In this document: positions 1-64,000 of the stretch, one piece after another
How positions within the stretch are numbered: the stretch's first letter is position 1
Layout of the letters: the number at the start of each line of letters is the position of its first letter
Origin: a virus
Lineage: Duplodnaviria > Heunggongvirae > Uroviricota > Caudoviricetes
DNA: 64,000 bases
Reading direction: 5' to 3' (one strand)
Virus record (IMG/VR): IMGVR_UViG_3300026097_000001
Notes under the pieces: generated by a model
Told to the model about the DNA's origin: nothing
Database searches by the model: none
Seen by the model: only the letters and a program-made list of their open reading frames with translations
Translations under genes and position numbers: made by a program

Positions 1-41
1 CCCAGTGTTAGTGCTGTTAGTACTGTTAATAGTCTCATCGT

Positions 42-233
42 TTACCCTCCAATATAGATTTCGTTCTTTGGCCTGTACCAGTTTTTCTGGTGAAAGATCC
101 TAGCTTTCAGATCCTCGATTTCTTGAACCTCAAACCCTACAGCACCCATTCTATGATGCTGTAGTAGTGTAAGGCCTTCTTCTATTAAGTTAATGTCATT
201 AACATTAAGCTCAAACTGCGTATTTGGTTTCAT
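42..233 (-). CDS. hypothetical small protein
   Basis: 63-aa ORF in the gene-dense minus-strand array; no recognisable motif. Confidence 0.3.
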   Translation of the reverse strand: MKPNTQFELNVNDINLIEEGLTLLQHHRMGAVGFEVQEIEDLKARIFHQKNWYRPKNEIYIGG

Positions 234-339
234 AGTCTCATGCCCGTGTTGTCTGAGTCTTTAGGTTCTTTCACCCAAGCATACGCGATCATACCTGCCA
301 TAAAGCCATACACCATTACAAAGTATAAGGCAGTGGCGA

Positions 340-750
340 TCATGTCCTATTGCCTCGTAGAGCAAAGTACATGCCGCCTACCCAGAGTAAGACGTGAAAG
401 TTATCATACAGCAATACGTATGTAAAACTCTCAGGCTCGCCTACCCAGATAACACCAGTCATGATACCAGTAATAACGATTCCAGAGAAACGTGTAATGA
501 GATCACCCAACTCTTTAAATCGTTTAGTATAGTCCAAGAGACCACCGACAACAAGGCCAACTGCTCCACCGATTTCTCCTAGTACAACAAATGTCCATAC
601 TAAAAGAGTAAGCCCAAACGCTTCTGCCATACCAGCATCGATCGGCCATTTGTCAAAGCCCTGTTGCAAGAATACGACAATCAAAGGAATGCGAATAAGC
701 CAATGACTCATGCAAAACTCTGGTATCTTGTTTACAAATTTCTTAATCAT
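340..750 (-). CDS. integral membrane protein (DoxX-like)
   Basis: 136 aa with four hydrophobic helices; glycine-rich TM segments resemble the DoxX family. Confidence 0.4.
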   Translation of the reverse strand: MIKKFVNKIPEFCMSHWLIRIPLIVVFLQQGFDKWPIDAGMAEAFGLTLLVWTFVVLGEIGGAVGLVVGGLLDYTKRFKELGDLITRFSGIVITGIMTGVIWVGEPESFTYVLLYDNFHVLLWVGGMYFALRGNRT

Positions 751-1011
751 TGCCTAAAACTCCTACTTGCACTCCGGCCTGCCTCGTCTATCGCATTATG
801 CCACAGTGCAGTTTCTAAATTGTTGATTCTGCTGTTAACGCTGCTGGTAGTAGTTGAACAAGAAGCACCGACAAGCAAAAAAGATGCAACGCAGATATAT
901 GTAAGATATTTATTCATTAGTCATGTTCTCCATTTTGTAATACTTTATTATCTACCAGTTACTTCTGGCAAATCTTTAGCCCAGGGGAAAGGTTTGAATT
1001 CCATTAATTTT

Positions 1012-1419
1012 TTACTCATGTTCTCCTCCAGGATCTTTAGAACTCAATTCAATTAGCTCTCCGTTGATCCACATAGTTTGGCGAGTGCGACTTACCGAGT
1101 GATATCCTGGGCGCAAGTTAAAATTTGGTTTTGCCTTCTCGGCTTGGCGAAACGTTACCGCCGTAATCACGACGCCACTGATAAACATCGCGTGTAGAAA
1201 TGCACTTACTCCAAATGCAATATAGCTTCCGAGCATTGCGGCAAAAATTCCACTCCAGATAAAGGCAAGAACTTGAAATATCATATGAGCTACCATAGGA
1301 TCAAAGTTCTTAAGAGGGGAATTTTCGATCGTCATGACAGTATTCCACATTTCCCTCGGCATTGCGCTAAGTTCTGAAATGGTATTCATCAGTCCAATAG
1401 ACTTATATTTATATTCCAT
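1012..1419 (-). CDS. membrane protein
   Basis: 135 aa with 2-3 predicted TM helices; start overlaps the stop of the upstream gene. Confidence 0.4.
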   Translation of the reverse strand: MEYKYKSIGLMNTISELSAMPREMWNTVMTIENSPLKNFDPMVAHMIFQVLAFIWSGIFAAMLGSYIAFGVSAFLHAMFISGVVITAVTFRQAEKAKPNFNLRPGYHSVSRTRQTMWINGELIELSSKDPGGEHE

Positions 1420-1727
1420 TATGCTTCCTTATTTTCAATTTGATTTGAGACAGGAACCATTACAGCTTCTGCAAATCCCATAAATTCTTCGTTGCGAGCA
1501 GCTTCTTCCATTAAATTCGAAGCATGAAAGATGCGCGCCAGTTTGTTAAAATCTTTCTTTGGTACGTTTACCTTTTCGAGAATAGTTTCAGCAATTTCTT
1601 TTTGTAGATCCTTTTCTGCAGAGATACGAGTCATTGAGTCAGACATTTCTCGTAGAGCGTCCTGGATGATTTTTCGATCGTGGTCTGTAACCGTTGAAGG
1701 GAGTGACTGCGGTGTTTGGGTATTCAT
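1419..1727 (-). CDS. hypothetical protein
   Basis: 102-aa charged/helical ORF coupled to its neighbours. Confidence 0.35.
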   Translation of the reverse strand: MNTQTPQSLPSTVTDHDRKIIQDALREMSDSMTRISAEKDLQKEIAETILEKVNVPKKDFNKLARIFHASNLMEEAARNEEFMGFAEAVMVPVSNQIENKEA

Positions 1728-2167
1728 AATGTTCCTTCTTCTCTCATTCGTTTTCTTATTTTAGTTGCGCTTATACTATGTATTGTATCACCAAGATCGT
1801 GTTCTGTCAAGGTATATCCTACACCGCGGCCGTAACTAATATCTACAATATTAGGTACAAACATTATAATATATTCTTCACGGAGCGTAAAGCCCGCGCT
1901 TGCTAATCCTTTTTCAATATTCATAGATACAGTATGGCAATCAAATGGATTATCGTCTTGCGGTGTTGTGCGTCCGGCACCTGCGTCTTCGCCAACGATA
2001 CCGCCTACATCACGAACCATAATACAAACTTGACCTGTTTCTGCAAGTGCTTTTTTAAATAGTTCTGTATGACCGTCGTGCCAAGGTTGCCATCTACCAA
2101 GCATTTGAACTGTTGGTTTTTGATAATCAAACATCGTTATGTATCCTAATATGACGCTCAACAGCAT
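1724..2167 (-). CDS. NadM-type nicotinamide-nucleotide adenylyltransferase-like nucleotidyltransferase
   Basis: GRWQPWHDGH (HxGH nucleotidyltransferase motif) and C-terminal ISATKIRKRM (ISxTxIR motif) align with archaeal/phage NMNAT; true start is probably the internal MFDYQ. Confidence 0.6.
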   Translation of the reverse strand: MLLSVILGYITMFDYQKPTVQMLGRWQPWHDGHTELFKKALAETGQVCIMVRDVGGIVGEDAGAGRTTPQDDNPFDCHTVSMNIEKGLASAGFTLREEYIIMFVPNIVDISYGRGVGYTLTEHDLGDTIHSISATKIRKRMREEGTL

Positions 2168-2555
2168 TTGCTAAAGTTTCGTCTGTGTTATCAAACCACT
2201 TAGTTACATGATAATCTACTTTATTTGGTTTTTGAAACATGCTATTCGTATCACTAAAACGACCTTTTTCGATAGTATCCATCCAAACGGTGTAGTCAGC
2301 GTTGAAGATATCACGTGTTTCTTCAAGTGGGCATACGAAGTCGCATATGACAGTGCGTTTCATTTCTAATTCAAAATCTGCTAATGATTTCATACGATAC
2401 GCTTGGCGAAGTCTAGCAGCTTCACTAAACTCCCAATCGTTGGCCATGTGTCTAACTGTGTCTGCGTTAAACCAGGCACAATTAAGACGAGCCTGGAGTC
2501 GTTCAGCTAACCAAGTTTTACCGGAACCGGGGAGTCCCATAATTAGAATCTTCAT
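2127..2555 (-). CDS. P-loop nucleotide/nucleoside kinase, possibly ribosylnicotinamide kinase
   Basis: Walker A motif MGLPGSGKTW at the N-terminus; 142 aa; overlaps the NMNAT gene by 41 nt (NadR-like split arrangement). Confidence 0.5.
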   Translation of the reverse strand: MKILIMGLPGSGKTWLAERLQARLNCAWFNADTVRHMANDWEFSEAARLRQAYRMKSLADFELEMKRTVICDFVCPLEETRDIFNADYTVWMDTIEKGRFSDTNSMFQKPNKVDYHVTKWFDNTDETLANAVERHIRIHNDV

Positions 2556-2569
2556 TATATAACCTCAGA

Positions 2570-2926
2570 TTAATCTTTTACTAGTTTTATAATTCCAAAA
2601 ACATTTGTCAATAAAAAAATCGCGGAGTGTGCAAACATAAATCCAGAAAAAACCGTATATCCTAACGTATACACGTGGTAAGATGATGCTAAGTATAGAA
2701 TGGCAATGAGCACTGAAAGCGAATAGTTGCCAGTTTCTTCATCCGGTTCAGAACCAACTAGGCCAGAAAATAAACTCGATGCCGCGATTGATTGCATAAA
2801 CGCGATGTAGCCAATCATTCCCATCACAGGATACATTGCCCAATCTATTCCGTAGGAAGAAGCATATAAAGCAGCGCATTGTATTAGCGCATTTATGACG
2901 GCAGACGGCGCAGTGTTTGAAAACAT
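2570..2926 (-). CDS. membrane protein
   Basis: 118 aa, 3-4 hydrophobic helices. Confidence 0.4.
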   Translation of the reverse strand: MFSNTAPSAVINALIQCAALYASSYGIDWAMYPVMGMIGYIAFMQSIAASSLFSGLVGSEPDEETGNYSLSVLIAILYLASSYHVYTLGYTVFSGFMFAHSAIFLLTNVFGIIKLVKD

Positions 2927-2938
2927 TATATATTACCT

Positions 2939-4138
2939 TTATTTGGTTAAAACTTCTTTTAGTGCAGTTACCAGTTCCATCATCATTACATCTGTATGAT
3001 ACGGTGTAGGTGCTATCCGAAGTCTTTCTGTTCCAACTTCTACAGTTGGGCTATTGATTGCTTGTATGTATATTCCATACTCATTGAGTAGTCTATCGCT
3101 TGCTTCCTTTGCCTTAAATGCGTCGTTAACCATGACTGGGACAATATGAGTACATGCGTTTGGGTGTACTGGTATATCGTACTCTTGCAACATTTGTTTG
3201 AGTTTCTTGGCTTTCGATTGATGTTCGTCTCTTAAAGATGAATGATCCTTGAGGTAATTTATAGAGGCGAGAGCCCCTGCGCATAATACCGGTGACATAC
3301 TAGTGGTAAAGATAAATCCACTTGCAACAGATCGAATAGCATCAACAATTTCTTTATTTGCCGCAATGTAACCTCCTTGAACTCCAAATGCTTTTCCTAG
3401 AGTTCCGTTAATTATGTCTATATCATCGGCCCATAGGTTGAGTTCTTCACACATTCCTCCACCATGTTTACCGTATAATCCAACCGCATGAACTTCGTCA
3501 ATGTAAGTTAGAGCATCATACTTCTTTGCCAACGCAACGATATCTTTAATTGGACTTACATCCCCATCCATACTATAGACGGACTCAAAAACGATAACAG
3601 GATTTAGTTTTTCTTTTACGGCATTCTTTAACTGAGTCTCCAGATCTTCCATATCGTTATGTTGAAATACTTTCTTCTCTGCTCGAGAATGTTTCATTCC
3701 CATAATTAAAGAAGCATGGTTTTTATTATCTGAAATGAAACAAATGTCTGGTATGATGCGTGATAGTGCAACTAGCGACCATTCGTTTGCAACATACGCG
3801 CTTGTGAATAGCAACGCTCCGCTTCTACTGTGTAGTGAGGCCAACTCACGCTCAAGAGTTACATGATAGTGAGAAGTACCACCTATGTTTCTCGTTCCAC
3901 CGGATCCTGCGCCGGTTTGGTCAAGAGCTGTATGCATAGAGTCGATCACGAACCGGTTCTGTCCCATTCCTAGGTAATCGTTTGAGCACCAGTTAATTAT
4001 GTTCTTTGGCGCATACTTACCATACCATATAGATCGAGGAAAGTTACCACGTTCTCTCAGTATATCGTTGAAGACTCGGTAACGCCCGTCGTCTTTAAAG
4101 TCCTTTATGGTCTGATTGAAGTATTCTGAGTATTTCAT
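2939..4138 (-). CDS. hemA: 5-aminolevulinate synthase (class II PLP aminotransferase, Shemin pathway)
   Basis: 399 aa with [28 protein letters not shown] and the PLP-lysine region TLGKAFG, all characteristic of ALAS/KBL/BioF-family enzymes and best matching ALAS. Confidence 0.8.
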
Positions 4139-4144
4139 AGCTGT

Positions 4145-4200
4145 GCCTTCGCAAACAAATGTTAAATAGCTTGTATAAACATATATTTATTTGCGAAGGC
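4145..4200 (-). promoter_or_regulatory. RBS-sequestering hairpin with AATAAATA box at the 5' arm/loop junction, in the ALAS leader
   Basis: 11-bp perfect IR gccttcgcaaa/tttgcgaaggc with a 34-nt loop; the 3' arm carries SD AAGG 7 nt before the hemA ATG; the minus-strand loop begins TAAATATATG. Confidence 0.55.
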
Positions 4201-4202
4201 TT

Positions 4203-4304
4203 TCTTTAGATATGAACGATACCCAATGGATCGACAAAGATAAGGATGGACGCTATAGCCAATCCAATGACTATAGCAAAAGTTGTGTCCGTAATATTAG
4301 GCAT
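4203..4304 (-). CDS. possible 33-aa hydrophobic peptide (not in the ORF track)
   Basis: ATG at 4304..4302 then MPNITDTTFAIVIGLAIASILIFVDPLGIVHI; single TM; lies between the DUF932 gene and the ALAS leader. Confidence 0.2.
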
Positions 4305-5247
4305 CGGCCATCTCCAGTGCAAGATCCAAGGCGTCAACCTTGCGCTTTGCGTTTCCACCGAACCAGGCAGAAGCCATACGAGTATCGGCAGAACGACCCA
4401 GTTTATGGTCAGTCATATATGTAACCGCGTTGTATGCGTTCCACCATGTTCCTGGAGCAAAGTGATCGCCTGGTTGGTCCTCAACGATTGACATTGCTTC
4501 TTTTGCGTTACGAGCAAGTTCTTCTTTTTCTTTTGAAGATTTGCCGAATACAACGCCAAAGAACTGAGTCAGTTGCTCATCGGTGTAACGCTTTGATCCA
4601 AGGAACTCTGCGGCTTCTTTGAACTTCTCGACCTTGTTGTGACCGAGGCCAAGGATTTCCTTGACGCGACCCGCATCGAATACCGAGCGGTGGTTGACGC
4701 GAACAGAAGGTTGACCTGCTTCGTTAAGAGCAACTGCGAGTGTGTTGTTACAGACTACGCGTTCCATGACGAACTTGATGTCAATAGACTTACCATAGAT
4801 ATGTGGGTTGGAGAACAGGAGGTAACCTTTTACTTCATCACCATTGAACAGAGAAAATCCATCCTTAACATCTGCAAGAGCCCAGACTAACCGGCCATCC
4901 TTAAGAGAACCTGCAGTATCCATGATCATGTCGCCACCGGATACAAATTCATTAAAGAACTCAAAAGCTTCTTCATTTTGAACTGGGTTCCAACCTGGTC
5001 CTACTTGCGTAAGGATCTTTCCGTCAGTAGAACGAACCAACGCTTGTTGTCCGGTCGCAACGTTATCGCCTTTGTAGCGAATAAAGGTATCTACCTTTTC
5101 CACTCCCCAATCGAGGCCTGCTGCCTCCATCATTTGTTGAGGAGTCATGTCGTCTCCAACTGGAGTACCAAGACCATGCCAAGGAAGTCCTTTGCTTTCA
5201 CGGTATGCCATCTGTGCTTCACCGTTAACGATCTCAAGTTCGTGCAT
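4297..5247 (-). CDS. DUF932 phage/plasmid-like protein
   Basis: 316 aa opening MHELEIVNGEAQMAYRESKGLPWHGLGT, typical of the DUF932/TIGR03299 family found in phages and ICEs. Confidence 0.6.
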   Translation of the reverse strand: MHELEIVNGEAQMAYRESKGLPWHGLGTPVGDDMTPQQMMEAAGLDWGVEKVDTFIRYKGDNVATGQQALVRSTDGKILTQVGPGWNPVQNEEAFEFFNEFVSGGDMIMDTAGSLKDGRLVWALADVKDGFSLFNGDEVKGYLLFSNPHIYGKSIDIKFVMERVVCNNTLAVALNEAGQPSVRVNHRSVFDAGRVKEILGLGHNKVEKFKEAAEFLGSKRYTDEQLTQFFGVVFGKSSKEKEELARNAKEAMSIVEDQPGDHFAPGTWWNAYNAVTYMTDHKLGRSADTRMASAWFGGNAKRKVDALDLALEMADA

Positions 5248-5285
5248 TTTATATTTCCTTCAGTTTGTTTTCATCTGATATAAAC

Positions 5286-5314
5286 AATATAACTGATTCT
5301 AAACGAAATGTCAA
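5286..5314 (-). promoter_or_regulatory. early promoter cassette (sigma70-like TTGACA-17-TATATT)
   Basis: Minus strand gTTGACAtttcgtttagaatcagtTATATTg; member of the reiterated ~45-bp family; upstream of the DUF932 gene. Confidence 0.6.
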
Positions 5315-5332
5315 CAACTTTTTTCGTTTAGA

Positions 5333-5530
5333 TTAAGAATTTTCAACTCGATCACGTTGCATCTGAACGATCATTTGTAGTTCGGCATTCTCTGCTTTTT
5401 CTTGCAGTTCATCTGCGAGGTCCATGATTTTGAACGCAGGTATCTTTGAGTTAGGCCCATCAGTGCTACGAATTAGTTCACGTAGTTTTTTCACCATTTC
5501 ATAGTATTCAATCATAATGTATCCTTTCAT
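5333..5530 (-). CDS. hypothetical protein
   Basis: 65-aa ORF directly behind an early-promoter cassette. Confidence 0.35.
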   Translation of the reverse strand: MKGYIMIEYYEMVKKLRELIRSTDGPNSKIPAFKIMDLADELQEKAENAELQMIVQMQRDRVENS

Positions 5531-5541
5531 TTGATATAATT

Positions 5542-5570
5542 ATACTACACTGATTCTAAACGAATGTAAA
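5542..5570 (-). promoter_or_regulatory. early promoter cassette, variant (TTTACA-17-TAGTAT)
   Basis: Diverged copy of the conserved cassette with the same leader tcatttgatataat; upstream of 5333..5530. Confidence 0.45.
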
Positions 5571-5578
5571 GGAAAAAG

Positions 5579-5878
5579 TTAGTGGATCTCAGTAGAAATC
5601 ATTTGAATGGAATCTATCATGGCATGAGTATACTTTGCGTATCCGTTCTTCAATAGCTCAGTAACGTCTATATACTTGTCGTTTGTAGCTATCTCTATAA
5701 CAAAGAAGTTCTTTTCGTCGCCATTCATATATTCGTCTATGAACTCTTGTGCGTCTCTCTTCGTCTCAAAACTAAACGCCTTTGACAGACCAAAGACGTC
5801 ATTCTTTGCGAATACTCCATGATTCTTAAACGCGCCCAGGAAGAAACCAAGATCTTCTTCAGCTATCGTATACCGCAT
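5579..5878 (-). CDS. hypothetical protein
   Basis: 99-aa ORF in the early operon. Confidence 0.35.
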   Translation of the reverse strand: MRYTIAEEDLGFFLGAFKNHGVFAKNDVFGLSKAFSFETKRDAQEFIDEYMNGDEKNFFVIEIATNDKYIDVTELLKNGYAKYTHAMIDSIQMISTEIH

Positions 5879-5903
5879 CCAATTTACCTTTCAGTAGTTA
5901 ATC

Positions 5904-6461
5904 TTAAGCAGCAACTTCAAACCATTCCGGTACTTCTCTTTTTGTCCAAGCCATTTTAAAACGATGTTGCTTTGTTTGATAAAATTTTCTGTAGGACTCG
6001 ACTATATTATTTGGATCCATGCATTCTGGGTTTGACGTCATGGCAAGAGGTTGAGGAGTCATAGGACCGACTGGAATATTCTCAGGCAAAGCTTTGAGAA
6101 CATCGCGCAGTTGCGTATCGGTTGCATGGACCCTTTCATATCGGTATTTATATTCGTCGCAAAGTGCAGCAAAGTGGATCCAATGCCAGTTGTAGTTGTT
6201 GTTTGATTTCATAGTCCATACACTACATGGATGGTACATATGAACAGCCTTGTATAAAGTGTTCTCGCGCCAGTCTGGCATCCGCCAGTATTTAACGATG
6301 GTCTTACCGGACTTTGACGGCCTTCGCTCTAGATCTCCGTCTAGCATACGGTGAGCCGTTGATAACATCTGTGCTGATTCTACGATCATTTTCACGATAT
6401 GAGTATTGCACTGCAGTTGCGCAGATATCACCGGGTCCTTATCTAATATGAATATGTTCAT
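5904..6461 (-). CDS. conserved phage protein, function unknown
   Basis: 185 aa; N-terminal MNIFILDKDPVISAQLQCNTHIVKMIVESAQMLSTAH looks like a recurrent phage family I cannot name with confidence. Confidence 0.4.
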   Translation of the reverse strand: MNIFILDKDPVISAQLQCNTHIVKMIVESAQMLSTAHRMLDGDLERRPSKSGKTIVKYWRMPDWRENTLYKAVHMYHPCSVWTMKSNNNYNWHWIHFAALCDEYKYRYERVHATDTQLRDVLKALPENIPVGPMTPQPLAMTSNPECMDPNNIVESYRKFYQTKQHRFKMAWTKREVPEWFEVAA

Positions 6462-6646
6462 TACTTTACACCAAGAATTCCTAGCTCAACCGATTTGATA
6501 TGATTACATTTATATATCATTCTCTTCATACAGGTACACGAAAAACCGTCGTCACTCATCGTTACCTCGCAGTTACGAAAGGGCCATGATACTCCATTAA
6601 AAATATGATTTACGGTGTTAATGTATTTAGATTCAAAATACTTCAT
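6461..6646 (-). CDS. hypothetical Cys-rich small protein
   Basis: 61 aa; start/stop overlaps with both neighbours. Confidence 0.3.
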   Translation of the reverse strand: MKYFESKYINTVNHIFNGVSWPFRNCEVTMSDDGFSCTCMKRMIYKCNHIKSVELGILGVK

Positions 6647-6647
6647 C

Positions 6648-6953
6648 TTATGCCATTACCTTTTCGTACCAATCCGGGTTCTTATCTTTGAGGATAGCTA
6701 CTGGAGCCATTCCGAACATGTAAGCATTTGCATAATCTTCGACCGTATGGTTTGCAATCAGCTCTTTGAGAAACTTAGCCTTTGTGATAGGACCTTTATG
6801 CTTAAAGCGCGCAATGAAAAGATCGATGCCGGTACCAACACGACTTGGGTGAACACCTGGTTTGTCTTCATAAACAGGGCGACCTTCGTAGTCACCAGTA
6901 TATGTGAGGTATCCACCGTGGTACGAGAATTTTGTTTTGTCAAACTTTGTCAT
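6648..6953 (-). CDS. hypothetical protein
   Basis: 101 aa; first gene behind the early promoter at 6981-7009. Confidence 0.4.
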   Translation of the reverse strand: MTKFDKTKFSYHGGYLTYTGDYEGRPVYEDKPGVHPSRVGTGIDLFIARFKHKGPITKAKFLKELIANHTVEDYANAYMFGMAPVAILKDKNPDWYEKVMA

Positions 6954-6980
6954 GTTAGTTTCCTTTCATTTGATATAATC

Positions 6981-7009
6981 AATATAACTGATTCTAAATG
7001 AAATGTCAA
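6981..7009 (-). promoter_or_regulatory. early promoter cassette (TTGACA-17-TATATT)
   Basis: Full consensus copy; the TGA stop of the 7006..7677 gene lies inside the -35 hexamer; followed by the leader GATTATATCAAATGAAAGGA and the ATG of 6648..6953. Confidence 0.65.
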
Positions 7010-7677
7010 CCGTATTCATACATCTCTTTGTATTTTTTTCTTACTGAAAGGAAATGCTGCAGGTAATCATATGTGTTTACTTTAAATATCTGTGGTTCAG
7101 AACCGTCTACGGTAATTAGAATAACACCCTGTTTGATCGCTACACCGGTTCTTTCGTAGAAGGCTGCAGCATAGAAGGCCGCTTGGATGAAGTAGTTCGT
7201 AATCCATTCCTTCTTCTTTGGTTTACGAGAAGTCTTAAAGTCAATGATAGACAGTTCACCCTCGAACTCTGCGATACAGTCTACCTGACCAGCGCATTTA
7301 AGACGGTCACTATACAGAAAGGTCTCCTGCATCCATATGTTATCTACCTTTTCGTCAAGAACGTCTTTTAACTGGCCGAACGAAAATAGGTTGGCCGGCA
7401 TATGACCTTTTTGCCAATCGCTCTCGTTGTTTAAATAATCTTCGGCGAGTTTGTGAACAGCAGTACCACGTGTTGCGGCCTGAGTAGAGATCCTATTTGC
7501 CTCTTCCTCGCCTACGCGTTTACGCCATGCCTGAATTGAATCTTTGCCAAGGATAGACAGTACCGTTGTGATAGAAGGGTACGCGTTTCCTTCAGGAGTG
7601 TAATACTTTCTCCCAGTTTCTGTAGTCTTTCGAGTAATCTCTGGAAGAGTTATTCCGTGGTCTTTGTGAGTAAACAT
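7006..7677 (-). CDS. PD-(D/E)XK nuclease (Cas4/YqaJ-like exonuclease)
   Basis: 223 aa with D...EFEGELSIIDFKTS (D-ExK motif) and C-terminal QAAFYAAAF. Confidence 0.6.
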   Translation of the reverse strand: MFTHKDHGITLPEITRKTTETGRKYYTPEGNAYPSITTVLSILGKDSIQAWRKRVGEEEANRISTQAATRGTAVHKLAEDYLNNESDWQKGHMPANLFSFGQLKDVLDEKVDNIWMQETFLYSDRLKCAGQVDCIAEFEGELSIIDFKTSRKPKKKEWITNYFIQAAFYAAAFYERTGVAIKQGVILITVDGSEPQIFKVNTYDYLQHFLSVRKKYKEMYEYG

Positions 7678-7705
7678 ATCTATATTCCTTTAGTAATCTT
7701 TTCTA

Positions 7706-7734
7706 TAGTATACTAATATGAAAGAAATGTCAAC
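7706..7734 (-). promoter_or_regulatory. early promoter cassette (TTGACA-17-TACTAT)
   Basis: -35 at 7729-7734; upstream of the PD-(D/E)XK nuclease gene. Confidence 0.5.
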
Positions 7735-7739
7735 CGTTA

Positions 7740-9527
7740 TTACCCTCTTCGTCGTATACGAGGCCTTGGATAAACTCTCCTGCCGACTGTAGCAGGCGGT
7801 GGATCATCTCCTGCAAGGAGGGCATTCGCGCTCCAATTCGAAGGTATGGGATCTCCGTTGAGGGTTCGCGGCCTAAAATTTCTTGGAGGAAACATAGTAC
7901 GCCCAATAGGTCTTTGATTGATCCATTTCGCGAATCTGTTAGGAGCACCTTGTAAGCTTTGCTCATCCATTGCATCGTCTGTTCCAGTATCACTTAGCGC
8001 ATCTTTAGTCGAAAAATCGATAATCCATTGGTGCGCTTGAGCTTGGGTCATGTTAGGCCATGTTTCAGCGAGGCATGCTAGCATTCCAGCTACTTGAGGA
8101 GTAGCCATGCTCGTTCCTTGCGTTTTCGCAAGGTAGTGTGCCCCACCAGAACGAGGGTCTTGTATAGTCCCAAAATATCCACCTGCATGTACACTACTTT
8201 GCACTGTAGAGCCAACGGCAAACACGTCAACGCCGTTTCCGCAATTACTGAAATCACTCTTGTATTCTTCTTTCCATGTCCCAACGGATCCTACTACTAG
8301 AACCGGTGCATATGCTTGGCCCGAGCGGCCTCCGCCACCTCTTTGATAATAGTTTTTATAGGTTTGACCAGTTGGAAGATAGGTTACCTCGAACTCGTTG
8401 TTATAATCCACGTGGCCCTCTTGGACTTGCTTCCATCCCTCGTTACCAGCAGCGGTACAAACGATTATCCCATCGGCCATTGCATCTTGCAAATCTGCCT
8501 GCTGCGAGATCGAGTAATTTTGAAAACCAAAGCTCTGGCTGCTAGTTTTAAACCCTCTTGCCTGAAGTTCAGCAACAGTAAGAGCGCGCCCAGGTGCATA
8601 CCTGACCCCACGATAGGTGGCGGCATAGATTTGGCTAAAATTACCTTGCCCAACTGAAAGAAACGCACCGTAGCTATGATTTGATACAGTAGGATTTTTT
8701 CTACCAGTCACTGGATTAATTGGCTTTGAATTATGCCAAGCTCTTACGTAATCCCACATCGTGGTATCGTCATACCCGCACACTCCCCAGTTTGCAGTAC
8801 TCGGAAAGGCGCCTAAGCTATATACATTTGCATCTCTGGCCCAACCTTGGTTATTGCCTGCCGCGATCCCTCCAACGTGTGTCCCGTGATTACTTTGGTT
8901 AGCCAAACCATATTGGTACGTACCAGTCCCAAATCCTACATCATTCTGAAACCAATTGTACGCAACACATCTAGTCCCACCGCTTCCGTCACGATTTGCT
9001 GCAAACTCTGGGTGCGTCTGGTCCAAATGCTCGTCTACAATTAAAACGTCAACGTTTCTTCCGGATGCTGTTACGATTACATTATTATCTGCCGCCAACA
9101 GTTCAGATTCGGCTGCATTTGCATTATTTGGGTCTTGTGGTAAAAAGTTATCAAATCCCCAATTTGCCGGCGGAGTATTTCTGTTTTGGCGTAAAAGACC
9201 CCAGTTCACGTCAACCTGAGAAAGCGCTGGCCCGGACGTGAATACGTTTTTAGAAAAAACACCCTCATCTATTTTATATCCTAACGGCCGTAACGAATTT
9301 ACTACTATGTCATAAAGTTCTACGCCCCAAACTCTTTCATCGTTTTTTACTAACATTGCTTCTTCGTAAGTAAGCATGTAATGAGTATTTCTACTCGTAG
9401 GCCTTTGCGCCGAAACATCAACGGCTCTATCCGGTATATACAAAGCTCCACCAGGGGTTTGCATATCATCATAGAAATCATCTAGTTGGTTGCGATCATA
9501 GAGAGTAACTATCCATTCTCTTAACAT
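7740..9527 (-). CDS. subtilisin-like serine protease (peptidase S8)
   Basis: 595 aa with catalytic Asp (VLIVDEHLD), His (HGTHVGGIAAGN), oxyanion Asn (SNHSYG) and Ser (GTSMATPQVAGMLA); start is 3 nt after the collagen-like gene. Confidence 0.75.
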   Translation of the reverse strand: MLREWIVTLYDRNQLDDFYDDMQTPGGALYIPDRAVDVSAQRPTSRNTHYMLTYEEAMLVKNDERVWGVELYDIVVNSLRPLGYKIDEGVFSKNVFTSGPALSQVDVNWGLLRQNRNTPPANWGFDNFLPQDPNNANAAESELLAADNNVIVTASGRNVDVLIVDEHLDQTHPEFAANRDGSGGTRCVAYNWFQNDVGFGTGTYQYGLANQSNHGTHVGGIAAGNNQGWARDANVYSLGAFPSTANWGVCGYDDTTMWDYVRAWHNSKPINPVTGRKNPTVSNHSYGAFLSVGQGNFSQIYAATYRGVRYAPGRALTVAELQARGFKTSSQSFGFQNYSISQQADLQDAMADGIIVCTAAGNEGWKQVQEGHVDYNNEFEVTYLPTGQTYKNYYQRGGGGRSGQAYAPVLVVGSVGTWKEEYKSDFSNCGNGVDVFAVGSTVQSSVHAGGYFGTIQDPRSGGAHYLAKTQGTSMATPQVAGMLACLAETWPNMTQAQAHQWIIDFSTKDALSDTGTDDAMDEQSLQGAPNRFAKWINQRPIGRTMFPPRNFRPRTLNGDPIPSNWSANALLAGDDPPPATVGRRVYPRPRIRRRG

Positions 9528-9530
9528 TTA

Positions 9531-12500
9531 TTATACCTCTAATTGAAGAGCAGTAACAGTTACTTGAATGGCAGTGGTCGAACCTGACTTGTTCGTAATG
9601 GTCATTGGTATATTTGTAGTTGGCGGAACTTCGCCATTAAAACCAAAGACAGCAGGTGAAATAACAACGGTTTCAGCGCCGTTCGTTATAACTTCCAGGA
9701 TCACTCCTGCGTCTGGGTCCGGGTCCGTAAATTCGTTTCTACTCGCATCGGCAGTTCTTGCCGCAGCATTAATATATAATCTAACCCAAGCGGCTTCATC
9801 AGTTGTGATTGCGTAGACCGCGTAACCTTTAAATCCGGTTAGATTTACATCTTCGCTTGCGTCATCTGCCAAAGAAGATGTAGCTACGATCAGGTTGGTT
9901 CTTGAAGAAAGACCACCACCATCGCCACCGCCTGTGTTACCACATACATGGTTCCCTTCGTGGTAAACAGTGTATCCGTTGATCTTTACACCGTTATCAT
10001 CTGGGACTTTTAGATGTATCTCATCATTTATATCGTTGGTCATTTCAAGAGTAAGCTGAGTTGCCTCTCCTCCGCCAGTTCCTAGGTAGATCCTTGCAGT
10101 GTCACCGCTACCGCCGTATGCATCATCAGGGAAACGTATTCCACTTGTTGTTGCATATATCGTATTTGTTGTTCGAACTGAACCGTCCTCATCGACCCTA
10201 AAGATGGTATTATCTCTATTTACTGTGTCCGAATATGGATCTAGATTGTTATAGAACCCAAAGTAGTTTGAATCTTCTCCTGCGCTGTTATTATCGTCAA
10301 TAAATAGATACATTGACTGCTTCGAGTGTATTGCTACACTGTTATTCGTATCTGTTGGCTCGTCATAGTCGCAGTCTACGCAATCGATTGAGCTACCGCC
10401 ACCATCCGTTCCTTGAATACCTTGAATACCTTGAATACCTTGTGATCCACTACCACCACCGTTTTCGCGGCCTATTATATAGTTGTTTTCATCAAAGGAT
10501 GATCTCCAAGTAGTAAAGTGAGATGTCGGGTTGTTATAGAAACGACCCGGTTCTGCAATGTCATTAAATGTTGCAGCTCCTACGATCTCTTGGTAATATG
10601 GAAGATTTTCAGATGGGCCGTATACCTTACCCGACACAACATCATACACAACATTCGCCCCAAGTGAGATGCCGCTAAAAACTCCACTAAATCTTGCATC
10701 ACCTTGGCTATAAGCCATATACCCGTAAGATTTAAAGCCTCTAAACTTTTCTAAGACTGGATCACCGCTATCGTCAACGAACGTTTGATCCGTTAAATCA
10801 ATGGTGAGAGTTGAAGCTTCGCTCAATGCTGCGCTGCCAAACGGAGAAGTCTTTACAATTATTGTATCGCCTTGTCTATCCACGTCGACGATAGTAGATC
10901 CAAGCGCGGCCCATCCGCCGGTCTCAGGTACTGCCGCACTGCCATCAGCAATAATTTGCCCATCCGCCTGTTGGATGTTATATGAAACACCCCATGTGCG
11001 GCCGCCCATAGTACCGCCAGCAGTTCTAAATGCTGTTAGCGTGTATTCTCTGTAATCCGGTTGCCCAAGAGTCCCTTCCGCCGTGAATGCAAGAACAACC
11101 CCAACGGTATCGTTATCAAACTGCCCACTTCTTAAAGTAGCTGTATGGGTATAGAATGAGTACTTAAGATCTGAAACAAATCCAACTGCAGTGCCAGTGT
11201 TATTTAACCCAACGATTTCGTCGGCAACAGAATCATACTGCCATTGCGATTCGCTAACATCGGCCTCGCGTGCTGGGTAATTAGTTGTCGTGTTGTGTGA
11301 GAACCTATACCAGTCTTCAAAAATCTCCTGCGTAGTTGGAGCAGGTGGTCCGGGCTCGGTAAAGTAATCTGGCACCTCACCTTCGGAAGAAACGATAATT
11401 GGTTCTATGTTAACTAGATCGTCAAACTGAGCATTGTTTGTATCATCTTGAGTGTTATATAATACTTCACCTTCTTGGCCTATCGGCAACGGATCCCCAC
11501 CGCCCTCGCCGTCGGCGCCTTTGGAACCCTGAATACCCTGAACCGAACCCGCTTGGCCTTGAAGACCTTGGGGCCCTGCTTGTGCAATACCTTGAATACC
11601 CTGGAAACCTTGGTTTCCTTGGATGCCTTGAATACCCTGAATACCTTGCTCGCCGGTCGTACCTTGGGTTCCTTGGAATCCACGAATACCTTGGAAACCT
11701 TGACGCCCTTGTACACCTTGTGCGCCCTTTGTACCCTGGCGACCTTGGAAACCTACGCTTCCTTGTAGACCCTGATATCCCTGTGGTCCTCTTTGACCTT
11801 GAGTACCTTGGCGACCTTGTCTACCTTGACGACCCTGTTGGCCCTGAGTACCCTGAATACCCTGAACACCTTGCGATCCTTGGATACCTTGACGACCCTG
11901 ACGTCCTTGAATACCCTGTCGGCCTTGGATACCCTGGATACCTTGTCGGCCTTGAATACCCTGAATACCCTGTAGACCCTGAATACCTTGTATACCCTGA
12001 ATACCTTGAATACCCTGGATACCCTGGATACCTTGGCGTCCCTGAGTACCCTGTAAACCTTGAACGCCTTGGACGCCTTGGCTACCCTGCAGACCTTGTT
12101 GCCCGCGTATACCTTGCATACCCTGTAGACCTTGACGACCTTGGATACCTTGGCGCCCTTGTACGCCGCGAGTACCCTGAATACCCTGTATACCTTGGTT
12201 ACCTTGAGTACCTTGAACACCTTGCCCCGGTCCTCTTAATCCTTGGTTACCCTGAATACCTTGAAGACCCTGAGATCCGGTGTTTCCAGTACCTTGCACG
12301 CCTTGGCGACCGTATGTACCCTGTTGCCCAGTAGCACCTTGAGTACCTTGTTCACCTTGTATGCCCTGGTTACCTTGCGTACCCTGTAGACCCTGAACAC
12401 CCTGAATACCCTGAGGTCCAACGATATTACCGACGTTTATCCATTCACCGCCCGCGTCTGGTGTATATGTCCATAAATTATTCGTTGCCTCATCGATTAC

Positions 12501-14747
12501 AGCATCACCAGGAGAAGGATCTGGAAACGATGTTTCAAGAATAACCTGTGGGTCGAATGTCGGAGCTTGGTTAACGTCTTGTACAGATCCAAGAATCCTA
12601 AATGGATTACCTACTTTACCCTGTATACCTTGAACACCCTGCTCTCCAGTAATACCCTGTGTACCCTGAATTGCGGTACCTTGAACACCTTGGATGCCTT
12701 GGAAACCTTGGAATCCTCGATTGCCGATGATACCCTGAACACCTTGGATACCCTGTATGCCTTGTATTGCAGCACCTTGAATACCTTGAACACCCTGCTC
12801 TCCAGTGATACCTTGAATACCTTGAATACCCTGTGTACCTTGGACTCCTTGCATTCCTTGAATACCTTGGATACCCTGCGGTCCGACGATATCTCCAACG
12901 TTTATCCATTCGTTACCGTTCCATAGCCAAAGTTCATTCAGCTCTTCGTCGATTACGCCGTCGGATATGTCTGGGCTAGCAATACTAGGTCTTTCAGTTG
13001 GTGGCTGCCCATCGAGTGTTGGACCAAATGCTTCTCTTATTATTTCTTCAGGGGTACGCGCTGGAAAGTTGACGTTTACATCTTCAATAGATCCTATTAT
13101 TCGGAACGGATCTCCAGTTTTACCTTGAACGCCTTGCAGACCTTGAAGACCTTGGCTACCCTGCAGGCCTTGAACACCCTGTCCACCTTGAATACCTTGG
13201 ACGCCTTGCGATCCTTGTATACCCTGTACGCCTTGTACACCCTGCTCGCCTTGGATACCTTGTACACCTTGGTTCCCTTGAATACCTTGAATACCATCAA
13301 AACCTTGGATCCCTTGACGACCCTGCATACCCTGGATAGGAGATCCTTGCAGACCTTGAACCCCTTGCTCGCCTTGGATACCCTGAGTACCCTGAATACC
13401 TTGGATCCCTTGGACGCCTTGAATACCCTGACGACCCTGTAGACCCTGAACGCCCTGCTCGCCTTGGATACCTTGCTGGCCAGAAATTCCTTGGATACCC
13501 TGGAAGCCACGAATGCCTTGAATACCCTGGAAACCTTGGATACCCTGGACGCCTCTTAACTCTCCAACGTTTACCCAGGTACCGCCGCCGGTATAAGCCC
13601 AAAGCTCGTTTGTTGCTTCGTCAATAACAGTCTCACCAACGTTAACCGATGGGAACTGACCGTTTAATAACGTTTGTGGATTGTTAGGTGGATCTGTATT
13701 AACATCGGCTACCGCCCCAATGATTTTTAGAGCTGGGCCAAAGTTACCTTGGAGGCCTTGAGAACCTTGAAGTCCTTGCTCTCCCATAATACCTTGAACG
13801 CCCTGAACACCTTGGTTCCCTTGAATACCTTGAGTACCCTGAACGCCTTGAATGCCTTGCTCTCCGGTAAGACCTTGGAAACCTGCGCCGGTGATACCCT
13901 GAAATCCTTGGTTACCCTGAATGCCTTGCTCGCCTTGGATGCCTTGGACACCCTGTAGACCCTGTAGACCTTGAGTACCTTGCACTCCTTGTATACCCTG
14001 AAAACCTTGGATACCGAATGTTCCTTGAATACCTTGTAGACCTTGGTTACCAAATCCGGCAGTACCTTGTACACCTTGTTCTCCGGTAATACCTTGTGTA
14101 CCCTGTTCTCCTAAACCGCCGGTACCTTGAATACCCTGGTCCCCTTGAAGTCCTTGAACACCCTGAACACCTTGGATACCTTGCATACCCTGAACGCCTT
14201 GGTTTCCCTGTATTCCTTGCACACCTTGCATGCCTTGAGTACCCTGAACACCTTGTACCCCTTGAATACCTTGGAATCCCTGAACACCTTGGATACCACG
14301 TCGACCCTGTAGACCCTGTAGACCAAATTCACCGATAGTACCTTGAGTACCCTGAACGCCTTGCCAGCCTTGAATACCTTGCACGCCTTGAGTACCCTGA
14401 AGACCTTGCTCACCAGTTATACCTTGAAGACCTTGGAAACCAGTTTCGCCACGTCCTTCAATACCTTGGATACCTTGCGTACCTTGATTGCCCTTTGTAC
14501 CTTGAGTACCTTGAGTACCCTGAAGACCCTGTTCACCTTGAAGACCTTGGTTTCCTTGGAAGCCCTGAATACCCTGAATACCTTGTACGCCCTGCGCCGG
14601 ACCTTGAATACCTTGAATACCTTGAAGGCCCTGTCCACCATCGCCTGCGGACGACCTTACCCAAACGTTAGTCGTTGCGTCATACGTGAACACGACGGAT
14701 CCAATGACATATATGTCACCGTCTGCTGGATTTGTTGGAAATGCCAT
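9531..14747 (-). CDS. giant collagen-like tail-fibre protein with a globular C-terminal receptor-binding region
   Basis: 1738 aa; ~1000 aa of Gly-X-Y triplets (GIQGIQG...) interrupted by conserved ~55-aa non-collagen modules; ~650-aa non-repetitive Gly/Asp/Thr-rich C-terminus. Confidence 0.75.
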   Translation of the reverse strand: MAFPTNPADGDIYVIGSVVFTYDATTNVWVRSSAGDGGQGLQGIQGIQGPAQGVQGIQGIQGFQGNQGLQGEQGLQGTQGTQGTKGNQGTQGIQGIEGRGETGFQGLQGITGEQGLQGTQGVQGIQGWQGVQGTQGTIGEFGLQGLQGRRGIQGVQGFQGIQGVQGVQGTQGMQGVQGIQGNQGVQGMQGIQGVQGVQGLQGDQGIQGTGGLGEQGTQGITGEQGVQGTAGFGNQGLQGIQGTFGIQGFQGIQGVQGTQGLQGLQGVQGIQGEQGIQGNQGFQGITGAGFQGLTGEQGIQGVQGTQGIQGNQGVQGVQGIMGEQGLQGSQGLQGNFGPALKIIGAVADVNTDPPNNPQTLLNGQFPSVNVGETVIDEATNELWAYTGGGTWVNVGELRGVQGIQGFQGIQGIRGFQGIQGISGQQGIQGEQGVQGLQGRQGIQGVQGIQGIQGTQGIQGEQGVQGLQGSPIQGMQGRQGIQGFDGIQGIQGNQGVQGIQGEQGVQGVQGIQGSQGVQGIQGGQGVQGLQGSQGLQGLQGVQGKTGDPFRIIGSIEDVNVNFPARTPEEIIREAFGPTLDGQPPTERPSIASPDISDGVIDEELNELWLWNGNEWINVGDIVGPQGIQGIQGMQGVQGTQGIQGIQGITGEQGVQGIQGAAIQGIQGIQGVQGIIGNRGFQGFQGIQGVQGTAIQGTQGITGEQGVQGIQGKVGNPFRILGSVQDVNQAPTFDPQVILETSFPDPSPGDAVIDEATNNLWTYTPDAGGEWINVGNIVGPQGIQGVQGLQGTQGNQGIQGEQGTQGATGQQGTYGRQGVQGTGNTGSQGLQGIQGNQGLRGPGQGVQGTQGNQGIQGIQGTRGVQGRQGIQGRQGLQGMQGIRGQQGLQGSQGVQGVQGLQGTQGRQGIQGIQGIQGIQGIQGIQGLQGIQGIQGRQGIQGIQGRQGIQGRQGRQGIQGSQGVQGIQGTQGQQGRQGRQGRQGTQGQRGPQGYQGLQGSVGFQGRQGTKGAQGVQGRQGFQGIRGFQGTQGTTGEQGIQGIQGIQGNQGFQGIQGIAQAGPQGLQGQAGSVQGIQGSKGADGEGGGDPLPIGQEGEVLYNTQDDTNNAQFDDLVNIEPIIVSSEGEVPDYFTEPGPPAPTTQEIFEDWYRFSHNTTTNYPAREADVSESQWQYDSVADEIVGLNNTGTAVGFVSDLKYSFYTHTATLRSGQFDNDTVGVVLAFTAEGTLGQPDYREYTLTAFRTAGGTMGGRTWGVSYNIQQADGQIIADGSAAVPETGGWAALGSTIVDVDRQGDTIIVKTSPFGSAALSEASTLTIDLTDQTFVDDSGDPVLEKFRGFKSYGYMAYSQGDARFSGVFSGISLGANVVYDVVSGKVYGPSENLPYYQEIVGAATFNDIAEPGRFYNNPTSHFTTWRSSFDENNYIIGRENGGGSGSQGIQGIQGIQGTDGGGSSIDCVDCDYDEPTDTNNSVAIHSKQSMYLFIDDNNSAGEDSNYFGFYNNLDPYSDTVNRDNTIFRVDEDGSVRTTNTIYATTSGIRFPDDAYGGSGDTARIYLGTGGGEATQLTLEMTNDINDEIHLKVPDDNGVKINGYTVYHEGNHVCGNTGGGDGGGLSSRTNLIVATSSLADDASEDVNLTGFKGYAVYAITTDEAAWVRLYINAAARTADASRNEFTDPDPDAGVILEVITNGAETVVISPAVFGFNGEVPPTTNIPMTITNKSGSTTAIQVTVTALQLEV
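11460..14650 (-). repeat. 9-bp periodic coding repeat (Gly-X-Y codons, plus-strand ccttgRata units)
   Basis: Visible tandem ccttgaatacc/ccttggatacc periodicity; generates long shadow ORFs in all other frames. Confidence 0.8.
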
Positions 14748-14783
14748 TAAGGAGTTCCTCTTAAATTAATTCTTAAATTCATA

Positions 14784-15941
14784 TCAATTTTCCAATTTCG
14801 TAACAACAAATCTAGCCTTTGCGCGAACAGTATTATTTCCACTGCCAGTTAAAGCGGCCTGCAGTTTAATTGGGGTAGATCCTTGCCCAGCTGCACTCAA
14901 TTTTAAATCAGAAAATGACATCGTGGACCCATCAATTCCCTGAAATACTCCGCCGTTGACCACAGTATCGCCAACAAGAAACCTCCAGGTACCAGCATAA
15001 CTTTGTCCTTCGCCAGCGTTTCCAAACGAAAATTCGCCAGCGGCGTTTAATACTAGTCTCTCGTTATTTGTGTTAAGAGTTACAGACGCAATGTCTCGCC
15101 ATTCAGTGGCTGCGTTTGCTAGTGTAACAAAATCAGTAGTTTCGTTCGCGTCCACATTAATTGCACCGGCAGCCGACCCACCACCGTCAAAGATAGCAAA
15201 CATACCTTCAGTAAGCGAGTTATTTCCACCGCCACCGCCACTGGACTGCGTGACTTGAATCCTTAGGGTAATAGGAGTGCCTTGTACTAAGTCCATCGCA
15301 TAAGTGTAAGATATTGGAAGAACGCCAGGACTGTTTCCATCTTGCTTGCTCGAAACTACCGTCTGTAATGGAGCGCCGTCTTTCTCTATTCTAAATGTAG
15401 CCGACGAATTGTCTGAAGAGGAGTCATGTAGAACTGCACCTTTGAGTATGACAAGGACCTCTTGAGTTGCAGTGGGCGTAAACGTGTAAGACATCAGGGT
15501 CCCAGTACCAGTGATCGAATTACTATCCTCTGTTCGTAACGTAGGAGCGCCGCCTGACCCGTCTCCTATCACGGTAGTTGTTCCTCCACCTCCGGCTCCA
15601 ATTACTTCGACCCACGCGTTTCCATTCCATATTAATAGAGAACCTGATGCGCCGGGCGAAGTATCAAACCAACCATCCCCTATAAGCCTTACTTCGGGTT
15701 GTGTTGTAGATACAGTCGTTTTGTTACTAGGAGAGACGTCAACCCACGCATCCTCTTCTTCATACCAAGCAAACGTTCTTTGAGTGATGCCGGTGTCCAA
15801 CCACATTTGGCCGTTCACTGGTTCAAGAGGGGCAGTGTTAGCAATCGTCAGTCCTGCAAAGCCGGAGAGATGAAGGAAGTTATCATCCATCTCATCAAAG
15901 GTGAGAGCAAAACCCTTATTTCTTCTTAGTGTTAAAGCCAT
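14784..15941 (-). CDS. tail fibre / structural protein
   Basis: 385 aa; N-terminus carries the same Trp-containing beta module as the collagen-like protein (GQMWLDTGITQRTFAWYEEEDAWVDV); Gly/Thr-rich. Confidence 0.5.
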   Translation of the reverse strand: MALTLRRNKGFALTFDEMDDNFLHLSGFAGLTIANTAPLEPVNGQMWLDTGITQRTFAWYEEEDAWVDVSPSNKTTVSTTQPEVRLIGDGWFDTSPGASGSLLIWNGNAWVEVIGAGGGGTTTVIGDGSGGAPTLRTEDSNSITGTGTLMSYTFTPTATQEVLVILKGAVLHDSSSDNSSATFRIEKDGAPLQTVVSSKQDGNSPGVLPISYTYAMDLVQGTPITLRIQVTQSSGGGGGNNSLTEGMFAIFDGGGSAAGAINVDANETTDFVTLANAATEWRDIASVTLNTNNERLVLNAAGEFSFGNAGEGQSYAGTWRFLVGDTVVNGGVFQGIDGSTMSFSDLKLSAAGQGSTPIKLQAALTGSGNNTVRAKARFVVTKLEN

Positions 15942-16201
15942 TACGTAGTTTCCCCTTCGTCACTATAATATAGACCAACGTAGGCTGCATAGAGTCCTAA
16001 TGTTTCTGGACCATACGGCTGATAACCTGGGTTAGGTACAACATAATCATCTTCCAAGTACGAGAATAATATCTTTTCATCGCCGGTGATATCGTCAAAT
16101 ACGAATTGAAAGCAGAGTTCAATTAGACGCTGTTTCTCAACAGGATCCTGTTCAGCTGCAATTTGTACGAGCAGATCTTCATAATTTGGTTTCGTACTCA
16201 A
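15941..16201 (-). CDS. hypothetical protein, possibly a fibre-assembly factor
   Basis: 86 aa; overlaps the fibre gene start. Confidence 0.35.
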   Translation of the reverse strand: MSTKPNYEDLLVQIAAEQDPVEKQRLIELCFQFVFDDITGDEKILFSYLEDDYVVPNPGYQPYGPETLGLYAAYVGLYYSDEGETT

Positions 16202-16203
16202 CT

Positions 16204-16512
16204 CTATCCTCCAGCGAATACTTTACCAGAGCCAGCCTGAGCAGCGTTTCCGGGCCAAGACCCATGACCACCTGTAGTGTCGAGTCTTCTATGCACGCCA
16301 AATCCTTGCGCAAAAACTTTCGTTGATGCGCCTACGGCAGGATCTCCGCAAGCGGTCTTATCACCCTTGACAATAGCCTTGCGAGTCTCAACAAAAACCT
16401 TTTCTTGTTTTGATGAGTTATATGGAGTTTGGTGAAATGGGTTTGGCGTAGGAGACGCGTGACCATAATGGCGGTCTACTCTATCTCTTACAATTCCTTT
16501 GCCTTCGCTCAT
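16204..16512 (-). CDS. PAAR-repeat-like tail-spike tip protein
   Basis: 102 aa; GDKTACGDPAVGASTKVFAQGFGVHRRLDTTGGHG resembles the PAAR/gp5.4 motif. Confidence 0.45.
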   Translation of the reverse strand: MSEGKGIVRDRVDRHYGHASPTPNPFHQTPYNSSKQEKVFVETRKAIVKGDKTACGDPAVGASTKVFAQGFGVHRRLDTTGGHGSWPGNAAQAGSGKVFAGG

Positions 16513-16518
16513 AATAAT

Positions 16519-16553
16519 GGTGCCTCTTTTACTTATATTTATAAAGAGGCACC
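16519..16553 (-). promoter_or_regulatory. RBS-sequestering hairpin with TATAAATA late-promoter box at the 5' arm/loop junction (T4 gene e-type switch)
   Basis: 11-bp perfect stem ggtgcctcttt/aaagaggcacc with a 13-nt loop; the 3' arm carries SD AAAGAGG 9 nt before the ATG of the PAAR-like gene; minus-strand loop reads ATAAATATAAGTA. Confidence 0.6.
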
Positions 16554-16562
16554 ACCCTACAT

Positions 16563-17411
16563 TCAGGCAACTTCTAACAATTTCTCTTTTGCAATTATGT
16601 ATTCTTTTACGAGCCCAGAGCGAACGATATCGTCTACTCCAAACCGAACAACGTCAAATGACGGTATCGCATTCAATACCTTTAAAAAGTCGTATAGGCC
16701 GGAAACGTCGGCTCTATTCTTAGTAGTCGCAAGGTCGTCTTGCTTTGTGTCACCACAGAAAATAATCTTTGAAGATTCACCAACACGTGTAATGATCGTA
16801 TCGAGTTCGTGATAGTTCATTGATTGGCATTCATCTACAATAATAACAGAGTTATCAAATGTAAGACCCCTGATATTTGAAGATGTTGTGAACTTAATCA
16901 TTCCTTTTTGTTTTAAGACTTGATAAGCATCTCCGCGACCAAATAGATCGTTGACAATATCAACGTATGGTGCTTCAAACATTGCTTCTTTTTGTTCTAG
17001 TGTTCCTGGGACGAACCCCTGCTCGCGCGTCTGAACTGCAGATCTAATAATGACGACCTTCTCATACTCTCCTTTCTCTAGTACATCTTTGAGTGCTAGA
17101 TATGTAGCACACATTGTCTTACCTGTACCTGCTGTTCCGATGGCCGCTAGATTGTATCCTTCTTGATAAGATTGAAATAGATCGCCTTGGGTTGGCGTTA
17201 ATGGTTTTATTTTTCGCATTCCAAACTTTGTGTTTAGAATACTAGCCATATACTCCATATCTCTTTCTTGTCTACGTTTTTCTCTTTTGGATAGTCTACG
17301 CTGTTTTGCTGCCATGAAACCTCCTTGCGATTGTTTAGGAGAATATATGTTGCTCCTAAAAATCGTTGATTGTGTTATGTTTATGAACTTTTGCTTTTTG
17401 CAATACCTCAC
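16563..17411 (-). CDS. phoH: PhoH-like ATPase
   Basis: 282 aa; Walker A GTAGTGKTMCATYLAL and PhoH-family conservation throughout. Confidence 0.85.
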   Translation of the reverse strand: MRYCKKQKFINITQSTIFRSNIYSPKQSQGGFMAAKQRRLSKREKRRQERDMEYMASILNTKFGMRKIKPLTPTQGDLFQSYQEGYNLAAIGTAGTGKTMCATYLALKDVLEKGEYEKVVIIRSAVQTREQGFVPGTLEQKEAMFEAPYVDIVNDLFGRGDAYQVLKQKGMIKFTTSSNIRGLTFDNSVIIVDECQSMNYHELDTIITRVGESSKIIFCGDTKQDDLATTKNRADVSGLYDFLKVLNAIPSFDVVRFGVDDIVRSGLVKEYIIAKEKLLEVA

Positions 17412-17589
17412 GAAACCCTTGGTCTGGTTTTCTTACACCAAGGCGAACTGAGTCACCCAATGAAGGGGCCCTTTTGATAGTTTGTTTTACATGAGGGTTT
17501 TCTTCGAGATATGTCTCACGCTCAGACATACTTAAAATCCGTTCAAATTCTTCATTGGTTTCGATGTTCTTGAAACTATAAGTAGGCAA
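17356..17589 (-). CDS. hypothetical protein with probable TTG start
   Basis: 77 aa; the codon at 17589..17587 is TTG, preceded by GGAG; overlaps the end of phoH. Confidence 0.3.
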   Translation of the reverse strand: MPTYSFKNIETNEEFERILSMSERETYLEENPHVKQTIKRAPSLGDSVRLGVRKPDQGFREVLQKAKVHKHNTINDF

Positions 17590-17612
17590 TTAAGTCTCCT
17601 GTTTAATAATAA

Positions 17613-17632
17613 AGGCGACCCTATAGGCCGCC
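17613..17632 (-). terminator. rho-independent terminator
   Basis: Minus strand GGCGGCC-TATAG-GGTCGCC (one G.U pair) followed by TTTATTATT; sits after the HAD hydrolase gene. Confidence 0.5.
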
Positions 17633-17668
17633 ATCTCATAATATAATATGACCTATTCTCAAGTCTAT

Positions 17669-18247
17669 TTATACAATCATTTCGTAGATTTCCTTCCAGT
17701 TCGCAACTTTTTGTGCTGGACCTACATAATTTTTATTGTGTGAATGTTCGATAAGCATTGAGTTTAGACCAAGTTTAATTCCTAGGTCAGCATTACTTTC
17801 CTTATCTTCTACCCAGACGCAGCCGGTATCACGATAAGGCTCAAGGGCTTCATCCTTGTCCCCACCACATTCAAGGCAGATAACTTCTTCAAAGACCTTC
17901 TTGCCGAAGATGGCTTCAAGGTTCTTTTTACGCAGTTTACCTGCATACTTATCAGTAGACAGAGACGTAATGCAATGAAATACATATCCATGATCTTCGT
18001 GTAACTTACGAACGTACTTAACGGCGTCTCGGAATGGAGTTAACCAACCAATTGCAGCAGAGCAGTTGAAGTATTCACACATCTGCTTTGCTTCAAAGGA
18101 TGTTATGTCAAAGGTCTTACCCATATCATATTCATTTTCAAGGATTGGGTGATAACCACGAGCGGCCATCCATTTATAGAAGGAGTACTGCCAATCGAGC
18201 AATACACCATCGCAATCTACAAGGATTAGTTTTTCGTTTAGTTTCAT
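17669..18247 (-). CDS. HAD-superfamily phosphatase / 5'(3')-deoxyribonucleotidase-like
   Basis: 192 aa; motif I LILVDCDGVLLDW (DxDG) at the N-terminus. Confidence 0.55.
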   Translation of the reverse strand: MKLNEKLILVDCDGVLLDWQYSFYKWMAARGYHPILENEYDMGKTFDITSFEAKQMCEYFNCSAAIGWLTPFRDAVKYVRKLHEDHGYVFHCITSLSTDKYAGKLRKKNLEAIFGKKVFEEVICLECGGDKDEALEPYRDTGCVWVEDKESNADLGIKLGLNSMLIEHSHNKNYVGPAQKVANWKEIYEMIV

Positions 18248-18248
18248 A

Positions 18249-18587
18249 TTAAGATACTTTCTTTAAGAGTGATGGAGATACGGACCATGTAGTGTGAAGT
18301 CCATTTGTTTGCTTTACCTTGATGGTCTTTTGATTTACTTTCGTAATCAAACCCTCGACGATCCCACGGCGTTTTGCGTTAAAGGTAACCTTATCGCCGA
18401 TCGTAAAGTTCGTAGCAATTTCTTTTTGCATAGAACGTTGACGAGCTTTGATCTCTGCGATGATAGTATTGAGAGTTTCTTGGTCAGCGGTACGGATTGT
18501 CTTCAGAGTTGTTTGGTTCAGCTTTTTCATCACGTAGTCCTTTTCATTTGATATATACAATCTATCTGATTCTAAAGAGAATGTCAA
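18249..18587 (-). CDS. hypothetical protein
   Basis: 112 aa; behind the early promoter at 18560-18588. Confidence 0.35.
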   Translation of the reverse strand: MTFSLESDRLYISNEKDYVMKKLNQTTLKTIRTADQETLNTIIAEIKARQRSMQKEIATNFTIGDKVTFNAKRRGIVEGLITKVNQKTIKVKQTNGLHTTWSVSPSLLKKVS

Positions 18588-18588
18588 T
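18560..18588 (-). promoter_or_regulatory. early promoter cassette, weaker -10
   Basis: -35 TTGACA at 18583-18588 with the conserved leader tcatttgatatat; upstream of 18249..18587. Confidence 0.45.
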
Positions 18589-18590
18589 AG

Positions 18591-18980
18591 TTAATTTGCA
18601 CTTTCAAGATTCATTTCAACTTCTTCAAAACGTCGCATCCGTGGTTTCGTAGAAGTATCTGTGAAGAACCATGCTTCGCCGTCAAAGAGGTACAGATAAT
18701 CAGCACCTGCGTGATTGTCACCACAGCGCAGGAATACTTCCGGTGATGCATATTCTACGGCAGGTTCGTTATGCACTGCTTCGACTACACTTTCATATAG
18801 GTCGGACTTGAGACCTGAAAGATAACCAGCGTTGGCAACAGCTTTTGCTTTTTGTGGAGTGTTGTAGCTTTCAACTAAAAGACGGCCGTTGTACGCAACA
18901 TAACCATCGTAGTGGCAGTATGTTGCAGTAACCGAGCCGTCTTCTTTGTTGTAGTAGCCGATCATTGATGCTGTACCCAT
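18591..18980 (-). CDS. hypothetical protein
   Basis: 129 aa; behind the early promoter at 19015-19043. Confidence 0.4.
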   Translation of the reverse strand: MGTASMIGYYNKEDGSVTATYCHYDGYVAYNGRLLVESYNTPQKAKAVANAGYLSGLKSDLYESVVEAVHNEPAVEYASPEVFLRCGDNHAGADYLYLFDGEAWFFTDTSTKPRMRRFEEVEMNLESAN

Positions 18981-19014
18981 TGTATTGATTCCTTTTGTTT
19001 TACCTTATAGAATC

Positions 19015-19043
19015 AATATAACGCGTTTTACACCAAATGTCAA
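19015..19043 (-). promoter_or_regulatory. early promoter cassette (TTGACA-17-TATATT)
   Basis: Consensus -35/-10 upstream of 18591..18980. Confidence 0.55.
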
Positions 19044-19404
19044 TACCTAATTTGATTTAATTTCATTTTCCTTGAGAGTATTGTATAAGCTCTCAGGAAT
19101 GACTTGAAGTTGGAGTCCGGTCGGTTGAAGCCGACTCTTAACATATTCTTCATATGTCGAATACTCGATTGCACGCTTTGGTGGAGTGCGCGGAGCGCGT
19201 GGAGCTTTCATGTTATTTTACCTTGTAAGTACCGTTAGCTAAATTTAGCTGGCAGGTTTTTCATTTTCATCAAAGATAGAAAGTTTTTCTTGAGCCTTTT
19301 TACGACGCTGCTGTTGAATACTCATCTTCTTTTTATTGCGGCGGCGATCTTCGTTTTCATCACCCCATTCATCGTCGTATTCTTCTCTAAATTTTTTAAA
19401 TGAC

Positions 19405-19845
19405 TTAGCCATTCTCTTTCTCTTTTGCTGTTGTCTGAATTAAGTCCGGAAACGCTTCTTGTACTACAGATCTTGGTAGTCCCTTGAGTGGTTTTTGAGC
19501 AATCATTTTACACAAAAGGTCCGCGTCATTATCATCAACATCTTGAAGCAAGCTAATAAAAAGGTTCTCTCTTTTTACTTGATCCAAACCATCGTATCCG
19601 CCACCTTTTATGAAAATGCGTAGACGGCGGGTTTCTTTGTATAGCATGCCCTCTACACCGATGTACTGATTCTTTTTCCAAGGTGGTGGTGTACTAGGAA
19701 TTAGAAACTCAACGCTCTTATCATAGGTATTCTTAAGAATGGTTCGAAGCGGCACTCCATCGTTCTGCTGCAGCCATTCGACCTTTTCTTCTTTTGTTTT
19801 TAATTCGCATGCTTTGTCAATAATTTCAGATAGGGATAGTAACAT
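19405..19845 (-). CDS. hypothetical protein
   Basis: 146 aa; overlaps the rnh start. Confidence 0.4.
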   Translation of the reverse strand: MLLSLSEIIDKACELKTKEEKVEWLQQNDGVPLRTILKNTYDKSVEFLIPSTPPPWKKNQYIGVEGMLYKETRRLRIFIKGGGYDGLDQVKRENLFISLLQDVDDNDADLLCKMIAQKPLKGLPRSVVQEAFPDLIQTTAKEKENG

Positions 19846-20705
19846 TAGAAGTCCTGTATGTCAGTGATGAGGTTTTTCAACTTTTTCTCTACGAAGTAGT
19901 TGAACAGCTTGGAACGCCCGATGTCCTTTTCCGTTTCGTATTCAGAGAGTATCTGCTCTTGATAGTTCTGAGGAACTTGAGAAAGGTCGATCATAAGAGT
20001 ATTACGATCAAAACGAGCTTTCGTCTGAGAGTCCATAGAGTCTGGGTTCTCAGTAAAGTTTGCAATTCTTTTTGCCGTCATTGGCTTCTGCCGTTCTCCG
20101 ATTACAATACAGTTATCAGCAGAAAGAATATTTGGTACGCCGTCTCCAACATCTCCCTTTAATACATGTTCTTGCAGGTATTTATCGGGATTTGAATTTT
20201 GGATCCATTTCTTACGAACCGGATCGTACTGTTTTACGTTAGCGTACTTGTGCAATTGGATGTAGTCCTTGTCTCCTGAGAGAACGAGGAATTGTTCGGC
20301 GCCAATATTGAGTTCTGTTCCGTACTTATGGATCACCGTACCGATTACGTCATCGGCTTCACAGTGGTCGATATGAATTACTTTGTATGGAAAGTAATCC
20401 TTGAGTTCGGAACGAATGTTATTGATGATACCAAACAAGTGGTTCCAATCCAATTCAGACTCTTCACGAGTTTTACGACGAGCTGCCTTATAGTATGGAA
20501 AGCTTTCTCGACGCCACGATTTTTGCCCGTCTGCGCAGATTACGATCTCGCCAAACTCTTCGTTAAACTTTTTTCGATTTGAGCGAATTGAGTTAAGGAA
20601 CATGTGACGTAAAAGATTTTCGTCAACGTCAATGTTGTGGTGGTTACCAATGCCGGCGAATAGCGACGCTAGCATTACTTGGTTAAAGTCAATTAGTATA
20701 GCCAT
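19845..20705 (-). CDS. rnh: T4-type RNase H / 5'-3' flap exonuclease
   Basis: 286 aa; LIDFNQVMLAS, EADD, LSGDKDYIQLHKYANVKQYDP and ILKGDVGDGVPNI align with T4 Rnh. Confidence 0.8.
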   Translation of the reverse strand: MAILIDFNQVMLASLFAGIGNHHNIDVDENLLRHMFLNSIRSNRKKFNEEFGEIVICADGQKSWRRESFPYYKAARRKTREESELDWNHLFGIINNIRSELKDYFPYKVIHIDHCEADDVIGTVIHKYGTELNIGAEQFLVLSGDKDYIQLHKYANVKQYDPVRKKWIQNSNPDKYLQEHVLKGDVGDGVPNILSADNCIVIGERQKPMTAKRIANFTENPDSMDSQTKARFDRNTLMIDLSQVPQNYQEQILSEYETEKDIGRSKLFNYFVEKKLKNLITDIQDF

Positions 20706-20742
20706 GTTATATTGTTTCTCTTATATCTGTTATGTACAGATT

Positions 20743-20771
20743 TATATTAATCTAAAATCTCATTAATGTCA
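20743..20771 (-). promoter_or_regulatory. early promoter (TTGACA-17-TAATAT)
   Basis: Upstream of rnh, inside the 3' end of the preceding ORF. Confidence 0.5.
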
Positions 20772-21088
20772 ACCGATTCTTCATCTAAATCTTCTTCAAC
20801 AACGAAATCTTTTGCAAAGTCCTGAAGAGGATGATGAATTTCGTTTGCGTGTAGATGTAGGGATCGGATAGCTTCAAGTAAAAGTATGATGGAAGGAAAG
20901 TATTCTTCAGTATTTTCTTCGAACCGACACCCGGACCTTACCATCTCGAGTAGGACTAGATTCCACAGTTGTTCCGCAACGTCGTTTGAAAAGCTCGTTC
21001 TGTAATCTGCCAGCTTCTCTGCGAGTTCTTCTGCGGACTGTGGAGGAGTATCCAGCTTCATCTGTGGAAACGTAATCAGTTCACCCAT
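20747..21088 (-). CDS. acidic hypothetical protein
   Basis: 113 aa, strongly acidic. Confidence 0.35.
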   Translation of the reverse strand: MGELITFPQMKLDTPPQSAEELAEKLADYRTSFSNDVAEQLWNLVLLEMVRSGCRFEENTEEYFPSIILLLEAIRSLHLHANEIHHPLQDFAKDFVVEEDLDEESVDINEILD

Positions 21089-22034
21089 TTTGTAATACCT
21101 TTAATAAATTATTCCATGAATTCGTGAAATTATTTATACCGTTTCTTAGCAGACCAAAGCGCTCTGAAGATGTCATATTATTGAAGAGCTCTGGTTGTAA
21201 CTTCTGAGCCTTTAGCAGGTTCTTGACGACTGAAAATGCCATGTTTGCATGATCGTTTACAACCTCGGTGTACTCATACATAATCGTTGCATCCATCGCA
21301 GTTTCCTGTAGAGCACCGTAGCTTGGATGAACCACGAGGACTCCAGAACGAATGGCCTCAATCATAGCGATACACGACGTTTCCTGCCAGATCGATGGAA
21401 AGAGGAATATGTGAGACTCACGTAGAGCATCGAGTACCTTCTCATTACTTACGGCGCCATGATATGTCATATGACTGTGGTCTTTAATTTTATTAAACAG
21501 ATCCTCGAATGGCTTATCGCGTTGATCCCATCCATACACTGAGAACGAAGAGTATACGTCTAGATGTATGTTATCAAATTCCTTTGAGAGTGCATCTACA
21601 ATTGGATACACGAGCTCTAGACCACGGTGTGGTGTAGTGTGATAAATGAGGCGAATCGTATCCGTTTGTTTTTGAATTGGAGTATATTCTAGTTCAATTG
21701 AGTTTTGAATAACAGTGCATTTTGAATACGGAATACCGTAGAGTAGGATGTATTGGTCGCGTTGCCAGTATGAAACGAATACGAAGTGGTCAAACTTTTT
21801 CCAACCTTCATCTTTGAGGATCTTATTCTCAGGATCCATCGCAAGGTCATGACAGTAAAAGATATTCTTTACGTCATCGTAGATCTCACGTGGACGAGAT
21901 AAATGAATTGCGTATTCCTTAAGCAGATCTGGATCTGCGTTGCGTACAAGGCGGTCACGCATCATTTCAGTACCGCCTTTTGAATTCTTTGACAGATCGG
22001 TGTCTATCACCTTTCCTTTATATACGCAACTCAT
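21081..22034 (-). CDS. GT-B fold glycosyltransferase (GT4-like)
   Basis: 317 aa; C-terminal FLFPSIWQETSCIAMIEAIRSGVLVV fits the GT1/GT4 E-x7-E region. Confidence 0.45.
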   Translation of the reverse strand: MSCVYKGKVIDTDLSKNSKGGTEMMRDRLVRNADPDLLKEYAIHLSRPREIYDDVKNIFYCHDLAMDPENKILKDEGWKKFDHFVFVSYWQRDQYILLYGIPYSKCTVIQNSIELEYTPIQKQTDTIRLIYHTTPHRGLELVYPIVDALSKEFDNIHLDVYSSFSVYGWDQRDKPFEDLFNKIKDHSHMTYHGAVSNEKVLDALRESHIFLFPSIWQETSCIAMIEAIRSGVLVVHPSYGALQETAMDATIMYEYTEVVNDHANMAFSVVKNLLKAQKLQPELFNNMTSSERFGLLRNGINNFTNSWNNLLKVLQNG

Positions 22035-22291
22035 AGATGAATTTCCGTTTCAAATTCTTTTAGAGAATCCCAACGAAAGGATCGCCATGCGCCTTTATCG
22101 GTATCCCAAACCGCAAGAGAGTCTTTGCTCTTTTCGCGTGGAGCTTTTTCTTCGATCTCTTTTACTATCTCTGGTAAAATTTCTTCGTTGAGCGTACAGC
22201 TCATGGTGCGCTCTTCACCGTTTACCTTTGTAAAAACAACTTTGCAGATGCTATTCTTTAAGGTCTCAACGATTTCACTCTTATTATACAT
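22031..22291 (-). CDS. hypothetical protein
   Basis: 86-aa ORF. Confidence 0.35.
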   Translation of the reverse strand: MYNKSEIVETLKNSICKVVFTKVNGEERTMSCTLNEEILPEIVKEIEEKAPREKSKDSLAVWDTDKGAWRSFRWDSLKEFETEIHL

Positions 22292-22310
22292 AATATAGTA
22301 CTTCCTTTGT

Positions 22311-22559
22311 TTACATATCTTCGTTTATTAAGTCTAGGTCTTTAAGTATCTTGTAGCTTATCTCAGTGATATCGACCTGTGGATCCAACCGTAGATAGGC
22401 TATGAATTTATCTATAAAGAGCAACTCTTTATTCTTATCGGCAGAAACTGATAACGATTCAAAAAGAGTTTCTAGGTCATAGGGGTTTTCACAAAATACT
22501 TTAGATTTAGCGGAGTTCTTTTTCTGCTCCTGATGCTCGCTCATGGCATTCCTTTTCAT
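22311..22559 (-). CDS. hypothetical protein
   Basis: 82-aa ORF. Confidence 0.3.
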   Translation of the reverse strand: MKRNAMSEHQEQKKNSAKSKVFCENPYDLETLFESLSVSADKNKELLFIDKFIAYLRLDPQVDITEISYKILKDLDLINEDM

Positions 22560-23154
22560 AAATATCTTTTAATACGCTGTGAAAGGTTCCAAGCTCGCCG
22601 TTGTTATGAATTCTATAAGTTTTCACATCAAACTTATGTGGCAAAACATATTTCTTTTGAATTGGTGTTGCGTGTGAATTTATGTATTCGTGGTGGAGAT
22701 TGCCGTCGAAGTACCTTCTTGAATCTGAAGAGTAATCGCAGCCGTCTCGAGTAAGTTGCACCAAAACAAAATTATCGGAACCAACTCTATTTATAACTGG
22801 AATGAGTTCATCAACAAACCCGCCGTCCGAGATACAGTAGTCCTTTGATAGGTCCATCTCGTTTGCGATCTGTTTTCCAAAGTAATCCAAACCACGCTTT
22901 GGTTTAATGACTTCTTCAGACACGTATATCATTGCCTCGCGCCGAGACATATGGCCGAGTAGAGCGGAAGGTGCTTCTTTTTCTTTTCGGTTGTTATAAC
23001 CTTCCATGAACCACTTTTCGTCGACCTTGAAGTATCGAATGGTTTCTTTAAACAGTTGGTACTTGAAGGAAAGGTGTTTAAAGCCGTAACCTTTAAAGAA
23101 GGCTGCAGCTTCATCCTTTCCAGATCCAGGAGGGCCGTTAAATAATACGATCAA
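22507..23154 (-). CDS. deoxynucleoside monophosphate kinase (T4 gene 1-like)
   Basis: 215 aa; N-terminal MIVLFNGPPGSGKDEAAAFF P-loop resembles T4 dNMP kinase. Confidence 0.55.
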   Translation of the reverse strand: MIVLFNGPPGSGKDEAAAFFKGYGFKHLSFKYQLFKETIRYFKVDEKWFMEGYNNRKEKEAPSALLGHMSRREAMIYVSEEVIKPKRGLDYFGKQIANEMDLSKDYCISDGGFVDELIPVINRVGSDNFVLVQLTRDGCDYSSDSRRYFDGNLHHEYINSHATPIQKKYVLPHKFDVKTYRIHNNGELGTFHSVLKDIYEKECHERASGAEKELR

Positions 23155-23396
23155 AATGCAGCCTCATCATCAATTTCGTCAGCAATGATATCTTCTAACT
23201 GCTCAGAGAAAGCAGAGTCCCACTCATCAGGAGTGATACCAGAAAGGATGAACTCGCGATCGTTGTCGTTGAGGTAAGGCATAATGTTTTGAATGCTACC
23301 ATGACCTGCTTGCCACGCAGCATAGTCATCAGGGTTAACCGGAATATCCATAGTACGAGTAAGGCCGCTAAGAACGCTTTTACGCTTGATGATCAT
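23151..23396 (-). CDS. hypothetical protein
   Basis: 81 aa acidic ORF behind an early promoter. Confidence 0.35.
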   Translation of the reverse strand: MIIKRKSVLSGLTRTMDIPVNPDDYAAWQAGHGSIQNIMPYLNDNDREFILSGITPDEWDSAFSEQLEDIIADEIDDEAAF

Positions 23397-23429
23397 ATCT
23401 CTTCTCCATCGTGTTTTGATTCTATAATT

Positions 23430-23458
23430 AATATAACATAGTCGAGTGTAAATGTCAA
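23430..23458 (-). promoter_or_regulatory. early promoter cassette (TTGACA-17-TATATT)
   Basis: The TGA of the 23455..23871 gene lies inside the -35; upstream of 23151..23396. Confidence 0.55.
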
Positions 23459-23871
23459 CCTTTCTTTAAGCTTTTTACGTGATTCCTATGTATACGGCAA
23501 GAGATAATGCCATTGTAGTAAGTATCATCGAGTAATACGTTTCGATCAAACTGGACCTTCGCTTCCAAGTATCCCATTTCACCCTTTGTGTTACAGAGAT
23601 GTAGTATCTCGCGAATAAAATTATCTCTTCCGTGTTCCTCTACCAACATCTTTACCTCGTCAGACGAACCAAAGTAATCCTGCCAATCGGTCTCGACAAC
23701 TTTAATTCTTCTACGAGTTTTCCCCTTTAACGGAGGAAGTCTTCTTTTTGATTTGAAAAGTTTTTTTCCAACGTACTTCTTTCCGTTGGACTTATCGGTG
23801 ATTACATATACAAACCCCATGTAATCACCAATCATTTCACTTGTAAATTCTTTATCTTCGTAGAGCCACAT
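23455..23871 (-). CDS. GIY-YIG-like nuclease domain protein
   Basis: 138 aa; GFVYVITDKSNGKKYVGKK matches the GIY-x10-YIG core. Confidence 0.4.
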   Translation of the reverse strand: MWLYEDKEFTSEMIGDYMGFVYVITDKSNGKKYVGKKLFKSKRRLPPLKGKTRRRIKVVETDWQDYFGSSDEVKMLVEEHGRDNFIREILHLCNTKGEMGYLEAKVQFDRNVLLDDTYYNGIISCRIHRNHVKSLKKG

Positions 23872-23874
23872 AAT

Positions 23875-23902
23875 ATATCCTTTTGTTGTAAGGATATTTA
23901 TT
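23875..23902 (-). promoter_or_regulatory. weak RBS-sequestering hairpin plus AATAAATA box
   Basis: 8-bp AT-rich IR atatcctt/aaggatat with a 7-nt loop; the 3' arm carries SD AAGGA 8 nt before the ATG at 23871; the AATAAATA box abuts the 5' arm. Confidence 0.35.
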
Positions 23903-23907
23903 CGTGG

Positions 23908-24246
23908 TTACCGTCTCATACTAGCGATGTCTTTCGCATCTTCTTTCTTATCGGCAAAGATCGGTACCATGTTTGACTTATGCATGGTAGCAATACCAAG
24001 AAGCTGACGCTCTCCACTATAGACGTTTGGTTCACGGGCAGTACCGTTTCCTGCGACCTTATCAGAAGTTACACGTGGACCTGTCTTATAGTTAGGGATC
24101 TCGTTGACGTGTTTCTGCTTGGTCTTACCAACTCCCATAGACTTAAGCCACTTTTCATGCTCAACCGCAGCCTTACGATCCTTAGGAGTAAGTTTCTTTT
24201 TTGATCTACCGTGGACTTGAACTCCACGAATCATATGCATAGACAT
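23908..24246 (-). CDS. hypothetical basic protein
   Basis: 112-aa ORF. Confidence 0.35.
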   Translation of the reverse strand: MSMHMIRGVQVHGRSKKKLTPKDRKAAVEHEKWLKSMGVGKTKQKHVNEIPNYKTGPRVTSDKVAGNGTAREPNVYSGERQLLGIATMHKSNMVPIFADKKEDAKDIASMRR

Positions 24247-24248
24247 AA

Positions 24249-24482
24249 TTAAGCCTCCACGATCATTGTCTTGAGTGTTTCGGTGTCAAAGGTTTCACCA
24301 TAGATATCGGTGGTTAATTCCATAACACTTTTGATGTTATTAGATGCGAATTCGTATACAGGGTTTCCGCCGCCTGGACCATTCTCGGTCACAAGAGTTG
24401 CGTTACAGTTGTGTTCAAGTGCAAATTCAACGATTTCTTGATGAGTTGATTCGTATGAGACGTCGAGTTCGATGGAAAACAT
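24249..24482 (-). CDS. hypothetical protein
   Basis: 77-aa ORF behind an early promoter. Confidence 0.35.
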   Translation of the reverse strand: MFSIELDVSYESTHQEIVEFALEHNCNATLVTENGPGGGNPVYEFASNNIKSVMELTTDIYGETFDTETLKTMIVEA

Positions 24483-24509
24483 AGTATAGTCCTTTCATTT
24501 GATAGTATC

Positions 24510-24538
24510 AATATAACTGATTCTAAACCAAATGTCAA
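24510..24538 (-). promoter_or_regulatory. early promoter cassette (TTGACA-17-TATATT)
   Basis: Full consensus with the leader cctttcatttgatagtatc; the TGA of 24535..24864 lies inside the -35. Confidence 0.6.
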
Positions 24539-24864
24539 CTACTTTTTTTAAACTTTACATTCCATTCTTCTTTGTCAGACCAAGTTCCTCTTTGCGCAAA
24601 GAATTCTCCAACAACTCCGGGTAAGGTTTTATTTAGTCTTTCCTTTGGCATAAGCATATTGTATTCAACTAGTTCCTTTGCATACACTGGAGTTGTAGGT
24701 CCGATATCAATGACTTCGCCGGTGCGCGTGTTTTCCATCGTTACATTTTTTGTTGCTATAGCATATTGACCTTTATCGAGAGTCTTGTACACCGCGCGCC
24801 CGCGCAGGCCAGGTTTGTGCGTTAATGTGCTTCCAACATCGCTTGCTTTCATTATTGTTTTCAT
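24535..24864 (-). CDS. hypothetical protein
   Basis: 109-aa ORF. Confidence 0.35.
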   Translation of the reverse strand: MKTIMKASDVGSTLTHKPGLRGRAVYKTLDKGQYAIATKNVTMENTRTGEVIDIGPTTPVYAKELVEYNMLMPKERLNKTLPGVVGEFFAQRGTWSDKEEWNVKFKKSS

Positions 24865-25094
24865 TATCTAGTTTCCTTTAATCTTACGTCTGGTACTTGC
24901 TCTGTATATACAAGCATATAGTATTCAACCTTGTCTAGGTTCTCTAACATTTCTTCAAGGTAGTCGCATATGCTTAGTACCGAAGTCACGTCAATACAGT
25001 TTGCCTCAAGATCAAATTCTAAGGCCTGAAGAAGTGTAAGGTTTTTGCTGCGCATAATCTCAACGATATGCTTTTCGTAATATGACGCATCCAT
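24864..25094 (-). CDS. hypothetical protein
   Basis: 76-aa ORF. Confidence 0.3.
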   Translation of the reverse strand: MDASYYEKHIVEIMRSKNLTLLQALEFDLEANCIDVTSVLSICDYLEEMLENLDKVEYYMLVYTEQVPDVRLKETR

Positions 25095-25112
25095 TTCGTT
25101 TCCTTGCGTTTG

Positions 25113-25379
25113 TTAAAAGAGATCCTGGCCGAAGTTTCCTCCTAGAGTATTCTCTACCTCGGATGCAAAATCTTTATACCCTCCGATGTATTTTCCATGC
25201 CAAAAGATCTGAGGAACGGTCTTTGCATCAGGTGCACGTTCGAACATTTCATTTCTATTCTCGGTCGTACCGATGTTCTTATATTCAAACTTAATCGAAT
25301 AGCGCTGGGCGGTTGAGACCGCTTCTTTACACCAGTAACAGTTGTCTTTTCCATATATAATTAAACTTTCTTTAGACAT
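25113..25379 (-). CDS. nrdC: glutaredoxin (NrdC-like)
   Basis: 88 aa; IIYGKDNCYWCKEA CxxC active site and glutaredoxin length. Confidence 0.65.
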   Translation of the reverse strand: MSKESLIIYGKDNCYWCKEAVSTAQRYSIKFEYKNIGTTENRNEMFERAPDAKTVPQIFWHGKYIGGYKDFASEVENTLGGNFGQDLF

Positions 25380-25767
25380 TTCGCGCCTTCCAATTTTTTA
25401 TATGTTCCATTTTTTGAATGTGAGACCATCCCTTTAAGTATTCATTTTCGCGGTCAAACATGTTAAGCAGTTCACCTTCTGTTTTCATATCCGCGTCAAC
25501 GATATACTCTCCTAGCCACTCCTGAGAGAACTCCTCAACCTCGTTCATAGTGACGCTATCCTTTGCCCAATCCATTGCAAGATCGTCGGTTAGTACAACG
25601 TCTGTATTCATCTTTTGCAATTCGTCCTTAGGAATAACGAACTTTGATCGATGAGTAGAGATCGTAGTTACAACAACATATTCTTTTTTCAATTCAGCCA
25701 CCATCCTAGTTTTGCTCCATTGTGTATAATAATCATAAAGCAGGTGATAATATGTACCACCCACCAA
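25372..25767 (-). CDS. hypothetical protein
   Basis: 131-aa ORF. Confidence 0.35.
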   Translation of the reverse strand: MVGGTYYHLLYDYYTQWSKTRMVAELKKEYVVVTTISTHRSKFVIPKDELQKMNTDVVLTDDLAMDWAKDSVTMNEVEEFSQEWLGEYIVDADMKTEGELLNMFDRENEYLKGWSHIQKMEHIKNWKARNV

Positions 25768-25883
25768 AAGGTTCTTACTAAGGCAACTATGTCAGCCTGC
25801 GCGTCGGTTTCTCCAACCTTTTCGCCGAGGCTCTTTGCCCAGATTCTCCAACATTTTCTAAACATATCAGCCATCTCTAATAT

Positions 25884-26072
25884 TTATTTCAAAAAAAGTT
25901 TTAAAGTTTTATCATCGTCTTGTAACACTAGGTCACAACTACTTACATCATAGTTTGTATATGTACGACCATCTTTGTCGATTACTTCAACTCGAGTAAC
26001 CTTAGGAAACGACATATCATATAGTTTACCAAGATCTTTAGTAGGTACTTTATTATCCATAATTAATCCCAC
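25884..26072 (-). CDS. hypothetical protein
   Basis: 62-aa ORF. Confidence 0.3.
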   Translation of the reverse strand: MGLIMDNKVPTKDLGKLYDMSFPKVTRVEVIDKDGRTYTNYDVSSCDLVLQDDDKTLKLFLK

Positions 26073-26686
26073 AAGTTTTCATAGTATTTTCCAAACAAAC
26101 GAAAACCGTTGCTCATGCGTTCTTGGTGCGCTTTACGACCTTCATCGTCTGTCCATTCAAAATGTCCGCCAAAGAGCGATTCGCCTTCGCTTTTAATGTA
26201 AGGACCATAGTAGTCTTCTTCCCAATGGTCTCGACATTTTTGTTCGAATGCCCAGATCATTTCTCCCATGATCCAGTCCCAACGATCGTGATGATACTTG
26301 TCTGTGTCATACTCGTTTTCTTTAGGTGGAGCACTGGTGCTGCGCAGTTCCTCAGGCACATCTTCATCATCAGTACAAGGTGAGCCATGTTTTGTTTCTT
26401 TAAGTTGTTTTAGCATAGGAAGAATGATAGGAGCAAGAGTATGATCCATGCTCCAAGTGTCGTACTTGTCAATACGAACTTTAATCTTTTGACCACTACG
26501 CTTGTCAAGATACAAGTTGATAGTGTAGTTATAAAGCCACTGCAAACCATCTTCTACTTTTTCAAGAAAGGATTCAAAACGAGTTGAATTTTCTTCCCAT
26601 CCCCAACGACCATACTTCTTATCCATATAGCGGTCGTGGACGTAGCTTACCCAGCGATAGCGAAAAGGTCCCATATAAATTTTCAT
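26063..26686 (-). CDS. hypothetical protein
   Basis: 207 aa, Trp/Tyr-rich. Confidence 0.4.
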   Translation of the reverse strand: MKIYMGPFRYRWVSYVHDRYMDKKYGRWGWEENSTRFESFLEKVEDGLQWLYNYTINLYLDKRSGQKIKVRIDKYDTWSMDHTLAPIILPMLKQLKETKHGSPCTDDEDVPEELRSTSAPPKENEYDTDKYHHDRWDWIMGEMIWAFEQKCRDHWEEDYYGPYIKSEGESLFGGHFEWTDDEGRKAHQERMSNGFRLFGKYYENLWD

Positions 26687-26687
26687 T

Positions 26688-27818
26688 TCACATTCCCAAC
26701 CATTCTGCTGTTTTATCCCACTTTGTGTTGTTGCTTACGCTGTCACGAACAATCTTAATCATAAATTCACGCAAGTCAATACCATCAAGCATCTTAAAGA
26801 TAATAGGTGCATCCATTTTGTTTTCCAGCGTAGGAATAAACTCCAATGCAATGCGCTTACGGTCTTCACCATAGTTCGTCTTAGCTTCAAGGAACCGAAG
26901 CATTAGGTTCTCTTCTGTGCGTTTAAACGCTTCCCAGAAACGAATTTCAAAGTCACGAACTTTAGCAATCTCCTTCTCTGGCAACAGTGGAACAATATCA
27001 TCAACTTCTTCATTGATAATCAAGTCAACAATGTTGCGGTCAAAGCGAATGCGATCCATGCATTTATGAATACGAACATACCAATCGTTTTTGATTTTAA
27101 CCATGTGGCCATCAGTAAAGCGAATGATATCACCTTCACGTGACTCTTGCTTACGAGCAATATCCATGTAGTCATTTAAACCAAGTTCAAGAGAACCATA
27201 CTGAGGCACTGTTGGAAATGGACATGATTTGTCCATTACATATGCGCCCGTAACATTGTCACGAGTACCAAGATACACCAATTCAGGTTCGTTGTAGTCC
27301 AACACGATTTGGTTGTCTGGGCTAATCCACTCAAATAATGGAGTAACGCCATCTTTAACGCACTTCATGAGCCATTCTTTTTTCTCGTAAGACTGAGTTA
27401 CCAAAAACTCCTCAGCCTGCATCGCAACAGTAGTTACCCCCATCTTAGTACCAAGGCGCAAGTATCCATCAACAAGCAATGGGCGGATCATTGAACCATC
27501 CATTTTTTCCATGATAGTGTGTCCAACACTCAAGTCAATAGCATGACTCTGGGTCTCTTCGCGTTCACCGACATTAAAGAACTTGTGGAATGGGCGAGAC
27601 ATTAGATTACCATCAAGGTCAAAGATAAGACCGCGACACTCACGACGAATTGCTCCACCAAGATCATCTGGACCTTCCATGTCAAAAGTGTCTTGCATAG
27701 CAACCACATAGTTAATCACTGTGCCGTAGTCGCGTTCTGCAACTACAAACTCTTTGCGACCTTCAATATGAGGCAGGACATCGTCAATGTGACGGATAGT
27801 TGGAAATACATAGTTCAT
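26688..27818 (-). CDS. rnlA: RNA ligase 1 (T4 RnlA-like)
   Basis: 376 aa; nucleotidyltransferase motif I EKMDGSMIRP (KxDG) and HMVKIKNDWYVRIH matching T4 Rnl1. Confidence 0.7.
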   Translation of the reverse strand: MNYVFPTIRHIDDVLPHIEGRKEFVVAERDYGTVINYVVAMQDTFDMEGPDDLGGAIRRECRGLIFDLDGNLMSRPFHKFFNVGEREETQSHAIDLSVGHTIMEKMDGSMIRPLLVDGYLRLGTKMGVTTVAMQAEEFLVTQSYEKKEWLMKCVKDGVTPLFEWISPDNQIVLDYNEPELVYLGTRDNVTGAYVMDKSCPFPTVPQYGSLELGLNDYMDIARKQESREGDIIRFTDGHMVKIKNDWYVRIHKCMDRIRFDRNIVDLIINEEVDDIVPLLPEKEIAKVRDFEIRFWEAFKRTEENLMLRFLEAKTNYGEDRKRIALEFIPTLENKMDAPIIFKMLDGIDLREFMIKIVRDSVSNNTKWDKTAEWLGM

Positions 27819-28036
27819 TATTCTTCCTCTACTTCAAAACCTTGGGCGAACATCAACAATTCAGTTGCTACTGCCAATGCTTCTTCACGAGTAAACTGCA
27901 TCATATCAAACATATTTGAGGGATCACTTGACCGACCTTTGCGTGTCAATTGAACGCATGGACCACGGTCTTTACCGCCAAAGAAACGAGTTTGTGTTAC
28001 GTTTGTGTTTGGAACATTTCTCAATTGCGTTGACAT
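27818..28036 (-). CDS. hypothetical protein
   Basis: 72-aa ORF behind an early promoter. Confidence 0.35.
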   Translation of the reverse strand: MSTQLRNVPNTNVTQTRFFGGKDRGPCVQLTRKGRSSDPSNMFDMMQFTREEALAVATELLMFAQGFEVEEE

Positions 28037-28060
28037 AGTGTATCTCCTTTTGATATAATT

Positions 28061-28089
28061 AATATACTATAAGGAGATACGAATGTCAA
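28061..28089 (-). promoter_or_regulatory. early promoter cassette (TTGACA-17-TATATT)
   Basis: Upstream of 27818..28036, with the conserved leader ttttgatataat. Confidence 0.55.
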
Positions 28090-28108
28090 CAGTTAATTTC
28101 AATTAATT

Positions 28109-28366
28109 TCATTTTTTATGGTCCTTGTAATCAACAGCATCAGCCATCTTTGCTACACGCACTAGGTTGTTTGCCCAACTGCCGCTAACAGTAATATAAT
28201 ACAATTCGTGTATGTGCTCAATGCGTTTTTCATACTCAAAGTTAAAATCTACTTCATCTGCCATCAATAGATCAATAAATTTTTTAATTTGATCTTTGTG
28301 ATGATAGTAGAATTCAAGTTCCCAAGTGCAGATGCTTGCTCTACCGTTTACTACTGGCTTGTTCAT
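28109..28366 (-). CDS. hypothetical protein
   Basis: 85-aa ORF. Confidence 0.35.
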   Translation of the reverse strand: MNKPVVNGRASICTWELEFYYHHKDQIKKFIDLLMADEVDFNFEYEKRIEHIHELYYITVSGSWANNLVRVAKMADAVDYKDHKK

Positions 28367-28386
28367 TTGAACTTTCCTATCTTATT

Positions 28387-28626
28387 TTATTTTCTTACCT
28401 TTGTCCACGGGGTTGACCAAGTCATGCACACCCACCACAAACACAGTGCTACATGAGGTCCATCATAATACATATATTCGTATCCAAGAAATCTATTTTC
28501 TCGCTTTTCAATGCGGTCGAACCAATAGAAGTAATAGAAGTATGTGTTACTGCCGAGCGTTTTTTCAGATTGCCACCATTCGATGCCATTCCATCGCAGT
28601 TTAAACTTAAAGGGATACTGTTTCAT
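28387..28626 (-). CDS. hypothetical Trp-rich protein (start trimmed to the internal Met)
   Basis: The track ORF 28387..28677 overlaps 28607..28873; the internal start MKQYPF at ~28626 removes most of the overlap. Confidence 0.3.
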   Translation of the reverse strand: MKQYPFKFKLRWNGIEWWQSEKTLGSNTYFYYFYWFDRIEKRENRFLGYEYMYYDGPHVALCLWWVCMTWSTPWTKVRK

Positions 28627-28873
28627 CTGGTGCCTTTCCACACTTACATTCGTAGATAGTTTCAATAACAGGTTCACAGAACCTTATATTATTTTCGAGC
28701 CTCCAGTATTTTCCGAATGGAATACCAAACAACCGCCGCTGTACTTGACGGTAATGAAGCGGCGGGTTGTATTCATCTGGTCCGCCTGTCACTTTTTTAC
28801 AAAGACCGGTTAGTTCAACAGGTGCCCAATAAGTGCCATAATCTCCGTATTTTTGTTCGTAAGCTTGTTTCAT
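28607..28873 (-). CDS. hypothetical Cys-containing protein
   Basis: 88-aa ORF. Confidence 0.3.
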   Translation of the reverse strand: MKQAYEQKYGDYGTYWAPVELTGLCKKVTGGPDEYNPPLHYRQVQRRLFGIPFGKYWRLENNIRFCEPVIETIYECKCGKAPDETVSL

Positions 28874-29403
28874 TCTGACTCTCCGTTGTCAACCCCAATC
28901 AAAGCACCATGCATATTGTAGAAGCTAATCATATCAAAGCCTTCGTCAATTGTGGGAATAGCATAGCTTTCAATCATATTTGCCATAATGTGGTTAGGAA
29001 TATTCTTACCAGGACGATTCTCAAGACGATACTTCCAATCTTTTTGATCTGAAATATGTGCAGGTTCAGGTGGAACAATGCACTCACACCGAACTTGATA
29101 GCCGGCTTGCTTCATCCGATTGATAATCTTTTTACGCTTCTTAACACCTAGATTGGTTTGATCCCAGATAATATCTTTCTTAAGCCGCATCATCGTGATA
29201 ACTTTTTCTTCATTAAACTCAGTAGCAGCTTTGATGTTACTTTCAAACGCTTCGTTGTAGGTGATGCCATTATCTTCAGCCATGGACTCAATATACATGT
29301 CTGTGCTGTAGATCCAAGTGTCTGGTTTATACATGCCTTTGATAAGGGTAGATTTACCAGTAGCAGGCAATCCTACCATTACATAACAAATTGGTTCAGA
29401 CAT
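28870..29403 (-). CDS. pnk: polynucleotide 5'-kinase domain protein (T4 Pnk N-terminal half)
   Basis: 177 aa; Walker A MVGLPATGKSTLIK and overall similarity to the T4 Pnk kinase domain. Confidence 0.65.
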   Translation of the reverse strand: MSEPICYVMVGLPATGKSTLIKGMYKPDTWIYSTDMYIESMAEDNGITYNEAFESNIKAATEFNEEKVITMMRLKKDIIWDQTNLGVKKRKKIINRMKQAGYQVRCECIVPPEPAHISDQKDWKYRLENRPGKNIPNHIMANMIESYAIPTIDEGFDMISFYNMHGALIGVDNGESE

Positions 29404-29806
29404 GATATTTCACTTTCACGATTTCTGTTGCTTTTCTTTGAGCCTCTGCTTCTGCGTCTTTAAGTTTTTGCTGCAATACAAAACTTTTAGCTTCTTTGAG
29501 TGTTGACCTTTTAACATGTTTGGGGTAACGATAACCGCTTAGCAATTCTGTAACAGGCTCCCACCGATCTAAAAGGAAACGTTTGTATTCAACATAGAAC
29601 GTTCGGTTTCCATTGCGCAATGTTTCTTCACGAATTCTGTATTTTATAGCCATAATATTAACCTCTTGAAGCACTAGCGGCGATGCCAAGAGCAACCCAA
29701 CCAACAATATCGGTAACATCTTTACCCATAAAATAAGCAATTGTATATACCACGCATACCGCAAAGGCAACGTAAATAAAGTCTCTAATAAGATTTTCCA
29801 TATCAA
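29396..29806 (-). CDS. membrane protein
   Basis: 136 aa; two N-terminal TM helices then a basic domain; sits between the two Pnk halves. Confidence 0.4.
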   Translation of the reverse strand: MIWKILLETLFTLPLRYAWYIQLLILWVKMLPILLVGLLLASPLVLQEVNIMAIKYRIREETLRNGNRTFYVEYKRFLLDRWEPVTELLSGYRYPKHVKRSTLKEAKSFVLQQKLKDAEAEAQRKATEIVKVKYHV

Positions 29807-30000
29807 TCACACCGAATAAAGTTAAGGGTTTCAGAGTCAATACGAGGAGCCATGTATCCGACAGACCCCCACCTACGTATCAAATACTCAACACCATCAA
29901 TACAGTCTACCTTATAATCTCTGCCACCGTTGCTTTCGGTATCGCCTTTGCAACCAGTTAGCAACACAATCAAAGGTACTGCAATAATAAATTTCCACAT
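29803..30000 (-). CDS. small lipoprotein
   Basis: 65 aa; signal peptide with lipobox LLTGC. Confidence 0.4.
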   Translation of the reverse strand: MWKFIIAVPLIVLLTGCKGDTESNGGRDYKVDCIDGVEYLIRRWGSVGYMAPRIDSETLNFIRCD

Positions 30001-30155
30001 TAGATTAACTTTCTCAGTTCATTTGGATCACGGTTGATGATTGCTGCTAAACTATCAACAGCATCTGCAATATAAATTCCGCCCCACATCATGTTAGGGT
30101 CGTGTTTCTCCGCCCAAAGGAGGAAAAACACAAGATTTGCGAGATGTTCGGTCAT
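30000..30155 (-). CDS. possible 51-aa protein (not in the ORF track)
   Basis: ATG overlaps the TGA of the phosphatase gene (ATGA) and its TAA overlaps the lipoprotein ATG (TAATG). Confidence 0.25.
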   Translation of the reverse strand: MTEHLANLVFFLLWAEKHDPNMMWGGIYIADAVDSLAAIINRDPNELRKLI

Positions 30156-30619
30156 CAGAAGTCCTCCTTGCCTTGGTATACATCAAACACAAAGATGCCA
30201 GCGTCACGCCACATATTCACAACACGTGGTCGGTCATCAAATACCATGTCAGGCTTTTTACCGTAGTCAGCGATGATCTCATCTAGGATTTCCTGCTTCA
30301 CGATGTCATCGCCACGGAAGTCATCTGCCTTACGCATGTAGAGTTTCTGATAGCCTCGAATATGATTATCCCACAACCAATCCTCAGTTGCTTTGCGACT
30401 ACGCTCATTGCGACCGCTTGCAAGAACAATATCATTCCGAAACATCATACTCGTGAACACTTCTTTAACTTGTTCGTTCACTTTATCGTTTGGAATACCA
30501 GCGTCAAACGCTTTCCAATTCTTTGGCTTACTGCGAACATAATCAAGACGATGTTCGATATTGGCAAGTGTGCCATCAATATCAAAAACTACTAGCATTT
30601 TCTTCTTCCCATACTTCAT
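30155..30619 (-). CDS. pnk: polynucleotide 3'-phosphatase domain protein (T4 Pnk C-terminal HAD half)
   Basis: 154 aa; LVVFDIDGTLA (DxDGT motif I) and overall similarity to the T4 Pnk phosphatase domain. Confidence 0.65.
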   Translation of the reverse strand: MKYGKKKMLVVFDIDGTLANIEHRLDYVRSKPKNWKAFDAGIPNDKVNEQVKEVFTSMMFRNDIVLASGRNERSRKATEDWLWDNHIRGYQKLYMRKADDFRGDDIVKQEILDEIIADYGKKPDMVFDDRPRVVNMWRDAGIFVFDVYQGKEDF

Positions 30620-30742
30620 TCAAATATTGCACTTCACAGTCAAACTGAGCTGGAGATAAAAGTCCAGCTTCTAGTTCTTCCTCAAGTTCTTCCATTGCTT
30701 TATCATATTGTGCTTCGGTCATAATGTATCCTTTCTGAATCT

Positions 30743-30771
30743 ATACTATACTAATTCTAAACGAATGTCAA
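30743..30771 (-). promoter_or_regulatory. early promoter cassette (TTGACA-17-TAGTAT)
   Basis: The TGA of the Toprim gene lies inside the -35; upstream of the Pnk operon. Confidence 0.5.
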
Positions 30772-31292
30772 CCATTTTCTTCAATTAGTTTTAAAACATA
30801 TTCATCGGAAGCATCACCAAGATCATTGTAACCTTCTACTGTGACGAAAGAATTACCCAAACGACGCAACCTACGCCCAGCACTATCATCATCGCAAATA
30901 GAAACGACAGGGCGAGACTTTCTAACACTCCACAACCACCTTGCCGTGCTAGGTTGAACATCATTACCAAAGACAGCAATTGCGCTATAACCAAAGGCAG
31001 TAATTCTACAGGCATCAAATATTCCTTCTGTTACAAATAATGTGTTTGATAAGTTCCAACTTTCTAATCCCCAAATCCCAACTCTACCATCCTTAACTCG
31101 AGTGAAATAGCGGCCTTCTAGAGGGTTGTTGTTCTTTTCTTTGGTAGCCGAAGGCCGATATTGTTGATACCCTACCAGCTGTCCAGAAAGGTTCCAAATA
31201 GGGAATACAGCAACACCTTCACTTTCATTAAGCCATACACGATGAAGATCGGTATCAAGCTTTCGAGTGTGAAGGTGTTGTAACAGTGTCAT
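30768..31292 (-). CDS. Toprim-domain protein
   Basis: 174 aa; TEGIFDA (catalytic Glu) and ICDDDSAG (DxD) of the Toprim fold; separate from the primase at 45032. Confidence 0.5.
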   Translation of the reverse strand: MTLLQHLHTRKLDTDLHRVWLNESEGVAVFPIWNLSGQLVGYQQYRPSATKEKNNNPLEGRYFTRVKDGRVGIWGLESWNLSNTLFVTEGIFDACRITAFGYSAIAVFGNDVQPSTARWLWSVRKSRPVVSICDDDSAGRRLRRLGNSFVTVEGYNDLGDASDEYVLKLIEENG

Positions 31293-31483
31293 TTTACATG
31301 CCTCATTATAACTTCATCATTACGCCCGAAAAGAGTAACAACGTTTGATGCTACACGTGGAGCTAAGACTTTCACACGATACCAATTCAATGCTTCGCAA
31401 AAAGTATCAACATTAGTTGAACCCCATTCGCCAGTCTCTGGAAATATGTGATGAACTTTATACATTGTTCCGTTTTCTTTCAT
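31289..31483 (-). CDS. hypothetical protein
   Basis: 64-aa ORF behind an early promoter. Confidence 0.35.
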   Translation of the reverse strand: MKENGTMYKVHHIFPETGEWGSTNVDTFCEALNWYRVKVLAPRVASNVVTLFGRNDEVIMRHVK

Positions 31484-31496
31484 TCTTTATAGAATC

Positions 31497-31525
31497 AGTA
31501 TAAACTATTTTTAAACGAATGTCAA
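31497..31525 (-). promoter_or_regulatory. early promoter cassette (TTGACA-17-TATACT)
   Basis: Immediately downstream of the terminator at 31524-31556; upstream of 31289..31483. Confidence 0.5.
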
Positions 31526-31556
31526 CCAAAAAGGGCACCCAAAGATGCCCCCTTTC
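31524..31556 (-). terminator. rho-independent terminator
   Basis: Minus strand AAGGGGGCA-loop-TGCCCTT followed by TTTTTGG; directly after the SPFH gene. Confidence 0.5.
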
Positions 31557-31573
31557 TTAATATGTGATTTAGT

Positions 31574-32422
31574 TTACTTTACGCTAACGAAAGGTACCGC
31601 TGCACTAGGAACCATTGTTGTTGGAAGTTTACCATCCCAACGTTCTGCACTTACAAGATCAATCAAGCTTGGGTTATCCTTAAGAGCTTTACCTCGAGCA
31701 TTGATTGCTTCCGCCTCGGCATTACCTTTGAGAGTAATAGCTTCTGCTTCAGCCTTTGCTTGTGCGACCCTTGCTTTGGCTGTAGCTTCTGCCTGAATCA
31801 CTTTAATCTCAGCTTGAACCTTTTCACGTTCCGCGTTCTGACGAACCTTTTGAACTTCTACCTCAGCAAGCATGCGTTGTTCAATAGAGTTTTCATATGC
31901 ATCTGAAAAGTCAATGTTTTCAATTTGTACACTCTCGATAATAATAGGTCCGACTACTGCTTCCTGAATTCGCATTTGAACTTCTGCTACCAATCGTGAA
32001 CGATCTTGAATAGCTGTAACAGCATTGAATTGACCAAAGATATTCTTAGTCTCATCCATTACCTTACGATCCAAAAGTCGAGAGGCAAGTCCACCAACAC
32101 TACCATATTCCTCGTAAACTGTAGCAACTGCATCTGCTGGAACTCGGAAGTTTACCGATACTGTAAGACCAGCTGTTTGTTGGTCTCGCGAATATGCAAG
32201 AATATTCTCATACACCTTTGCCTGCGTTCGGACGTCAATGTCTACAACCTTTTCAATGATCGGCATCTTAAATCCAAGTCCGGGTTCAGCCGTGCCCGTA
32301 ATAGCACCGTTACGTAGCATTACGCCGCGTTCACCTTGGTCTACTGTGTACCAAGAACCGAGTAGTGCAGTGATACCAAAGATGGCAATAATAACTGCAA
32401 AAATAGCTACAACAGGTTTCAT
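31574..32422 (-). CDS. SPFH/band-7 (stomatin/HflC-like) membrane protein
   Basis: 282 aa; N-terminal TM then YTVDQGERGVMLRNG and SPFH-domain conservation; Ala/Glu-rich coiled-coil tail. Confidence 0.75.
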   Translation of the reverse strand: MKPVVAIFAVIIAIFGITALLGSWYTVDQGERGVMLRNGAITGTAEPGLGFKMPIIEKVVDIDVRTQAKVYENILAYSRDQQTAGLTVSVNFRVPADAVATVYEEYGSVGGLASRLLDRKVMDETKNIFGQFNAVTAIQDRSRLVAEVQMRIQEAVVGPIIIESVQIENIDFSDAYENSIEQRMLAEVEVQKVRQNAEREKVQAEIKVIQAEATAKARVAQAKAEAEAITLKGNAEAEAINARGKALKDNPSLIDLVSAERWDGKLPTTMVPSAAVPFVSVK

Positions 32423-32589
32423 TATTTAATTTCCTTTTCATTTTCAGTTGTGTTGTTGTTTACTTTGTCACCTTTATAGGTGTATTTTTCTTGCTGTTGT
32501 TTAAATGTAATATTGGTCAATAGCCAATAGATACCAAAGCCAAGAATGCTTCCCATTACAAGAAGGCCAATTAGTGCTAGTCCCATCAT
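32423..32589 (-). CDS. 55-aa single-pass membrane protein (not in the ORF track), candidate SPFH partner
   Basis: MMGLALIGLLVMGSILGFGIYWLL then a charged tail; its TAA overlaps the SPFH ATG (TAATG) and its ATG overlaps the upstream TGA. Confidence 0.35.
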
Positions 32590-32903
32590 TTCATTTTGCT
32601 TTCTGTCTTTTCGCCTTTTTCAAAGCACTGCATACCCATATAAGGTGCTGATGTGCTGCTACCGATAGCTACTGAGCATACAACATTTGGATTTGTCTCT
32701 GATACCCATTCGTATACACGGAAGTCATAACCATATGCTTCTACTTTAAAAGCATTACTTTCTTTCACTGGCCAATCAGATGTTGCCACCATATCGAACA
32801 AACCAGCTGATGCTGTGGTTGTTATAAGTGCGAGTGCTAGAGTGGCCATTGTTAGTTTCTTAATCATTAATAATATCCTTTGCAATCTTGGCCAGCTCTT
32901 CAA
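32586..32903 (-). CDS. secreted protein
   Basis: 105 aa; cleavable signal peptide TLALALITTTASA. Confidence 0.4.
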   Translation of the reverse strand: MKSWPRLQRILLMIKKLTMATLALALITTTASAGLFDMVATSDWPVKESNAFKVEAYGYDFRVYEWVSETNPNVVCSVAIGSSTSAPYMGMQCFEKGEKTESKMK

Positions 32904-33411
32904 TATGAACTGGACGGTAATTAGTTTGTTCTACACATACACAGTGGTATGGTCCTTTTGGTGACTTATTTTGGTGAATATGACCATGCACGTTTAGCAT
33001 TTTCTTATCACCTTTTGCACCACGCATTAACGAACTTTCATGTAGAGGAACATGACTCATAATAATACCAAGCTCAGAAAAGATCCTCCACATTTGTACT
33101 TTTTGAAAAAAGCCACCTGACGATAGAAATTTAATATCATCGTGGTTACCAACAATTAAACGTTTGCTGCCCATTAATCGCGGCCATAAACTCTTAAACT
33201 TTTCTTTATCACCAAAGAATACATCTCCTAAGTGATAGACCTTATCACCAGGCCGAACAACTTCGTTCCATCTTTGGATCATAGTTTCATCCATCTCTTG
33301 AGAGTCACTAAATTCTGGGCGGACAGGTTTGCCTGTTTTACTATCTAGAAAGTTGAGTATATTACTATGGCTGAAGTGAGTATCACTGATTACCCATATG
33401 TTTTTACTCAT
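32860..33411 (-). CDS. calcineurin-like metallophosphoesterase
   Basis: 183 aa with ISDTHFSH, GDKVYHLGD, GNHD and GHIH metal-binding motifs. Confidence 0.7.
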   Translation of the reverse strand: MSKNIWVISDTHFSHSNILNFLDSKTGKPVRPEFSDSQEMDETMIQRWNEVVRPGDKVYHLGDVFFGDKEKFKSLWPRLMGSKRLIVGNHDDIKFLSSGGFFQKVQMWRIFSELGIIMSHVPLHESSLMRGAKGDKKMLNVHGHIHQNKSPKGPYHCVCVEQTNYRPVHIEELAKIAKDIIND

Positions 33412-33595
33412 TCATAATCTCCATGCATTTAATCTTTGCTTTATCTGATTCCATTCTATTACAAACTTCCCAGTCTGTCAACCCAAAAAATATACTCCAG
33501 ACAACATAAATTGCAAGTAGTGTTGCTGACCCTACTGCAATAACAAAAGCCCAGAACAAACCAGTAAGAGCACCCCAGGGATCACCGCTCAACAT
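33404..33595 (-). CDS. small membrane protein
   Basis: 63 aa, two TM helices. Confidence 0.35.
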   Translation of the reverse strand: MLSGDPWGALTGLFWAFVIAVGSATLLAIYVVWSIFFGLTDWEVCNRMESDKAKIKCMEIMNE

Positions 33596-33756
33596 TACTC
33601 ATTCCATATTCTCCAAAACTAAACATTGATTGTATTCAATCACGTATCCACAAGCACGAAGGAAGTTTTGAAACTCTTCAAGAACAGCATCCATTGACGC
33701 ATGATCTGACATTTCTATTTCAATCTTTGTACCATGACTGTGTTGGTGTGTAAACT

Positions 33757-34083
33757 TCATTTTATAATCCAATCCATTTTTGCCCAGTCAGTGTCTTCTG
33801 GCATCATTTCAACTTTATCACCATGTAGCTTTTGTAGTTGATCCCATATACCAGCATTATTCATTCTCAGCATGTAAGATTCTTTACCACAACTATAGCA
33901 AGAGCCAGTTGATCCATAAAACAGATAGTGCTCATCGCCTTCAAAGAAAGAAGTAATACCACTATTCATTCTCCAAGAGTTGCCAGTTGTGTATCCGCCT
34001 GACCAACCAGCCAGTACACGGTAATGCGGATCATCACCTTTGAATTTAATAATGACCCAATTGTCAGGATGATAGTTACTCAT
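33757..34083 (-). CDS. hypothetical protein
   Basis: 108-aa ORF. Confidence 0.35.
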   Translation of the reverse strand: MSNYHPDNWVIIKFKGDDPHYRVLAGWSGGYTTGNSWRMNSGITSFFEGDEHYLFYGSTGSCYSCGKESYMLRMNNAGIWDQLQKLHGDKVEMMPEDTDWAKMDWIIK

Positions 34084-34426
34084 TGTTGTAAGCCTTCAAA
34101 AAGTTTTCCATATAAGCACGAATATTTTCTGCTCCTACTGGATTTGCACTATGCACATTATAACCGAAGTCTTCGGGAATGTCAAGATCATTGTCCATGA
34201 TATAATTACAAAACCATTTAGCGAATCCATAGCCGTGATGATTGCTACCTGGGATCTCTCCAAGGTCGTGGTCAAATGCAATAAATTTTGGCAATCCATA
34301 TTGCTCTACAGCCCACACTGCATCATGATAACTGCGACAGATCACAACATTGCGGTATGGTCCATAGTCATAGCGCACATCCGCCGGAAAGCGGATGTCA
34401 TCTAAAAATAGTGTATAGTTATCCAC
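34076..34426 (-). CDS. hypothetical protein, possibly receiver-like fold
   Basis: 116 aa; LFLDDIRFP...FIAFDHDLGE pattern of acidic pockets. Confidence 0.3.
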   Translation of the reverse strand: MDNYTLFLDDIRFPADVRYDYGPYRNVVICRSYHDAVWAVEQYGLPKFIAFDHDLGEIPGSNHHGYGFAKWFCNYIMDNDLDIPEDFGYNVHSANPVGAENIRAYMENFLKAYNNE

Positions 34427-34617
34427 TACGATCCCTCATATTTTGCTTTAAGCCTAGCTAGTTCGGCTCTTTCTTCACGTTCTCTATCTTCCTTTAACCA
34501 TGCAATAGCCCGATCCAATTCATAACTACAAGACTTGTTCAGACAGGCAAACCCAACTGGGCCACAGTCAGATAGAGGTGTGTCACAACCTTTGCATAAT
34601 AGATCATCACTCATCAC
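34426..34617 (-). CDS. zinc-ribbon small protein
   Basis: 63 aa; CKGCDTPLSDC...CLNKSC. Confidence 0.3.
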   Translation of the reverse strand: MMSDDLLCKGCDTPLSDCGPVGFACLNKSCSYELDRAIAWLKEDREREERAELARLKAKYEGS

Positions 34618-34910
34618 GATCCCTCATAGCTAATAGTGCGACCAGTATCTTCATAAATCATTGACCAACCGCATCCATATGCAGGGACTACCTCTACGAA
34701 TTGTGGCATCTGATTATCATCTTTAGGCCCATGACCACCGGTCAAGAAATATGCACCACTCATTTCTGGTGTTGCGTGTTTAAAACGATTACGTTCACGT
34801 TCATAGATTTCAAGAGCTTTGCGCAGATTTTTCACTTCATTCTCAAGCATCTCGATACGAGCTTGAGGGGCAAGTTCTTTGATTTCTTCTACTGGAGATT
34901 TATCACTCAT
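34614..34910 (-). CDS. hypothetical protein
   Basis: 98-aa ORF. Confidence 0.35.
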   Translation of the reverse strand: MSDKSPVEEIKELAPQARIEMLENEVKNLRKALEIYERERNRFKHATPEMSGAYFLTGGHGPKDDNQMPQFVEVVPAYGCGWSMIYEDTGRTISYEGS

Positions 34911-35136
34911 CGTCTTGTCCTTTCAGTTCTGCCTCAAGTGCCTGAACCCGATTGTGAAGCTCAATGACGACCGCAAAAAGTGACGACATGGCGTCATATT
35001 GCTTATGCTCCACAGCGGGCAGTGTGTAGTTTTTGTCCATAAAGTGACAAGTTACTTCGTCTATTACATCTGGTTCCAAAGTGAACATTGGCTCAAACGT
35101 GTAGGCGTATTTTGATATATCCATTTCGTCACTCAT
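34903..35136 (-). CDS. hypothetical protein
   Basis: 77-aa ORF. Confidence 0.3.
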   Translation of the reverse strand: MSDEMDISKYAYTFEPMFTLEPDVIDEVTCHFMDKNYTLPAVEHKQYDAMSSLFAVVIELHNRVQALEAELKGQDDE

Positions 35137-35154
35137 CTTTTACTCCATATCCAA

Positions 35155-35373
35155 TCATTTGTTTTCCAATGGTTCGTAATATTTGTCTAAGGTTCCTTCG
35201 TGAACCATGTGCGACTTCTTCGAACCAACTTTACGTGTATTCCAGTGGCGATTACCACTCTTGCGATTGATTAGCTCTATCGTAACGGTAGAAGTCTTCG
35301 AGGTCAATACCATGCCTGGCTTGTATTTCACCTTACTGTTCATACCATCACTCACTGATACAGTTTCCCTCAA
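35155..35373 (-). CDS. hypothetical basic protein
   Basis: 72-aa ORF. Confidence 0.3.
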   Translation of the reverse strand: MRETVSVSDGMNSKVKYKPGMVLTSKTSTVTIELINRKSGNRHWNTRKVGSKKSHMVHEGTLDKYYEPLENK

Positions 35374-35542
35374 CTATTTGTTTACCAGCAGCAATACACT
35401 GTTCTTTCAGTCGTGAGCTGTATTCCATATCAATCATAATCAAATAACCAATACCCCACACACAAAAGGCGCAAAGGGCAAGAAAGCCCATTGTTGGTAC
35501 ATCAGATTTATGCATTTTCTTTCTCCACGAATTTGCCATCAA
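35348..35542 (-). CDS. small membrane protein
   Basis: 64 aa, one TM helix. Confidence 0.3.
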   Translation of the reverse strand: MMANSWRKKMHKSDVPTMGFLALCAFCVWGIGYLIMIDMEYSSRLKEQCIAAGKQIVEGNCISE

Positions 35543-35945
35543 CGATAGCCATTACTTTTACTGGCACACTCAAGTCACCAGCGCGGCGAATATAAGCACG
35601 ACCACCATCAATAGCGCATTCGCCTACCATACGATAGTCATGACGATGTTGACTGTATTCCCAGCCATTAGGACCTTCAAGCATACCAAATTCAACATCT
35701 TCAATCTTGTCTGCGTTAGTGATCATAACCATTCCATCCGCAGCAAAGTGTTGATTACGATACAGACCAAAGTAACGATTGCCAAAATCAGGATGAGGAG
35801 TCTCACGATAAAAAATATCCATTGCTTGAGCTTCATCACCAATAGCTGAAGTGCAAACGTATGTCACAGGAACTCCGTCCTTTTTAGAATAAAGTTCACA
35901 TACTCGTTTTGTATCAAGAATTGGTGTATGATTGATGTTCATCAT
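35508..35945 (-). CDS. hypothetical protein
   Basis: 145-aa ORF. Confidence 0.4.
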   Translation of the reverse strand: MMNINHTPILDTKRVCELYSKKDGVPVTYVCTSAIGDEAQAMDIFYRETPHPDFGNRYFGLYRNQHFAADGMVMITNADKIEDVEFGMLEGPNGWEYSQHRHDYRMVGECAIDGGRAYIRRAGDLSVPVKVMAIVDGKFVEKENA

Positions 35946-36142
35946 GACGTATACCCTTCTTTGAGTTTTTCTTTATAATAAATACGAGCAGCTTTGATTG
36001 GAAAATTTGCTCCCATACCACCTTTGACATAATTAACGATTTCTACCTTATCACCTTTAGGAGTGAAATGAATGGCAAAGGCGCTTCCAGTTGCGCCTTT
36101 TGGTTTGCGAGGATGATAAAGTGTGTGAGTAACGTTTGTCAT
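35942..36142 (-). CDS. hypothetical protein
   Basis: 66-aa ORF behind an early promoter. Confidence 0.35.
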   Translation of the reverse strand: MTNVTHTLYHPRKPKGATGSAFAIHFTPKGDKVEIVNYVKGGMGANFPIKAARIYYKEKLKEGYTS

Positions 36143-36171
36143 AGTCTATTGCCTTTTCATTTAATATATAC

Positions 36172-36200
36172 AATATAACTGATTCTAAACGAAATGTCAA
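36172..36200 (-). promoter_or_regulatory. early promoter cassette (TTGACA-17-TATATT)
   Basis: Full consensus with the leader ttttcatttaatatatac; upstream of 35942..36142. Confidence 0.6.
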
Positions 36201-36203
36201 TAG

Positions 36204-37307
36204 TTAGTTCTTTACGAGTGTAATTTTTTCAGACGCGCGTGTAATTGCGGTATACAACCAACGTTGCCAGTCGTCACGGAAACACCATGACTCGTCGTAT
36301 ATTAATACGCTATTCCATTGTGAACCCTGAGATTTATGACACGTAATAGCATAACCAAAGTCAAATTCCTGGCTGCCTTTTAAAAGTTTCCAATTTGGTA
36401 CCGGGATTTCTGCACTAAACTGGCTCTTGTGAACCTTAACTAGCATCGGCAATTCTTCATCTTCTTCTGGGTATAGGCTCATATGCAAAAAGTTACTCTT
36501 GCGATTTGTATCGATAACACGATCAACTGTAAAGATGCCGCCGTTAAAGATGCCGAGATCCTTATCGTTCTTTAAACATATTAGCTTCTCGTTCTGTATT
36601 GGATAGTCGCCATTCATTTTAAGTAGCTTTCGCATCTTGCCATTCATGCTGTCACGCGTTGCGTTTCTTCCAACTAGGATCTGATTCGCGTCAAGCGCGT
36701 CTGTCGAAGCGATCTTAGAAACGATTCTAGACTCACCGTAAGATCCGTGATTTGGGTATCGTCCTTCTCGAATTTCTGACGCTAAATACACAATTGGGTT
36801 ATCTTTTGCTTGCCGGTGGATTTCAGTCAGCATAATATCCGGTTTTGCTTCTGTAAAGTAACCTGCGCCTGAAACCGGTGGTAGCTGAGCAGGATCACCA
36901 AGGACTAGAATTGGAATCCCAAAAGATAAAAGATCTGTAGCCAATTCTTCGTCAACCATCGAGCATTCATCGATAATAAGAAGGGACGCGTCTCGAAGAG
37001 CACTCTCTTTATTTAAACGCCAAGTAACTTCACCGGTATTTTTATTCTGCGCCGCGATATAGATTAAACTGTGGATTGTTCTTGCACCAACACAACCACG
37101 CTTTTTCATTACGAGCGCAGCCTTACCAGTAAACGCGGCAAAGAGAACCAATCCATCGATGTTTTGGGCAAAGTGAGTGGCGAGAGTAGTCTTACCAGTA
37201 CCAGCATATCCGAAGATACGAAATACTTGTTTCTTTTTTGATTCCGTATAGAACCACTTGTCTACAGCCTTAAGAGCCTGTTCTTGCTGTGATGACCACA
37301 TATTCAC
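36204..37307 (-). CDS. dda: Dda-like SF1 DNA helicase
   Basis: 367 aa; Walker A FGYAGTGKTT, Walker B LIIDECSMVD and C-terminal ITCHKSQGSQWNSVLIYD matching T4 Dda/RecD-like helicases. Confidence 0.75.
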   Translation of the reverse strand: MNMWSSQQEQALKAVDKWFYTESKKKQVFRIFGYAGTGKTTLATHFAQNIDGLVLFAAFTGKAALVMKKRGCVGARTIHSLIYIAAQNKNTGEVTWRLNKESALRDASLLIIDECSMVDEELATDLLSFGIPILVLGDPAQLPPVSGAGYFTEAKPDIMLTEIHRQAKDNPIVYLASEIREGRYPNHGSYGESRIVSKIASTDALDANQILVGRNATRDSMNGKMRKLLKMNGDYPIQNEKLICLKNDKDLGIFNGGIFTVDRVIDTNRKSNFLHMSLYPEEDEELPMLVKVHKSQFSAEIPVPNWKLLKGSQEFDFGYAITCHKSQGSQWNSVLIYDESWCFRDDWQRWLYTAITRASEKITLVKN

Positions 37308-37615
37308 CTCTTGTAATAGTCATTATATATCTTTTTTATTCGAGGAAGGTCCGGATGTTTTCGGATCCATTGCCCAGTGTCTGGATTAAAATTATTACGA
37401 AAGAAACGATCCAGCCTCGAGTTTCCAGTGTTTCGTTTTGGGTTTACAAGTAAAGACTCCTTGTCATACTCAGCGTCAGATATAATCGACTCATTTTCAT
37501 ACTCGTATGCGTAGGCCGCGACTGCAAGTCTAATTCTACGGCGGATCTCAACCTCAACTTTGGAGCCCCATACTACAGGTTCCTCGGAATCATCTTTTAT
37601 AAAATTTTCTAACAT
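37304..37615 (-). CDS. hypothetical protein
   Basis: 103-aa ORF. Confidence 0.35.
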   Translation of the reverse strand: MLENFIKDDSEEPVVWGSKVEVEIRRRIRLAVAAYAYEYENESIISDAEYDKESLLVNPKRNTGNSRLDRFFRNNFNPDTGQWIRKHPDLPRIKKIYNDYYKR

Positions 37616-37621
37616 AAGTAT

Positions 37622-37650
37622 ATTATATCACAAGCGTCTGGATTTGTAAA
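37622..37650 (-). promoter_or_regulatory. sigma70-like promoter outside the family (TTTACA-17-TATAAT)
   Basis: Minus strand TTTACAaatccagacgcttgtgaTATAAT upstream of 37304..37615. Confidence 0.45.
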
Positions 37651-37674
37651 CATATAAATATAGGTATTGGGTAA

Positions 37675-37914
37675 TTATATTTTACTCTCAGATGGATTTA
37701 ACCATTCATAACATACGAGATCTTTTAACTTATAATCAGGATACGAATAATTAAACATTTCATAGTTTAACAGTTCTACGATTGCTTCAGTGCAATCACT
37801 CTCACTTTCATATATAATATTGCTTTGCATTATCATACAGCTATCTATGTCTATCGGTTGATTGTTTAAACACAAAAGAATCATGGCACTATACATAAGG
37901 GATACTCCTAACAC
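37675..37914 (-). CDS. hypothetical Cys-containing protein
   Basis: 79-aa ORF. Confidence 0.3.
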   Translation of the reverse strand: MLGVSLMYSAMILLCLNNQPIDIDSCMIMQSNIIYESESDCTEAIVELLNYEMFNYSYPDYKLKDLVCYEWLNPSESKI

Positions 37915-38424
37915 ATGAGAATAGTATTTTTATTTATTTTAACTTTCATGGCAGGATGTGTCCAATATGAAAGGCTTAGTGAACCGAACAAGATCGACTC
38001 CTTAATGAACAGCGCAGACGCGTATGTTGGCATGAATGAAAGAGAAAATAGATCCGAGCTCAGGTCCTTTATAGATCTAGATCCAGTAAATTACGAATGG
38101 TGCGCCGCGTTTGTAAATGCGGTTCTAGAGTCAAGAAACATACCTGGTTCAAATATATTTCACGATAACCCGTTGCTAGCACGCAGCTTTTTAAGTTGGG
38201 GTGAAAAGGTTGAAGATCCAAGAAGAGGAGATATCGTAGTATTCCCTCGAGGAAACCAAGGTTGGCAAGGACACGTAGGTTTCTATGTTACCTCTTACTT
38301 TGACGAAGGAATTGAATATTACATTATCCTAGGTGGAAATCAAGATGATGAAGTAAGTTACGCTAAGTTTAATGCAAAAGCGGCCATCTCAATTCGAAGA
38401 TGGCCGGGATTAAACGAAGATTAA
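37915..38424 (+). CDS. CHAP/NlpC-P60-like peptidoglycan peptidase lipoprotein
   Basis: 169 aa; lipobox FMAGC; Cys (YEWCAAFVNAV) and His (GWQGHVGFYV) spaced as in CHAP-like cell-wall amidases/peptidases; the only convincing plus-strand gene. Confidence 0.5.
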   Translation: MRIVFLFILTFMAGCVQYERLSEPNKIDSLMNSADAYVGMNERENRSELRSFIDLDPVNYEWCAAFVNAVLESRNIPGSNIFHDNPLLARSFLSWGEKVEDPRRGDIVVFPRGNQGWQGHVGFYVTSYFDEGIEYYIILGGNQDDEVSYAKFNAKAAISIRRWPGLNED

Positions 38425-38433
38425 TCCTGAGGA

Positions 38434-38805
38434 TTACGCTGCGAGTGCTGGGCGAAAACCAAACAACGTGAAACCATATGGTGCTACTACGACAGTGTTT
38501 CCTTCTTCATCGACGATCACATCTCCTACAGAAATGGAAGACATACGAGTCAGGCGCTCGATGTTTTGCTCTGGGCCAATGTTGCCGATCTCAAACACTT
38601 CGTTGAAGTCTTTAGCTTCAATGTTTGCGACGTGTGTGTAGTGCCCTTTAGCCATCGCTTCATCCGCCAGACCACCAATTTTGTCGCCTGAGAAATCCAT
38701 GTTCATTTTGTTCTTAGCTTCAAAAGCTGGGATCATCTCACCAGCGTTGATTGCTGCGTATTGAGCTTCTGTAAACTGGATCTGGTAGATTGCAAACTTT
38801 GTCAT
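38434..38805 (-). CDS. hypothetical protein
   Basis: 123-aa ORF behind an early promoter. Confidence 0.4.
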   Translation of the reverse strand: MTKFAIYQIQFTEAQYAAINAGEMIPAFEAKNKMNMDFSGDKIGGLADEAMAKGHYTHVANIEAKDFNEVFEIGNIGPEQNIERLTRMSSISVGDVIVDEEGNTVVVAPYGFTLFGFRPALAA

Positions 38806-38837
38806 TTTCAGGTTCCTTTGTTTTACCTTATATAAAC

Positions 38838-38866
38838 AATATAACTGATTCTAAAGGCAATGTCAA
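38838..38866 (-). promoter_or_regulatory. early promoter cassette (TTGACA-17-TATATT)
   Basis: Consensus copy upstream of 38434..38805. Confidence 0.6.
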
Positions 38867-38883
38867 CTAAAAATGAACTCAAA

Positions 38884-39306
38884 TTACTTCAACCAACCAA
38901 TTTTTTCACCTGTCTCAATTCTTCGCTCGGCTTCTGCCTGAGAACCAGGGTAACGCCATGCCCAAGTTACGATAAAGGCAAAGGTAATCGCAAGGTATAG
39001 CGTTGCCATTGGATTGCCTGTTCCAAAGTACATAAACGCGAGCGAGGTTGACATGACGGCTACCATGAGCCATTTTGCCTTCGTTGGATATACTCGATAC
39101 TTGGACCAACTCTTTACGAAGGGACCGAACCGAGGGTGGTTCATAATCCAATTGTGGAACTTATCGCTTGACTTTGCGAAGCAGAACGTTGCACCGAGGA
39201 TAGGAGTACTCCAAGGTAGACCTGGAAGAAATACTCCGAGATACGCCACTCCTACAAGTATCATACCAAGAACAAACCAAAGAGATTTCTTTATGTTTTT
39301 TGTCAT
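38884..39306 (-). CDS. DUF454 (YbaN-like) inner-membrane protein
   Basis: 140 aa; LPGLPWSTPILGATFCFAKSSDKFHNW pattern and 3-4 TM helices. Confidence 0.45.
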   Translation of the reverse strand: MTKNIKKSLWFVLGMILVGVAYLGVFLPGLPWSTPILGATFCFAKSSDKFHNWIMNHPRFGPFVKSWSKYRVYPTKAKWLMVAVMSTSLAFMYFGTGNPMATLYLAITFAFIVTWAWRYPGSQAEAERRIETGEKIGWLK

Positions 39307-39485
39307 TCCATTTCTTCTTTCACGTTTTCAGGAGTGGATCCGATAAGTTCAGCAATTCTCTTATAAGCTGCATACTTTTCAGAAATCTCATGAGCAATAT
39401 TTAATTTTAGAATTCTATTTTCTTCGGACTGTTGCAAAAACATTTTCCGATACATCTCAGCTTCAGTCGAATCATTCATAGCCAT
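39303..39485 (-). CDS. hypothetical protein
   Basis: 60-aa ORF. Confidence 0.3.
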   Translation of the reverse strand: MAMNDSTEAEMYRKMFLQQSEENRILKLNIAHEISEKYAAYKRIAELIGSTPENVKEEME

Positions 39486-39765
39486 TACTTACCTCACTTT
39501 CATAAAATAAATCTGATACATCTTGCTTTAACCGCAAGGCTCGTGGAGTTAACATAATATCATCTTCAAGCAGATATTCCTTTATTAGAAACTTTAAGTA
39601 TTCCTGTAGCTCAGAAATGTAATCGTCTTCATTAACGACTATGACCTTTTCAACAAAACCTGAAGGATATCTTAGAGTATATATCGATATACCTCCTCGT
39701 TTTTCTTTAAGGAAAAACGGAAAGTATTTCGTTTCATATACTCTATCGTTAACACAAACCTTCAT
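39472..39765 (-). CDS. hypothetical protein
   Basis: 97-aa ORF. Confidence 0.3.
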   Translation of the reverse strand: MKVCVNDRVYETKYFPFFLKEKRGGISIYTLRYPSGFVEKVIVVNEDDYISELQEYLKFLIKEYLLEDDIMLTPRALRLKQDVSDLFYESEVSNGYE

Positions 39766-39774
39766 TGAATAAGT

Positions 39775-39966
39775 CTATTTTTTGTCTTCTTCCAACTTTA
39801 ACCTAAAGTGACAGTAATATTTATCCCAGAGTTCAAACAAGAAAAACAAAGAAAACGATGAGAAGAACGCAATGAACATATTTGGTGCAGTAACGAATAC
39901 GATAAACGTGACAAACATAATATCGGCCATTATGATTGCGGCTACGTAGTCATACCATCTTATCAT
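39775..39966 (-). CDS. small membrane protein
   Basis: 63 aa, two TM helices. Confidence 0.3.
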   Translation of the reverse strand: MIRWYDYVAAIIMADIMFVTFIVFVTAPNMFIAFFSSFSLFFLFELWDKYYCHFRLKLEEDKK

Positions 39967-40454
39967 AATCTGTCTCCCATCTTATAAAAGACATGGTCTC
40001 CATATGTACCAAGCTTGGTATATGATTTTGACCAGTATGGTTTTACGTTCGTTGTGTGGTAGTGAGTAGCATCGACACCAATTAACGAGATAGTTTTATT
40101 CACGAGACCTTCAGCGATCTCTTCAGCGTGTTTCCATGACTTTGCGTCGTATGCTTTATCAGACCGGCCATCACAGAACCAGGAGAACTGACATTGATGG
40201 CGGCGCGGGTTACCCCTTGGATCAAATCTTGCCTGATAAACCACATCACAAATCGTGCTTGGAAAGTGTTTACTCGCAACCCGATTTAAAGTTACTTCAG
40301 CAACGAGTTGCATCGCCTCGGATCCTTCTCCACGCGCTTCGTGATACATGTTCATCGCGAGCGCGTGGATCTGTTCTTCTTTGTTACAGCTATCGGCAAA
40401 ACTTGAAGTTGCTGTTGCCATTACGATAGCCAAACCGGTTAGTACTTTTTTCAT
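39963..40454 (-). CDS. SleB/CwlJ-type cell-wall hydrolase with Sec signal peptide
   Basis: 163 aa; signal peptide MKKVLTGLAIVMATATSSFA; NMYHEARGEGSEAMQLVAEVTLNRV matches the Hydrolase_2 (SleB) core. Confidence 0.6.
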   Translation of the reverse strand: MKKVLTGLAIVMATATSSFADSCNKEEQIHALAMNMYHEARGEGSEAMQLVAEVTLNRVASKHFPSTICDVVYQARFDPRGNPRRHQCQFSWFCDGRSDKAYDAKSWKHAEEIAEGLVNKTISLIGVDATHYHTTNVKPYWSKSYTKLGTYGDHVFYKMGDRL

Positions 40455-40487
40455 TGCTCATGCCTTAGATTTTTTCATTATAGATAT

Positions 40488-40516
40488 TATATAAACTGAT
40501 TCTAAGGAGATGTCAA
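40488..40516 (-). promoter_or_regulatory. early promoter cassette (TTGACA-17-TATATA)
   Basis: Upstream of the SleB-like hydrolase gene. Confidence 0.5.
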
Positions 40517-40520
40517 TAGT

Positions 40521-42215
40521 TTATGCCTCGCAAGCTGCACAATCATCAGACATTACACGTTTACGAGTCAAAGACTGTGCTGCAGACATGGAGTAGCTAT
40601 AGTACAGACTCTTTACGCCAACGCCATGAGCATATAGATACAGCTGATTGATTTCTTTTACCGACATGTCAGGATCCAACATTAGGTTCAAACTCTGACC
40701 TTGGTCGATGTATTCCTGGCGAACGCCTGCTTGGTCTACGATGGTATATGGATTAATCTCAGAGAAGGTCTTAAACACTTCTTTTTCTTCCTGTGTAAGG
40801 AACTCAAGATGTTGAACGGAACCATCGCGGTTCTTGATTGACTCCCACGTATCGAGGTTATCCTTACCCTTTTCTTGAAGCAACTTCGTAAGATAAGGGT
40901 TCTTAATCGTAACCTTAATCTTTGCAAGATCCTTTACATATGCGTTCGAGAACTCTGGTTCGATAGACTGAGATACTTGACCAAGGATAAAGCTACTTGA
41001 CTTTGTAGGTGCGATAGCCATCGTTGTTGTGTTACGCATACCGTAACCTTCTAGTAACGGAGCTTCACCAAGGATCTCGGCTAACTGTCTTGACGCAGCA
41101 TGCGATCTCTCACGAAGGTTTTTCGCAATCTCTAGGTTCTTTTGCGCTGCTTCTTTTGACTCAAAAGGAATCATTTTTGACTGTAGGTATGAATGCCAGC
41201 CAAGGATACCTGCGCCAAGAGCCCTGTGATTGATAGCAAAATCACGAGCGCGTTTCATATAGATCTGACCCTCAGTCTTATTGATAAATTCCTGACATAC
41301 CGTGTCAAGGAACATAGTAAGTACTTCAATCGCGTCGGTCTCTTTGATCTCGTCCCAATGCAAAACGTTAAGAGACGATAGTACACATGTAAAGGTTTCA
41401 TCTACACTCGATGGCAGAGCGATCTCAGCACACATATTTGATGCGTGAATATCCATACCCTTGTCTTTATAGACCTGCGGTTTATTGTTGTTTACGTTAC
41501 CTTTGTATAGGATATAAGGAAAACCAATCTCAGAACGGCGCTGAAGTACCTTTGCCCACAGAGATCTTTTTTCTCCGTCTCCGGATTTCATATCTTCAAT
41601 GAATTGGTCCGAAACAGTAATACCGGTCGTTAGACCCTGGATAGGGTTACCTTCCGTACCGATGTCTAGGAACTCGCTTGCGTCAGGATGTTCAATATCT
41701 TGATACGCAGCAAAGAAGCCACGACGGACGGATCCTTGCGAAACTACAGAAGCAAGCGTATCATACATCTGCATAAAGTGAACAGAGCCAGATGATTCTC
41801 CTTGGTCTTTGATTGGAGCTCCTCTTTCACGAACAGCTCCAAAGTAGCCAGATGTTCCACCACCATTCTTCATGAGCATGCCGTTTTCAGCGTGGCCAAA
41901 TAGAATGGACTGCATACTATCATCAATAAACGATCCAAAACAAGAAACTGGTAGTCCTCGTTCCTTACCATAGTTAGCCCAGATTGGAGACGCTAGAGAA
42001 TAAAATCCTCTTGCCATGTAGTCATAGAACTTGTCTGCAAACCCATCAAACTTGCTTCCTGCTTCAGGAGTCGCAGCCATATCCTTAAGGTACTGCTCTG
42101 CTTTGTCTGCGATCTCACGTATACGACCTTCAGGAGTTTCACCGTTGTCAGTATCAATATATCCTCGTGACAAAAATGTGCGTGAGTCTTCGTTTAGCCA
42201 ATAAAATTTTTCCAT
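40521..42215 (-). CDS. nrdA: ribonucleotide reductase class I large subunit lacking an ATP-cone
   Basis: 564 aa; no N-terminal ATP-cone; conserved RNR alpha core; C-terminal CAACEA redox tail. Confidence 0.8.
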   Translation of the reverse strand: MEKFYWLNEDSRTFLSRGYIDTDNGETPEGRIREIADKAEQYLKDMAATPEAGSKFDGFADKFYDYMARGFYSLASPIWANYGKERGLPVSCFGSFIDDSMQSILFGHAENGMLMKNGGGTSGYFGAVRERGAPIKDQGESSGSVHFMQMYDTLASVVSQGSVRRGFFAAYQDIEHPDASEFLDIGTEGNPIQGLTTGITVSDQFIEDMKSGDGEKRSLWAKVLQRRSEIGFPYILYKGNVNNNKPQVYKDKGMDIHASNMCAEIALPSSVDETFTCVLSSLNVLHWDEIKETDAIEVLTMFLDTVCQEFINKTEGQIYMKRARDFAINHRALGAGILGWHSYLQSKMIPFESKEAAQKNLEIAKNLRERSHAASRQLAEILGEAPLLEGYGMRNTTTMAIAPTKSSSFILGQVSQSIEPEFSNAYVKDLAKIKVTIKNPYLTKLLQEKGKDNLDTWESIKNRDGSVQHLEFLTQEEKEVFKTFSEINPYTIVDQAGVRQEYIDQGQSLNLMLDPDMSVKEINQLYLYAHGVGVKSLYYSYSMSAAQSLTRKRVMSDDCAACEA

Positions 42216-42227
42216 ATTCTTCTCTCT

Positions 42228-43508
42228 CTAAAATAGGTCGTCTTCTGTGAATGCTTTTGTCTTCTTTGAATACGCGGTCGAGCGTTTTACAAAAAAGTCT
42301 ACGTTTTTCGTACTTAGGATCTCTTCTGCAAACCAGTCGGTTGTGCGTACCTTTTCTTCATCTACTTCATAGATTGGTTTAAGGTCGATCGCAGTGAGTG
42401 ATTGGTTAAAACGGTGCTTAAGGAACTCCTTAACAGTATCCTTTGGAAGGAAGTCGAGATCGCTGTTTCCATAGATCCAATCGACAATTGCAGACTCTGC
42501 TTTGTATGCTTCACGACACAGTCTGTTTACCTCGTTGATTGAATCCTTATTGAACCAATCTGGGTTTTCCTCGCGGATAATGTTTACGAGTTCGAAACCA
42601 AAACGCGCGTGAATGTCTTCTTCTTTTGATGTTGCTTCGACAGCGTTTGAGATACCCTTAAGAACGTTCTTATGTTTATTGAATGCCATCATAATAAGGA
42701 ACTGTGAGAATAGAGATACATTCTCTACAAACATCGAGAAAAGAATGATCTTATGGAAGTAGTCCTTGTCATCGACCGGTGTTCCGATAGATTGCTCGAG
42801 GTATGCAATACGCTTTTTCATTGCCGGTACTTCTACTACCTTTTCAAACTCTTCATTGAGTCCCATGATCTCGATTAGGTTTGAATATGCGTCGGCGTGT
42901 CTTACTTCTGATTCGCCAAATGTAATACCGACAGCGGCAACCTCTGGTTTTGGGAACTTATCGCCAATCTTTGCCCAGAATGTTTTTACTGCAACCTCGA
43001 TCTGAGAGATCGCAAGCATAGCTTTCTTTACGATCTCAACTTCTTCAGGAGTCATACGGACCTTCATATCCTGAATATCAGCTGAGTAGTTAAATTCTGT
43101 ATGAACCCAGTATGAGTGACGAATAGCATCTGTGAACTCTACGAGCTGGGGGTACTCATAAGGTTTTAGGTTCGAGCGTTTACGAAAGATGTTCGGCATG
43201 TTATTAAAACGAAAAAGGATATACTCGCGAGCGAGATCGTGAAGACCCATATCCATGATTACGTTTTCGACTGCTTTATGAACGGTGTCAACATCTGCTA
43301 CCACATCATTCACGTCTTGGTTTAAAAGATTAGATACATCAGTTGCAACTTCGCTAGGTAGAGTTCTGCTCTTTATGCCGATGGATTTCATCGCCTTTGA
43401 AACGGCCGTTTGTATTTTACTAACATTAAATTCTTCGGTAGAACCATCACGTTTTAAAACGTAACTGACAGTTTTTGGATATTCTGGAGTCAAAGAACCT
43501 TCGAACAT
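42228..43508 (-). CDS. nrdB: ribonucleotide reductase small subunit with N-terminal ATP-cone fusion
   Basis: 426 aa; residues ~10-95 are an ATP-cone (VSYVLKRDGSTEEFNVSKIQTAVSKAM); the rest is a diiron-tyrosyl R2 with ESEVRHADAY and SKEEDIHARFGFE ligand motifs. Confidence 0.8.
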   Translation of the reverse strand: MFEGSLTPEYPKTVSYVLKRDGSTEEFNVSKIQTAVSKAMKSIGIKSRTLPSEVATDVSNLLNQDVNDVVADVDTVHKAVENVIMDMGLHDLAREYILFRFNNMPNIFRKRSNLKPYEYPQLVEFTDAIRHSYWVHTEFNYSADIQDMKVRMTPEEVEIVKKAMLAISQIEVAVKTFWAKIGDKFPKPEVAAVGITFGESEVRHADAYSNLIEIMGLNEEFEKVVEVPAMKKRIAYLEQSIGTPVDDKDYFHKIILFSMFVENVSLFSQFLIMMAFNKHKNVLKGISNAVEATSKEEDIHARFGFELVNIIREENPDWFNKDSINEVNRLCREAYKAESAIVDWIYGNSDLDFLPKDTVKEFLKHRFNQSLTAIDLKPIYEVDEEKVRTTDWFAEEILSTKNVDFFVKRSTAYSKKTKAFTEDDLF

Positions 43509-43544
43509 ATAAGTACCCTCTTTTTTGTTAAATGAGTAAAGAAA

Positions 43545-43562
43545 CCGTATTCCGCAATACGG
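43545..43562 (-). promoter_or_regulatory. perfect 7-bp hairpin in the nrdB leader (terminator or attenuator)
   Basis: ccgtatt-ccgc-aatacgg with T-rich tracts on both sides; lies between the td stop and the nrdB start. Confidence 0.4.
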
Positions 43563-43671
43563 TCTTTTTATTGTTTTATTATTTTGATTTTTAGACAGAT
43601 GCTGTCAACATGTTGTATTTATTAGCCTTACACACAACATATATAGATTGTTTCACATATTTCTAAATTTT

Positions 43672-44577
43672 TTACACCGCCATATTCATCTTAATTTCTG
43701 GATGGTGCTGGTAGTTATTCAGTTTAAACAAAGATGCGTCTTCTTTCTTAAAACCAACCGAAAGGCGTTCAATAAGGTTAAAGGACTCATCTATTTCGAG
43801 AGTAGGAAGCGGATAAGGTTCTCTATCCAATACTTCCGTTAGGCTATACAGATGGTCGTTATAGATATGAGCATCACCGATAGTATGCACATATGTACCG
43901 ACGTCAAGGTTGCATTCTCTTGCAATGATGTGAGTAAGTAGTGCATACGATGCAATATTAAACGGAACTCCAAGACCTACGTCTGCGGACCTTTGATACA
44001 TTTGACAGTGTAACTTTCCATTACGAACTGCAAACTGAGTCATAACGTGACAAGGAGGTAAAGTCATTGTATTCAATACCATAGGGTTCCAGGCCGACAT
44101 AATAATGCGGCGAGAGTCAGGAGTATGTTTGATCTGTTTGATTACACTTAGTACTTGGTCTACACCTCGCGGATCATCCTGAAAGTAAGAGAACTTTCTC
44201 CATTGGGATCCGTATACTGGACCAAGATCCTTGATGTATTCATCATTGTAGTGCCCGAGTTCTACGCCTTGTTTATCAGCATTTGCTGTCCAAATGGTTT
44301 TCTTTTCAACGAGCTCCTCACGATCTTTACCAAATGTAAGTTCAGCCAATCGCCGTTCATCGGTACCGCCTTCAAGGAACCACATAAGTTCGCCAACGAC
44401 TGCTTTCCATGCAAGTTTCTTTGTAGTCACTGCTGGAAATCCGTCTGCGAGATCAAACTTCATTTGGTAACCGAAGATAGAACGAGTACCTACGCCGGTC
44501 CTGTCACTTACGTCTTCCCCATTTACAACGATATCATTAATTAGTTTTTTATACTGATGCATTATATCTTCTTCCAT
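43672..44577 (-). CDS. thyA: thymidylate synthase
   Basis: 301 aa; RTGVGTRSIFGYQMKFDL, FPAVTTKKLAWKAV and the catalytic Cys region PPCH. Confidence 0.9.
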   Translation of the reverse strand: MEEDIMHQYKKLINDIVVNGEDVSDRTGVGTRSIFGYQMKFDLADGFPAVTTKKLAWKAVVGELMWFLEGGTDERRLAELTFGKDREELVEKKTIWTANADKQGVELGHYNDEYIKDLGPVYGSQWRKFSYFQDDPRGVDQVLSVIKQIKHTPDSRRIIMSAWNPMVLNTMTLPPCHVMTQFAVRNGKLHCQMYQRSADVGLGVPFNIASYALLTHIIARECNLDVGTYVHTIGDAHIYNDHLYSLTEVLDREPYPLPTLEIDESFNLIERLSVGFKKEDASLFKLNNYQHHPEIKMNMAV

Positions 44578-45047
44578 TTATCTACATATACTTCACCTTC
44601 ACGTTCGCTACTATAAAGCTCATACGTTAGCTCAATCAATGTTCTCGGTAAAAACACCTCACAATCATAAGTCCCTTGAATACGGCTCAGCCAGAACTCG
44701 TCTATAAGAGTTAGACTATTTTCAATTAGGTTACTCCCACCGATGATCCAAACGTCATCTTCATAGCTGAGTACATTCATTCTTGATCTATAGATATCCG
44801 AACGAATTACCTCTACATCGTTCTGCTGTTTCATTGTATCAGACACAACAATGTTTCGTCGACCGGGCAACGGTTTGAACGGAAGGCTGTCCCAGGTTCT
44901 TCGACCCATAACGATCGTTCCGTTGAGTGTAGTTTCTTTGAACCATTTTAGATCCGCTGGGTTGTTTGGCCAAGGTAGACCTCCACCCTTACCTATACCC
45001 CAATCGTCGTCACATGCTAAAATCGCTCGTATCATGCTTTTCTCCAT
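44562..45047 (-). CDS. folA: dihydrofolate reductase
   Basis: 161 aa; MIRAILACDDDWGIGKGGGLPW and IVMGRRTW DHFR motifs; overlaps thyA by 16 nt. Confidence 0.85.
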   Translation of the reverse strand: MEKSMIRAILACDDDWGIGKGGGLPWPNNPADLKWFKETTLNGTIVMGRRTWDSLPFKPLPGRRNIVVSDTMKQQNDVEVIRSDIYRSRMNVLSYEDDVWIIGGSNLIENSLTLIDEFWLSRIQGTYDCEVFLPRTLIELTYELYSSEREGEVYVDKWKKI

Positions 45048-46045
45048 GTCATTAATTTTAAGTTAGCTTCTAGGCTAGTGTATGTATTATTACGAATGAT
45101 TTCTTCAACGTTGTTTGCTCCGGCTAATACCATTTCGTTAATATCTTTTGCTGGAACATCAGAAGGCCAGATACAGATCTTATAACCGTTGCGAATTATC
45201 TTTTCCATTCGTTTATGAATTTCTCTGTTTCGTGGTTCAGCATCAAATACAAAGGTTGCATTATTTACGTTTTGAAGGGCGGCTGTACTACCTTCAGCAC
45301 CAGCCATTGCTACGGCGTTAGAAAGAAACATGCTGTCGAGCGCCCCTTCAACAACAAAGTATGGCTTGTTAAAATCAACTTTATCGAGACCAAAGATCTT
45401 TGGACGATCGTCGAACATAATCGTGATGTATCGTATTCCTTTTGGGTCAAACCCTCGAGCCGATACACCAAATACCTTACCTCTTTTATCTATAAAAGGA
45501 ATCACTAGACGTGGCTCATCCTTACCAACGTTTTCAAATTTATTTGGTATGATACTATTGATCCACGTTTTAAACTTCTGAGCATAGAACATGCGATAAT
45601 GGTGTTCTGGTGGAATACCTCTCTTTACGATATACTTTTTAAGAGGATGATCCACACTCAGCTGACTTATCTTTTTGAGTTTTTTAAGTGGGTTGGTGTT
45701 GAAGACCGGCGCTTCAAACTTAGTCTTTTCAAGAGTGGTTTCTTCAGGCTTCTTTTCGCTTACTTTCTTTACGAACTTTTCTGAGATATAGTCGTTATAG
45801 ACAAGGTTATCAACACTCTTGAGAAAGAACGAAAAGGATTGACTTGCTCCACAGTTATGACAGTAGAAGTGAAAGCTGTTATCTTTTTCTAACAACCAGC
45901 CACGTGCCTTCGTACGTGATGTTTGAGAATCACCGCACGCCGGGCACCTGAAGTTTATCTTGTATGGATTCGTTGACCGAACACGAAAGCGCTCAAGCCT
46001 GTTTGATAGCATAGTTGCATAATGAAGATCTACGAAATCTACCAT
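45032..46045 (-). CDS. DNA primase (T4 gp61-like, zinc finger plus Toprim)
   Basis: 337 aa; zinc ribbon CPACGDS...CHNCG; Toprim EGALD and primase-core conservation. Confidence 0.7.
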   Translation of the reverse strand: MVDFVDLHYATMLSNRLERFRVRSTNPYKINFRCPACGDSQTSRTKARGWLLEKDNSFHFYCHNCGASQSFSFFLKSVDNLVYNDYISEKFVKKVSEKKPEETTLEKTKFEAPVFNTNPLKKLKKISQLSVDHPLKKYIVKRGIPPEHHYRMFYAQKFKTWINSIIPNKFENVGKDEPRLVIPFIDKRGKVFGVSARGFDPKGIRYITIMFDDRPKIFGLDKVDFNKPYFVVEGALDSMFLSNAVAMAGAEGSTAALQNVNNATFVFDAEPRNREIHKRMEKIIRNGYKICIWPSDVPAKDINEMVLAGANNVEEIIRNNTYTSLEANLKLMTWRKA

Positions 46046-46076
46046 TTCGCCTCACAATTAGAATTACGATATTATT

Positions 46077-46105
46077 AGTATACTACCAGTATATGAAAAT
46101 GTCAA
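46077..46105 (-). promoter_or_regulatory. early promoter cassette (TTGACA-17-TATACT)
   Basis: The TGA of 46102..46569 lies inside the -35; drives the primase-frd-td operon. Confidence 0.5.
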
Positions 46106-46569
46106 CCAAAAAATGACATTATCGAGTTATATCTTGTTAGAATGAAAACAAGTGCAGCGGACGCGCCGAGGATCCACCATCTCCAGTTTTCTAGTGCGCG
46201 GATACGTTTATCCTGAACTTCCAACTTCGTATTTAAGTTGGAGCTCATTTCCTGGAGGGTTTCCAAGATTTCTTTATGACGGCGCTCACGTTGCTTTTGA
46301 GCGTCTTCTTTCATTTCGTTCAAGGACTTATTCAAATCCTTTCTGAATTCGAGTTCTTCTTCCCCGTGTTTCACAAAATTATCCTCGAGACTTGTAAGTC
46401 TTCTTTCAGTGTTTTCTAGAATAGTTTCCTGAACCGCGGCTATCTTGTGAAGCTCGGACATGTCTTCAATCGCTGTGTCAATTTTATTGAACACGCGATC
46501 AATCTGGTTTATGTCTTTTTTGATTAGTGCTACATCTGTCTTTAAAGTATTTACTTCGTTATCAGTCAT
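46102..46569 (-). CDS. coiled-coil protein with C-terminal TM anchor
   Basis: 155 aa; heptad-rich; terminal hydrophobic WWILGASAALVFIL. Confidence 0.35.
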   Translation of the reverse strand: MTDNEVNTLKTDVALIKKDINQIDRVFNKIDTAIEDMSELHKIAAVQETILENTERRLTSLEDNFVKHGEEELEFRKDLNKSLNEMKEDAQKQRERRHKEILETLQEMSSNLNTKLEVQDKRIRALENWRWWILGASAALVFILTRYNSIMSFFG

Positions 46570-46634
46570 TTGATGTAGCTCCTAGTTAAATGACTCACTT
46601 TGTAATTGTATACATCCGTATTTATAAGAATACT

Positions 46635-47018
46635 TTATTCTGGTGTAGACAAGGACTCTTCGTAATATGCGATGATGGCCTGTTGCTCTTTAATGTACCT
46701 ACGAAGATCACCAATACCTATGGCAAGGTTTTCATAACCCTTTGGAGTGATGGAAAAGAATACAACGTTTCCTGTGCTATCTTCTAGCTCAGCAAGTTTT
46801 TCTTCAAGGTTTTCTTCCGTTACAACAAACCAATCGACCGGAGGAAAGTTAACCTTCTCAGGACGTTCTTGAATTGGAATATTCTGTTCTAAATATTCTG
46901 TTTCAGTTACTACCGTCGGTTCCGGAGTTCTCCCCAGACACCCCGTCAGTAGCATCAGTGGTATCGCTAGGAGGAGTAGTTTCCCTAGCAATGTCATCGA
47001 TGAGTTTATTAACTGCAC
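46635..47018 (-). CDS. outer-membrane spanin (o-spanin lipoprotein)
   Basis: 127 aa; signal peptide with lipobox LLTGC; start embedded out of frame in the 3' end of the i-spanin gene. Confidence 0.5.
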   Translation of the reverse strand: MQLINSSMTLLGKLLLLAIPLMLLTGCLGRTPEPTVVTETEYLEQNIPIQERPEKVNFPPVDWFVVTEENLEEKLAELEDSTGNVVFFSITPKGYENLAIGIGDLRRYIKEQQAIIAYYEESLSTPE

Positions 47019-47346
47019 GGTCGACCCTTTCTTCTAAGTTTACAGGATCCTGTAAAGCTTCCATAGTTAAATCAATACGAGCAAACTTGCTACGTAATAC
47101 GTTTAGATCCTTACGTGATTCTGCAAGTTGCTTCGATAGGTTTTGATTAAGTTCTTCATTACGTTTTGCGTCTGCGGCCAGTTTATCTACTGTATTTTGT
47201 AATGTTTCAGCCGCAGACACAAGTTTTACGTTATTTTCTCGAAGAGTGGCAATGGTTTGTTCAGACCATTCGTAATAGCTCTTAGCAGCAAAGGCCACAC
47301 CGCCTACGATGCCTAAAACGATTATTAAGAGATATAGCCTGGCCAT
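46903..47346 (-). CDS. inner-membrane spanin (i-spanin)
   Basis: 147 aa; N-terminal TM LYLLIIVLGIVGGVAFAA, then coiled coil, then a Thr/Asp-rich tail. Confidence 0.5.
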   Translation of the reverse strand: MARLYLLIIVLGIVGGVAFAAKSYYEWSEQTIATLRENNVKLVSAAETLQNTVDKLAADAKRNEELNQNLSKQLAESRKDLNVLRSKFARIDLTMEALQDPVNLEERVDRAVNKLIDDIARETTPPSDTTDATDGVSGENSGTDGSN

Positions 47347-47367
47347 TAGTACTCCGAGAGTTTAGAA

Positions 47368-47751
47368 TTACTTGCTGCAGTATGAAGCGTATAGCTCGTT
47401 AAACTTTTCTTTTGTGCAGCCGTACTTTTCATTACATTTCTTGTACATTTCATTCTTCGGACATGCTGCAGCGTGAAGTTTTTTCATTTCACGAACGCAT
47501 GCCGCTTCATCCATGTCATCGTCGTCATCATCATCATCATCGTCTTCGTCGTCCATGTCGTCTTCATCAGACATTTCAGACAATGTGTCTTCGTCGTTCT
47601 CTTCATCAAGTTCTTCTTGGTCGAAAGAACCTTCTGTCATTTTTGCTTGGATAGCGAGAGCAATACGCTCACGCATTTCTTCTTCCAATGCCTCTTTCAT
47701 TCCAAGAGGGTTTTTGTTAACAGAATGTTCTATAATATCTCTAATAGACAT
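47368..47751 (-). CDS. highly acidic protein
   Basis: 127 aa with an uninterrupted Asp/Glu run (DDDDDDDDDMDE); sits in the lysis cassette. Confidence 0.4.
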   Translation of the reverse strand: MSIRDIIEHSVNKNPLGMKEALEEEMRERIALAIQAKMTEGSFDQEELDEENDEDTLSEMSDEDDMDDEDDDDDDDDDDMDEAACVREMKKLHAAACPKNEMYKKCNEKYGCTKEKFNELYASYCSK

Positions 47752-47791
47752 TTTTGTCTCCTATTTGTTTATAGTTTCAACTTATTATTTA

Positions 47792-48643
47792 TCATCTAAA
47801 CATTTTTGCTTGAGTCTTTGGCCCAATTATACCGTCTGGAGTTAGGCCATTCGCTCTCTGCCATTTTTTCACGGCTACTAACGTTCCTGGACCGAAGTCG
47901 CCATCCGCGGATACACCAATTGCCTTTTGCATTTTAGCAACGTCATCGCCCTTCATACCTTTACGTAGAGTACGGACCTTTGTTGATGTTTTACGTGGAG
48001 TCGGAATACTTTCTCCACCTAAGATTCTTTTTGCTCTTTCATATCTAGACTTACGGTCGTCAAGACCAATCGTTCCACCGTTGATACGTTTTGACATTCC
48101 TACGATATCATCTTTGTCCGCGTAACGATCGATATTATTCGTAGCCCAGAACCAGCAAGCAGACTCAAGAGCACCCTTCTTCGTCGCAACGTACTCAGCA
48201 GCTTCTTCTGCCGACATACCAACGGATTTACCAAAGGCAGTATAGTTATTACGACCGGTTAGCTGTTTGATGCCACGACCACGAAATCTCCATCCGTCTC
48301 CGTCTTCTGTGTTACCCATCTGACCGCGCTTCGAACGGAATTCATCCTGGTATACGTAGTTAGCGATCTTTTCTGGTTTACGAGCATACTCGGATGCGTC
48401 TCTCTTACCTTTTCCAAAGTATCTACCGAACACACTATTTAAAGCTTTTTCTGAGTAGTTTAAGTTTTCTTCAAGGCGAGTAAAGTCCGCAGACTCATGA
48501 CCGCACTGAGCCATAAAACCAGCGATACGTAATGGTGTTACTATATCATATTTTTTAAACATGTCAACAACATTTTCGTACCATTCTTCTGGTTCTTTGT
48601 TTCTTGGTATCATTGCTTTGAATTGTTCGAGAGTAATCATCAC
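47792..48643 (-). CDS. endolysin: GH19 chitinase-like muramidase plus C-terminal peptidoglycan-binding domain
   Basis: 283 aa; GFMAQCGHESADF, GRGIKQLTGRNNY and ACWFWATNNI (GH19 core); C-terminal TLRKGMKGDDVAKMQKAIG...DGIIGPKT (PG_binding_1). Confidence 0.75.
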   Translation of the reverse strand: MMITLEQFKAMIPRNKEPEEWYENVVDMFKKYDIVTPLRIAGFMAQCGHESADFTRLEENLNYSEKALNSVFGRYFGKGKRDASEYARKPEKIANYVYQDEFRSKRGQMGNTEDGDGWRFRGRGIKQLTGRNNYTAFGKSVGMSAEEAAEYVATKKGALESACWFWATNNIDRYADKDDIVGMSKRINGGTIGLDDRKSRYERAKRILGGESIPTPRKTSTKVRTLRKGMKGDDVAKMQKAIGVSADGDFGPGTLVAVKKWQRANGLTPDGIIGPKTQAKMFR

Positions 48644-49464
48644 TTTGCTCCTATAATATCTCTTAGTCTCTTTGGACCCTGATTCTTCTTTTTATACTTT
48701 TTCATTTGAGCAGGAGTCAATCCTGGCTCTCCTTGAGGACCAACGCCTATACCAGCAACCGCTCCGGATCCAGCACTATTCGTTGGTTCTTCCTTCATCT
48801 CTGGTTTTGTATCTACGTTCTTTGACATAGAACCGGATTTTACAACACCAGACTTTTTAATCTTGTTAATAAGTTTCATAGTCCGCATGTTCGTTGCTGC
48901 CTCATTTTGTTCTTCTTCTGCATCCAGTTTCGCTGCGATTGCCATCTGTCTTCTCTTGGCCTTTGACTTACCTTTGAACTGAGGAGCATCAGATTTATAG
49001 AAATCGTCTATCCAATCTCCCATATCATCAGACGCCTTTAGTTTTTCTAAAATAATTGCGTCAGACTCATTTAAATGGTTGACATCTTTCGAGAGTGTGT
49101 TATAATGATTATATCTACTAAGAAACAAGTCCAGTGACCGGTCAATACTCTCTTCAGAGACAGACTCATTAAGTAGGCTTTCATCAGTAAAATGATTCCA
49201 TTCTTTAATCAACCAGAGAGCAGCTGCATAGGATCCGAGTCTTGAAGAACCTCCAGGTACCTTCGCAAGAAGTTTCTTGAGTTTGAGTAGCATAAGATCG
49301 AACTTACCAAATGATTCCTTTTCGGATCTGGTATTTCTTTCTCTTTTTCCTTTGAGGATGTTTCCATCTTTATCAATTACGCCAGCTTCATATGCCGGCC
49401 ATTTTTCAAAAGGCATAGCCAATCTGCGTATGAATTGATAAACTAGGAATAAGTCGACTACCAT
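48640..49464 (-). CDS. hypothetical protein with basic tail
   Basis: 274-aa ORF. Confidence 0.4.
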   Translation of the reverse strand: MVVDLFLVYQFIRRLAMPFEKWPAYEAGVIDKDGNILKGKRERNTRSEKESFGKFDLMLLKLKKLLAKVPGGSSRLGSYAAALWLIKEWNHFTDESLLNESVSEESIDRSLDLFLSRYNHYNTLSKDVNHLNESDAIILEKLKASDDMGDWIDDFYKSDAPQFKGKSKAKRRQMAIAAKLDAEEEQNEAATNMRTMKLINKIKKSGVVKSGSMSKNVDTKPEMKEEPTNSAGSGAVAGIGVGPQGEPGLTPAQMKKYKKKNQGPKRLRDIIGAK

Positions 49465-49838
49465 TATATCTTCCTTAAGATCTCTTCTATATGTTCGTCT
49501 GATTTAAAGTGGCGATTATGAATTCTTTCATCCTCGTACTCGATGAACTCTGGCATAAAGTTTAGGTATACAACAAACGGCTTTAAGTATTCGTGGTATT
49601 CTTCGAGTTTCATAAACAACATATTTGTTGTCTCAACTCCAAAACAGTTGTATAAGATAATCAGATGATTTAGAATCAACCTTTCTTTTAACTCTCCGGT
49701 CTGTTTATATCGACCGAAGAGTTTTCTTAAGTACTGCAATCTCTTCAAGTCTTCTTCAAACTCAGACGTATCTGAGCAATGCGGGTTTTCATAATATTTT
49801 GCAGCGTAAAGAAGAAAGGTTGATTCTGTTAATTTCAT
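49464..49838 (-). CDS. hypothetical protein
   Basis: 124-aa ORF. Confidence 0.35.
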   Translation of the reverse strand: MKLTESTFLLYAAKYYENPHCSDTSEFEEDLKRLQYLRKLFGRYKQTGELKERLILNHLIILYNCFGVETTNMLFMKLEEYHEYLKPFVVYLNFMPEFIEYEDERIHNRHFKSDEHIEEILRKI

Positions 49839-49853
49839 AATATATTGCTAATC

Positions 49854-50156
49854 TTAACTATCAGCAACAATAGTATCTTCAATAGCAGTATTACCAGTGA
49901 TACCCAAGTCACCTGCATCGCCAGCAGTTACTTTCATAGCAACTAGGCATTCAGTTCTATGACGGCTACCTGCATTGCTGTATAGGTTCCAACCTGGAGT
50001 CTTAAGACCTTTTGCGCGGTTGGCTGCGATACCAGCTTCTGTAGTATCAACGAATACGCAGTTATCGCGATCATTCGAAGTATTAGTGTTGTTTGCGTCA
50101 TCTTCCAACCATTTTGGAACATCAGCCAATGTATCTGTTTTTCCCCAAAGTGCCAT
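49854..50156 (-). CDS. hypothetical protein
   Basis: 100-aa ORF. Confidence 0.35.
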   Translation of the reverse strand: MALWGKTDTLADVPKWLEDDANNTNTSNDRDNCVFVDTTEAGIAANRAKGLKTPGWNLYSNAGSRHRTECLVAMKVTAGDAGDLGITGNTAIEDTIVADS

Positions 50157-50229
50157 TTCAGCTCTCCTTGTTATTGAGTTTTGTTTTTGTTTTCATCATA
50201 TTGTTTATTTAACTCAATGTTTTTTTGTG

Positions 50230-51036
50230 TTATTTTGTAAGACGATCGACCGCTTTTCTAATACCTGCCGATCTTTTTAAGCCTTTGAAATTCATTTTAC
50301 CTGTCTTACCAACATTTAAAGCATTTTGAGCACGATCGTCAGAAGCCTTCTTCACATAAGATCCAAGTGTCTTTTTGCTGATTTCATCAAGCGCTTCAAA
50401 TGATTCTACAAGACCAACCTTTTTAAGTTCAATAAACATACGTTCACGTACATCTGTATCCATTCCATCAATTAAACGATTTAATCTAGTAAGAAGTTGT
50501 CCTGCCTGTAGAATATTAACACGACCAATTTGATCAAGAAGCTTAGAAACTTCCATAAATTCTTTCTTATCAACTCCACCATATTTTTGAGCATAAGCTT
50601 TCATTGCTTTAGCGCCGGCAGAAAACTTCTTCTGATCCATTGCTTCATCAAGTTTAGATTCTTCAAGAATTTTATCTTTATGTTTTGCCCTGTATGCAGC
50701 AACTGCACGATCAGCCGCGCGGTTGTTTGCTCTACCGGGACCACCAAAGTATGCATCATGATAAGCCTGCGCTTCACCTTTTGCATATTCAGGTTTCTTA
50801 TATCCTGCAGATCCCATATAAGAAGTTCTACCTTCAGGATTTTTTAGATGAGCTCTATAACCACCAAACTTTGATTTTTCAGATGAAGCTTTATAACCTT
50901 CGTCGATTGTGTGTTGTCCACCGCAATGAGGACAGTCTGGACCGCAGCCACACTTACCTTTTTCATCAATCATATTACCACAACAGGAACATTTAGATCC
51001 TGCCATTTGTTCTACAAAAGTTTTAAACCGTTTCAT
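50230..51036 (-). CDS. zinc-binding Ala/Lys-rich protein
   Basis: 268 aa; N-terminal CSCCGN...CGCGPDCPHCGG cluster. Confidence 0.35.
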   Translation of the reverse strand: MKRFKTFVEQMAGSKCSCCGNMIDEKGKCGCGPDCPHCGGQHTIDEGYKASSEKSKFGGYRAHLKNPEGRTSYMGSAGYKKPEYAKGEAQAYHDAYFGGPGRANNRAADRAVAAYRAKHKDKILEESKLDEAMDQKKFSAGAKAMKAYAQKYGGVDKKEFMEVSKLLDQIGRVNILQAGQLLTRLNRLIDGMDTDVRERMFIELKKVGLVESFEALDEISKKTLGSYVKKASDDRAQNALNVGKTGKMNFKGLKRSAGIRKAVDRLTK

Positions 51037-51076
51037 TGATATTTCCCTGTTTTTTTTGATTATCTTAAACTATTTA

Positions 51077-51427
51077 TCAATTATCTACATTAGCACCTGC
51101 ACGCCATTGGTGGCAACTCCAGTATCTTGCTTTCCATTTTGGGCCAGGATTATCACAGTTATGTCTTGCTCTAAAGTTCTTGCGTCTCTTAGGATCATCT
51201 CTTTTGATTTCCATCTTTGGATCACCGAAACGAACGACTACGACGTTACCCTTATCGTTCTTTACGTATACTTTAAACTTTTTGTTTGGGTTTTCAGAAG
51301 TACGAATAGGATCGTTGAGTTTAACCTTACGCCCTTCATACTCAGCCTCTTCAACAACTAGGTCTTCGTAAAGGTTGCATTCTTCGCAAGTTTCGTCGAT
51401 CTGATTATATCTGCTAAAGCTTTTCAT
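51077..51427 (-). CDS. hypothetical basic protein
   Basis: 116-aa ORF. Confidence 0.3.
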   Translation of the reverse strand: MKSFSRYNQIDETCEECNLYEDLVVEEAEYEGRKVKLNDPIRTSENPNKKFKVYVKNDKGNVVVVRFGDPKMEIKRDDPKRRKNFRARHNCDNPGPKWKARYWSCHQWRAGANVDN

Positions 51428-51735
51428 TTCATTAACTTCTTTATTGTTGATAACGCTTTTTTGCCATCGGGGTGGTTTGGATTAATACTTACAGTTTCAC
51501 CATTTACAAAGTCTGATATATTTGCCGCTTTACCAAGATCTTTGATTGCTTTGTGTAGCGGATCCTTTGGATCAAAAGTAGTCTCAAAGTTTGGCTTACC
51601 ACGTAACTCGACCCAACTCTTTTCTTTGGTATCCCACATCTTAAGTACACCCATATTCTTATCACGAATATACTTGAGCTTTACACCCTCTGAAATATAT
51701 TGTTTAAATCTAACCACCGAACTCGTGTCCTGCAA
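51424..51735 (-). CDS. hypothetical protein
   Basis: 103-aa ORF. Confidence 0.3.
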   Translation of the reverse strand: MQDTSSVVRFKQYISEGVKLKYIRDKNMGVLKMWDTKEKSWVELRGKPNFETTFDPKDPLHKAIKDLGKAANISDFVNGETVSINPNHPDGKKALSTIKKLMK

Positions 51736-52036
51736 CGCGTTTCATCTGTTTGGTAAACTCTTTAAAGGAAGGCTTTTTCTTATATAGTTTAATAGTAAGG
51801 TGTGCTTTATCTTTACCCTTAATGCGCCAGTTCATACCTTTTTCTTTATGTTCAGGTTTTGTGGTTTTAACGACTCTACGTTTGTAACCATCTTCCCATG
51901 TTTCCGAACCTTCGGCCAGCGCAATCGCAGTTTTACATTTTCCGCAACATTGCGAAGTTCCGCAGTTTGGGTGCCCTTCTTCTAATCTTGGTATTTTTGA
52001 CATACTTTGTAAATGTTCTTTAAATGATTTCATCAT
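51710..52036 (-). CDS. hypothetical Cys-cluster basic protein
   Basis: 108 aa; CGTSQCCGKCK. Confidence 0.3.
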   Translation of the reverse strand: MMKSFKEHLQSMSKIPRLEEGHPNCGTSQCCGKCKTAIALAEGSETWEDGYKRRVVKTTKPEHKEKGMNWRIKGKDKAHLTIKLYKKKPSFKEFTKQMKRVAGHEFGG

Positions 52037-54290
52037 GCTTTACGATATACAATTTACCGTCCTCTGTTCTTATTCTTGCTCTCCCAGTTTCATCATCAGT
52101 ACCAACAAAGGTACCTTCTAATGTTTCGGAATTTCCAGTCACATAGTTATGAATAAATTTTACTTTATCGCCACGATGTATATTTGCATCTAATGCAGCT
52201 TCTTCAAGGTCTTGCCCGGGTGTATCTTTTTTATACTTTTTAGTTAAACTATCAGTTCCCCATTCTCTTTCTGATGGAGAGTCCTCTTTTTGTTCAGCTT
52301 TGTAACCGTACTTCTTTAAAAGCTGTTTTCGCTGTAAAGGATTACGTGTCATAGTTGCAGGTTCACCGTACTTTTTCTTGTATTCGGTCTCAAGTTTGCG
52401 AGCCGGTATACCAATGTTCGAAAGAGTAACGATTTGATTTATTATATCCCCAAGGCTTTCACCTTTTGAAACATGATTGTGTATTTTTTCAAGAACTTTA
52501 TTTAACATAGTTTGTTCATCTAAGCTTGAGAATTCTTCCTTCTCTTTATCTGTCAAACTAAATTGTTCCTTTCTAACTTTTGCTGCAAGGTCTTTATCTG
52601 CTTTACCCCAGGTTCCTTTTCCTTTGGTAGCAAATGAATTGACTCTTGCTAATCCCCATTGTGTTGGGGTTGTTCCTGGCCTGTGGCCAGTTCTCCAAGC
52701 AGCGACTCCACGATCAAAGACCTTCTTTAGAATACCATACGATATTCCAGTCTTTTCCGCCTTTTTCTTTAGAGCTTTTTTCGATTCTGTTAGATCGTCA
52801 AAATCTTCTGACATTAAGAAGTCTTCAAAATCTTTTGAGAAATTTAAGATATCATTTATATCATTGTTTAAATCTTCGCCCACCTGTTCTTTAGATTTAA
52901 ATATCTTAAATCGTTTATCAAACTTAACAGCGCCGGTTTTTTCTAAAGCCATGTGAGGTCTTTTTCGAACCGTCATATCTGCCTTTGCGGCTTCGCCAAA
53001 CATATCTTTAAACTTTTTCGTATGAACAGAAGGTTTTGTCTTTGCATCTTTATCGCCAGGGGCTGGTTTATATGCAGCAGGATTATCATCGTCCATCTTA
53101 CCATACTTTTTAAAGTGGCGAGCGCGATCGTCTTTCTTATCCTTATCTACACCTTTATAGTATCCCTTTGGCTGAGATCCTGGCATATCCTTTACATCAG
53201 GATCCTGAGGCTTTTTGGATCTTGATTCCATAAATACTTCAAACATTGCATCTGTACTATATTTTTCTTCATTCTTTTTTGGATTTAAAACACCAGCAAG
53301 ACGTTCTTTTTCTGCTTTTCTAACCTTTGGAAGAAGGCGAGTTGCAATTCTGTCTATTACTCTGCCAGGAATCTTTTGTAATCTTTTGTCTAGCGTAATC
53401 TTTTCGGCTGTAGACATTTCGGAATATTTTTTATTCTTTGATAGTCTATTTCTCATAAAGTTTAATGCTTGTTTACGCGATCTCTTTAACAACTTATCCT
53501 TAGGAGCCATCTTTCTCTTTGATCTCTCACGTGACATCTTAATCTTGGTCTTATACTTACGCATAGTCAAGGCTCTTTTTCTTCTCTGCTGAATTGAGAG
53601 AGGAGCTCTTTCCTCAAGATCTTCTTCTTGTAAATCAAGTTCTTCAGTTATGTTCATTCCTTTACGGACCATATTCATAACCGCTGTTGCAGTACCTTTT
53701 AGTTTTTTAGGCAGGCCTTGCTTAAATAGTCCGATGTCGCCAGCTTTTGCCGCTGCTCTCATTTTTGATGCAGACATGCCGGTTACGCCTTCAGAGTCAG
53801 GATCTCTTTCTCCAGCTGAAACTATTTCAATGTTTTCGAACGTATAGTCGAGTTCGTTATACTTTTTCAATAGAGTTTCAAACTCTTTGACTCTATCGGA
53901 TCCTACGACCAATACAAACTTGTCATATCTCTTTGACAGTTCTTTAGCAACTTCAATGATCGTTCGAGCCGAAGATCTCTTTACAATTTTGCCGAATGCC
54001 TTTTGGCCGAGTTTAACCTTTTGTTCGTATGATAGTGGATTCTTCTTTGCATCCTGAGAATGAGACATATATACCGCGGCATCAGCCTTGCGCTTTACAG
54101 CTTCCGTGATAACTCTGTTCACTAACTTTTCATGACCAACCGTGATTGGATTGAAACGACCAAAACTTATAACGACGGTCTTATTCGTAGCCTCATTCAT
54201 GACTGGTTCTACTTCTATATACTGAGAAGGATCGTGTTCCTTGACCTTCTTGGAATTCTTTTTCTTTTTATCATTTTCTTTTTCGACCAT
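52020..54290 (-). CDS. chimeric protein: N-terminal HxGH nucleotidyltransferase domain (PPAT/TagD-like) fused to a ~580-aa Lys/Arg-rich region
   Basis: 756 aa; residues ~40-200 have FGRFNPITVGHEKL (HxGH) and GVTGMSASKMR (ISxTxIR); the rest is highly basic low-complexity; a TATAAATA box sits 33 nt upstream. Confidence 0.55.
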   Translation of the reverse strand: MVEKENDKKKKNSKKVKEHDPSQYIEVEPVMNEATNKTVVISFGRFNPITVGHEKLVNRVITEAVKRKADAAVYMSHSQDAKKNPLSYEQKVKLGQKAFGKIVKRSSARTIIEVAKELSKRYDKFVLVVGSDRVKEFETLLKKYNELDYTFENIEIVSAGERDPDSEGVTGMSASKMRAAAKAGDIGLFKQGLPKKLKGTATAVMNMVRKGMNITEELDLQEEDLEERAPLSIQQRRKRALTMRKYKTKIKMSRERSKRKMAPKDKLLKRSRKQALNFMRNRLSKNKKYSEMSTAEKITLDKRLQKIPGRVIDRIATRLLPKVRKAEKERLAGVLNPKKNEEKYSTDAMFEVFMESRSKKPQDPDVKDMPGSQPKGYYKGVDKDKKDDRARHFKKYGKMDDDNPAAYKPAPGDKDAKTKPSVHTKKFKDMFGEAAKADMTVRKRPHMALEKTGAVKFDKRFKIFKSKEQVGEDLNNDINDILNFSKDFEDFLMSEDFDDLTESKKALKKKAEKTGISYGILKKVFDRGVAAWRTGHRPGTTPTQWGLARVNSFATKGKGTWGKADKDLAAKVRKEQFSLTDKEKEEFSSLDEQTMLNKVLEKIHNHVSKGESLGDIINQIVTLSNIGIPARKLETEYKKKYGEPATMTRNPLQRKQLLKKYGYKAEQKEDSPSEREWGTDSLTKKYKKDTPGQDLEEAALDANIHRGDKVKFIHNYVTGNSETLEGTFVGTDDETGRARIRTEDGKLYIVKHDEII

Positions 54291-54322
54291 GAAGTGTCTC
54301 CGGATTTCATGTTATTTTATTG

Positions 54323-54330
54323 TATTTATA
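54323..54330 (-). promoter_or_regulatory. T4-late-type promoter box TATAAATA
   Basis: Exact TATAAATA on the minus strand 33 nt upstream of the 756-aa gene start. Confidence 0.4.
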
Positions 54331-54333
54331 ATA

Positions 54334-54894
54334 TTAGCTTCTTAGTTCAAAATTATCCTTTGAGAAAAAGTTATCCATACAATACTGCTTTTCAACTGGA
54401 TAATCATGAGGGCAGGCCCTTTCTCTTTTACCCTGTGGATCTGTAAATGTCGCAGATTCTTTCCAATCGAAACCATATACCGTAACCATCTTTGGATCGC
54501 ACGTAGAGATGTAATCTAAAGTAATCAAACCCGTTGTAGGATTGGCATGTTTTCCTGCTTTTAACTTTAGTGGTTTGTATAGAGAATCTGGGTACACAAA
54601 ATCTACTTTACTTAGATTATTATGAGATCTACCCTGATGGCCAGCGTGAACCTTTTTTATGTTATTTGCAATCTTTGGGAACTGCATTTTGTATTCTGAA
54701 GTATTCCAAAAGAACCATACGTCTGTTCTTTTTCCATGGCTCTTTATTGCGTCCTTACGTGTGTATAACACGGCGGCTTTATTTAACCGCACTACAATAT
54801 CATGAGAGTCTATCTCTTCACCATATTCTCTATCAAATAATGATATTGCATTGCCAATCACAGCAACCGTTTTATTTTCAAACCATTCTTTCAT
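54334..54894 (-). CDS. GT29-like (sialyltransferase-motif) glycosyltransferase, paralogue 1
   Basis: 186 aa; L-motif KTVAVIGNAISL...GEEIDSHDIVVRLNKA and S-motif PTTGLITLDYISTCDPKMVTVYGFDW. Confidence 0.55.
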   Translation of the reverse strand: MKEWFENKTVAVIGNAISLFDREYGEEIDSHDIVVRLNKAAVLYTRKDAIKSHGKRTDVWFFWNTSEYKMQFPKIANNIKKVHAGHQGRSHNNLSKVDFVYPDSLYKPLKLKAGKHANPTTGLITLDYISTCDPKMVTVYGFDWKESATFTDPQGKRERACPHDYPVEKQYCMDNFFSKDNFELRS

Positions 54895-55400
54895 TTTCTT
54901 AGTTCAAATACCTTATCTTTATTTTGAAAGAATCTTTCTCTGCAATAGTTTCTTTCGAGAGGAAAATTGTGGCGATCCTCCTTTAATTGTTTATTATGAA
55001 ACGATGGAGTTTGTTTCCAATCATAACCATATACATAAACCTTCTTAGGATCGTATAATGATATAAGATGTAATATTCTTAAACCAGTCGAAGGACGATG
55101 ATGGCCGAGATCTTCTTTTAACCATTCTATGTCAATCTCTTTGTGATGAAGTATTTCTACGATATGATCGCACGATTTATTAGTAACTCTACTCGGCTTC
55201 ATAGTTTTAAACCAGTTTAAAAACCACACATCAGTCCTTTCGCCGTGAGACTTTACATCCTTAGGCTGCAACATAAAGAACCCACGTTTTATTCTACATA
55301 CCACATCAGCAGAATCTATTTCACTCCCATAATCTTTTTCAAAAAGACTCTTTGCATTACCTACTACCGCAACGGTCTTACCTTCAAAAACTTCCTTCAT
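54891..55400 (-). CDS. GT29-like (sialyltransferase-motif) glycosyltransferase, paralogue 2
   Basis: 169 aa; KTVAVVGNAKSL...GSEIDSADVVCRIKRG and PSTGLRILHLISLYDPKKVYVYGYDW. Confidence 0.55.
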   Translation of the reverse strand: MKEVFEGKTVAVVGNAKSLFEKDYGSEIDSADVVCRIKRGFFMLQPKDVKSHGERTDVWFLNWFKTMKPSRVTNKSCDHIVEILHHKEIDIEWLKEDLGHHRPSTGLRILHLISLYDPKKVYVYGYDWKQTPSFHNKQLKEDRHNFPLERNYCRERFFQNKDKVFELRK

Positions 55401-55406
55401 ATTATC

Positions 55407-56084
55407 CTAGAGACCGTGTTGTTGACTATAATCCATATAGATGCGTTCTCTATGCCATTCGTCTGCCATAGGAGTCGTTGCGAAATCGTGGAAACATGGA
55501 GTACCTAGAGTATAGTGTAGCAACTTTGCATCCGGGTTTGCACCAAACTCGTCAGGCAACCAGTTCCATTCAATCGGAAGTTCACCGATCTCATTATCAG
55601 GCAACCAACTAAATCTATGTACCTTTGCGCCGGTTGCGTTCTGAACAAAATCTGGAGTAACAACGCTATTTCCAGGATGTGCACAGTTCCAGAGTATTAC
55701 GCTCGACCAGTTTTTACGAGGATAGTCTTCGTTCTTTGCACCAAGGTACTTCTCCTTCATGCGAGTCTTATAATCGTGCTTTACTACCATCACGGCCTTC
55801 GAGTCATCACGCATTTCCCAAAGTTTTGCGATATCGTCTCGAAATATCATATCACCATCTACGAACAGTGCCCAGCCCTTGTATCCCATTAGATGAGGAA
55901 TAAGAAACCTACTGTATATGAAATGGTTGCTTCCATCCGTATGCTTCTCTTCATAACCCTTTAAAAGGTTGAGTGATAGCGGATTGATGCTTACCGGTTC
56001 AGATGAATTTCTTATGATAGAATTGGAACATACGTGATATGCTGTTGCCTCTCTCACATCGTATCCCATAAACACTGGTATCAT
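55407..56084 (-). CDS. glycosyltransferase family 8 (LPS alpha-1,2/1,3 hexosyltransferase-like)
   Basis: 225 aa; FIYSRFLIPHLMGYKGWALFVDGDMIFRDDIAKLWEM (GT8 DxD region). Confidence 0.6.
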   Translation of the reverse strand: MIPVFMGYDVREATAYHVCSNSIIRNSSEPVSINPLSLNLLKGYEEKHTDGSNHFIYSRFLIPHLMGYKGWALFVDGDMIFRDDIAKLWEMRDDSKAVMVVKHDYKTRMKEKYLGAKNEDYPRKNWSSVILWNCAHPGNSVVTPDFVQNATGAKVHRFSWLPDNEIGELPIEWNWLPDEFGANPDAKLLHYTLGTPCFHDFATTPMADEWHRERIYMDYSQQHGL

Positions 56085-56623
56085 TGTTTCTTTTTCCTTC
56101 TGCTATTCATTATATCTATCGTTAAGTTTTTTATTAGTATATCTTTAGGTTGATCCATTAACCACTTGATTGTGTTTGCGATATAATCAGTTTCTATTCG
56201 AGGGTATTCTCTTCTATGATCCGTCATTGGAGTATTCATTCTTCCGAGTTTTAAATGAATGATCTTGCAACTCGTATCAATAAGTTGCAGCTGCAGGCAG
56301 GTTTTTTCTAACGCAGCCTTATGAATAGCATATTCATTAACCGCATCCCTGTTGCCATCAGCGCTCACGCTCCCAACATTAATTACCGTGCAATCTCTAT
56401 ATTTATTTTTTTCAAACAACTTATATAAAAGAGTAGTCTGCGAATAATCATGGTATGCATTGTTTATGTATACGTCAAAATCATCAACTAAGAATGTATC
56501 TAGGTCTTTGCTTAAATCATATCCGTTTTGTCTACTTAAACCGACTACTTCATGATCTTTTGATAAAATATTATATAAAGTTTTACCAAGACCGCTTGTA
56601 TGTCCTGTAATCACTATCTTCAT
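56081..56623 (-). CDS. short-chain dehydrogenase/reductase-like Rossmann protein
   Basis: 180 aa; N-terminal MKIVITGHTSGLGKTL glycine-rich NAD(P) motif. Confidence 0.5.
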   Translation of the reverse strand: MKIVITGHTSGLGKTLYNILSKDHEVVGLSRQNGYDLSKDLDTFLVDDFDVYINNAYHDYSQTTLLYKLFEKNKYRDCTVINVGSVSADGNRDAVNEYAIHKAALEKTCLQLQLIDTSCKIIHLKLGRMNTPMTDHRREYPRIETDYIANTIKWLMDQPKDILIKNLTIDIMNSRRKKKQ

Positions 56624-56624
56624 T

Positions 56625-57599
56625 TTATTTTTTATACCTATTCATATCTGCTTCGACCATTTCAGTAATCATACGTTCAAAAGTATATTCCGGCGTCCAA
56701 TCTAGAGTCTTCTTTGCTTTATCAGAGTCGGCATGGAGACTGTGTAGCTCGTTAGGTCTTTCAAACTCCTCGTCACTTACAACATAACTTTCCCAATCGT
56801 TTATACCGACAGTATTAAATGCTACACTACATAGATCACGTACGCTGTGTTTAATTCCCGTCGCAATAATAAAGTCTTCTGGCTTTTCTTGTTGCATCAT
56901 TAACCACTGTGCACGAACGTAGTCTTCAGCGTGACCCCAATCGCGTTCGGCATCAAGGTTTCCAAGAACCACCTTATCCTGTAAACCGTTCTTAATTCTT
57001 GCTACTCCATCCGTTATCTTTCTTGAAACAAATTCAATTCCGCGTATCGGCGACTCGTGATTAAATAGCAATCCAGTACAGGCATACGCATCGTAACTCT
57101 CACGATAGTTTTTAGTAATATGATATCCGTATAGTTTAGCGATACCGTATGGACTTACCGGCTCAAAGGGAGTCTTTTCATTCTGTCTTCCATCTATATT
57201 ACTGTTTCCAAACATTTCGCTGGTGCCCGCTTGGTAAAACTTTGTATCCGGTTTAATACGACGAATTGCTTCTAGACAGTTTAACGGGCCGAGCGCATCA
57301 ACGTGAGTGGTTACATACGCAAGTCTCCAAGAACCTCCAACAAAGCTCTGGGCTGCTAGGTTATAGAGTTCGTCTGGTTGCACTATCTCCATTACATCCA
57401 TCATACTGCAAGGATCCGTAACATCCCCAACGATTGTTTTTAAACCTTTATTGAAAAGATCTAGGTACTCGATGTTATTCCAGTTTGGACTACTATATCT
57501 TTTAACGAGACCATAAACATCATACCCTTTTTCTAATAATAGTTTACCAAGATAGCAGGCATCTTGTCCAGGAAATCCTGTAATTAAAGCGGTCTTCAT
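56625..57599 (-). CDS. gmd: GDP-mannose 4,6-dehydratase
   Basis: 324 aa; ALITGFPGQDACYLGKLLLEKGYDVYG, YNLAAQSFV, TSEMFG and the YGIAKL active-site region match Gmd along the full length. Confidence 0.85.
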   Translation of the reverse strand: MKTALITGFPGQDACYLGKLLLEKGYDVYGLVKRYSSPNWNNIEYLDLFNKGLKTIVGDVTDPCSMMDVMEIVQPDELYNLAAQSFVGGSWRLAYVTTHVDALGPLNCLEAIRRIKPDTKFYQAGTSEMFGNSNIDGRQNEKTPFEPVSPYGIAKLYGYHITKNYRESYDAYACTGLLFNHESPIRGIEFVSRKITDGVARIKNGLQDKVVLGNLDAERDWGHAEDYVRAQWLMMQQEKPEDFIIATGIKHSVRDLCSVAFNTVGINDWESYVVSDEEFERPNELHSLHADSDKAKKTLDWTPEYTFERMITEMVEADMNRYKK

Positions 57600-58774
57600 T
57601 TTATATTCCTTATTACATCTGCTACCATATCGATCTTTTCAGAGAGATCGACACAATCGTTTCCTATAAAGAAACCGTCGTAATGAAGCTTATCGGTTCC
57701 TTCAAAGGTTCCACTACTGTCCCAGTTTAATCTATCTATCACTGGGTTCTTCATAAAGTTACCTGCAACGATTGGTCGTGTTTCTACACCATTCGCCGTG
57801 AGTTCCTCGATTACTTTCTTTCTTTTGCCGGCAAGATCGTCCTCGAGGATCAATCCAAAACCAAACCAGCTACTCTTTTCGTGCTCTACTTGAAGTCTTA
57901 TGTTAGGAACATCAGCAAAGACCTTCTTGGCGACCTCGGCGTTCTTTCTTCGATCTATCATCATCTGAGGCCACTTTTTGAGCTGTTCTTGGCCGATCGC
58001 ACCACTCATCTCAAGAGGGCGTACGCAATAGCCTGGAAGTATAAACTTAAAGCTGTCTTCAAACGGATCACCGGACTTTTTAAACAATGGATCGTCAGAT
58101 GTACTATCCCTTAACCAACCGTGAGCTCTTAGGCTCTTTAGGTACTCGTAGGTCGTATCATCGTTCGTAAGAACCATGCCACCTTCCATAGTCTGCATGT
58201 GGTGGCTAAAGAAGAAACTAAACGTTCCCATCTCGCCGATAGATCCACAGTGCCTGTCGTATTCAAGCGCACCTAGACTCTCACAGTTATCTTCAAGCAA
58301 TGTGATATCCTTTGCATCACATATCTGTTTTAATCTCTTGAGCTCGGCGGGGTTACCTAGAAGGTTAACAACAAAGACGGCCGCGGTATCTTCATCGATC
58401 GCTTCTTCTACAGCTTTAGGATCTATGTTAAATGTATATGGATCCACGTCAACGAACCGCAGAGTATATCCCCACTGATGAACAGGGAAGTATGTTGTAC
58501 TCCAACTCACGGCAGGTACGATTATGTTTCCCTTATTCTTATACTTTGGATTCAATGCAAGCGCCGCTATTGTAATCAGATTGGCGCTGCTACCGCTATT
58601 CGTCATAACGGCATACTTACTTCCAAAGAACTCAGCAAACTGTTCTTCGTATCTTTTTACTTCTTCACCCATCGTATACTTACCACTTGCGATTACACGA
58701 TGAATAGCACTAACTTCTTCATCACCCCAAGTATCACTTGCTAATCTATATTTCACGGGAACTTTCCTTTCCAT
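57596..58774 (-). CDS. DegT/DnrJ/EryC1-family sugar aminotransferase (perosamine-synthase-like)
   Basis: DegT-family conservation (DTWGDEEVSAIHRVIASGKYTMGEEV..., TNSGSSANLI); start trimmed to the internal Met MERKVPV because the 52-aa extension in the track ORF looks spurious. Confidence 0.7.
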   Translation of the reverse strand: MERKVPVKYRLASDTWGDEEVSAIHRVIASGKYTMGEEVKRYEEQFAEFFGSKYAVMTNSGSSANLITIAALALNPKYKNKGNIIVPAVSWSTTYFPVHQWGYTLRFVDVDPYTFNIDPKAVEEAIDEDTAAVFVVNLLGNPAELKRLKQICDAKDITLLEDNCESLGALEYDRHCGSIGEMGTFSFFFSHHMQTMEGGMVLTNDDTTYEYLKSLRAHGWLRDSTSDDPLFKKSGDPFEDSFKFILPGYCVRPLEMSGAIGQEQLKKWPQMMIDRRKNAEVAKKVFADVPNIRLQVEHEKSSWFGFGLILEDDLAGKRKKVIEELTANGVETRPIVAGNFMKNPVIDRLNWDSSGTFEGTDKLHYDGFFIGNDCVDLSEKIDMVADVIRNIK

Positions 58775-59640
58775 TGTATAACACTGTTTAAATATTCGAA
58801 TGTTTTTAAATCCTGTGCCTCGCCGATTGTATATTGGCCGTGCGCAAGACTTTGAAAGAGTGGCATTCTTTCTTTCTCTGTAAGATTTTCTATTTGGCTT
58901 ATCGAATGTGAAAGTGGAAACGCTGGGCAAAACTTGTCACATATAACCGGTACTCCCATTCTTAAGGCGTCTAACGCAGCAGAACTGTTATATGCGACAA
59001 CACAGTATGCGTCTTCAAAAGCTTCTTCGAGGCTCTCTTCGTATTTTGGTTTACCTTTTACTTTTTTTGGATTAATTAACAGATTGTCAATAGTATCACC
59101 GGGTTTTCTTCTTACGATAATAGGTCTATTCGTATACTTTCTTATTTCGTTAATTATATTTTGTTCCCAAGCTAGCTTATCAAAAACTTTGGCAACTACA
59201 TTGCTTGGAGGGAGAATAACGATATTTTGCTTATCCTTAAAATTATAATCTCTAAACTCTAGATCAAAGTTGGTTTCAAATCTCTCTTTACTTACATTCG
59301 GGATAATTGCATTTTGAGCAAACCCGTTCTTTGTAATTCTCATCCAGCACGGGCCGTTATAACCTTTACTAAAGTATGCGTGATCTATGTAATAAAAATC
59401 TACATGGCGCTTCCTTGCCATCTCAAAAAGATGGGCATTTCCACGAAGAATACCCGAAAAAATAATCGCCTTAGCCCGAGGAGGAATGCCCTTCTTTATA
59501 ACTTTTTCTGGCAATGTTCCGTTTGGTTTCTGCACTGATATGAGATGCCGCGTATGTACTATCTTTGCTCCACACGCAGACCCAAACGCTTTTACATAGC
59601 GATCCTGCTCTCTTTTACCTGATAAAAAAGCATATATCAT
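58753..59640 (-). CDS. TagF/KpsS-like GT-B transferase (CDP-alcohol or CMP-sugar dependent)
   Basis: 295 aa; C-terminal YCVVAYNSSAALDALRMGVPVICD resembles the TagF-family motif; paralogous to 60997..62016. Confidence 0.4.
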   Translation of the reverse strand: MIYAFLSGKREQDRYVKAFGSACGAKIVHTRHLISVQKPNGTLPEKVIKKGIPPRAKAIIFSGILRGNAHLFEMARKRHVDFYYIDHAYFSKGYNGPCWMRITKNGFAQNAIIPNVSKERFETNFDLEFRDYNFKDKQNIVILPPSNVVAKVFDKLAWEQNIINEIRKYTNRPIIVRRKPGDTIDNLLINPKKVKGKPKYEESLEEAFEDAYCVVAYNSSAALDALRMGVPVICDKFCPAFPLSHSISQIENLTEKERMPLFQSLAHGQYTIGEAQDLKTFEYLNSVIQWKGKFP

Positions 59641-59644
59641 TATA

Positions 59645-60433
59645 TTACCTTACATTATTCCAATATTGATTTTTTCTTTTTACAATCAGGTCGCCTTTAT
59701 GGCTGGTACCCTTCTTTTTTCGAGGGCCTTTCATATGATCCATAAATTCTCCAAGAGGTCCATTGATAAAGGGGTGGTTATTTTTAATAGAAGGACTCAG
59801 GTTGTGCCAGTGTTTTGGATCAAACCTTTTCATGGCATCGTCATACGTATGACAGTCGGTCCAATTTTCTAGACCAAAGATACTATCGTCTAGGTAGTAT
59901 TTCTTCCATGCATTTAAAAAGTCCTTGGCAATCTCGTGGTTCATATTAAAGATATGAAAGCCGGTTTCGGTATACATCCATGGGCGCGCAAGGTATCCTG
60001 CAAACTTTTCATTTGGGCACCAGTTGCCAATGTCACTTCTCTGAACCGGAGAGTGCGTTCTACTATCGCCATCTAACCACACGAGGATGTCGGTTTCATT
60101 TTCTTCTAGGAATTGAAATAAGGCGAAAACTTTATGACTAAACCTTACAGCATCGAAGCGATAATTTTTTTTACCATTTGTTGCGTGTCTACCTAACCCG
60201 TTTGCCTCAGGATTGTTTTTATGTCTCTCTTTAAATGATAAAAGATCCTTATGATCTAGGATTTTATATTGTACTCTCGGATCTCTTATCAGATCCTTCT
60301 TTGGTATCGGGTCATCAACATAGACGGTTAAATAAGTATCCTTTGGCCAGTTTTCTATGAACCCTCTTACTAATAAGCCACCGGTCTCTTTCCATCCTTG
60401 GAGGCTATAACACGTTACTGCATTTATCCGCAT
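59645..60433 (-). CDS. hypothetical glycan-island protein
   Basis: 262 aa, Trp/His-rich; operon context only. Confidence 0.3.
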   Translation of the reverse strand: MRINAVTCYSLQGWKETGGLLVRGFIENWPKDTYLTVYVDDPIPKKDLIRDPRVQYKILDHKDLLSFKERHKNNPEANGLGRHATNGKKNYRFDAVRFSHKVFALFQFLEENETDILVWLDGDSRTHSPVQRSDIGNWCPNEKFAGYLARPWMYTETGFHIFNMNHEIAKDFLNAWKKYYLDDSIFGLENWTDCHTYDDAMKRFDPKHWHNLSPSIKNNHPFINGPLGEFMDHMKGPRKKKGTSHKGDLIVKRKNQYWNNVR

Positions 60434-60996
60434 GGCAAATCCTTTCTATCAAACACCAGGCCGCGTATTTTTACAAATTGTTGTCTGTCTTTTCTTATTT
60501 CGTTGTTCATTAAAGTAACCGACGCACCTCTCACAGCCATAGTTTCTTTTAGATTAATATCAAACCCATACTCTTTAAATACCTTTACCCAATAGATCTC
60601 AGTCTGCTCGTTGACGTGATTCTTTCCACCCCAAAATGGAGGTGCGGCCGTAAGAATTACTCTCTTACACTTTTGAAAATCTTTCATAAAGATTGGAATA
60701 CACTTTTCTTCAACGTGTTCAACGAACTCTACGCTCCAACCGAGATCAAAATCAATATCAAAGTCTGATGAACCTATTCTATAATCAACCTGCTGAAAGT
60801 TATTTGATTTTGGTGTTTCGTTTGTACCGTCTACGCCATACGCATTGATACCAAGCTTTAACGCTTCCAATACTTGACCGCCTGTACCGCATCCAATATC
60901 AATCATAGTCTTTACGTTCCATTTTTCTTTCGCATATCTCAGCGCTTCAATGTCAACGTTTGTACCACCGCCGTGTTGTTTTTCTTTAAAATCCAC
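60424..60996 (-). CDS. class I SAM-dependent methyltransferase
   Basis: 190 aa; motif I MIDIGCGTGGQVLEAL. Confidence 0.6.
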   Translation of the reverse strand: MDFKEKQHGGGTNVDIEALRYAKEKWNVKTMIDIGCGTGGQVLEALKLGINAYGVDGTNETPKSNNFQQVDYRIGSSDFDIDFDLGWSVEFVEHVEEKCIPIFMKDFQKCKRVILTAAPPFWGGKNHVNEQTEIYWVKVFKEYGFDINLKETMAVRGASVTLMNNEIRKDRQQFVKIRGLVFDRKDLPCG

Positions 60997-62016
60997 TTAT
61001 GAATACTTTCTTATTAATTTTTCCACGTAATAGGATGCTTGCCCAGTTTCAAAATAGGTCGTTGGGATCTCGGTGCAAGACATATTTTTTACCCACCTAA
61101 GGACTTCTTTTTTTGATGCAAGATATGGATTATTTATAGTATTTAAATTTGTATTATTTAAGTCTCTTCCAAAGTTTTCATCTGCACAGTACGTTGGTAT
61201 GCCTGCGTCTATTAACTCAAATATACTAGTTGAATTGTTAATTACTGCACAGTACATATCTTCATACATTTCTCTAATATTTTGCTTTGAACTTAAAAAC
61301 TTTATATTCTTATACTTTTTTGTTAAGTATTGATATTCTTTTTGCATTTTACTTGCAGGATGAATTTTAATTTTTATTCTTCTTTCGGTATGCTTTCTTA
61401 TAGTTTTTATGGAGCTTTCTAAAAATTCGTTTATTGGCATAGTACTCGTTGGATCTATCTCAAGACCGGTGAATATGTATATAGAACCACATTTATTTAC
61501 ATTCCAAGAATGATCATACAAACGTTCAGCATTTATTGTTCTAAGTATATTAAAATCTTCTGGAGTTAACCACTTTCCATGTTCATATACCCAACTGTCT
61601 AAAGAAATTCTTATGTTTGCTTTGTGGTCTGTTTTACGGTAATTATCTTCGGCTCTTGATATCGTTCTACTCTCAAAGACGACGATCTTTTTGTCATGTT
61701 TTCTTGCCAGATCTACCCAGTGCGAATTTAAAACGTCCAAGACAGCGCTTCTTAACTTATATTTCTGTTGTAATTCGCCGCTTGATACTCTATCGTATGA
61801 AAAATCTGGAGGGATATGAAGTTGCTTTCTTAAATCACTGCCCCACGTACCATTTAACACAATTGCATCAGCATCGTAAAAATAGTTCATATACTCCTGT
61901 GGAATAAAATCTTTATCTTTAATCTTAAATTCGTTAAAGTAACTTATGGATGGGCTGTCTGTCATCCTTGCGAATTTTTCGGTAGATCTAGATGTCACTG
62001 AAACGAAATATTTCAA
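60997..62016 (-). CDS. TagF/KpsS-like GT-B transferase, second paralogue
   Basis: 339 aa; C-terminal YCAVINNSTSIFELIDAGIPTYCAD homologous to the same region of 58753..59640. Confidence 0.4.
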   Translation of the reverse strand: MKYFVSVTSRSTEKFARMTDSPSISYFNEFKIKDKDFIPQEYMNYFYDADAIVLNGTWGSDLRKQLHIPPDFSYDRVSSGELQQKYKLRSAVLDVLNSHWVDLARKHDKKIVVFESRTISRAEDNYRKTDHKANIRISLDSWVYEHGKWLTPEDFNILRTINAERLYDHSWNVNKCGSIYIFTGLEIDPTSTMPINEFLESSIKTIRKHTERRIKIKIHPASKMQKEYQYLTKKYKNIKFLSSKQNIREMYEDMYCAVINNSTSIFELIDAGIPTYCADENFGRDLNNTNLNTINNPYLASKKEVLRWVKNMSCTEIPTTYFETGQASYYVEKLIRKYS

Positions 62017-62570
62017 AGTTTATTCTCCTTAGATCCACGAAGGATAAAATTATCTCTATTGAAAAAGTTCTGATAACAATATTCTTTTTCTTCGCTAAAA
62101 ACGTGGGCAACGCACTTTCTTTTTTCGTGCCAAGAATATGTTTCTTTCCAGTCAAAACCGTAGACGTGTACGCTCTTTGGATCCTGCTTAGAAATGTAAT
62201 AGAGGACTCTGAGCCCGGTCGAAGATTTCTTTGTTAGGTTGCTGTCAAGATCTATTCTATCCTCTTCAGAAAAGACTGTATCAGCCATTTCTATAAACTC
62301 AGGAGATACGCTTGTGGTATCCATCTGCATCTTAAGAACACCTTTGTTGTGAGCGGTATTAAAATGCGCTTTGTTCTGTCGAATGTTTTGCATACACCAT
62401 ACGTCGATACGCGATCCCATCTGCTTCCTATATTGAGGAAACCGATACCCACCGCGATTGATCCTTACGACTACGTCCGCAGTGTCTATCTCATTGCCAT
62501 ATCTCTGTTGTATGAGAGACGCCGCGTTGCCAACTACCGCAACCGTCTTTCCTTCAAACCATTCTTTCAT
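62013..62570 (-). CDS. GT29-like (sialyltransferase-motif) glycosyltransferase, paralogue 3
   Basis: 185 aa; KTVAVVGNAASL...GNEIDTADVVVRINRG and SSTGLRVLYYISKQDPKSVHVYGFDW. Confidence 0.55.
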   Translation of the reverse strand: MKEWFEGKTVAVVGNAASLIQQRYGNEIDTADVVVRINRGGYRFPQYRKQMGSRIDVWCMQNIRQNKAHFNTAHNKGVLKMQMDTTSVSPEFIEMADTVFSEEDRIDLDSNLTKKSSTGLRVLYYISKQDPKSVHVYGFDWKETYSWHEKRKCVAHVFSEEKEYCYQNFFNRDNFILRGSKENKL

Positions 62571-62590
62571 TTACTTAACCGCTAATAATA

Positions 62591-62620
62591 AAGATAATAA
62601 AAAAGGAGGCCTGAGCCTCC
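62591..62620 (-). terminator. rho-independent terminator
   Basis: Minus strand GGAGGC-TCAG-GCCTCC followed by TTTTTTATTATCTTTATT; only ~35 nt before the first glycan-island gene. Confidence 0.6.
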
Positions 62621-62649
62621 CTATATTTATCAAATGTTGTAGAGTAGAT

Positions 62650-62847
62650 CTACTGTAGTTTTTTCATTTCAAGGATGCAGTTCTTAGCTGCTTTATGATA
62701 GCCCAAGCGGGTTAATTCAGAGGCAGATCTTGCATATCCTGCTATCATAAATGCATTGTTTATCTTGGCCAAGAATTTTTTAAACAAAGAAGGTCTTGAC
62801 GCCGGTATATGAATTGTTTCTGTATAAAAAGCCATAATTACACCCAA
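62650..62847 (-). CDS. hypothetical protein
   Basis: 65-aa ORF. Confidence 0.3.
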   Translation of the reverse strand: MGVIMAFYTETIHIPASRPSLFKKFLAKINNAFMIAGYARSASELTRLGYHKAAKNCILEMKKLQ

Positions 62848-63092
62848 CCTTTTAGGTTACGGTTTACTTTTGTGCTTGGATATTCTCTATGAAATTTTTC
62901 ATTTGCAATAGCATAGATATCCCCACGTGAGATACCCATATCATTGAGTTCGCGGTTTGATAGAGATGATAGTTCGCTGATTGTTTTATTAACTTGCTTT
63001 CTGTGTTGATAGTAACTTACCAAACCTGAGAAGATATTGGATACGAAAGAAAAGTCAAAGAGTGCTTTTGTATTTTGTAATGTGTGGCTCAT
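62838..63092 (-). CDS. hypothetical protein
   Basis: 84-aa ORF; its translation start is embedded in the 63095-63147 hairpin. Confidence 0.3.
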   Translation of the reverse strand: MSHTLQNTKALFDFSFVSNIFSGLVSYYQHRKQVNKTISELSSLSNRELNDMGISRGDIYAIANEKFHREYPSTKVNRNLKGWV

Positions 63093-63094
63093 GT

Positions 63095-63147
63095 GTGTTC
63101 TCCTTAAAGGGTTTCTGTATTACAGAACTATTTATTAAGGAGAACAC
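63095..63147 (-). promoter_or_regulatory. RBS-sequestering hairpin with AATAAATA box at the 5' arm/loop junction
   Basis: 13-bp perfect IR gtgttctccttaa/ttaaggagaacac with a 27-nt loop that itself holds a 7-bp palindrome ttctgta/tacagaa; the 3' arm carries SD AAGGAG 7 nt before the ATG of 62838..63092. Confidence 0.55.
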
Positions 63148-63217
63148 GAAAAATTGGTAAATAACCATTACCAGTTTGGAATAGCCGTTATTCGTCTAGG
63201 GAAACTGTGACATTGTG

Positions 63218-64000
63218 TCAGCGAGTAATCTCTTCCCAATCCATAGAAGCAAAAATATCTTCGTCATTAGTTCCAGCAGCGACCAAAAATGTAAGCGGCT
63301 CTGAAACTCCGGTAAACGAATCTCTTTCTAGCTGAAACTTAAATACCGCTTCTTTTAAGATATCCAACGTAGGCGAACCTTGATTTGATGAATTCAAATA
63401 CCCCTGTGCAAGAACTCTACCACCACCATCGTGCGCGGTTCCAGCTAGGGTATATTCGACTGAGGAATCAGAACCGGCACTCGTCCAAGAAGCTGTTGTT
63501 ACTGCGCCTCCTGCAACAATTCTCCATGAAAAGTTTACACCGTTACCAACACCCAACAAAGATACCGCAGTTAAGATAGCTATTGCATCCTGTCTTGCGG
63601 ACTTCAGTCTAATTGAGACGACGGGGTAATATGTTCCTGCATCGTCCAAAGCGTATGAACTTGTGATTGGAGTTCCAACGGCGTGCTGCCTGCCTCTCAA
63701 TTCATAACCGCCTTCGCTAATAACGGTGCTACAAATTTGTTTTGCTTGACTTGCACTAGAAGTGGCACCCGTGTTTGTTATTTCTTGTCTTATTGGTAAA
63801 GATGCGGTTGTCATGTACGTTGATTCAATTAAATTTGCATGATGAAACGCGTGACAAGGAATAAACTGGCCGTTGATTGCAAAACCAAAACGCACGCTAC
63901 CGACACCCAACCATTCAAAATCTACCCACATGAGTTGAACCTTAGTCAGATCTAAAGTTACGCCACTTGGGCCTGTGCCATCTAACGAGTCAACATTCCA
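63218..64000 (-). CDS. Gly/Thr/Ser-rich structural protein, 5' end beyond the window
   Basis: The reading frame stays open to the window edge upstream of the listed Met; beta-rich composition typical of virion proteins. Confidence 0.35.
   Translation of the reverse strand, partial: WNVDSLDGTGPSGVTLDLTKVQLMWVDFEWLGVGSVRFGFAINGQFIPCHAFHHANLIESTYMTTASLPIRQEITNTGATSSASQAKQICSTVISEGGYELRGRQHAVGTPITSSYALDDAGTYYPVVSIRLKSARQDAIAILTAVSLLGVGNGVNFSWRIVAGGAVTTASWTSAGSDSSVEYTLAGTAHDGGGRVLAQGYLNSSNQGSPTLDILKEAVFKFQLERDSFTGVSEPLTFLVAAGTNDEDIFASMDWEEITR

Follow-up and report, generated by a model that had tools for sequence, protein, structure and literature searches.

The locus at 2939-4138 of a 64,000-nucleotide stretch of virus DNA, referred to here as the window, raises three questions: whether the open reading frame encodes a 5-aminolevulinate synthase (ALAS) or a sister enzyme of the same fold, whether the gene belongs to a phage, and how its expression might be controlled. 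The preliminary description had read it as a phage-encoded ALAS that suggests an alphaproteobacterial host, with a late-on hairpin switch in its leader. The gene is designated valaS, and the features that bear on it are collected in Table 1.

Table 1. Features of the window that bear on valaS
Feature	Coordinates	Strand	Description
T4 DsbA-like late-transcription accessory protein	1419..1727	minus	PF11126 Phage_DsbA, E 3.6e-10
118-aa hydrophobic protein, 12 nt after valaS	2570..2926	minus	Downstream neighbour in 15/15 clade loci
valaS, predicted 5-aminolevulinate synthase	2939..4138	minus	ATG-to-stop ORF, 399 aa, PLP-lysine Lys249
16-bp RNA hairpin	4145..4200 (RNA 4200..4145)	minus	dG -23 kcal/mol, z -5.1
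T4-type late-promoter -10 motif AATAAATA	4184..4191	minus	Consensus TATAAATA; top of hairpin 5' arm
Micro-ORF, 32 aa MPNITDTTFAIVIGLAIASILIFVDPLGIVHI, single hydrophobic helix	4206..4304	minus	ORF in all clade lineages
DUF932 / phrog_1221 protein, 316 aa, upstream of valaS	4297..5247	minus	PF06067, E 1e-38; phrog_1221, E 1.9e-67
DUF454/YbaN-family membrane protein	38884..39306	minus	PF04304, E 2.2e-27
nrdB (42228-43508) and nrdA (40521-42215), operon	40521..43508	minus	phrog_84 and phrog_86

Enzyme family and active site

In a profile search the valaS product matched TIGR01821, the NCBIfam equivalog model for ALAS, with 558.7 bits against a cutoff of 338.55 (E 6.7e-168), residues 1-398 aligning with model positions 1-395 of 402. 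Sequence matches in the PDB included 7x98 (E 1.9e-126) and 2bwn (E 1.9e-115); the top five were all ALAS (E 1e-126 to 1e-104), with Kbl at 7e-58. The AF2 model of the protein (pLDDT 77.6, pTM 0.81) was compared with the PDB by Foldseek, and ranks 1-30 were all ALAS with TM of about 0.80-0.82, Kbl and BioF being first seen at rank 31. The top match was again 7x98, the housekeeping HemA of R. palustris. Confidence in the model was low in residues 18-47, 78-87 and 274-279, which are, in our reading, dimer-interface and active-site parts, predicted here for a monomer with a shallow alignment as input. The preliminary description had specified in advance that best matches and active-site residues agreeing with BioF or Kbl would speak against its assignment; this check was run and came out for ALAS. 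The profile score, the structural comparison and the conserved active site described below clearly point to an ALAS rather than BioF, Kbl or SPT, and the assignment is upheld.

All 20 of the catalytic, PLP and substrate positions checked were conserved in the window protein, among them R21, N53, T82, N84, I85, S136, H141, K155, E185, S189, D214, H217, T246, K249, T278, T279, T365 and R374. These residues were essentially invariant among 118 viral relatives, and the PLP set (K249, H141, D214, H217, T246, S189 and T278/T279) was invariant. In the R. capsulatus enzyme we take the PLP-binding residues to be H142, D214, H217, T245, S189 and S277/T278 (2BWN structure), the glycine carboxylate contacts to be N54 and R374, the succinyl-CoA carboxylate and CoA contacts to be R21, T83, N85, I86 and K156, and T365 to be a residue of the gating loop (Astner et al. 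2005). The window protein has the equivalents of the substrate contacts and of the gating loop residue in N53, R374, R21, T82, N84, I85, K155 and T365. The PLP lysine of R. capsulatus is K248 (PMC11480375). Compared with the bacterial HemA/AlaS proteins (R. capsulatus 2BWN; R. palustris 7X98), the window protein is about 50% identical over the full length, has the same fold and shares all catalytic, PLP, glycine and succinyl-CoA contacts. Enzyme activity is predicted from homology to the tested vAlaS of phage CB_2, for which ALA synthase activity and rescue of a 5-ALA auxotroph were shown (PMC11480375).

The window protein differs from R. capsulatus AlaS in being phage-encoded and in lacking the haem-feedback site. 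The residues responsible for haem feedback in R. capsulatus AlaS are His342 and Cys400 (PMC11480375). Position 342 is Lys in the window protein and in 118 of 118 viral relatives, and the window protein ends in ...TALKEVLTK without a Cys; a C-terminal Cys is also missing from 115 of the 118 relatives. Since both R. capsulatus feedback residues are missing, the product is predicted to be insensitive to haem.

Phage origin, host and relocation of the gene

The window encodes the T4-like markers DsbA, RnlA, Dda, NrdAB, RNase H, gp61 primase, Td, Frd, PhoH and SegE, and by this gene content it is from a T4-like phage, an uncultured myovirus. A search of IMG/VR gave 291 matches. Phage genes flank valaS on both sides, on the same strand and with tight spacing, and this synteny is repeated in independent assemblies from different samples. 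The DUF932 gene is the upstream neighbour in all 14 of the 14 clade loci that have upstream sequence. The DsbA-like gene is part of the conserved neighbourhood and is syntenic in lineages L081, L105-L107 and L112, and in relatives the syntenic block is adjoined by gp23, portal, sheath, prohead protease and other structural genes. The GC, GC3 and codon usage of valaS are typical of the phage genome. The flanks, markers, recurrent synteny and composition together confirm the earlier statement that the gene is phage-encoded.

The proposed host did not fare as well. A megablast search of window positions 1-20000 against 50,697 GenBank phage records gave no match, and therefore no close cultured relative is indicated. 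A tblastn search of the ALAS against the same records returned only Kbl/BioF at no more than 35% identity, from contaminated or transducing records. A tRNA scan found none. The nearest isolates are Sinorhizobium phages of the phiM12 group at only 47-51% identity, a likeness that is weak evidence for a host. The GC content is about 41%, which we take to be a poor fit to the ranges of both SAR11 and Roseobacter. The suggestion of an alphaproteobacterial host, such as SAR11 or Roseobacter, is not supported. The accompanying premise that hosts using the C5 pathway would not need an ALAS is also unsupported, since one valaS phage is predicted to infect a gammaproteobacterium and reasons have been given why a C5 host benefits (Wegner et al. 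2024, PMC11480375).

In relatives at 74-84% identity valaS stands at the 3' end of the nrdB-nrdA operon. In 31 loci nrdA precedes valaS at a distance of 1-7 nt, and DUF454 directly follows valaS in 70 of 91 related loci, overlapping it by 4 nt in L113. In the window the DUF454 gene is 35 kb from valaS, near nrdA, and its place is taken in the clade of the window by the 118-aa protein, which has no Pfam match. Descent of this protein from a diverged DUF454 was ruled out (BLASTP E 1.4; hhalign probability 0.13%). Comparison of gene order indicates that in this clade valaS has moved from an nrdB-nrdA-valaS-DUF454 operon to a late-gene region near the structural genes. A search for hemO and pcyX (PF01126, PF05996) gave no match in ORFs of at least 95 aa in the window, which is 64 kb of a roughly 201-kb genome, and with the same profiles no hemO or pcyA/X was found within 10 kb in L112 or L113. 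The window valaS is a solo gene, with no hemO/pcyX cassette within 64 kb.

Two other origins for the protein or its gene were weighed against this evidence. All alpha-oxoamine synthases share PLP fold type I and PF00155, the window protein is about 30-35% identical to BioF, Kbl and SPT, and its secondary matches are strong (BioF 4e-95, Kbl 6e-92), so that a BioF/AONS, Kbl or SPT, or a cyclising ALAS of C5N secondary metabolism, had to be considered; the scores nevertheless make such an enzyme very improbable. The sister models fall 110-150 bits or more under their own cutoffs (BioF 318.6 versus 426.45, Kbl 308.4 versus 460, SPT at most 235 versus 500), whereas the ALAS model is 220 bits above its cutoff. 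The ALAS match takes in the ALAS-specific N-terminal segment with Arg21, which BioF, Kbl and SPT lack, whereas BioF and Kbl matches start near residue 45; the contacts for succinyl-CoA and glycine are also conserved. Formation of the C5N unit needs an acyl-CoA ligase and an amide synthetase as partners, and genes for neither are nearby; since, in addition, the best structural match is a housekeeping HemA, the cyclising enzyme was rejected. It is just as hard to credit that the gene is bacterial, derived from host DNA co-assembled with the phage or from a mis-called provirus region. Relatives at 66-84% identity are indeed filed under Rhodobacteraceae, Saprospiraceae, Vibrio and Polynucleobacter MAGs, among others, and the 'Rhodobacteraceae Water-Bin34' AlaS, 84% identical and the sole clade member in the alignment of Wegner et al. 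2024, was treated there as bacterial (PMC11480375). The taxonomic scatter of these labels indicates mis-binning, and the Rhodobacteraceae contig is itself phage DNA, since its NrdB, NrdA, valaS and DUF454 match the window phage at 81-85% identity. The same-strand phage flanks, the synteny in independent assemblies and the phage-typical composition of valaS likewise argue against a bacterial gene. A pattern-based GTDB scan for the nearest cellular ALAS returned only phage-like mis-binned contigs and Kbl/BioF at about 33%; viral AlaS has been reported as about 55% identical to that of Pelagibacteraceae (PMC11480375).

Leader hairpin, late-promoter motif and micro-ORF

The hairpin of the preliminary description exists, but the 158-nt gap at 4139-4296 in which it lies is not all leader. 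Because the micro-ORF occupies the part from 4206 on, the non-coding leader is 4139..4205 (67 nt). The arms of the hairpin are GCCUUCGCAAAUAAAU on the 5' side (4200-4185) and AUUUGUUUGCGAAGGC on the 3' side (4160-4145), and the Shine-Dalgarno sequence GAAGG is within the 3' arm, 7 nt before the AUG. None of 200 shuffled sequences folded as well. For the Shine-Dalgarno window the mean unpaired probability was 0.155 in the long transcript; in the short one it was 0.50, which equals the median of 106 genes. Relatives of at least 91% identity keep the hairpin, with wobble-compatible changes; in relatives of 85-90% the lower stem is lost though the ATAAATA motif stays. In a covariation analysis 89.6% of the cells were paired, a level reached by 58 of 500 shuffles, and only two pairs change on both sides.

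The motif AATAAATA at 4191-4184 takes in the final bases of the 5' arm. Its ATAAATA core is invariant in 11 of 11 aligned leaders, in a region that averages 65% identity. In coding-strand intergenic DNA there are 9 copies of ATAAATA versus 2.6 expected, a count reached by 3 of 2000 shuffles, and its reverse complement shows no intergenic enrichment. The octamer TATAAATA occurs 10 times versus 4.6 expected, with 9 of the 10 on the coding strand. The leaders carry AATAAATA or GATAAATA, which begin with A or G rather than T and are not the exact T4 octamer. ATAAATA is present in three of the seven most Shine-Dalgarno-sequestered genes among the 106 (hypergeometric p = 0.03). The combination of hairpin and motif recurs at two further genes of the window, 16204-16512 and 62838-63092; at the former, 13 of 13 pairs are kept with three double-sided changes in three lineages, a comparison of three sequences only. 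A scan for sigma-70 promoters and terminators around valaS gave chance-level counts. Rfam returned nothing for the leader at E<=1 or for the whole window at the gathering threshold, and thus no known riboswitch, whether for glycine, cobalamin or another ligand, is indicated.

In T4 the leaders of gene e (lysozyme), I-TevI and mobE have a late promoter inside a hairpin that sequesters the ribosome-binding site (PMC3014915). The window leader resembles these in having (T/A)ATAAATA in the DNA for the 5' strand of the hairpin and the Shine-Dalgarno sequence in the 3' strand, and transcription beginning at the motif would yield an RNA without the 5' strand of the hairpin, as in gene e. It differs in that the octamer starts with A or G, that a micro-ORF ends just upstream, and that the gene is a metabolic one in a distant T4-like lineage. 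By this model, the 16-bp hairpin would form in long read-through transcripts and bury the Shine-Dalgarno sequence, while transcripts from the late promoter, (A/T)ATAAATA within the 5' arm, would be missing that arm and would be translatable. Expression of valaS may accordingly be late. The late-on switch is supported in silico only: the hairpin exists, its geometry fits T4 gene e and the architecture recurs at two other genes.

The micro-ORF allows a different function for the hairpin. Its ATG overlaps the DUF932 stop codon, its peptide core ...LLILIDPL... is conserved across the clade despite divergent DNA, and its own stop is 5 nt before the 5' arm in the window and L105-L109, with distances of 10 nt in L107 and 14 nt in L110. 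A perfect 9-12-bp hairpin within the micro-ORF differs in sequence in each lineage; the reading of this first hairpin past the DUF932 stop as a plain intrinsic terminator was set aside, since the structure is conserved but is within a conserved micro-ORF. A ribosome ending at the micro-ORF could melt the CCUUC anti-Shine-Dalgarno sequence, with valaS translated from the same long mRNA, in which case valaS expression would track that of DUF932 and the micro-ORF. Such translational coupling is possible but rather unlikely. The conserved peptide, the overlapping start and the 5-nt distance to the stem are in its favor, as is the location of the anti-Shine-Dalgarno sequence at the very bottom of the stem, within reach of a terminating ribosome. 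The variation in stop-to-stem distance counts against it, and coupling leaves the invariance of ATAAATA unexplained; moreover, it is not a general explanation because the hairpin at 62838-63092 is about 70 nt past the nearest upstream stop. Coupling and the late-on switch are compatible and not mutually exclusive.

Taken together, valaS very probably encodes a working PLP-dependent ALAS that is predicted to lack haem feedback. It is a viral alaS auxiliary metabolic gene of an uncultured T4-like myovirus, was relocated from the nrd operon and is apparently gated in the manner of T4 gene e. The enzyme would supply 5-aminolevulinate, the precursor with which the synthesis of haem and related pigments begins, free of feedback by haem, and would presumably benefit the phage.

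Relation to published valaS and significance

Chen et al. 2020 (bioRxiv 10.1101/2020.02.13.942896) had listed ALAS for large freshwater phages, and viral AlaS (vAlaS, encoded by valaS) was characterized, including complementation of E. coli, by Wegner et al. 2024 (PMC11480375). The novelty implied in the preliminary description therefore does not hold; phage ALAS is already known as a gene type, and the window copy adds a member. It belongs to the same enzyme family as the valaS of Wegner et al., from T4-like or large aquatic phages, with the PLP-lysine and substrate sites conserved and His342/Cys400 lost in both, a loss that is frequent in the group and not a strict requirement. Individual genes without a hemO-pcyA/X cassette are also known there, and the window GC of about 41% resembles that of their freshwater contigs (37.5-41.7%). 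The order DUF932, micro-ORF, valaS and 118-aa protein near the capsid module is a different position, and leader regulation, nrdA linkage and a DUF454 partner are not discussed by Wegner et al. 2024. The window contig, its sample and its peptide are absent from their supplements.

New as far as found, and of modest weight, are the mobility of valaS among related genomes, out of the nrd operon and into a capsid-proximal late region, the small membrane protein, usually DUF454, that almost always follows valaS, and the promoter-in-hairpin leader in the style of T4 gene e at valaS in the clade of the window. Late expression is not general to valaS, because most other lineages fuse the gene to the nrd operon without a promoter of its own. 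A bolder proposal, which we regard as improbable, is that valaS and DUF454 make up a two-gene module that is conserved in uncultured aquatic T4-like phages and that cultured phages lack. In the clade of the window this module would have been split, and valaS, formerly part of an early/middle nrd operon, would have become a late gene under translational gating, beside another small membrane protein and a conserved 32-aa membrane micro-peptide. Papers on DUF454/YbaN gave neither an established function nor a link to haem. If the module is true, the enzyme would act together with a membrane protein dedicated to it, which might, for example, handle or export 5-ALA or porphyrins. If the late rewiring is true, synthesis of tetrapyrrole precursors would be wanted specifically late in infection, and such timing could hold porphyrin phototoxicity down until lysis, or else make use of it.

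The valaS of the window confirms and slightly extends the published class of phage auxiliary metabolic genes, and recognition of the 'Rhodobacteraceae' bin clade as a T4-like phage lineage removes the sole exception in the published split between viral and bacterial sequences. If the late gating is real, it provides a testable handle on when the phage wants tetrapyrrole precursors, and a classic T4 translational device would serve metabolic genes in distant environmental T4-like phages.

Identity of the valaS product

The preliminary description had placed a phage 5-aminolevulinate synthase (ALAS) gene, here valaS, at 2939-4138, and an ATG-started open reading frame of 399 aa was found to occupy exactly those positions on the minus strand. 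The minus strand holds nearly all genes of the 64-kb window in tight packing, with GC at ∼41% throughout, and valaS is a genuine, long frame that lies in register with the adjacent genes. The deduced protein aligned throughout with the NCBIfam equivalog model for ALAS, TIGR01821 (558.7 bits against a trusted cutoff of 338.55, E 6.7e-168), whereas the models for BioF (318.6 bits, cutoff 426.45), Kbl (308.4 and 256.8 bits, cutoffs 460 and 493) and serine palmitoyltransferase (SPT; at most 235 bits, cutoff 500) all scored below their own cutoffs. Pfam returned the generic PF00155 alone. The top five matches among PDB sequences were ALAS, from R. palustris (7x98, E 1.9e-126), R. capsulatus (2bwn, E 1.9e-115), human (ALAS2) and yeast; the best Kbl followed at 6.9e-58, and the Kbl and BioF alignments begin only near residue 45. 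Given this ranking and the late start of the alignments, assignment to BioF or Kbl, the alternative named in the preliminary description, is therefore rejected; the active site does not fit those subfamilies either. A cyclising ALAS was also ruled out as the identity of the top match, since 7x98 is annotated as HemA of R. palustris.

The window protein, 50-51% identical to the two solved bacterial ALAS (R. capsulatus and R. palustris), was aligned with the R. capsulatus sequence and 118 relatives. All 20 catalytic, PLP-binding and substrate-binding positions checked are kept, and they are essentially invariant in the viral clade. The PLP Schiff-base lysine, Lys249, corresponds to K248 of R. 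capsulatus; also conserved (window numbering) are His141, Asp214, His217, Thr246, Ser189, Thr278/Thr279, Asn53, Arg374, Arg21, Thr82, Asn84, Ile85, Lys155 and Thr365. The roles of the checked residues other than K248 are those in the 2BWN structure. An AlphaFold2 model built on a 32-sequence alignment (pLDDT 77.6, pTM 0.81) has low-confidence stretches at residues 18-47, 78-87 and 274-279, and in a Foldseek search of the PDB the first 30 chains were ALAS, with Kbl, BioF and SPT ranking below them. The protein has Lys at 342 and no C-terminal Cys, so the copy appears to fit the heme-insensitive pattern. The role of K248 and the heme-feedback role of His342 and Cys400 are those given by Wegner et al. 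(Nat Commun 2024, PMC11480375), who found the catalytic residues of valaS conserved and His342 and Cys400 often lost. Overall, these comparisons indicate that the gene almost certainly encodes a functional phage ALAS.

Phage origin and gene neighborhood

Phage ALAS is an already known kind, since Wegner et al. reported valaS in contigs of marine as well as freshwater phages, in some cases on its own and in others with hemO and pcyA/X, and ALAS was listed among genes of large freshwater phages by Chen et al. 2020 (bioRxiv 10.1101/2020.02.13.942896). Neither the window valaS sequence nor its sample is in the supplements of PMC11480375. Heme oxygenase and ferredoxin-dependent bilin reductase domains were absent from window ORFs of at least 95 aa, and thus the gene is classed as an individual valaS within these 64 kb of the ∼201-kb source contig; neither enzyme was found within 10 kb of valaS in two relatives.

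Location on a phage genome, as first proposed, was confirmed by T4-like genes, synteny in independent assemblies and genome-typical composition. Besides the primase, the window encodes a T4 DsbA-like protein, RnlA, a Dda-like helicase, NrdA/NrdB, a PD-(D/E)XK exonuclease, T4-type RNase H, a SegE-like GIY-YIG endonuclease, thymidylate synthase, DHFR, PhoH and a PNKP-type phosphatase. The block of DUF932, valaS, a small membrane protein, a kinase-like protein and DsbA recurs in independent assemblies from other samples, where it runs into a convergent T4 structural module (gp23, scaffold, prohead protease, portal, tail tube and sheath), and 291 stretches in IMG/VR encode valaS relatives. The GC content of valaS is 0.405 (z -0.19), with GC3 z -0.44 and a codon-usage similarity rank of 36 of 42. 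No close cultured phage was found by megablast; the nearest relatives of the window RNase H and primase are in the Sinorhizobium phiM12 group (51% and 47%, respectively). Elsewhere in the window, the collagen-repeat protein and the adjacent subtilase-domain protein probably form a collagen-like fibre with an associated protease or chaperone domain, and the glycan cluster may make a nonulosonic-acid-type sugar.

Neighboring genes were surveyed by tblastn with all window proteins against 96 valaS loci. Of the 91 loci in which sequence downstream of valaS was available, 70 have a DUF454/YbaN-family membrane protein as the adjacent gene, independently of the upstream neighbor (nrdA in 31 loci, DUF932 in 14, a homologue of 25113-25379 in 13). 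The downstream gene of the window clade (15 loci) is not DUF454 but a 118-aa hydrophobic ORF, and sequence comparison ruled out that the two are related. In an 80% relative (locus L113), valaS and DUF454 overlap by 4 nt in the order nrdB-nrdA-valaS-DUF454. In the window, nrdB, nrdA and DUF454 remain together at 38.9-43.5 kb with valaS 35 kb off, an arrangement most simply explained by a move of valaS in the window clade. Conservation in the phage DUF454 clade (69-94%) is similar to that of valaS, and both genes are absent from cultured phages, contaminated records aside. DUF454 looks like a conserved functional partner of viral ALAS. The literature gives no function for DUF454, no mention of such a partnership was found there, and Wegner et al. 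mention neither DUF454 nor nrdA. The gene that follows just outside the window, to the left of position 1 (5276-5375 of the related contig L081), encodes a plastocyanin/azurin-type Copper-bind domain (PF00127) and is possibly another auxiliary metabolic gene, for electron transport.

Features of the window
Position	Strand	Feature
1724-2555	-	142-aa P-loop kinase resembling adenylylsulfate kinase (PF01583, E 3.6e-7), syntenic with valaS in most of the clade; overlapping 147-aa ORF, no Pfam match; just downstream of the valaS block
2570-2926		118-aa hydrophobic ORF
4206-4304	-	32-aa micro-ORF
7740-9527	-	595-aa protein, subtilase (S8) domain; phrog_9158, weak tail-fibre match; GC 0.47-0.50 with the next, above the rest
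9531-14747	-	1738-aa protein, nine collagen triple-helix repeat stretches
16513-16560	-	switch-like leader of ORF 16204-16512
26688-27818, 30155-30619, 34076-34426, 37304-37615	-	scattered RNA-repair-type set: RnlA-like RNA ligase, PNKP HAD phosphatase domain, cyclic-phosphate-processing receiver domain (cREC_REC), Nlig-Ia ligase N-terminal domain
31574-32422	-	SPFH/Band-7 (prohibitin-like) membrane protein, phage-encoded
37653-37660	+	TATAAATA, 255 nt upstream of the next gene
37915-38424	+	169-aa CHAP-domain peptidoglycan hydrolase; sole clearly coding plus-strand gene
38884-39306	-	DUF454/YbaN-family membrane protein (PF04304)
45032-46045		gp61-type primase; tblastn matches annotated DNA primases of T4-like phages; no Pfam match
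52020-62570	-	large glycan-biosynthesis cluster: 756-aa cytidylyltransferase/DUF5824 protein, GT8, short-chain dehydrogenase-like ORF, GDP-mannose 4,6-dehydratase, DegT-type aminotransferase, several family-less ORFs
54334-54894, 54891-55400, 62013-62570	-	three GT29 (sialyltransferase-like) paralogues of the cluster
63093-63150	-	switch-like leader of ORF 62838-63092

Bacterial labels and the host

The only member of the window clade in the alignment of PMC11480375 is 'Rhodobacteraceae_Water-Bin34', described there as the sole bacterial sequence clustering with phages. Its contig (L082, FZLS01000020.1, 'Rhodobacteraceae bacterium Water_Bin34') is most likely a mis-binned phage contig, since its NrdB, NrdA, valaS and DUF454 products are 85, 83, 84 and 81% identical to those of the T4-like window. 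Other valaS relatives (66-71% identity) are in MAGs labelled Saprospiraceae, Vibrio, Neomarinimicrobiota, Crocinitomicaceae, Flavobacteriales and Polynucleobacter, and seven MAG contigs other than L082, from unrelated phyla, carry the same valaS-DUF454 pair. This scatter of labels argues for mis-binning over a host signal.

An alphaproteobacterial host had been proposed on the ground that hosts with the C5 pathway would not need ALAS. That reasoning was not upheld, since a valaS phage in PMC11480375 is predicted to infect a gammaproteobacterial methanotroph, and the authors name benefits for a C5 host as well: a single gene does the work of two, no glutamyl-tRNA is drawn off, and the pathway escapes feedback. 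As to the window phage itself, the likeness to the phiM12 group is distant, the MAG labels are in conflict, and the window has no tRNA genes.

The valaS leader

Upstream of the valaS AUG, in gene orientation, are GCCUUCGCAAAUAAAU, a 24-nt loop and AUUUGUUUGCGAAGGC-ACAGCU-AUG. This leader is predicted to fold into a 16-bp hairpin (-23 kcal/mol, z -5.1; none of 200 shuffles as stable) in which the Shine-Dalgarno (SD) sequence GAAGG, 7 nt before the AUG, is paired with CCUUC at the stem bottom. The top of the 5' arm is AATAAATA, one base off the T4 late-promoter consensus TATAAATA. No Rfam family matched the leader or any other part of the window. The ribosome-binding sites of T4 gene e and I-TevI are buried in a hairpin of long early transcripts, and late promoters in the DNA for the 5' strand of that hairpin give transcripts that lack the strand and are translated (review, PMC3014915). 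The valaS leader is alike, with the motif in the 5' arm and the SD in the 3' arm. Long valaS transcripts would bury the SD in the hairpin, and a late start at ATAAATA would remove the 5' arm and leave the SD free.

The consensus TATAAATA occurs 10 times in the window against 4.6 expected, nine of them on the coding strand. Intergenic DNA contains nine coding-strand copies of ATAAATA, where shuffling within segments predicts 2.6, and nine was reached in 3 of 2000 shuffles. The reverse complement is not enriched there, and 12 of the 22 coding-strand copies sit 17-54 nt upstream of a start codon. The core is invariant in 11 aligned valaS leaders (relatives of 85-100% identity) in a region of 65% mean identity. 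The computed unpaired probability of the valaS SD window is 0.155 in the long transcript versus 0.50 in one starting after the motif; valaS is the seventh most SD-sequestered of 106 genes, and three of the top seven have an upstream ATAAATA (hypergeometric p = 0.03).

Two further leaders in the window, those of 16204-16512 and 62838-63092, are laid out like that of valaS: an anti-SD arm comes first, then (A/T)ATAAATA, then a loop and finally the SD arm. In the former, 13 of 13 pairs are held in three lineages (100, 92 and 85% identity), with all three variable pairs altered on both sides and TATAAATA and AGAGG unchanged. Relatives of the latter (50-53% identity) read CCTAAT-AATAAATA ... ATTAGGAG, which by its layout is the same leader logic in a different sequence. 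For valaS itself, 89.6% of the compared cells pair, a value matched by 58 of 500 shuffles, and only two pairs change on both sides. Only relatives of at least 91% identity retain the full stem, with one mismatch and with substitutions that turn G-C or A-U pairs into G-U; at 85-90% identity its lower part is missing. Thus, of the late-on hairpin switch suggested in the preliminary description, the hairpin, the motif and the burial of the SD were recovered in silico, but pairing as high as that of the valaS stem is also reached by some shuffles. A switch in the valaS leader is plausible on these predictions, and the chances that translation is gated to late transcripts appear evenly balanced.

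Translational coupling offers another explanation for the same hairpin. The 158-nt gap between DUF932 and valaS contains a micro-ORF, MPNITDTTFAIVIGLAIASILIFVDPLGIVHI, with an ATG that shares bases with the DUF932 stop codon (ATGCCTAA). An ORF of 26-32 aa with a conserved hydrophobic ...LLILIDPL... core is present at this site in every lineage of the clade although the DNA has strongly diverged, and each lineage has a perfect 9-12-bp hairpin inside it, different in sequence each time; about six synonymous and three non-synonymous differences, counted by eye, separate the window from a 96% relative. In the window, 5 nt separate the micro-ORF stop from the stem that sequesters the SD, and a ribosome terminating there could melt the anti-SD and tie valaS translation to translation upstream. 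However, this spacing is wider in two relatives (10 and 14 nt), and no stop codon lies close upstream of the 62838-63092 hairpin. Coupling is therefore placed second, as a rather unlikely explanation, after the late-on mechanism, with which it may coexist.

The valaS leaders in IMG/VR fall into 42 distinct types. In ∼17 of these the gene is fused to nrdA at a spacing of 1-7 nt and has no promoter of its own, and in ∼9 an ATAAATA stands 18-55 nt upstream; of the latter, only some (L001, L033 and L046) sequester the SD in a way that a late start would undo. The candidate switch is thus a feature of the gene-expression style of the window lineage and not of valaS generally. The new context for viral ALAS is modest, and consists of the apparent relocation of valaS, a putative conserved membrane-protein partner, a candidate promoter-in-hairpin leader, the micro-ORF, and correction of a 'bacterial' sequence that was most likely mis-binned.

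Follow-up and report, generated by a model that had tools for sequence, protein, structure and literature searches.

In bacteriophage T4, late transcription starts from promoters with an 8-bp TATA box, which precedes the start site by about one turn of the helix (PMC2988020). As reviewed in PMC3014915, the T4 genes e, soc, and 49 carry a leader hairpin that hides the ribosome-binding site (RBS), and transcripts from a late promoter nested in the leader lack the 5' strand of this hairpin and are translated. Hairpins of the same type are described for the homing endonucleases I-TevI, I-TevII, I-TevIII, and segB of T4 and mobE of Aeh1 (PMC2988022), and in marine metagenomes, free-standing endonuclease genes have been reported to be preceded by TATAAATA-containing hairpins (Dassa et al. 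2009, PMC2677866). The accepted late promoter motif of cyanomyoviruses, which all encode gp55, gp33, and gp45, is NATAAATA (PMC2984593). T4-like phages are also known to carry PeSL cassettes, that is, stem-loops combined with promoters; their hairpins have G/C-rich stems, keep both arms inside the promoter, and act as terminators (PMC2839356, PMC4122927).

Here, we analysed a 64-kb stretch of viral DNA (hereafter the window, meaning this whole stretch), for which a preliminary description had proposed that four gene leaders fold into hairpins that bury the Shine-Dalgarno (SD) sequence and carry the late-promoter-like box [TA]ATAAATA, as in T4 genes e and soc. Its account of these two T4 genes agrees with PMC3014915. 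All four hairpins were found on the coding strand, with the box present in the sequence and the SD paired in the predicted folds at every locus. Judged from sequence and from the comparison with relatives, the four leaders are likely to be promoter-gated translational insulators of the T4 e/soc/I-TevI type.

Results

Phage lineage and transcription apparatus

A megablast search of positions 3000–9000 against 50,697 phage records gave no match, and the identity of the phage therefore had to come from its proteins. These are 50–56% identical to proteins of the Sinorhizobium phages phiM12, phiM7, and phiN3, Methylophilales phage Melnitz, and Pelagibacter phage HTVC008M, of which Melnitz and HTVC008M are classified in the Kyanoviridae (T4-like cyanophages and relatives). 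On the evidence of its proteins, the phage is a distant, uncultured marine member of the T4 superfamily of myoviruses, and its hosts are probably alphaproteobacteria. The T4-type early functions encoded in the window include nrdA/B, td, frd, gp61 primase, dda helicase, RNA ligase, pnk, a dNMP kinase, and exonucleases; PhoH, a sugar-modification island, lysis genes, and one structural block are present as well. Most of the window belongs to the early region of a larger genome. Its ORFs lie nearly all on the minus strand, which is the coding strand on which the hairpins are read, and all features below are given on this strand. The early units are marked by an extended sigma-70-type promoter, TTGACAtttcgtttagaatcagtTATATT, of which the coding strand has about 15 copies. 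Searches of the whole window with the Rfam covariance models (gathering threshold) returned 0 matches, and a tRNA scan found nothing.

Melnitz, the nearest cultured relative, encodes gp55, gp33, and gp45. Neither gp55 nor gp33 had a match among the approximately 55 window proteins scanned; judging from the relatives, gp55 is presumably encoded in this phage's genome by a gene that is not in the 64-kb window. A scan with Melnitz gp55 retrieved 80 contigs, which belong to other lineages and do not include the 182-kb contig that carries a variant of the L2 hairpin described below.

Four leaders with SD-pairing hairpins

The first hairpin (L1, 4145–4200) reads GCCTTCGCAAA + 34 nt + TTTGCGAAGGC + acagct ATG and precedes the gene for 5-aminolevulinate synthase (ALAS; 2939..4138), which was assigned by TIGR01821 (558.7 bits, cutoff 338.6) and Pfam Aminotran_1_2. 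Its 5' arm (4200–4190) and 3' arm (4155–4145) form a perfect 11-bp stem that extends to 16 bp with one G-U pair. The SD GAAGG occupies 4150–4146, the ATG 4138–4136, and the late-promoter-like box AATAAATA 4191–4184; the predicted late start, at about 4178, falls within the loop. The second hairpin (L2, 16518–16554) reads TGGTGCCTCTTT + 13 nt + AAAGAGGCACCA + ttatt ATG and stands ahead of a PAAR/gp5.4-like gene. Its arms (5' arm 16554–16543, 3' arm 16529–16518) form a 12-bp stem, with the SD GAGG at 16526–16523, the ATG at 16512–16510, and a perfect TATAAATA box at 16543–16536; the predicted late start is the last base of the loop or the first base of the 3' arm.

The third hairpin (L3, 63095–63147), which reads GTGTTCTCCTTAA + 27 nt + TTAAGGAGAACAC + ac ATG, stands in front of a DUF1127 gene (62838–63092). 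Here, a 13-bp stem is formed by a 5' arm at 63147–63135 and a 3' arm at 63107–63095, the SD AAGGAG lies at 63105–63100, the ATG at 63092–63090, and the box AATAAATA at 63136–63129 is fused to the anti-SD arm (CTCCTTAATAAATA). The fourth hairpin (L4, 23875–23897) reads ATATCCTT + 7 nt + AAGGATAT + att ATG and precedes the gene for a free-standing SegE-like GIY-YIG endonuclease (23455–23871). Its arms, at 23897–23890 and 23882–23875, form a stem of 8 bp, an extension of which can pair the AUG; the SD is AAGGA, the ATG occupies 23871–23869, and the box AATAAATA lies at 23902–23895.

The extents and stem lengths first reported for L1 and L3 hold, and so does the weaker 8-bp stem of L4. For L2, the hairpin and the perfect box were recovered, with a larger extent and a longer stem than the 16519–16553 and 11 bp originally given. 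The SD lies within the 3' arm at every locus, at a distance of 6–10 nt from the ATG and not 7–9 nt. The box was said to sit exactly at the junction of the 5' arm and the loop. At L1–L3, it starts with the last 1–2 bases of the 5' arm and continues into the loop, thus straddling the junction, and at L4 it overlaps the 5' edge of the 5' arm, outside the loop. The predicted late starts, 5–7 nt past the box, fall beyond the 5' arm at all four loci. The loops span 7–34 nt, and the 3' arms are followed by the tails ACAGCTATG, TTATTATG, ACATG, and ATTATG at L1 to L4, respectively. Apart from the anti-SD/SD core, the arm sequences are unrelated among the four loci, which indicates that each hairpin arose on its own and that they do not form a dispersed repeat. 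A late box does not require a hairpin, since the boxes at 54330, 46626, and 21138 precede genes without any hairpin. No such hairpin was found at the endolysin gene of the window (47792–48643).

Folding and frequency of the hairpins

The preliminary description had named the folding energies of the four leaders as a check on its proposal. The hairpins were the predicted minimum-energy folds, with −23.0 (L1), −21.2 (L2), −24.2 (L3), and −12.1 kcal/mol (L4) and z-scores against dinucleotide shuffles of −5.36, −5.32, −7.40, and −5.34, respectively; none of 200 shuffles folded as well at any of the four loci. The accessibility of the SD was expressed as its mean unpaired probability and compared between a 140-nt read-through RNA and RNAs starting 5–7 nt past the box. 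In the predicted folds, this probability was 0.16 in the read-through RNA versus 0.50 in the box-initiated RNA at L1, 0.01 versus 0.70 at L2, 0.00 versus 0.74 at L3, and 0.31 versus 0.87 at L4. Both halves of the proposed switch are thus reproduced by the predictions: the SD is paired in the read-through folds at all four loci, and a late RNA devoid of the 5' arm would have an open SD. T4 gene e (NC_000866) served as a positive control in the same script and gave 0.30 for the read-through RNA and 0.41–0.86 for the box-initiated RNAs.

Next to the folds stand counts of Watson-Crick stems ending at most 12 nt before the start, taken at 112 gene starts and at 1391 other ATGs. Stems of at least 9 bp occurred at 6 of the gene starts versus 10 of the other ATGs (Fisher p = 6e-4), and stems of at least 12 bp at 4 versus 1 (Fisher p = 1.4e-4). 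A 14-bp stem upstream of a nominal TTG start at 58930 was excluded, as it lies inside the preceding ORF and this is probably no real start. The motif [TA]ATAAATA is found 17 times on the coding strand versus 3 times on the other strand. We defined the gating geometry as an arrangement in which transcription beginning about 6 nt past the box would leave out the 5' arm and still include the SD; 4 of the 17 boxes stand in this geometry versus 0.41 expected, a result that holds at the motif level (binomial p = 6e-4). By itself, L4 with its 8 bp is below significance, as 2.6% of the control ATGs reach its score, and the case for it is carried by the comparative data. A pooled scan of the fetched loci, illustrative in that its sample is biased by loci having been fetched with the tested genes themselves, gave 10 box-SD hairpins versus 0–2 for four scrambled boxes, and 9 for a fifth control in which the box was shifted by one base and overlapped the true box.

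Genomic context and relatives of the four leaders

L2 lies between PhoH and a 9-kb structural block that ends at an early promoter at 7733. This block (7740..16512; PHROG and Pfam matches) contains the PAAR-like gene, ORFs of 86 and 385 aa, a 1738-aa tail-fibre protein, and an S8 peptidase/tail protein. By its gene content, it is probably a late structural operon driven from L2, and the perfect TATAAATA found there is as expected for a late operon. For PhoH, no convincing early promoter was found, and a terminator-like hairpin lies upstream of L2 at 17632–17614. Two lineages with the same PhoH-PAAR synteny, at protein identities of 92% and 85%, keep both TATAAATA and the hairpin. Across the three variants, 13 of 13 pairs are kept, with 100% of the cells paired and 3 pairs changed on both strands. 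A metagenome scan with the PAAR protein returned no hairpin variants beyond the two already known (L239 and L241), so that the covariation sample at L2 consists of three sequences. Melnitz and other more distant relatives have the PAAR gene immediately behind the late gene gp5 and show no hairpin, as an insulator role predicts.

At L3, the upstream neighbour is a virion structural gene (phrog_1645) and not an early gene. Among the relatives, this upstream structural gene is also present in L153 (81% aa identity to the window), and the downstream genes are present in L150/151 (73% and 44%); the DUF1127 proteins of L153 and L150/151 are only 40–53% identical to that of the window. L148/149 have no flanking-gene match to the window, and their leader closely resembles that of L152/153. 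In the window, L150, L148, and L152, the anti-SD arm is fused to AATAAATA and paired with the SD across 27–66 nt, through stems of 13, 13, 9, and 12 bp, respectively, whose outer pairs differ.

L4 stands at the end of an early unit whose promoter is at 24538, and no terminator was predicted between the two; a further early promoter follows directly after the endonuclease gene, at 23458. The box is present in 23 of 43 distinct SegE upstream regions. In the nearest homologues (L159, L160, and L162), both the box and an SD hairpin occur, with different stem sequences. In many SegE homologues, a mere 5 nt separate the box from the ATG, so that a late mRNA would have almost no leader; the consulted passages of the reviews of T4-type hairpins make no mention of such an arrangement. 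Taken over these comparisons, changes on both strands in the relatives leave the predicted hairpin pairing at L2, L3, and L4 intact.

L1 is downstream of an early promoter at 5314 and a DUF932 gene, with no predicted minus-strand terminator between. We compared 80 loci of ALAS relatives, most of which have the ALAS gene directly after the nrd genes without a spacer. The closest ones (L064–L069) conserve the box and a leader of about 40 nt; the 5' arm and hence the stem, which would have been expected there, were not found in them. The L1 stem thus appears to be a recent, lineage-specific acquisition, and, being recent, it could be less important. A weaker, G-U-rich pairing of the box region with GGTGG, which L064/L065 can form, was not counted as conservation. 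In L066–L069, a strong terminator-like hairpin lies upstream of the box, which may be an alternative route to the same insulation.

The same design on early promoters

Two loci with the same design on early promoters had been overlooked in the preliminary description. At the first (28040..28089), the −35 element TTGACA lies at 28089–28084, the −10 element TATATT at 28066–28061, and the ATG at 28036. The 5' arm (GTATCTCCTT, 28080–28071) fills the spacer between −35 and −10, the −10 element is in the loop, and the 3' arm (AAGGAGATAC, 28049–28040) ends 3 nt before the ATG; the fold has −16.5 kcal/mol (z −4.37). At the second (18983..19043), the −35 element lies at 19043–19038, the −10 element TATATT at 19020–19015, and the ATG at 18980. 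There, the 5' arm (TATTGATTCT, 19018–19009) overlaps the −10 element and pairs with a 3' arm at 18992–18983 (GGAATCAATA), giving −13.0 kcal/mol (z −5.20). As read from these positions, the gene's own early transcript would start past the 5' arm at both loci.

Homologues of both loci were compared as well. Those of the first locus in L325, L327, and L330 also have an anti-SD arm within the promoter spacer. For the second, L337 and L355 keep the stem with a compensatory T-A to G-C change relative to the window, and L339, L343, L351, and L356 have other anti-SD arms, within the promoter or immediately ahead of it. Across the two homologue sets, the anti-SD arms lie just before the −35 element, in the spacer, or over the −10 element. 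L319 carries a copy of the 72-aa gene at the first locus (99% aa identity) with a different promoter cassette and no 5' arm. Downstream of a point just 3' of the −10 element, the window and L319 have identical sequences, and upstream of it they are unrelated, which shows that the arm belongs to the promoter side and is losable by cassette exchange.

A weak 8-bp complementarity, TTTCGTTT/AAATGAAA, in a repeated early-promoter cassette was left unclaimed, as the stem is weak and its copies are homologous repeats; it may represent the same design in diluted form. The window also contains a PeSL-like hairpin at 5298–5332 with TTGACA in its loop.

Discussion

We propose that the four hairpins tie the translation of a gene to the promoter from which its transcript comes. 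On a transcript entering from upstream, the anti-SD 5' arm would pair with the RBS, at L4 also with the AUG, and would block 30S binding. The gp55-type box is fused to or overlaps the 5' arm, and RNA polymerase would start about 6 nt downstream of it, so that the resulting mRNA would be free of the 5' arm and have an open SD. The gene would then be translated only from its own late promoter. We infer from the sequences that the boxes fire as late promoters, where the transcripts start, and that the pairing lowers translation.

The consequence would differ among the loci. At L1 (ALAS), at L4 (SegE-like), and probably at L2 (the PAAR/tail operon after PhoH), translation would be delayed to the late period despite early read-through RNA. 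The description of genes sitting among early genes fits L1, and L4 likewise lies downstream of a strong early promoter (5314 for L1 and 24538 for L4); it does not fit L3. As L3 follows a structural, that is, late gene, late-versus-early timing cannot be its rationale, and the hairpin would uncouple the DUF1127 gene from read-through transcripts in general. At the two early-promoter loci, translation would be restricted to the gene's own early transcripts.

Among the other explanations, the one that survives best, quite unlikely as it is, holds that the hairpins attenuate translation independently of any promoter, the box not being a functional one; expression would be constitutively low, or the hairpins would be opened only by ribosomes terminating on the upstream gene. 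The PhoH stop codon lies 7 nt before the L2 5' arm and an upstream stop codon abuts the extended L4 stem. With upstream stops at 0–7 nt from the 5' arm at L2 and L4, a terminating ribosome could partly open the stem there, and coupling is possible as a modifier at these two loci. In addition, the DUF1127 homologues L156–L158 and the SegE homologues L163 and L168, the latter two with different stems, have SD hairpins without a recognisable box. However, the nearest upstream stop is 97 nt from the 5' arm at L1 and 70 nt at L3, so that coupling cannot open these two stems. The box is also invariant while the adjoining bases change (TATAAATA is the same in the PAAR relatives L003–L008, L239, and L241), and coupling leaves both the strand bias of the box and the excess of boxes in gating geometry unexplained.

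It is very unlikely that the hairpins are instead terminators or attenuators of the upstream units, with the late box restarting transcription as in a PeSL-type cassette and the SD overlap a by-product of tight packing. They are intergenic and stable, PeSL cassettes are known in T4-like phages, the L1 relatives carry a terminator-like hairpin upstream of the box, and the hairpin at 5298–5332 in the window is PeSL-like. Nevertheless, none of the four hairpins was reported by the intrinsic terminator scan and no T-run follows any of their 3' arms; for want of T-runs, the terminator hypothesis was rejected for L1–L4. Loops of 13–34 nt are atypical for terminators as well, the 3' arm is always the SD and the 5' arm always the anti-SD, and the complementarity in relatives tracks the SD region.

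We consider it highly improbable that the inverted repeats act as DNA, either as operators beside the promoter that bind a dimeric regulator or as recombination hot spots for cassette shuffling. Promoter cassettes have been swapped by recombination in this lineage, as between the window and L319, and I-TevI autoregulates through an operator overlapping its late promoter (PMC2988022). The arms, however, are unrelated between loci and spaced 7–34 nt apart, which is incompatible with one DNA-binding protein, and the relatives conserve complementarity, including G-U pairs that form only in RNA, and not sequence. Chance, by which A/T-rich intergenic DNA and purine-rich SDs would yield accidental complementarity and accidental TATAAATA-like strings, can draw on the A/T-richness of the intergenic regions and on the 8-bp stem of L4, whose score 2.6% of the control ATGs reach, but it is hardly credible in view of the shuffles, the Fisher and binomial p values of about 1e-4 to 6e-4, and the covariation and recurrence in relatives at three loci.

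Promoter-gated translation may extend beyond late genes. It is conceivable, though we hold it only tentatively, that "translate only from the own promoter" is a general design rule in this marine T4-like lineage and not a late-gene speciality, with anti-SD arms placed in whichever promoter serves the gene and re-evolved at each recombinational cassette swap. If this is true, late boxes would give late-only translation, and sigma-70-type promoters would give early-only translation that ends at early shut-off despite read-through RNA. The early-promoter variant, if confirmed, would thereby widen late gating to transcript-specific translation in general.

The promoter-gated RBS hairpin of T4 appears to operate in a very distant marine branch, where it seems to have been re-invented at unrelated genes. 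It predicts that ALAS, an auxiliary metabolic gene, and DUF1127 are expressed either late or from their own promoter only, a timing that bears on the role of auxiliary genes during infection. For annotation, a gene located in an "early" region need not be expressed early. For synthetic biology, the design would offer a compact insulator part.

Compared with PeSLs, the hairpins described here are likewise stem-loops nested in promoters (between −35 and −10 or over −10) directly upstream of the SD and start codon, and their cassettes are likewise shuffled by recombination, as the window and L319 illustrate. They differ in that the SD of the downstream gene serves as the 3' arm, each locus has arms of its own, no T-run comes after the stem, and 4 of the 6 loci use a late promoter and not sigma-70. 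In the window, only the hairpin at 5298–5332 resembles a PeSL; the four hairpins at L1–L4 have a late box and no sigma-70 promoter.

The comparison with homing endonucleases concerns L4, which likewise precedes a free-standing GIY-YIG endonuclease in an early unit and combines a late box with an SD hairpin, as do many of its metagenomic homologues. It belongs to a different endonuclease lineage and a different genomic site. As PMC2677866 reports such endonuclease hairpins, L4 is essentially already described.

The closest likeness is to T4 e, soc, and 49, in which the SD and/or the AUG is paired on upstream transcripts and TATAAATA lies in or beside the 5' strand. Examined with the same script, T4 e has its box overlapping the 5' arm, an anti-SD CCTTC, and the SD in the 3' arm, which is the geometry found in the window. 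In contrast to the T4 genes, the gated genes here are ALAS, a PAAR-led tail operon, and DUF1127; the proteins of the window are about 55% identical in amino acids to those of phiM12 and Melnitz, without a DNA match; and the stems are longer and perfect (11–13 bp), the loops are larger, and the hairpins are predicted from sequence. No early-promoter version of the RBS hairpin was found in the T4 literature consulted. Overall, L1–L3 represent the known T4 mechanism at new genes in a distant lineage, the mechanism itself not being new, and the early-promoter variant is the newest element here.

Early-promoter cassettes and their exchange

The extended early-promoter cassette TTGACAtttcgtttagaatcagtTATATT is present in about 15 copies on the minus strand of the window, located at 38866, 36200, 31525, 30771, 28089, 24538, 23458, 19043, 18587, 7733, 7009, 5314 and other positions. 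Many of these copies are followed by a conserved leader, atatcAAATGAAAGGA, within which AAATGAAA is complementary to the cassette spacer TTTC(G/A)TTT. This complementarity may be a weak built-in form of the anti-SD design, in which a 5′ arm in the promoter pairs with the Shine-Dalgarno of the gene that it precedes.

The 72-aa gene behind the promoter at 28089 was found to be 99% identical to a gene in another contig (locus L319; 28040–28220 of the window was compared with 417–617 of L319). The DNA identity between the two starts just 3′ of the −10 element, while the upstream regions are wholly unlike, and the L319 copy has another promoter family there, tgcattttaggggTTTACA. Judged from this alignment, it looks like recombination at the promoter swapped the promoter cassettes.

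Structures within and ahead of SegE-like endonuclease genes, and inside other ORFs

A perfect 11-bp hairpin was found within the SegE-like ORF (23797–23829, minus strand), whose arms correspond to the codons on either side of the GIY motif (GDY...VIT). This hairpin is kept in the homologous loci L159 and L163, where compensatory substitutions alter the amino acids (Y/V to S/R); this suggests that the endonuclease gene contains a structure under selection as RNA or DNA. In many other SegE-like genes (loci L187 and L192–L206), AATAAATA is found some 13 nt before the ATG and ends just 5 nt ahead of it, implying that their late mRNAs would be near-leaderless. Furthermore, the box region of these homologues is able to pair with codons of the GFVY motif, which lie about 70 nt further downstream, showing apparent covariation (GATTC/GGATT versus GAACC/GGTTT).

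Two more stems lie inside minus-strand ORFs: a 14-bp stem with one G-U pair and a loop of 39 nt in an ORF of the sugar-modification island (58934–59000), and a perfect 11-bp stem with a loop of 38 nt in the gene after DUF1127 (62692–62751).

Phage-encoded ALAS, and split or partial ORFs

The minus-strand gene at 2939–4138 encodes a 5-aminolevulinate synthase (ALAS), which scores 558.7 bits with TIGR01821, a model whose cutoff is 338.6. Its homologues were found in at least 291 stretches of IMG/VR viral contigs, showing 68–90% amino acid identity and often having ribonucleotide reductase genes immediately upstream. Phage ALAS is an abundant haem-pathway auxiliary gene in marine T4-like phages.

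Also on the minus strand, a kinase (phrog_10255; 1724–2555) is divided between two overlapping ORFs, with 2127–2555 covering profile positions 2–118 and 1724–2167 covering positions 123–228; this split could stem from programmed recoding, a frameshift or a sequencing error, or mark a pseudogene. At 63218–63931 (minus strand), the virion structural protein (phrog_1645) matches only the C-terminal 237 aa of its 435-aa homologue at locus L153 (81% identity), its N-terminal part being either a separate ORF that extends beyond the window end or lost.

Terminator-like and promoter-bearing hairpins

The minus-strand stretch 17614–17673 opens with a perfect TATAAATA at 17673; some 40 nt beyond it comes the region's best terminator-like hairpin, GGCGGCCTATAGGGTCGCC + TTTATTATT. 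Together, they could give rise to a late RNA only about 50 nt long. Another perfect hairpin (11 bp, TCTAAACGAAA/TTTCGTTTAGA; 5298–5332, minus strand) holds in its loop the −35 element of the 5314 early promoter, TTGACA, and resembles the PeSL (promoter-early stem-loop) terminator-promoter cassettes of T4-like phages.

Follow-up and report, generated by a model that had tools for sequence, protein, structure and literature searches.

Predicted RNA repair enzymes encoded as three separate genes in a variable region of a large environmental phage

The window analyzed here is a 64,000 nt stretch of viral DNA. Its sequence predicts that a large environmental phage encodes a 3'-phosphatase, a 5'-kinase and an RNA ligase 1 in three separate genes that are interspersed with small variable ones. 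All three enzyme genes lie on the minus strand, at the coordinates given by the original prediction. The features of the locus are as follows:

30743..30771, minus strand: sigma-70-like promoter site (TTGACA-17-TAGTAT, 10/12 matches), putatively heading the unit g46-phosphatase-...-kinase-...-g85
30582..30722, minus strand: g46, 46 aa, very acidic (14 D/E, 1 K/R), the gene nearest the promoter, with AAAGGA Shine-Dalgarno upstream
30155..30598, minus strand: stand-alone T4-Pnk-type HAD (DxDxT) polynucleotide 3'-phosphatase, 147 aa (Pfam, PHROG, T4 Pnk alignment)
30000..30155, minus strand: g51, 51 aa, its start codon overlapping that of the phosphatase stop by 1 nt (TGATG)
29803..30000, minus strand: predicted lipoprotein Lpp65, 65 aa, signal peptide and lipobox LTG/C (MWKFIIAVPLIVLLTG/C) read from the sequence
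29658..29801, minus strand: g47, small membrane protein, 47 aa, ATG at 29801, 1 nt past the lipoprotein stop; KD17 2.21
29396..29653, minus strand: g85b, basic soluble protein, 85 aa (20 K/R), AGAGG Shine-Dalgarno and ATG at 29653
28870..29403, minus strand: stand-alone P-loop 5'-OH polynucleotide kinase (Pnk clade), 177 aa (Pfam AAA_33, PHROG 505)
28607..28873, minus strand: g88, 88 aa, ATGA overlap onto the kinase stop
28387..28626, minus strand: g79, 79 aa (longest ORF 96 aa, GTG 28677), PHROG 26401 (5e-7)
28109..28366, minus strand: g85, 85 aa, last gene of the kinase unit (ORF call and independent gene call)
28029..28090, minus strand: intergenic promoter-like site TTGACA-17-TATATT (28089-28061, 11/12 matches) inside a strong hairpin
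27818..28036, minus strand: g72, 72 aa, directly upstream of the ligase with an ATGA-type overlap; 98.6% identical and in the same place in L001
26688..27818, minus strand: Rnl1-type ATP-dependent RNA ligase, 376 aa (Pfam, PHROG, T4 Rnl1 match)
26063..26686, minus strand: g207, conserved hypothetical protein directly downstream of the ligase, PHROG 11543

Stop and start codons lie close together or overlap at the gene junctions (TGATG, TAATG, TGAtATG, TAAtattATG, an 8-nt overlap and ATGA), and to this extent the original prediction of one overlap-chained operon stands, but the ligase gene does not belong to the chain: it is set apart by a gap (28037-28108) and has its own promoter-like site upstream of g72-Rnl1. 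The predicted promoter at 30743-30771 is present as a sigma-70-like site. It resembles a repeated motif found upstream of gene starts (TTGACATT..TTTAGAAT..) with the spacer shifted by 1 nt, and does not match the 29-nt pattern of that motif, of which the window carries six copies within two mismatches against none expected. The site at 28029-28090 lies in a predicted fold of -26.6 kcal/mol (z -8.0) with inverted repeats, where the -35 region pairs with the AUG of g72 and the spacer with its Shine-Dalgarno sequence; this element is only weakly kept in L001.

Enzyme functions are assigned by homology throughout. The ligase matches Pfam RNA_lig_T4_1 (2e-24), PHROG 562 (2e-72) and T4 Rnl1 (2C5U; 1.6e-28, residues 59-358), and in the last comparison its KMDGS aligns to KEDGS of motif I (KxDG), including the lysine, so that the RNA ligase 1 originally assigned to this 376 aa ORF is upheld. 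Its neighbor g207 has more than 8000 homologues. In other phages g207 is not linked to RNA repair genes; no fold match was found for it, and it probably lies outside the repair module.

The longest ORF for the phosphatase (30155-30619, 154 aa) starts at 30619, while the most likely start is the ATG at 30598 (MLVVFDIDG), which is shared with almost every relative examined; in L009 the ORF begins five residues upstream (MRDKMLVVFDIDG). The protein matches Pfam HAD_PNKP (PF25109, 2e-28), PHROG 415 and positions 159-294 of 295 of PHROG 505 ('polynucleotide kinase'), and aligns to residues 158-299 of T4 Pnk (1LTQ, 3e-9). All ten of the T4 Pnk phosphatase residues checked are retained: D13, D15, T17, R24 and S68 correspond to T4 D165, D167, T169, R176 and S211, and R70, D104, K108, D128 and D129 to T4 R213, D254, K258, D277 and D278. 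Among the 150 best representatives, 127 are shorter than 250 aa (single-domain) and fusions occur in both orders (13 Pase-N/Kin-C, 9 Kin-N/Pase-C), and the 15 nearest are all stand-alone.

The kinase matches Pfam AAA_33 (5e-15) and positions 5-141 of 295 of PHROG 505, and covers T4 Pnk residues 6-143. Of its 503 homologues, the 120 listed are 142–197 aa long, carry AAA_33 only and are all stand-alone. The Pnk signatures (P-loop, Asp35, D-x-T-N and R-x-x-x-R-x-G-K) are invariant, and the top PDB sequence match of the kinase profile is RazKIN (PDB 9D8A, 2e-6). This kinase subfamily is also found naturally fused to a Pnk-HAD phosphatase, in Kin-Pase order (P0204). Arg38 is essential in T4 Pnk; its equivalent is Ile38 in the phage kinase and in the entire subfamily, an observation that was counted against the repair-module explanation.

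The original prediction placed three small genes between the two end-healing enzymes, namely a 51 aa ORF, a 65 aa lipoprotein and a 136 aa protein with two TM segments (TTG 29806). The first two were recovered, but the third proved to be a merger of two genes, which makes four genes in the interval and not three. The overlooked g47 sits inside the 136 aa ORF in another frame, and the true C-terminal part of that ORF, as judged from start signals and homologues, is g85b. On L030, g85b is again 85 aa by an independent gene call, its homologue in L019 (64% identical) has the same MAIKYRIREET start directly after an unrelated gene, and a weak match to PHROG 18049 begins at residue 1. A membrane or lipoprotein nature, as had been supposed for the intervening genes, holds for two of the four, g47 and Lpp65 (N-terminal KD17 of 2.05); no TM segment was found in g51 (maximum KD17 1.32). 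No IMG/VR relatives of Lpp65 were found, leaving it an orphan, and a match in L026 covers the signal peptide only and belongs to a different lipoprotein. For g46, neither a family match nor a counterpart in relatives was found; g72 likewise gave no family match, nor did g88 and g85 in Pfam and PHROG. Homologues of g79 lie at other places in L008 and L024, and its length of 79 aa is the same in an independent gene call.

More than 12 related viral contigs and the cultured Roseobacter phage DSS3P8 also carry phosphatase, kinase and ligase as separate genes. These follow one another in that order in L001-L006, L008-L010, L025 and L027, while ligase-kinase pairs occur in Cr30, B3/B23, MD18, RcXuper and others. 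The genes between phosphatase and kinase vary, from one 47 aa ORF (L001) to about 10 ORFs (L026). For example, the interval holds two soluble ORFs of 76 and 69 aa in L002/L003/L009, ORFs of 109, 56 and 208 aa in L004, and one of 59 aa in L008. The L001 gene is a g47 homologue (79% identical), and others are found in L025 and L027 (44–49%). In L022-L027 a g51 homologue follows the phosphatase gene, and g51 is present in L011 and L013 where no phosphatase is nearby. A promoter-bounded cassette, g64-g174, has moved to a different place in L001. Kinases and HAD phosphatases beside ATP-dependent RNA ligases have already been described in surveys of jumbo phages (PMC7824862).

The arrangement was originally read as a T4-type bifunctional Pnk split by envelope genes, or by an intein/HNH element that left remnants. 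Each domain does correspond to one half of PHROG 505, and fused forms are known in both subfamilies, but the phosphatase (5') precedes the kinase (3'), the reverse of the Kin-N/Pase-C order of T4, a layout that cannot arise by insertion into a T4-type gene. When both halves are aligned to T4 Pnk, as the original prediction proposed, each is a complete domain with its own start, and since T4 residues 6-143 and 158-299 are covered, nothing is missing. The separate state is common to relatives down to about 35–40% identity, the 15 phosphatases and 120 kinases mentioned above are all stand-alone, and Pfam and PHROG searches of the intervening ORFs gave no match to intein or HNH families. Kinase and phosphatase are separate ORFs as predicted, but their recent splitting by insertion is very improbable, and the separation itself, described as unexpected, is the norm in both subfamilies. 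The probability that sequencing or assembly produced a frameshift or chimera mimicking a split is negligible. Some 750 nt and four ORFs lie between the two genes, whose order is reversed, so no frameshift could join the Pnk domains, and an independent Logan assembly (L030) is 100% identical over 4493 nt, which rules out a sequencing error. The exact proteins occur on four contigs from several sources, and the same architecture in more than 12 related contigs; no evidence supporting an artefact was found.

It is unlikely that the 177 aa P-loop protein is instead a zeta-toxin-like, PSTK/Kti12-like or small-molecule kinase, with the HAD protein acting on nucleotides and no repair module present. 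This alternative draws on Pfam matches to Zeta_toxin (2.6e-5) and KTI12 (2e-3), on the isoleucine at the Arg38 position, and on a PSTK score close to that of PNKP in the profile search. However, zeta toxin is only 12% identical and about 100 aa longer, neither it nor adenylate kinase gave a significant match in the profile search, the Pnk signatures are invariant, and the subfamily is linked to Rnl1 and a Pnk-type phosphatase in a conserved manner and is naturally fused to such a phosphatase. The kinase at 28870-29403 accordingly keeps its Pnk assignment. The original suggestion that repair is coupled to membrane events is not supported, and it is quite unlikely that g47, Lpp65 and g51 are functional partners of the enzymes (as a membrane tether or in envelope sensing). 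Such a partnership can call on the position of g47 between phosphatase and kinase in the window, L001, L025 and L027, on g51 following the phosphatase in the window and L022-L027, on start/stop overlaps compatible with translational coupling, and on small TM ORFs of other families in the same interval of L004, L008 and L026. Against this, L002-L010 retain all three enzymes without g47 or g51, the order of these two genes differs between loci, L011 and L013 carry g51 without a phosphatase close by, the lipoprotein has no relatives, and the intervening genes of DSS3P8 are entirely different. The partial synteny is explained by common ancestry within a single phage clade, and the intervening ORFs do not form a conserved set (L001, L002/L003/L009 and L004 differ).

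The same three chemistries and protein families make up the tRNA repair system of T4, Pnk (PseT) and Rnl1 (gp63). The phage ligase is about as long as T4 Rnl1 (376 and 374 aa), and the kinase has retained its P-loop, Asp35 and residues equivalent to Arg122/Arg126. Apart from the separate polypeptides in reverse order and the change of Arg38 to Ile, it differs from T4 in having an additional beta-hairpin (about 30 aa) at the C-terminus and D-Q-T-N in place of D-T-N; CthPnk and mammalian PNKP have D-x-T-N. Fused enzymes with the same two domains occur in Kin-Pase order (T4, Capnocytophaga Pnkp1 4XRP, and P0204, whose kinase is of the window subfamily) and in Pase-Kin order (P0143, P0163 and others, and mammalian PNKP), whereas those of the window are not fused. 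In the Pase-Kin fusions the kinase is CthPnk-like (MVGPSGAGKS...SSD...DATN) and only a distant relative of the window kinase. DSS3P8 has a stand-alone Pnk-HAD phosphatase (gp099), five unrelated genes, Rnl1 (gp105) and an AAA_33 kinase (gp106), and similar sets are found in MD18, RpAliso, RcXuper, Cr30 and Synechococcus phages B3/B23. These proteins are 35–42% identical to those of the window, and the phosphatase is again parted from the other two by unrelated genes. However, ligase precedes kinase in DSS3P8, while the window has phosphatase, kinase and then ligase, and the intervening genes are different, those of DSS3P8 including one for a cell-wall hydrolase. A precedent for heal-and-seal repair by separately encoded monofunctional enzymes is the stand-alone tRNA-splicing RNA kinase of Mucorales (RazKIN/MciKIN, PDB 9D8A) with its stand-alone RNA ligase (PMC11571804), although that system is eukaryotic, its kinase is GTP-specific with a G-loop, its Trl1-type ligase requires a 2'-PO4, and it has no HAD phosphatase.

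The plastic context agrees with what has been published on hyperplastic regions of T4-like phages (PMC4122927, PMC2839356). Shared with these regions and their promoter-early cassettes (PeSL) are the many small variable ORFs between conserved genes, the repeated early-promoter-like motif before gene starts and the cassette relocated in a close relative, but a composite of stem-loop and promoter was seen here at one site only (28029-28090).

The analysis directly shows which domains and catalytic residues are present, how the genes are ordered, and what is conserved or variable across relatives. The tRNA repair toolkit of the original prediction is supported by an Rnl1-type ligase, a phosphatase that keeps all the T4 Pnk phosphatase residues checked and a Pnk-clade kinase. 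No tRNA genes were found within the 64-kb window, which is neutral for this explanation. As to substrates and a role in counter-defence, we infer that a host ribotoxin or anticodon nuclease would cleave tRNA to leave 2',3'-cyclic or 3'-phosphate and 5'-OH ends; the HAD (DxDxT) phosphatase would take off the 3' phosphate, the P-loop kinase would phosphorylate the 5'-OH, and the Rnl1-type ligase would reseal the break. The end-healing activities would thus reside on two free-standing proteins, with no bifunctional Pnk. Transcription would probably proceed from the sigma-70-like promoters at 30771 (phosphatase-to-kinase unit) and 28089 (g72-Rnl1 unit), and g46, g51, the lipoprotein, g47, g85b, g88, g79, g85 and g72 would be variable cargo of the plastic region, outside the repair machine. 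Since the layout is common in relatives, it is unremarkable and does not represent a broken T4 enzyme. We consider it likely that the three enzymes form a heal-and-seal RNA repair module with free-standing end-healing proteins, lying in a plastic early-gene region of a large, probably T4-like phage.

From 26 to 32.6 kb, every gene of the window lies on the minus strand. Those of the putative RNA-repair region and its promoter-like sites are as follows (short ORFs are named by their length in aa).

Genes and promoter-like sites of the putative RNA-repair region
30771-30743, minus: promoter-like site TTGACA-17-TAGTAT, at the head of the g46 unit
30722-30582, minus: g46, a very acidic 46-aa ORF
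30619-30155, minus: HAD phosphatase; ORF open from 30619, probable start 30598 (147 aa from there)
30155-30000, minus: g51
30000-29803, minus: predicted lipoprotein, 65 aa
29801-29658, minus: g47, a 47-aa membrane ORF
29653-29396, minus: g85b, a basic 85-aa ORF
29403-28870, minus: P-loop kinase, 177 aa
after the kinase and reaching 28109, minus: g88, g79 and g85
28089-28061, minus: second promoter-like site, within a 72-nt gap
28036-27818, minus: g72
27818-26688, minus: RNA ligase (Rnl1), 376 aa
26686-26063, minus: g207, after the ligase

From g46 to g85, the junctions are overlapping or near-abutting start and stop codons (TGATG, TAATG, TGAtATG, TAAtattATG, an 8-nt overlap and ATGA, read from the sequence), so the tight packing proposed earlier is borne out for this unit. 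The phosphatase and kinase ORFs are about 750 nt apart, and the original prediction placed three small membrane or lipoprotein genes between them, including a 136-aa protein with two transmembrane (TM) segments, starting from a TTG at 29806. This protein is a merger of two genes. Its first 51 codons overlap, in another frame, the ATG-initiated g47, which begins 1 nt past the lipoprotein stop codon, has one clear TM segment and has a 79% identical protein counterpart in the related locus L001. The last 85 codons form g85b, which has an ATG start preceded by AGAGG, is basic and lacks a hydrophobic segment. Gene calling on an independent assembly likewise gave 85 aa, and a homologue in L019 (64% identical, with the same MAIKYRIREET start) lies directly behind an unrelated gene. 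Since the 136-aa ORF resolves into proteins of 47 and 85 aa, there are four genes in the interval and not three, two of them (lipoprotein and g47) of the envelope type. With this correction to the gene model (136 aa to 47 + 85 aa), the observation is largely correct.

The phosphatase matches Pfam HAD_PNKP (2e-28; 99.7 bits, the cutoff being 27.6), positions 159-294 of the 295-position PHROG 505 'polynucleotide kinase' profile, and T4 Pnk (1LTQ residues 158-299, 3e-9), as well as 5UJ0 (the isolated T4 phosphatase domain) and Capnocytophaga Pnkp1. It is a DxDxT acylphosphatase domain with the catalytic residues of T4 Pnk. All ten T4 residues that were checked (D165, D167, T169, R176, S211, R213, D254, K258, D277 and D278) are kept, and D13, D15, R24, R70, D104, D128 and D129 of the window protein correspond to T4 D165, D167, R176, R213, D254, D277 and D278. 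For the phosphatase alone, 'polynucleotide kinase' is a misleading annotation. The ligase matches Pfam RNA_lig_T4_1 (2e-24), aligns over residues 59-358 to residues 52-361 of T4 Rnl1 (2C5U, 1.6e-28), and is spanned by PHROG 562 from residue 33 to 366. It has the nucleotidyltransferase domain, KxDG lysine and specific C-terminal domain of the Rnl1 family, and the motif I lysine was checked residue-wise (KMDGS in the ligase, KEDGS in T4).

It had been considered that the P-loop protein might be a different kinase, such as a zeta toxin or an adenylate kinase. Pfam assigns it to AAA_33 (5e-15), with a weaker match to Zeta_toxin (2.6e-5), and it matches positions 5-141 of PHROG 505. A single-sequence phmmer search of the PDB gave insignificant matches only, and a 12-sequence kinase profile matched RazKIN (9D8A, 2e-6), PSTK (6e-6), mammalian PNKP (7e-6), Pnkp1 (2e-5) and T4 Pnk (2e-5 and 8e-5), with no significant match to a zeta toxin or adenylate kinase in that search. 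Alignment of the kinase profile to T4 Pnk with hhalign (the T4 query being 100% identical to 1LTQ) gave 96.6% probability and an E value of 5e-10, and together with the profile search argues against a different type of kinase. A pairwise Smith-Waterman alignment to T4 misplaces the Asp35 region; the hhalign alignment, consistent with the secondary structure prediction, was used instead, and pairs kinase K17, S18, D35, R126 and R130 with T4 K15, S16, D35, R122 and R126. The motifs of the Pnk clade, i.e. a P-loop GxxxxGK(S/T), general-base Asp, D-x-T-N and R-x-x-x-R lid, are all present, and the family shows no variation at G11-x4-G16-K17-S18, D35, D81-Q-T-N84 or R126-x3-R130. Structure prediction, run on database homologues, gives a fold closest to known Pnk kinase domains. 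The arginine three residues past the catalytic Asp, an acceptor-nucleotide contact in T4 Pnk (Arg38) and CthPnk (Arg41), is absent from the window kinase, and in its place is Ile38, which is nearly invariant in the subfamily; Arg38 is reportedly essential in T4 Pnk. The protein is best called a Pnk-clade kinase, not specifically a T4 half, and 'zeta toxin/ATPase' is a misleading annotation. The Ile38 subfamily of predicted polynucleotide kinases has 503 homologues, and the contigs that carry them reach about 370 kb.

A Pnk-type phosphatase, Pnk-clade kinase and Rnl1 are what the original reading of a tRNA-repair toolkit calls for, and, judged by sequence, that reading appears to be right. Breaks inflicted on tRNA by the host would leave a 5'-OH and a 2',3'-cyclic or 3'-phosphate. 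The 3' end would be healed by the HAD phosphatase and the 5' end by the P-loop kinase, and Rnl1 would seal the break. The phosphatase of T4 Pnkp acts on cyclic phosphate ends (PMC3592404).

The further proposal, that a T4 Pnk was split by inserted envelope genes, is contradicted by the gene order, the completeness of the domains, and the separate genes of relatives. In T4 Pnk, one polypeptide carries the kinase at its N-terminus and the phosphatase at its C-terminus. In the window there are two separate ORFs, the phosphatase ahead of the kinase, a reversed order that insertion into a T4-type gene cannot yield. No linker residues are missing from either domain, because T4 residues 6-143 are covered by the kinase and 158-299 by the phosphatase, each ORF having its own start codon. 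Sequencing error or an assembly artefact, another possible source of a split, is ruled out by L030, an independent short-read assembly (Logan SRR5210209) that is 100% identical to 25870-30362 of the window (4493 nt); a megablast search of phage records with the 4-kb region found no near-identical DNA.

Separate phosphatase and kinase genes are not unusual. All 120 kinase homologues listed (of the 503) are of 142-197 aa and carry AAA_33 only. Among the best 150 50%-cluster representatives of the phosphatase relatives, 127 are shorter than 250 aa, 13 are fusions with the phosphatase N-terminal and kinase C-terminal, nine are fusions of the opposite order, and one has another N-terminal region. 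One kinase-phosphatase fusion, the database protein P0204, bears the window kinase subfamily (32% identity, 8e-18), sharing the STD, WDQTN, RLxxRxGKxIP and EEGF motifs, and so independently ties this kinase in function to a Pnk phosphatase. P0204 and the representative counts thus indicate that the two domains have been fused in both orders and are most often unfused among the nearest relatives. The database proteins P0143, P0163, P0178 and ten others (303-321 aa) have an N-terminal Pnk-type HAD phosphatase and a C-terminal CthPnk-like P-loop kinase, the reverse of T4 Pnk and an order shared with mammalian PNKP.

An IMG/VR scan with the kinase as query retrieved 18 loci. Phosphatase, kinase and Rnl1 occur in that order as three separate genes in the related loci L001-L006, L008-L010, L025 and L027. 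Cultured phages also carry these three enzymes as stand-alone genes: Roseobacter phage DSS3P8 has a phosphatase (gp099), five unrelated genes, including one for a cell-wall hydrolase, then the ligase (gp105) and kinase (gp106). Ligase-kinase pairs are found in Cr30, Synechococcus phages B3 and B23, MD18, RpAliso, RcXuper and others. The kinase is cut down to its P-loop region in L018 (6001-6129) and L019 (4242-4360), and the Rnl1 gene of L010 (6558-7572) is in two frames with residues 75-111 missing, decay that is expected of a dispensable counter-defence module. In L004, L005 and L006, a 208-aa ORF (5375-6001) with an H...HD...D-like pattern (Pfam HD, E 0.08) abuts the kinase start. HD-Pnk end-healing enzymes exist, and if the ORF is a true HD phosphoesterase, it and the kinase would resemble them. 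A survey of jumbo phages found kinases and HAD phosphatases accompanying ATP-dependent RNA ligases, with PNK and HAD phosphatase 'usually' fused (PMC7824862), and Mucorales provide a characterised eukaryotic precedent for stand-alone heal-and-seal enzymes (PMC11571804).

The interval between phosphatase and kinase varies among the loci: g47 alone in L001; soluble ORFs of 76 and 69 aa in L002, L003 and L009; ORFs of 109, 56 and 208 aa in L004-L006; one 59-aa ORF in L008; and about ten ORFs in L026, two other lipoprotein-like proteins among them. Within related loci recovered with other queries, tblastn found g47 in L001, L025 and L027, while g51 follows the phosphatase gene in L022-L027 and is present without it in L011 and L013. 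The relative order of g47 and g51 differs between loci, and both are absent from L002-L010. The 65-aa protein has a lipobox ([LVI][ASTVI][GAS]C after a signal peptide), read from the sequence as MWKFIIAVPLIVLL-T-G-C17, and an N-terminal KD17 of 2.05; no relatives were detected in IMG/VR, and its PHROG and Pfam matches are signal-peptide-level noise only (e.g. Cor, E 0.25). Shared descent with frequent gene gain and loss would give such a pattern. The suggestion that repair is coupled to membrane events, which the envelope-type genes had invited, fits poorly with an interval whose genes vary, from which g47 and g51 are absent in L002-L010, and whose lipoprotein is without detected relatives; judged by the gene content of the interval, repair does not seem to be obligately tied to the envelope. 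Remnants of an intein or HNH insertion, also suggested, find no support, as none of the intervening ORFs matched these families in Pfam or PHROG, even at E values up to 1. It is very improbable that, in this phage clade, phosphatase, kinase and ligase form a multi-subunit repair complex including g51 and/or g47, in which g51, for example, could stand in for the absent fused domain in oligomerisation, or g47 could anchor repair at the membrane. A separate idea, that the Ile38 kinase has an acceptor specificity unlike that of T4 Pnk, is given equally little weight.

Upstream of many gene starts on the minus strand of the window is a promoter-like motif, TTGACATTtcgTTTAGAATcAGTTATATT, with a conserved leader after it (gwtTATAtcAAATGAAAGGA). 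Six copies of the 29-nt consensus are found with ≤2 mismatches, against 0 expected from shuffles.

Copies of the promoter-like motif and genes upstream of the phosphatase
5286-5314, 6981-7009, 18559-18587, 24510-24538, 36172-36200 and 38838-38866, minus: copies of TTGACATTtcgTTTAGAATcAGTTATATT
7733, 19043, 28089, 30771, 31525 and others, minus: looser copies
30768-31483, minus: g64 and a 174-aa protein (g174), with promoter-like sites on both sides
31574-32589, minus: SPFH/Band-7 protein (282 aa, Pfam 4e-31) with an overlapping 55-aa single-TM ORF ahead
32860-33411, minus: 183-aa calcineurin-like metallophosphoesterase (Pfam Metallophos 1.5e-6, PHROG 547 1e-50)

The looser copies at 31525, 30771 and 28089 bound the gene units of the repair region, and the motif probably represents the early promoter family of this phage, reminiscent of the early-promoter cassettes in T4-like hyperplastic regions. 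The g64-g174 cassette, ahead of the phosphatase in the window, is found in L001 with the kinase on one side and g72-Rnl1 on the other. T4-like phages have hyperplastic regions with mobile early-promoter cassettes (PMC4122927, PMC2839356), and the repeated motif and relocated cassette are compatible with this published picture. The similarity of the 174-aa protein to DNA primase profiles is confined to their central, Toprim-like part (PHROG 849 positions 148-308 of 435; Pfam Toprim_2, E 0.03), and a full-length primase is encoded at 45032-46045. The SPFH and 55-aa pair is also upstream of the phosphatase in L003, as is the SPFH gene in L002. The metallophosphoesterase, encoded 2 kb ahead of the repair genes, could act on RNA ends or proteins.

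In the PeSL cassettes of T4-like hyperplastic regions, the early-promoter motif at the cassette borders goes together with a stem-loop. In the window, one of the five promoter sites folded has a strong stem-loop (28029-28090, minus; -26.6 kcal/mol, z -8.0), and no comparable hairpin was found at the others. In this stem-loop the -35 hexamer region (GUUGACAU) is paired to the g72 start (AUGUCAAC), and the Shine-Dalgarno sequence of g72 (AAGGAGAUAC) to GUAUCUCCUU. In read-through RNA, the predicted hairpin would hide the g72 ribosome binding site; RNA begun at the local promoter (28089) would be without its 5' arm. A similar design, with a hairpin over the ribosome binding site, is found in some T4 genes. 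The g72 hairpin is weakly kept in L001.

The window also encodes a collagen-like tail fibre, PhoH, RNR, ThyA, dNMP kinase, Dda-like helicase, primase and sugar-nucleotide genes; window proteins are present on a 201-kb contig, and contigs with g207 homologues (66-69% identical) encode gp32, RNase H and a T4-type spanin. The stand-alone enzymes could serve as convenient monofunctional reagents, and beyond annotation the finding is of little importance. What it indicates is that large environmental phages of a widespread group normally encode RNA end-healing in two genes, one for the phosphatase and one for the kinase, beside Rnl1.
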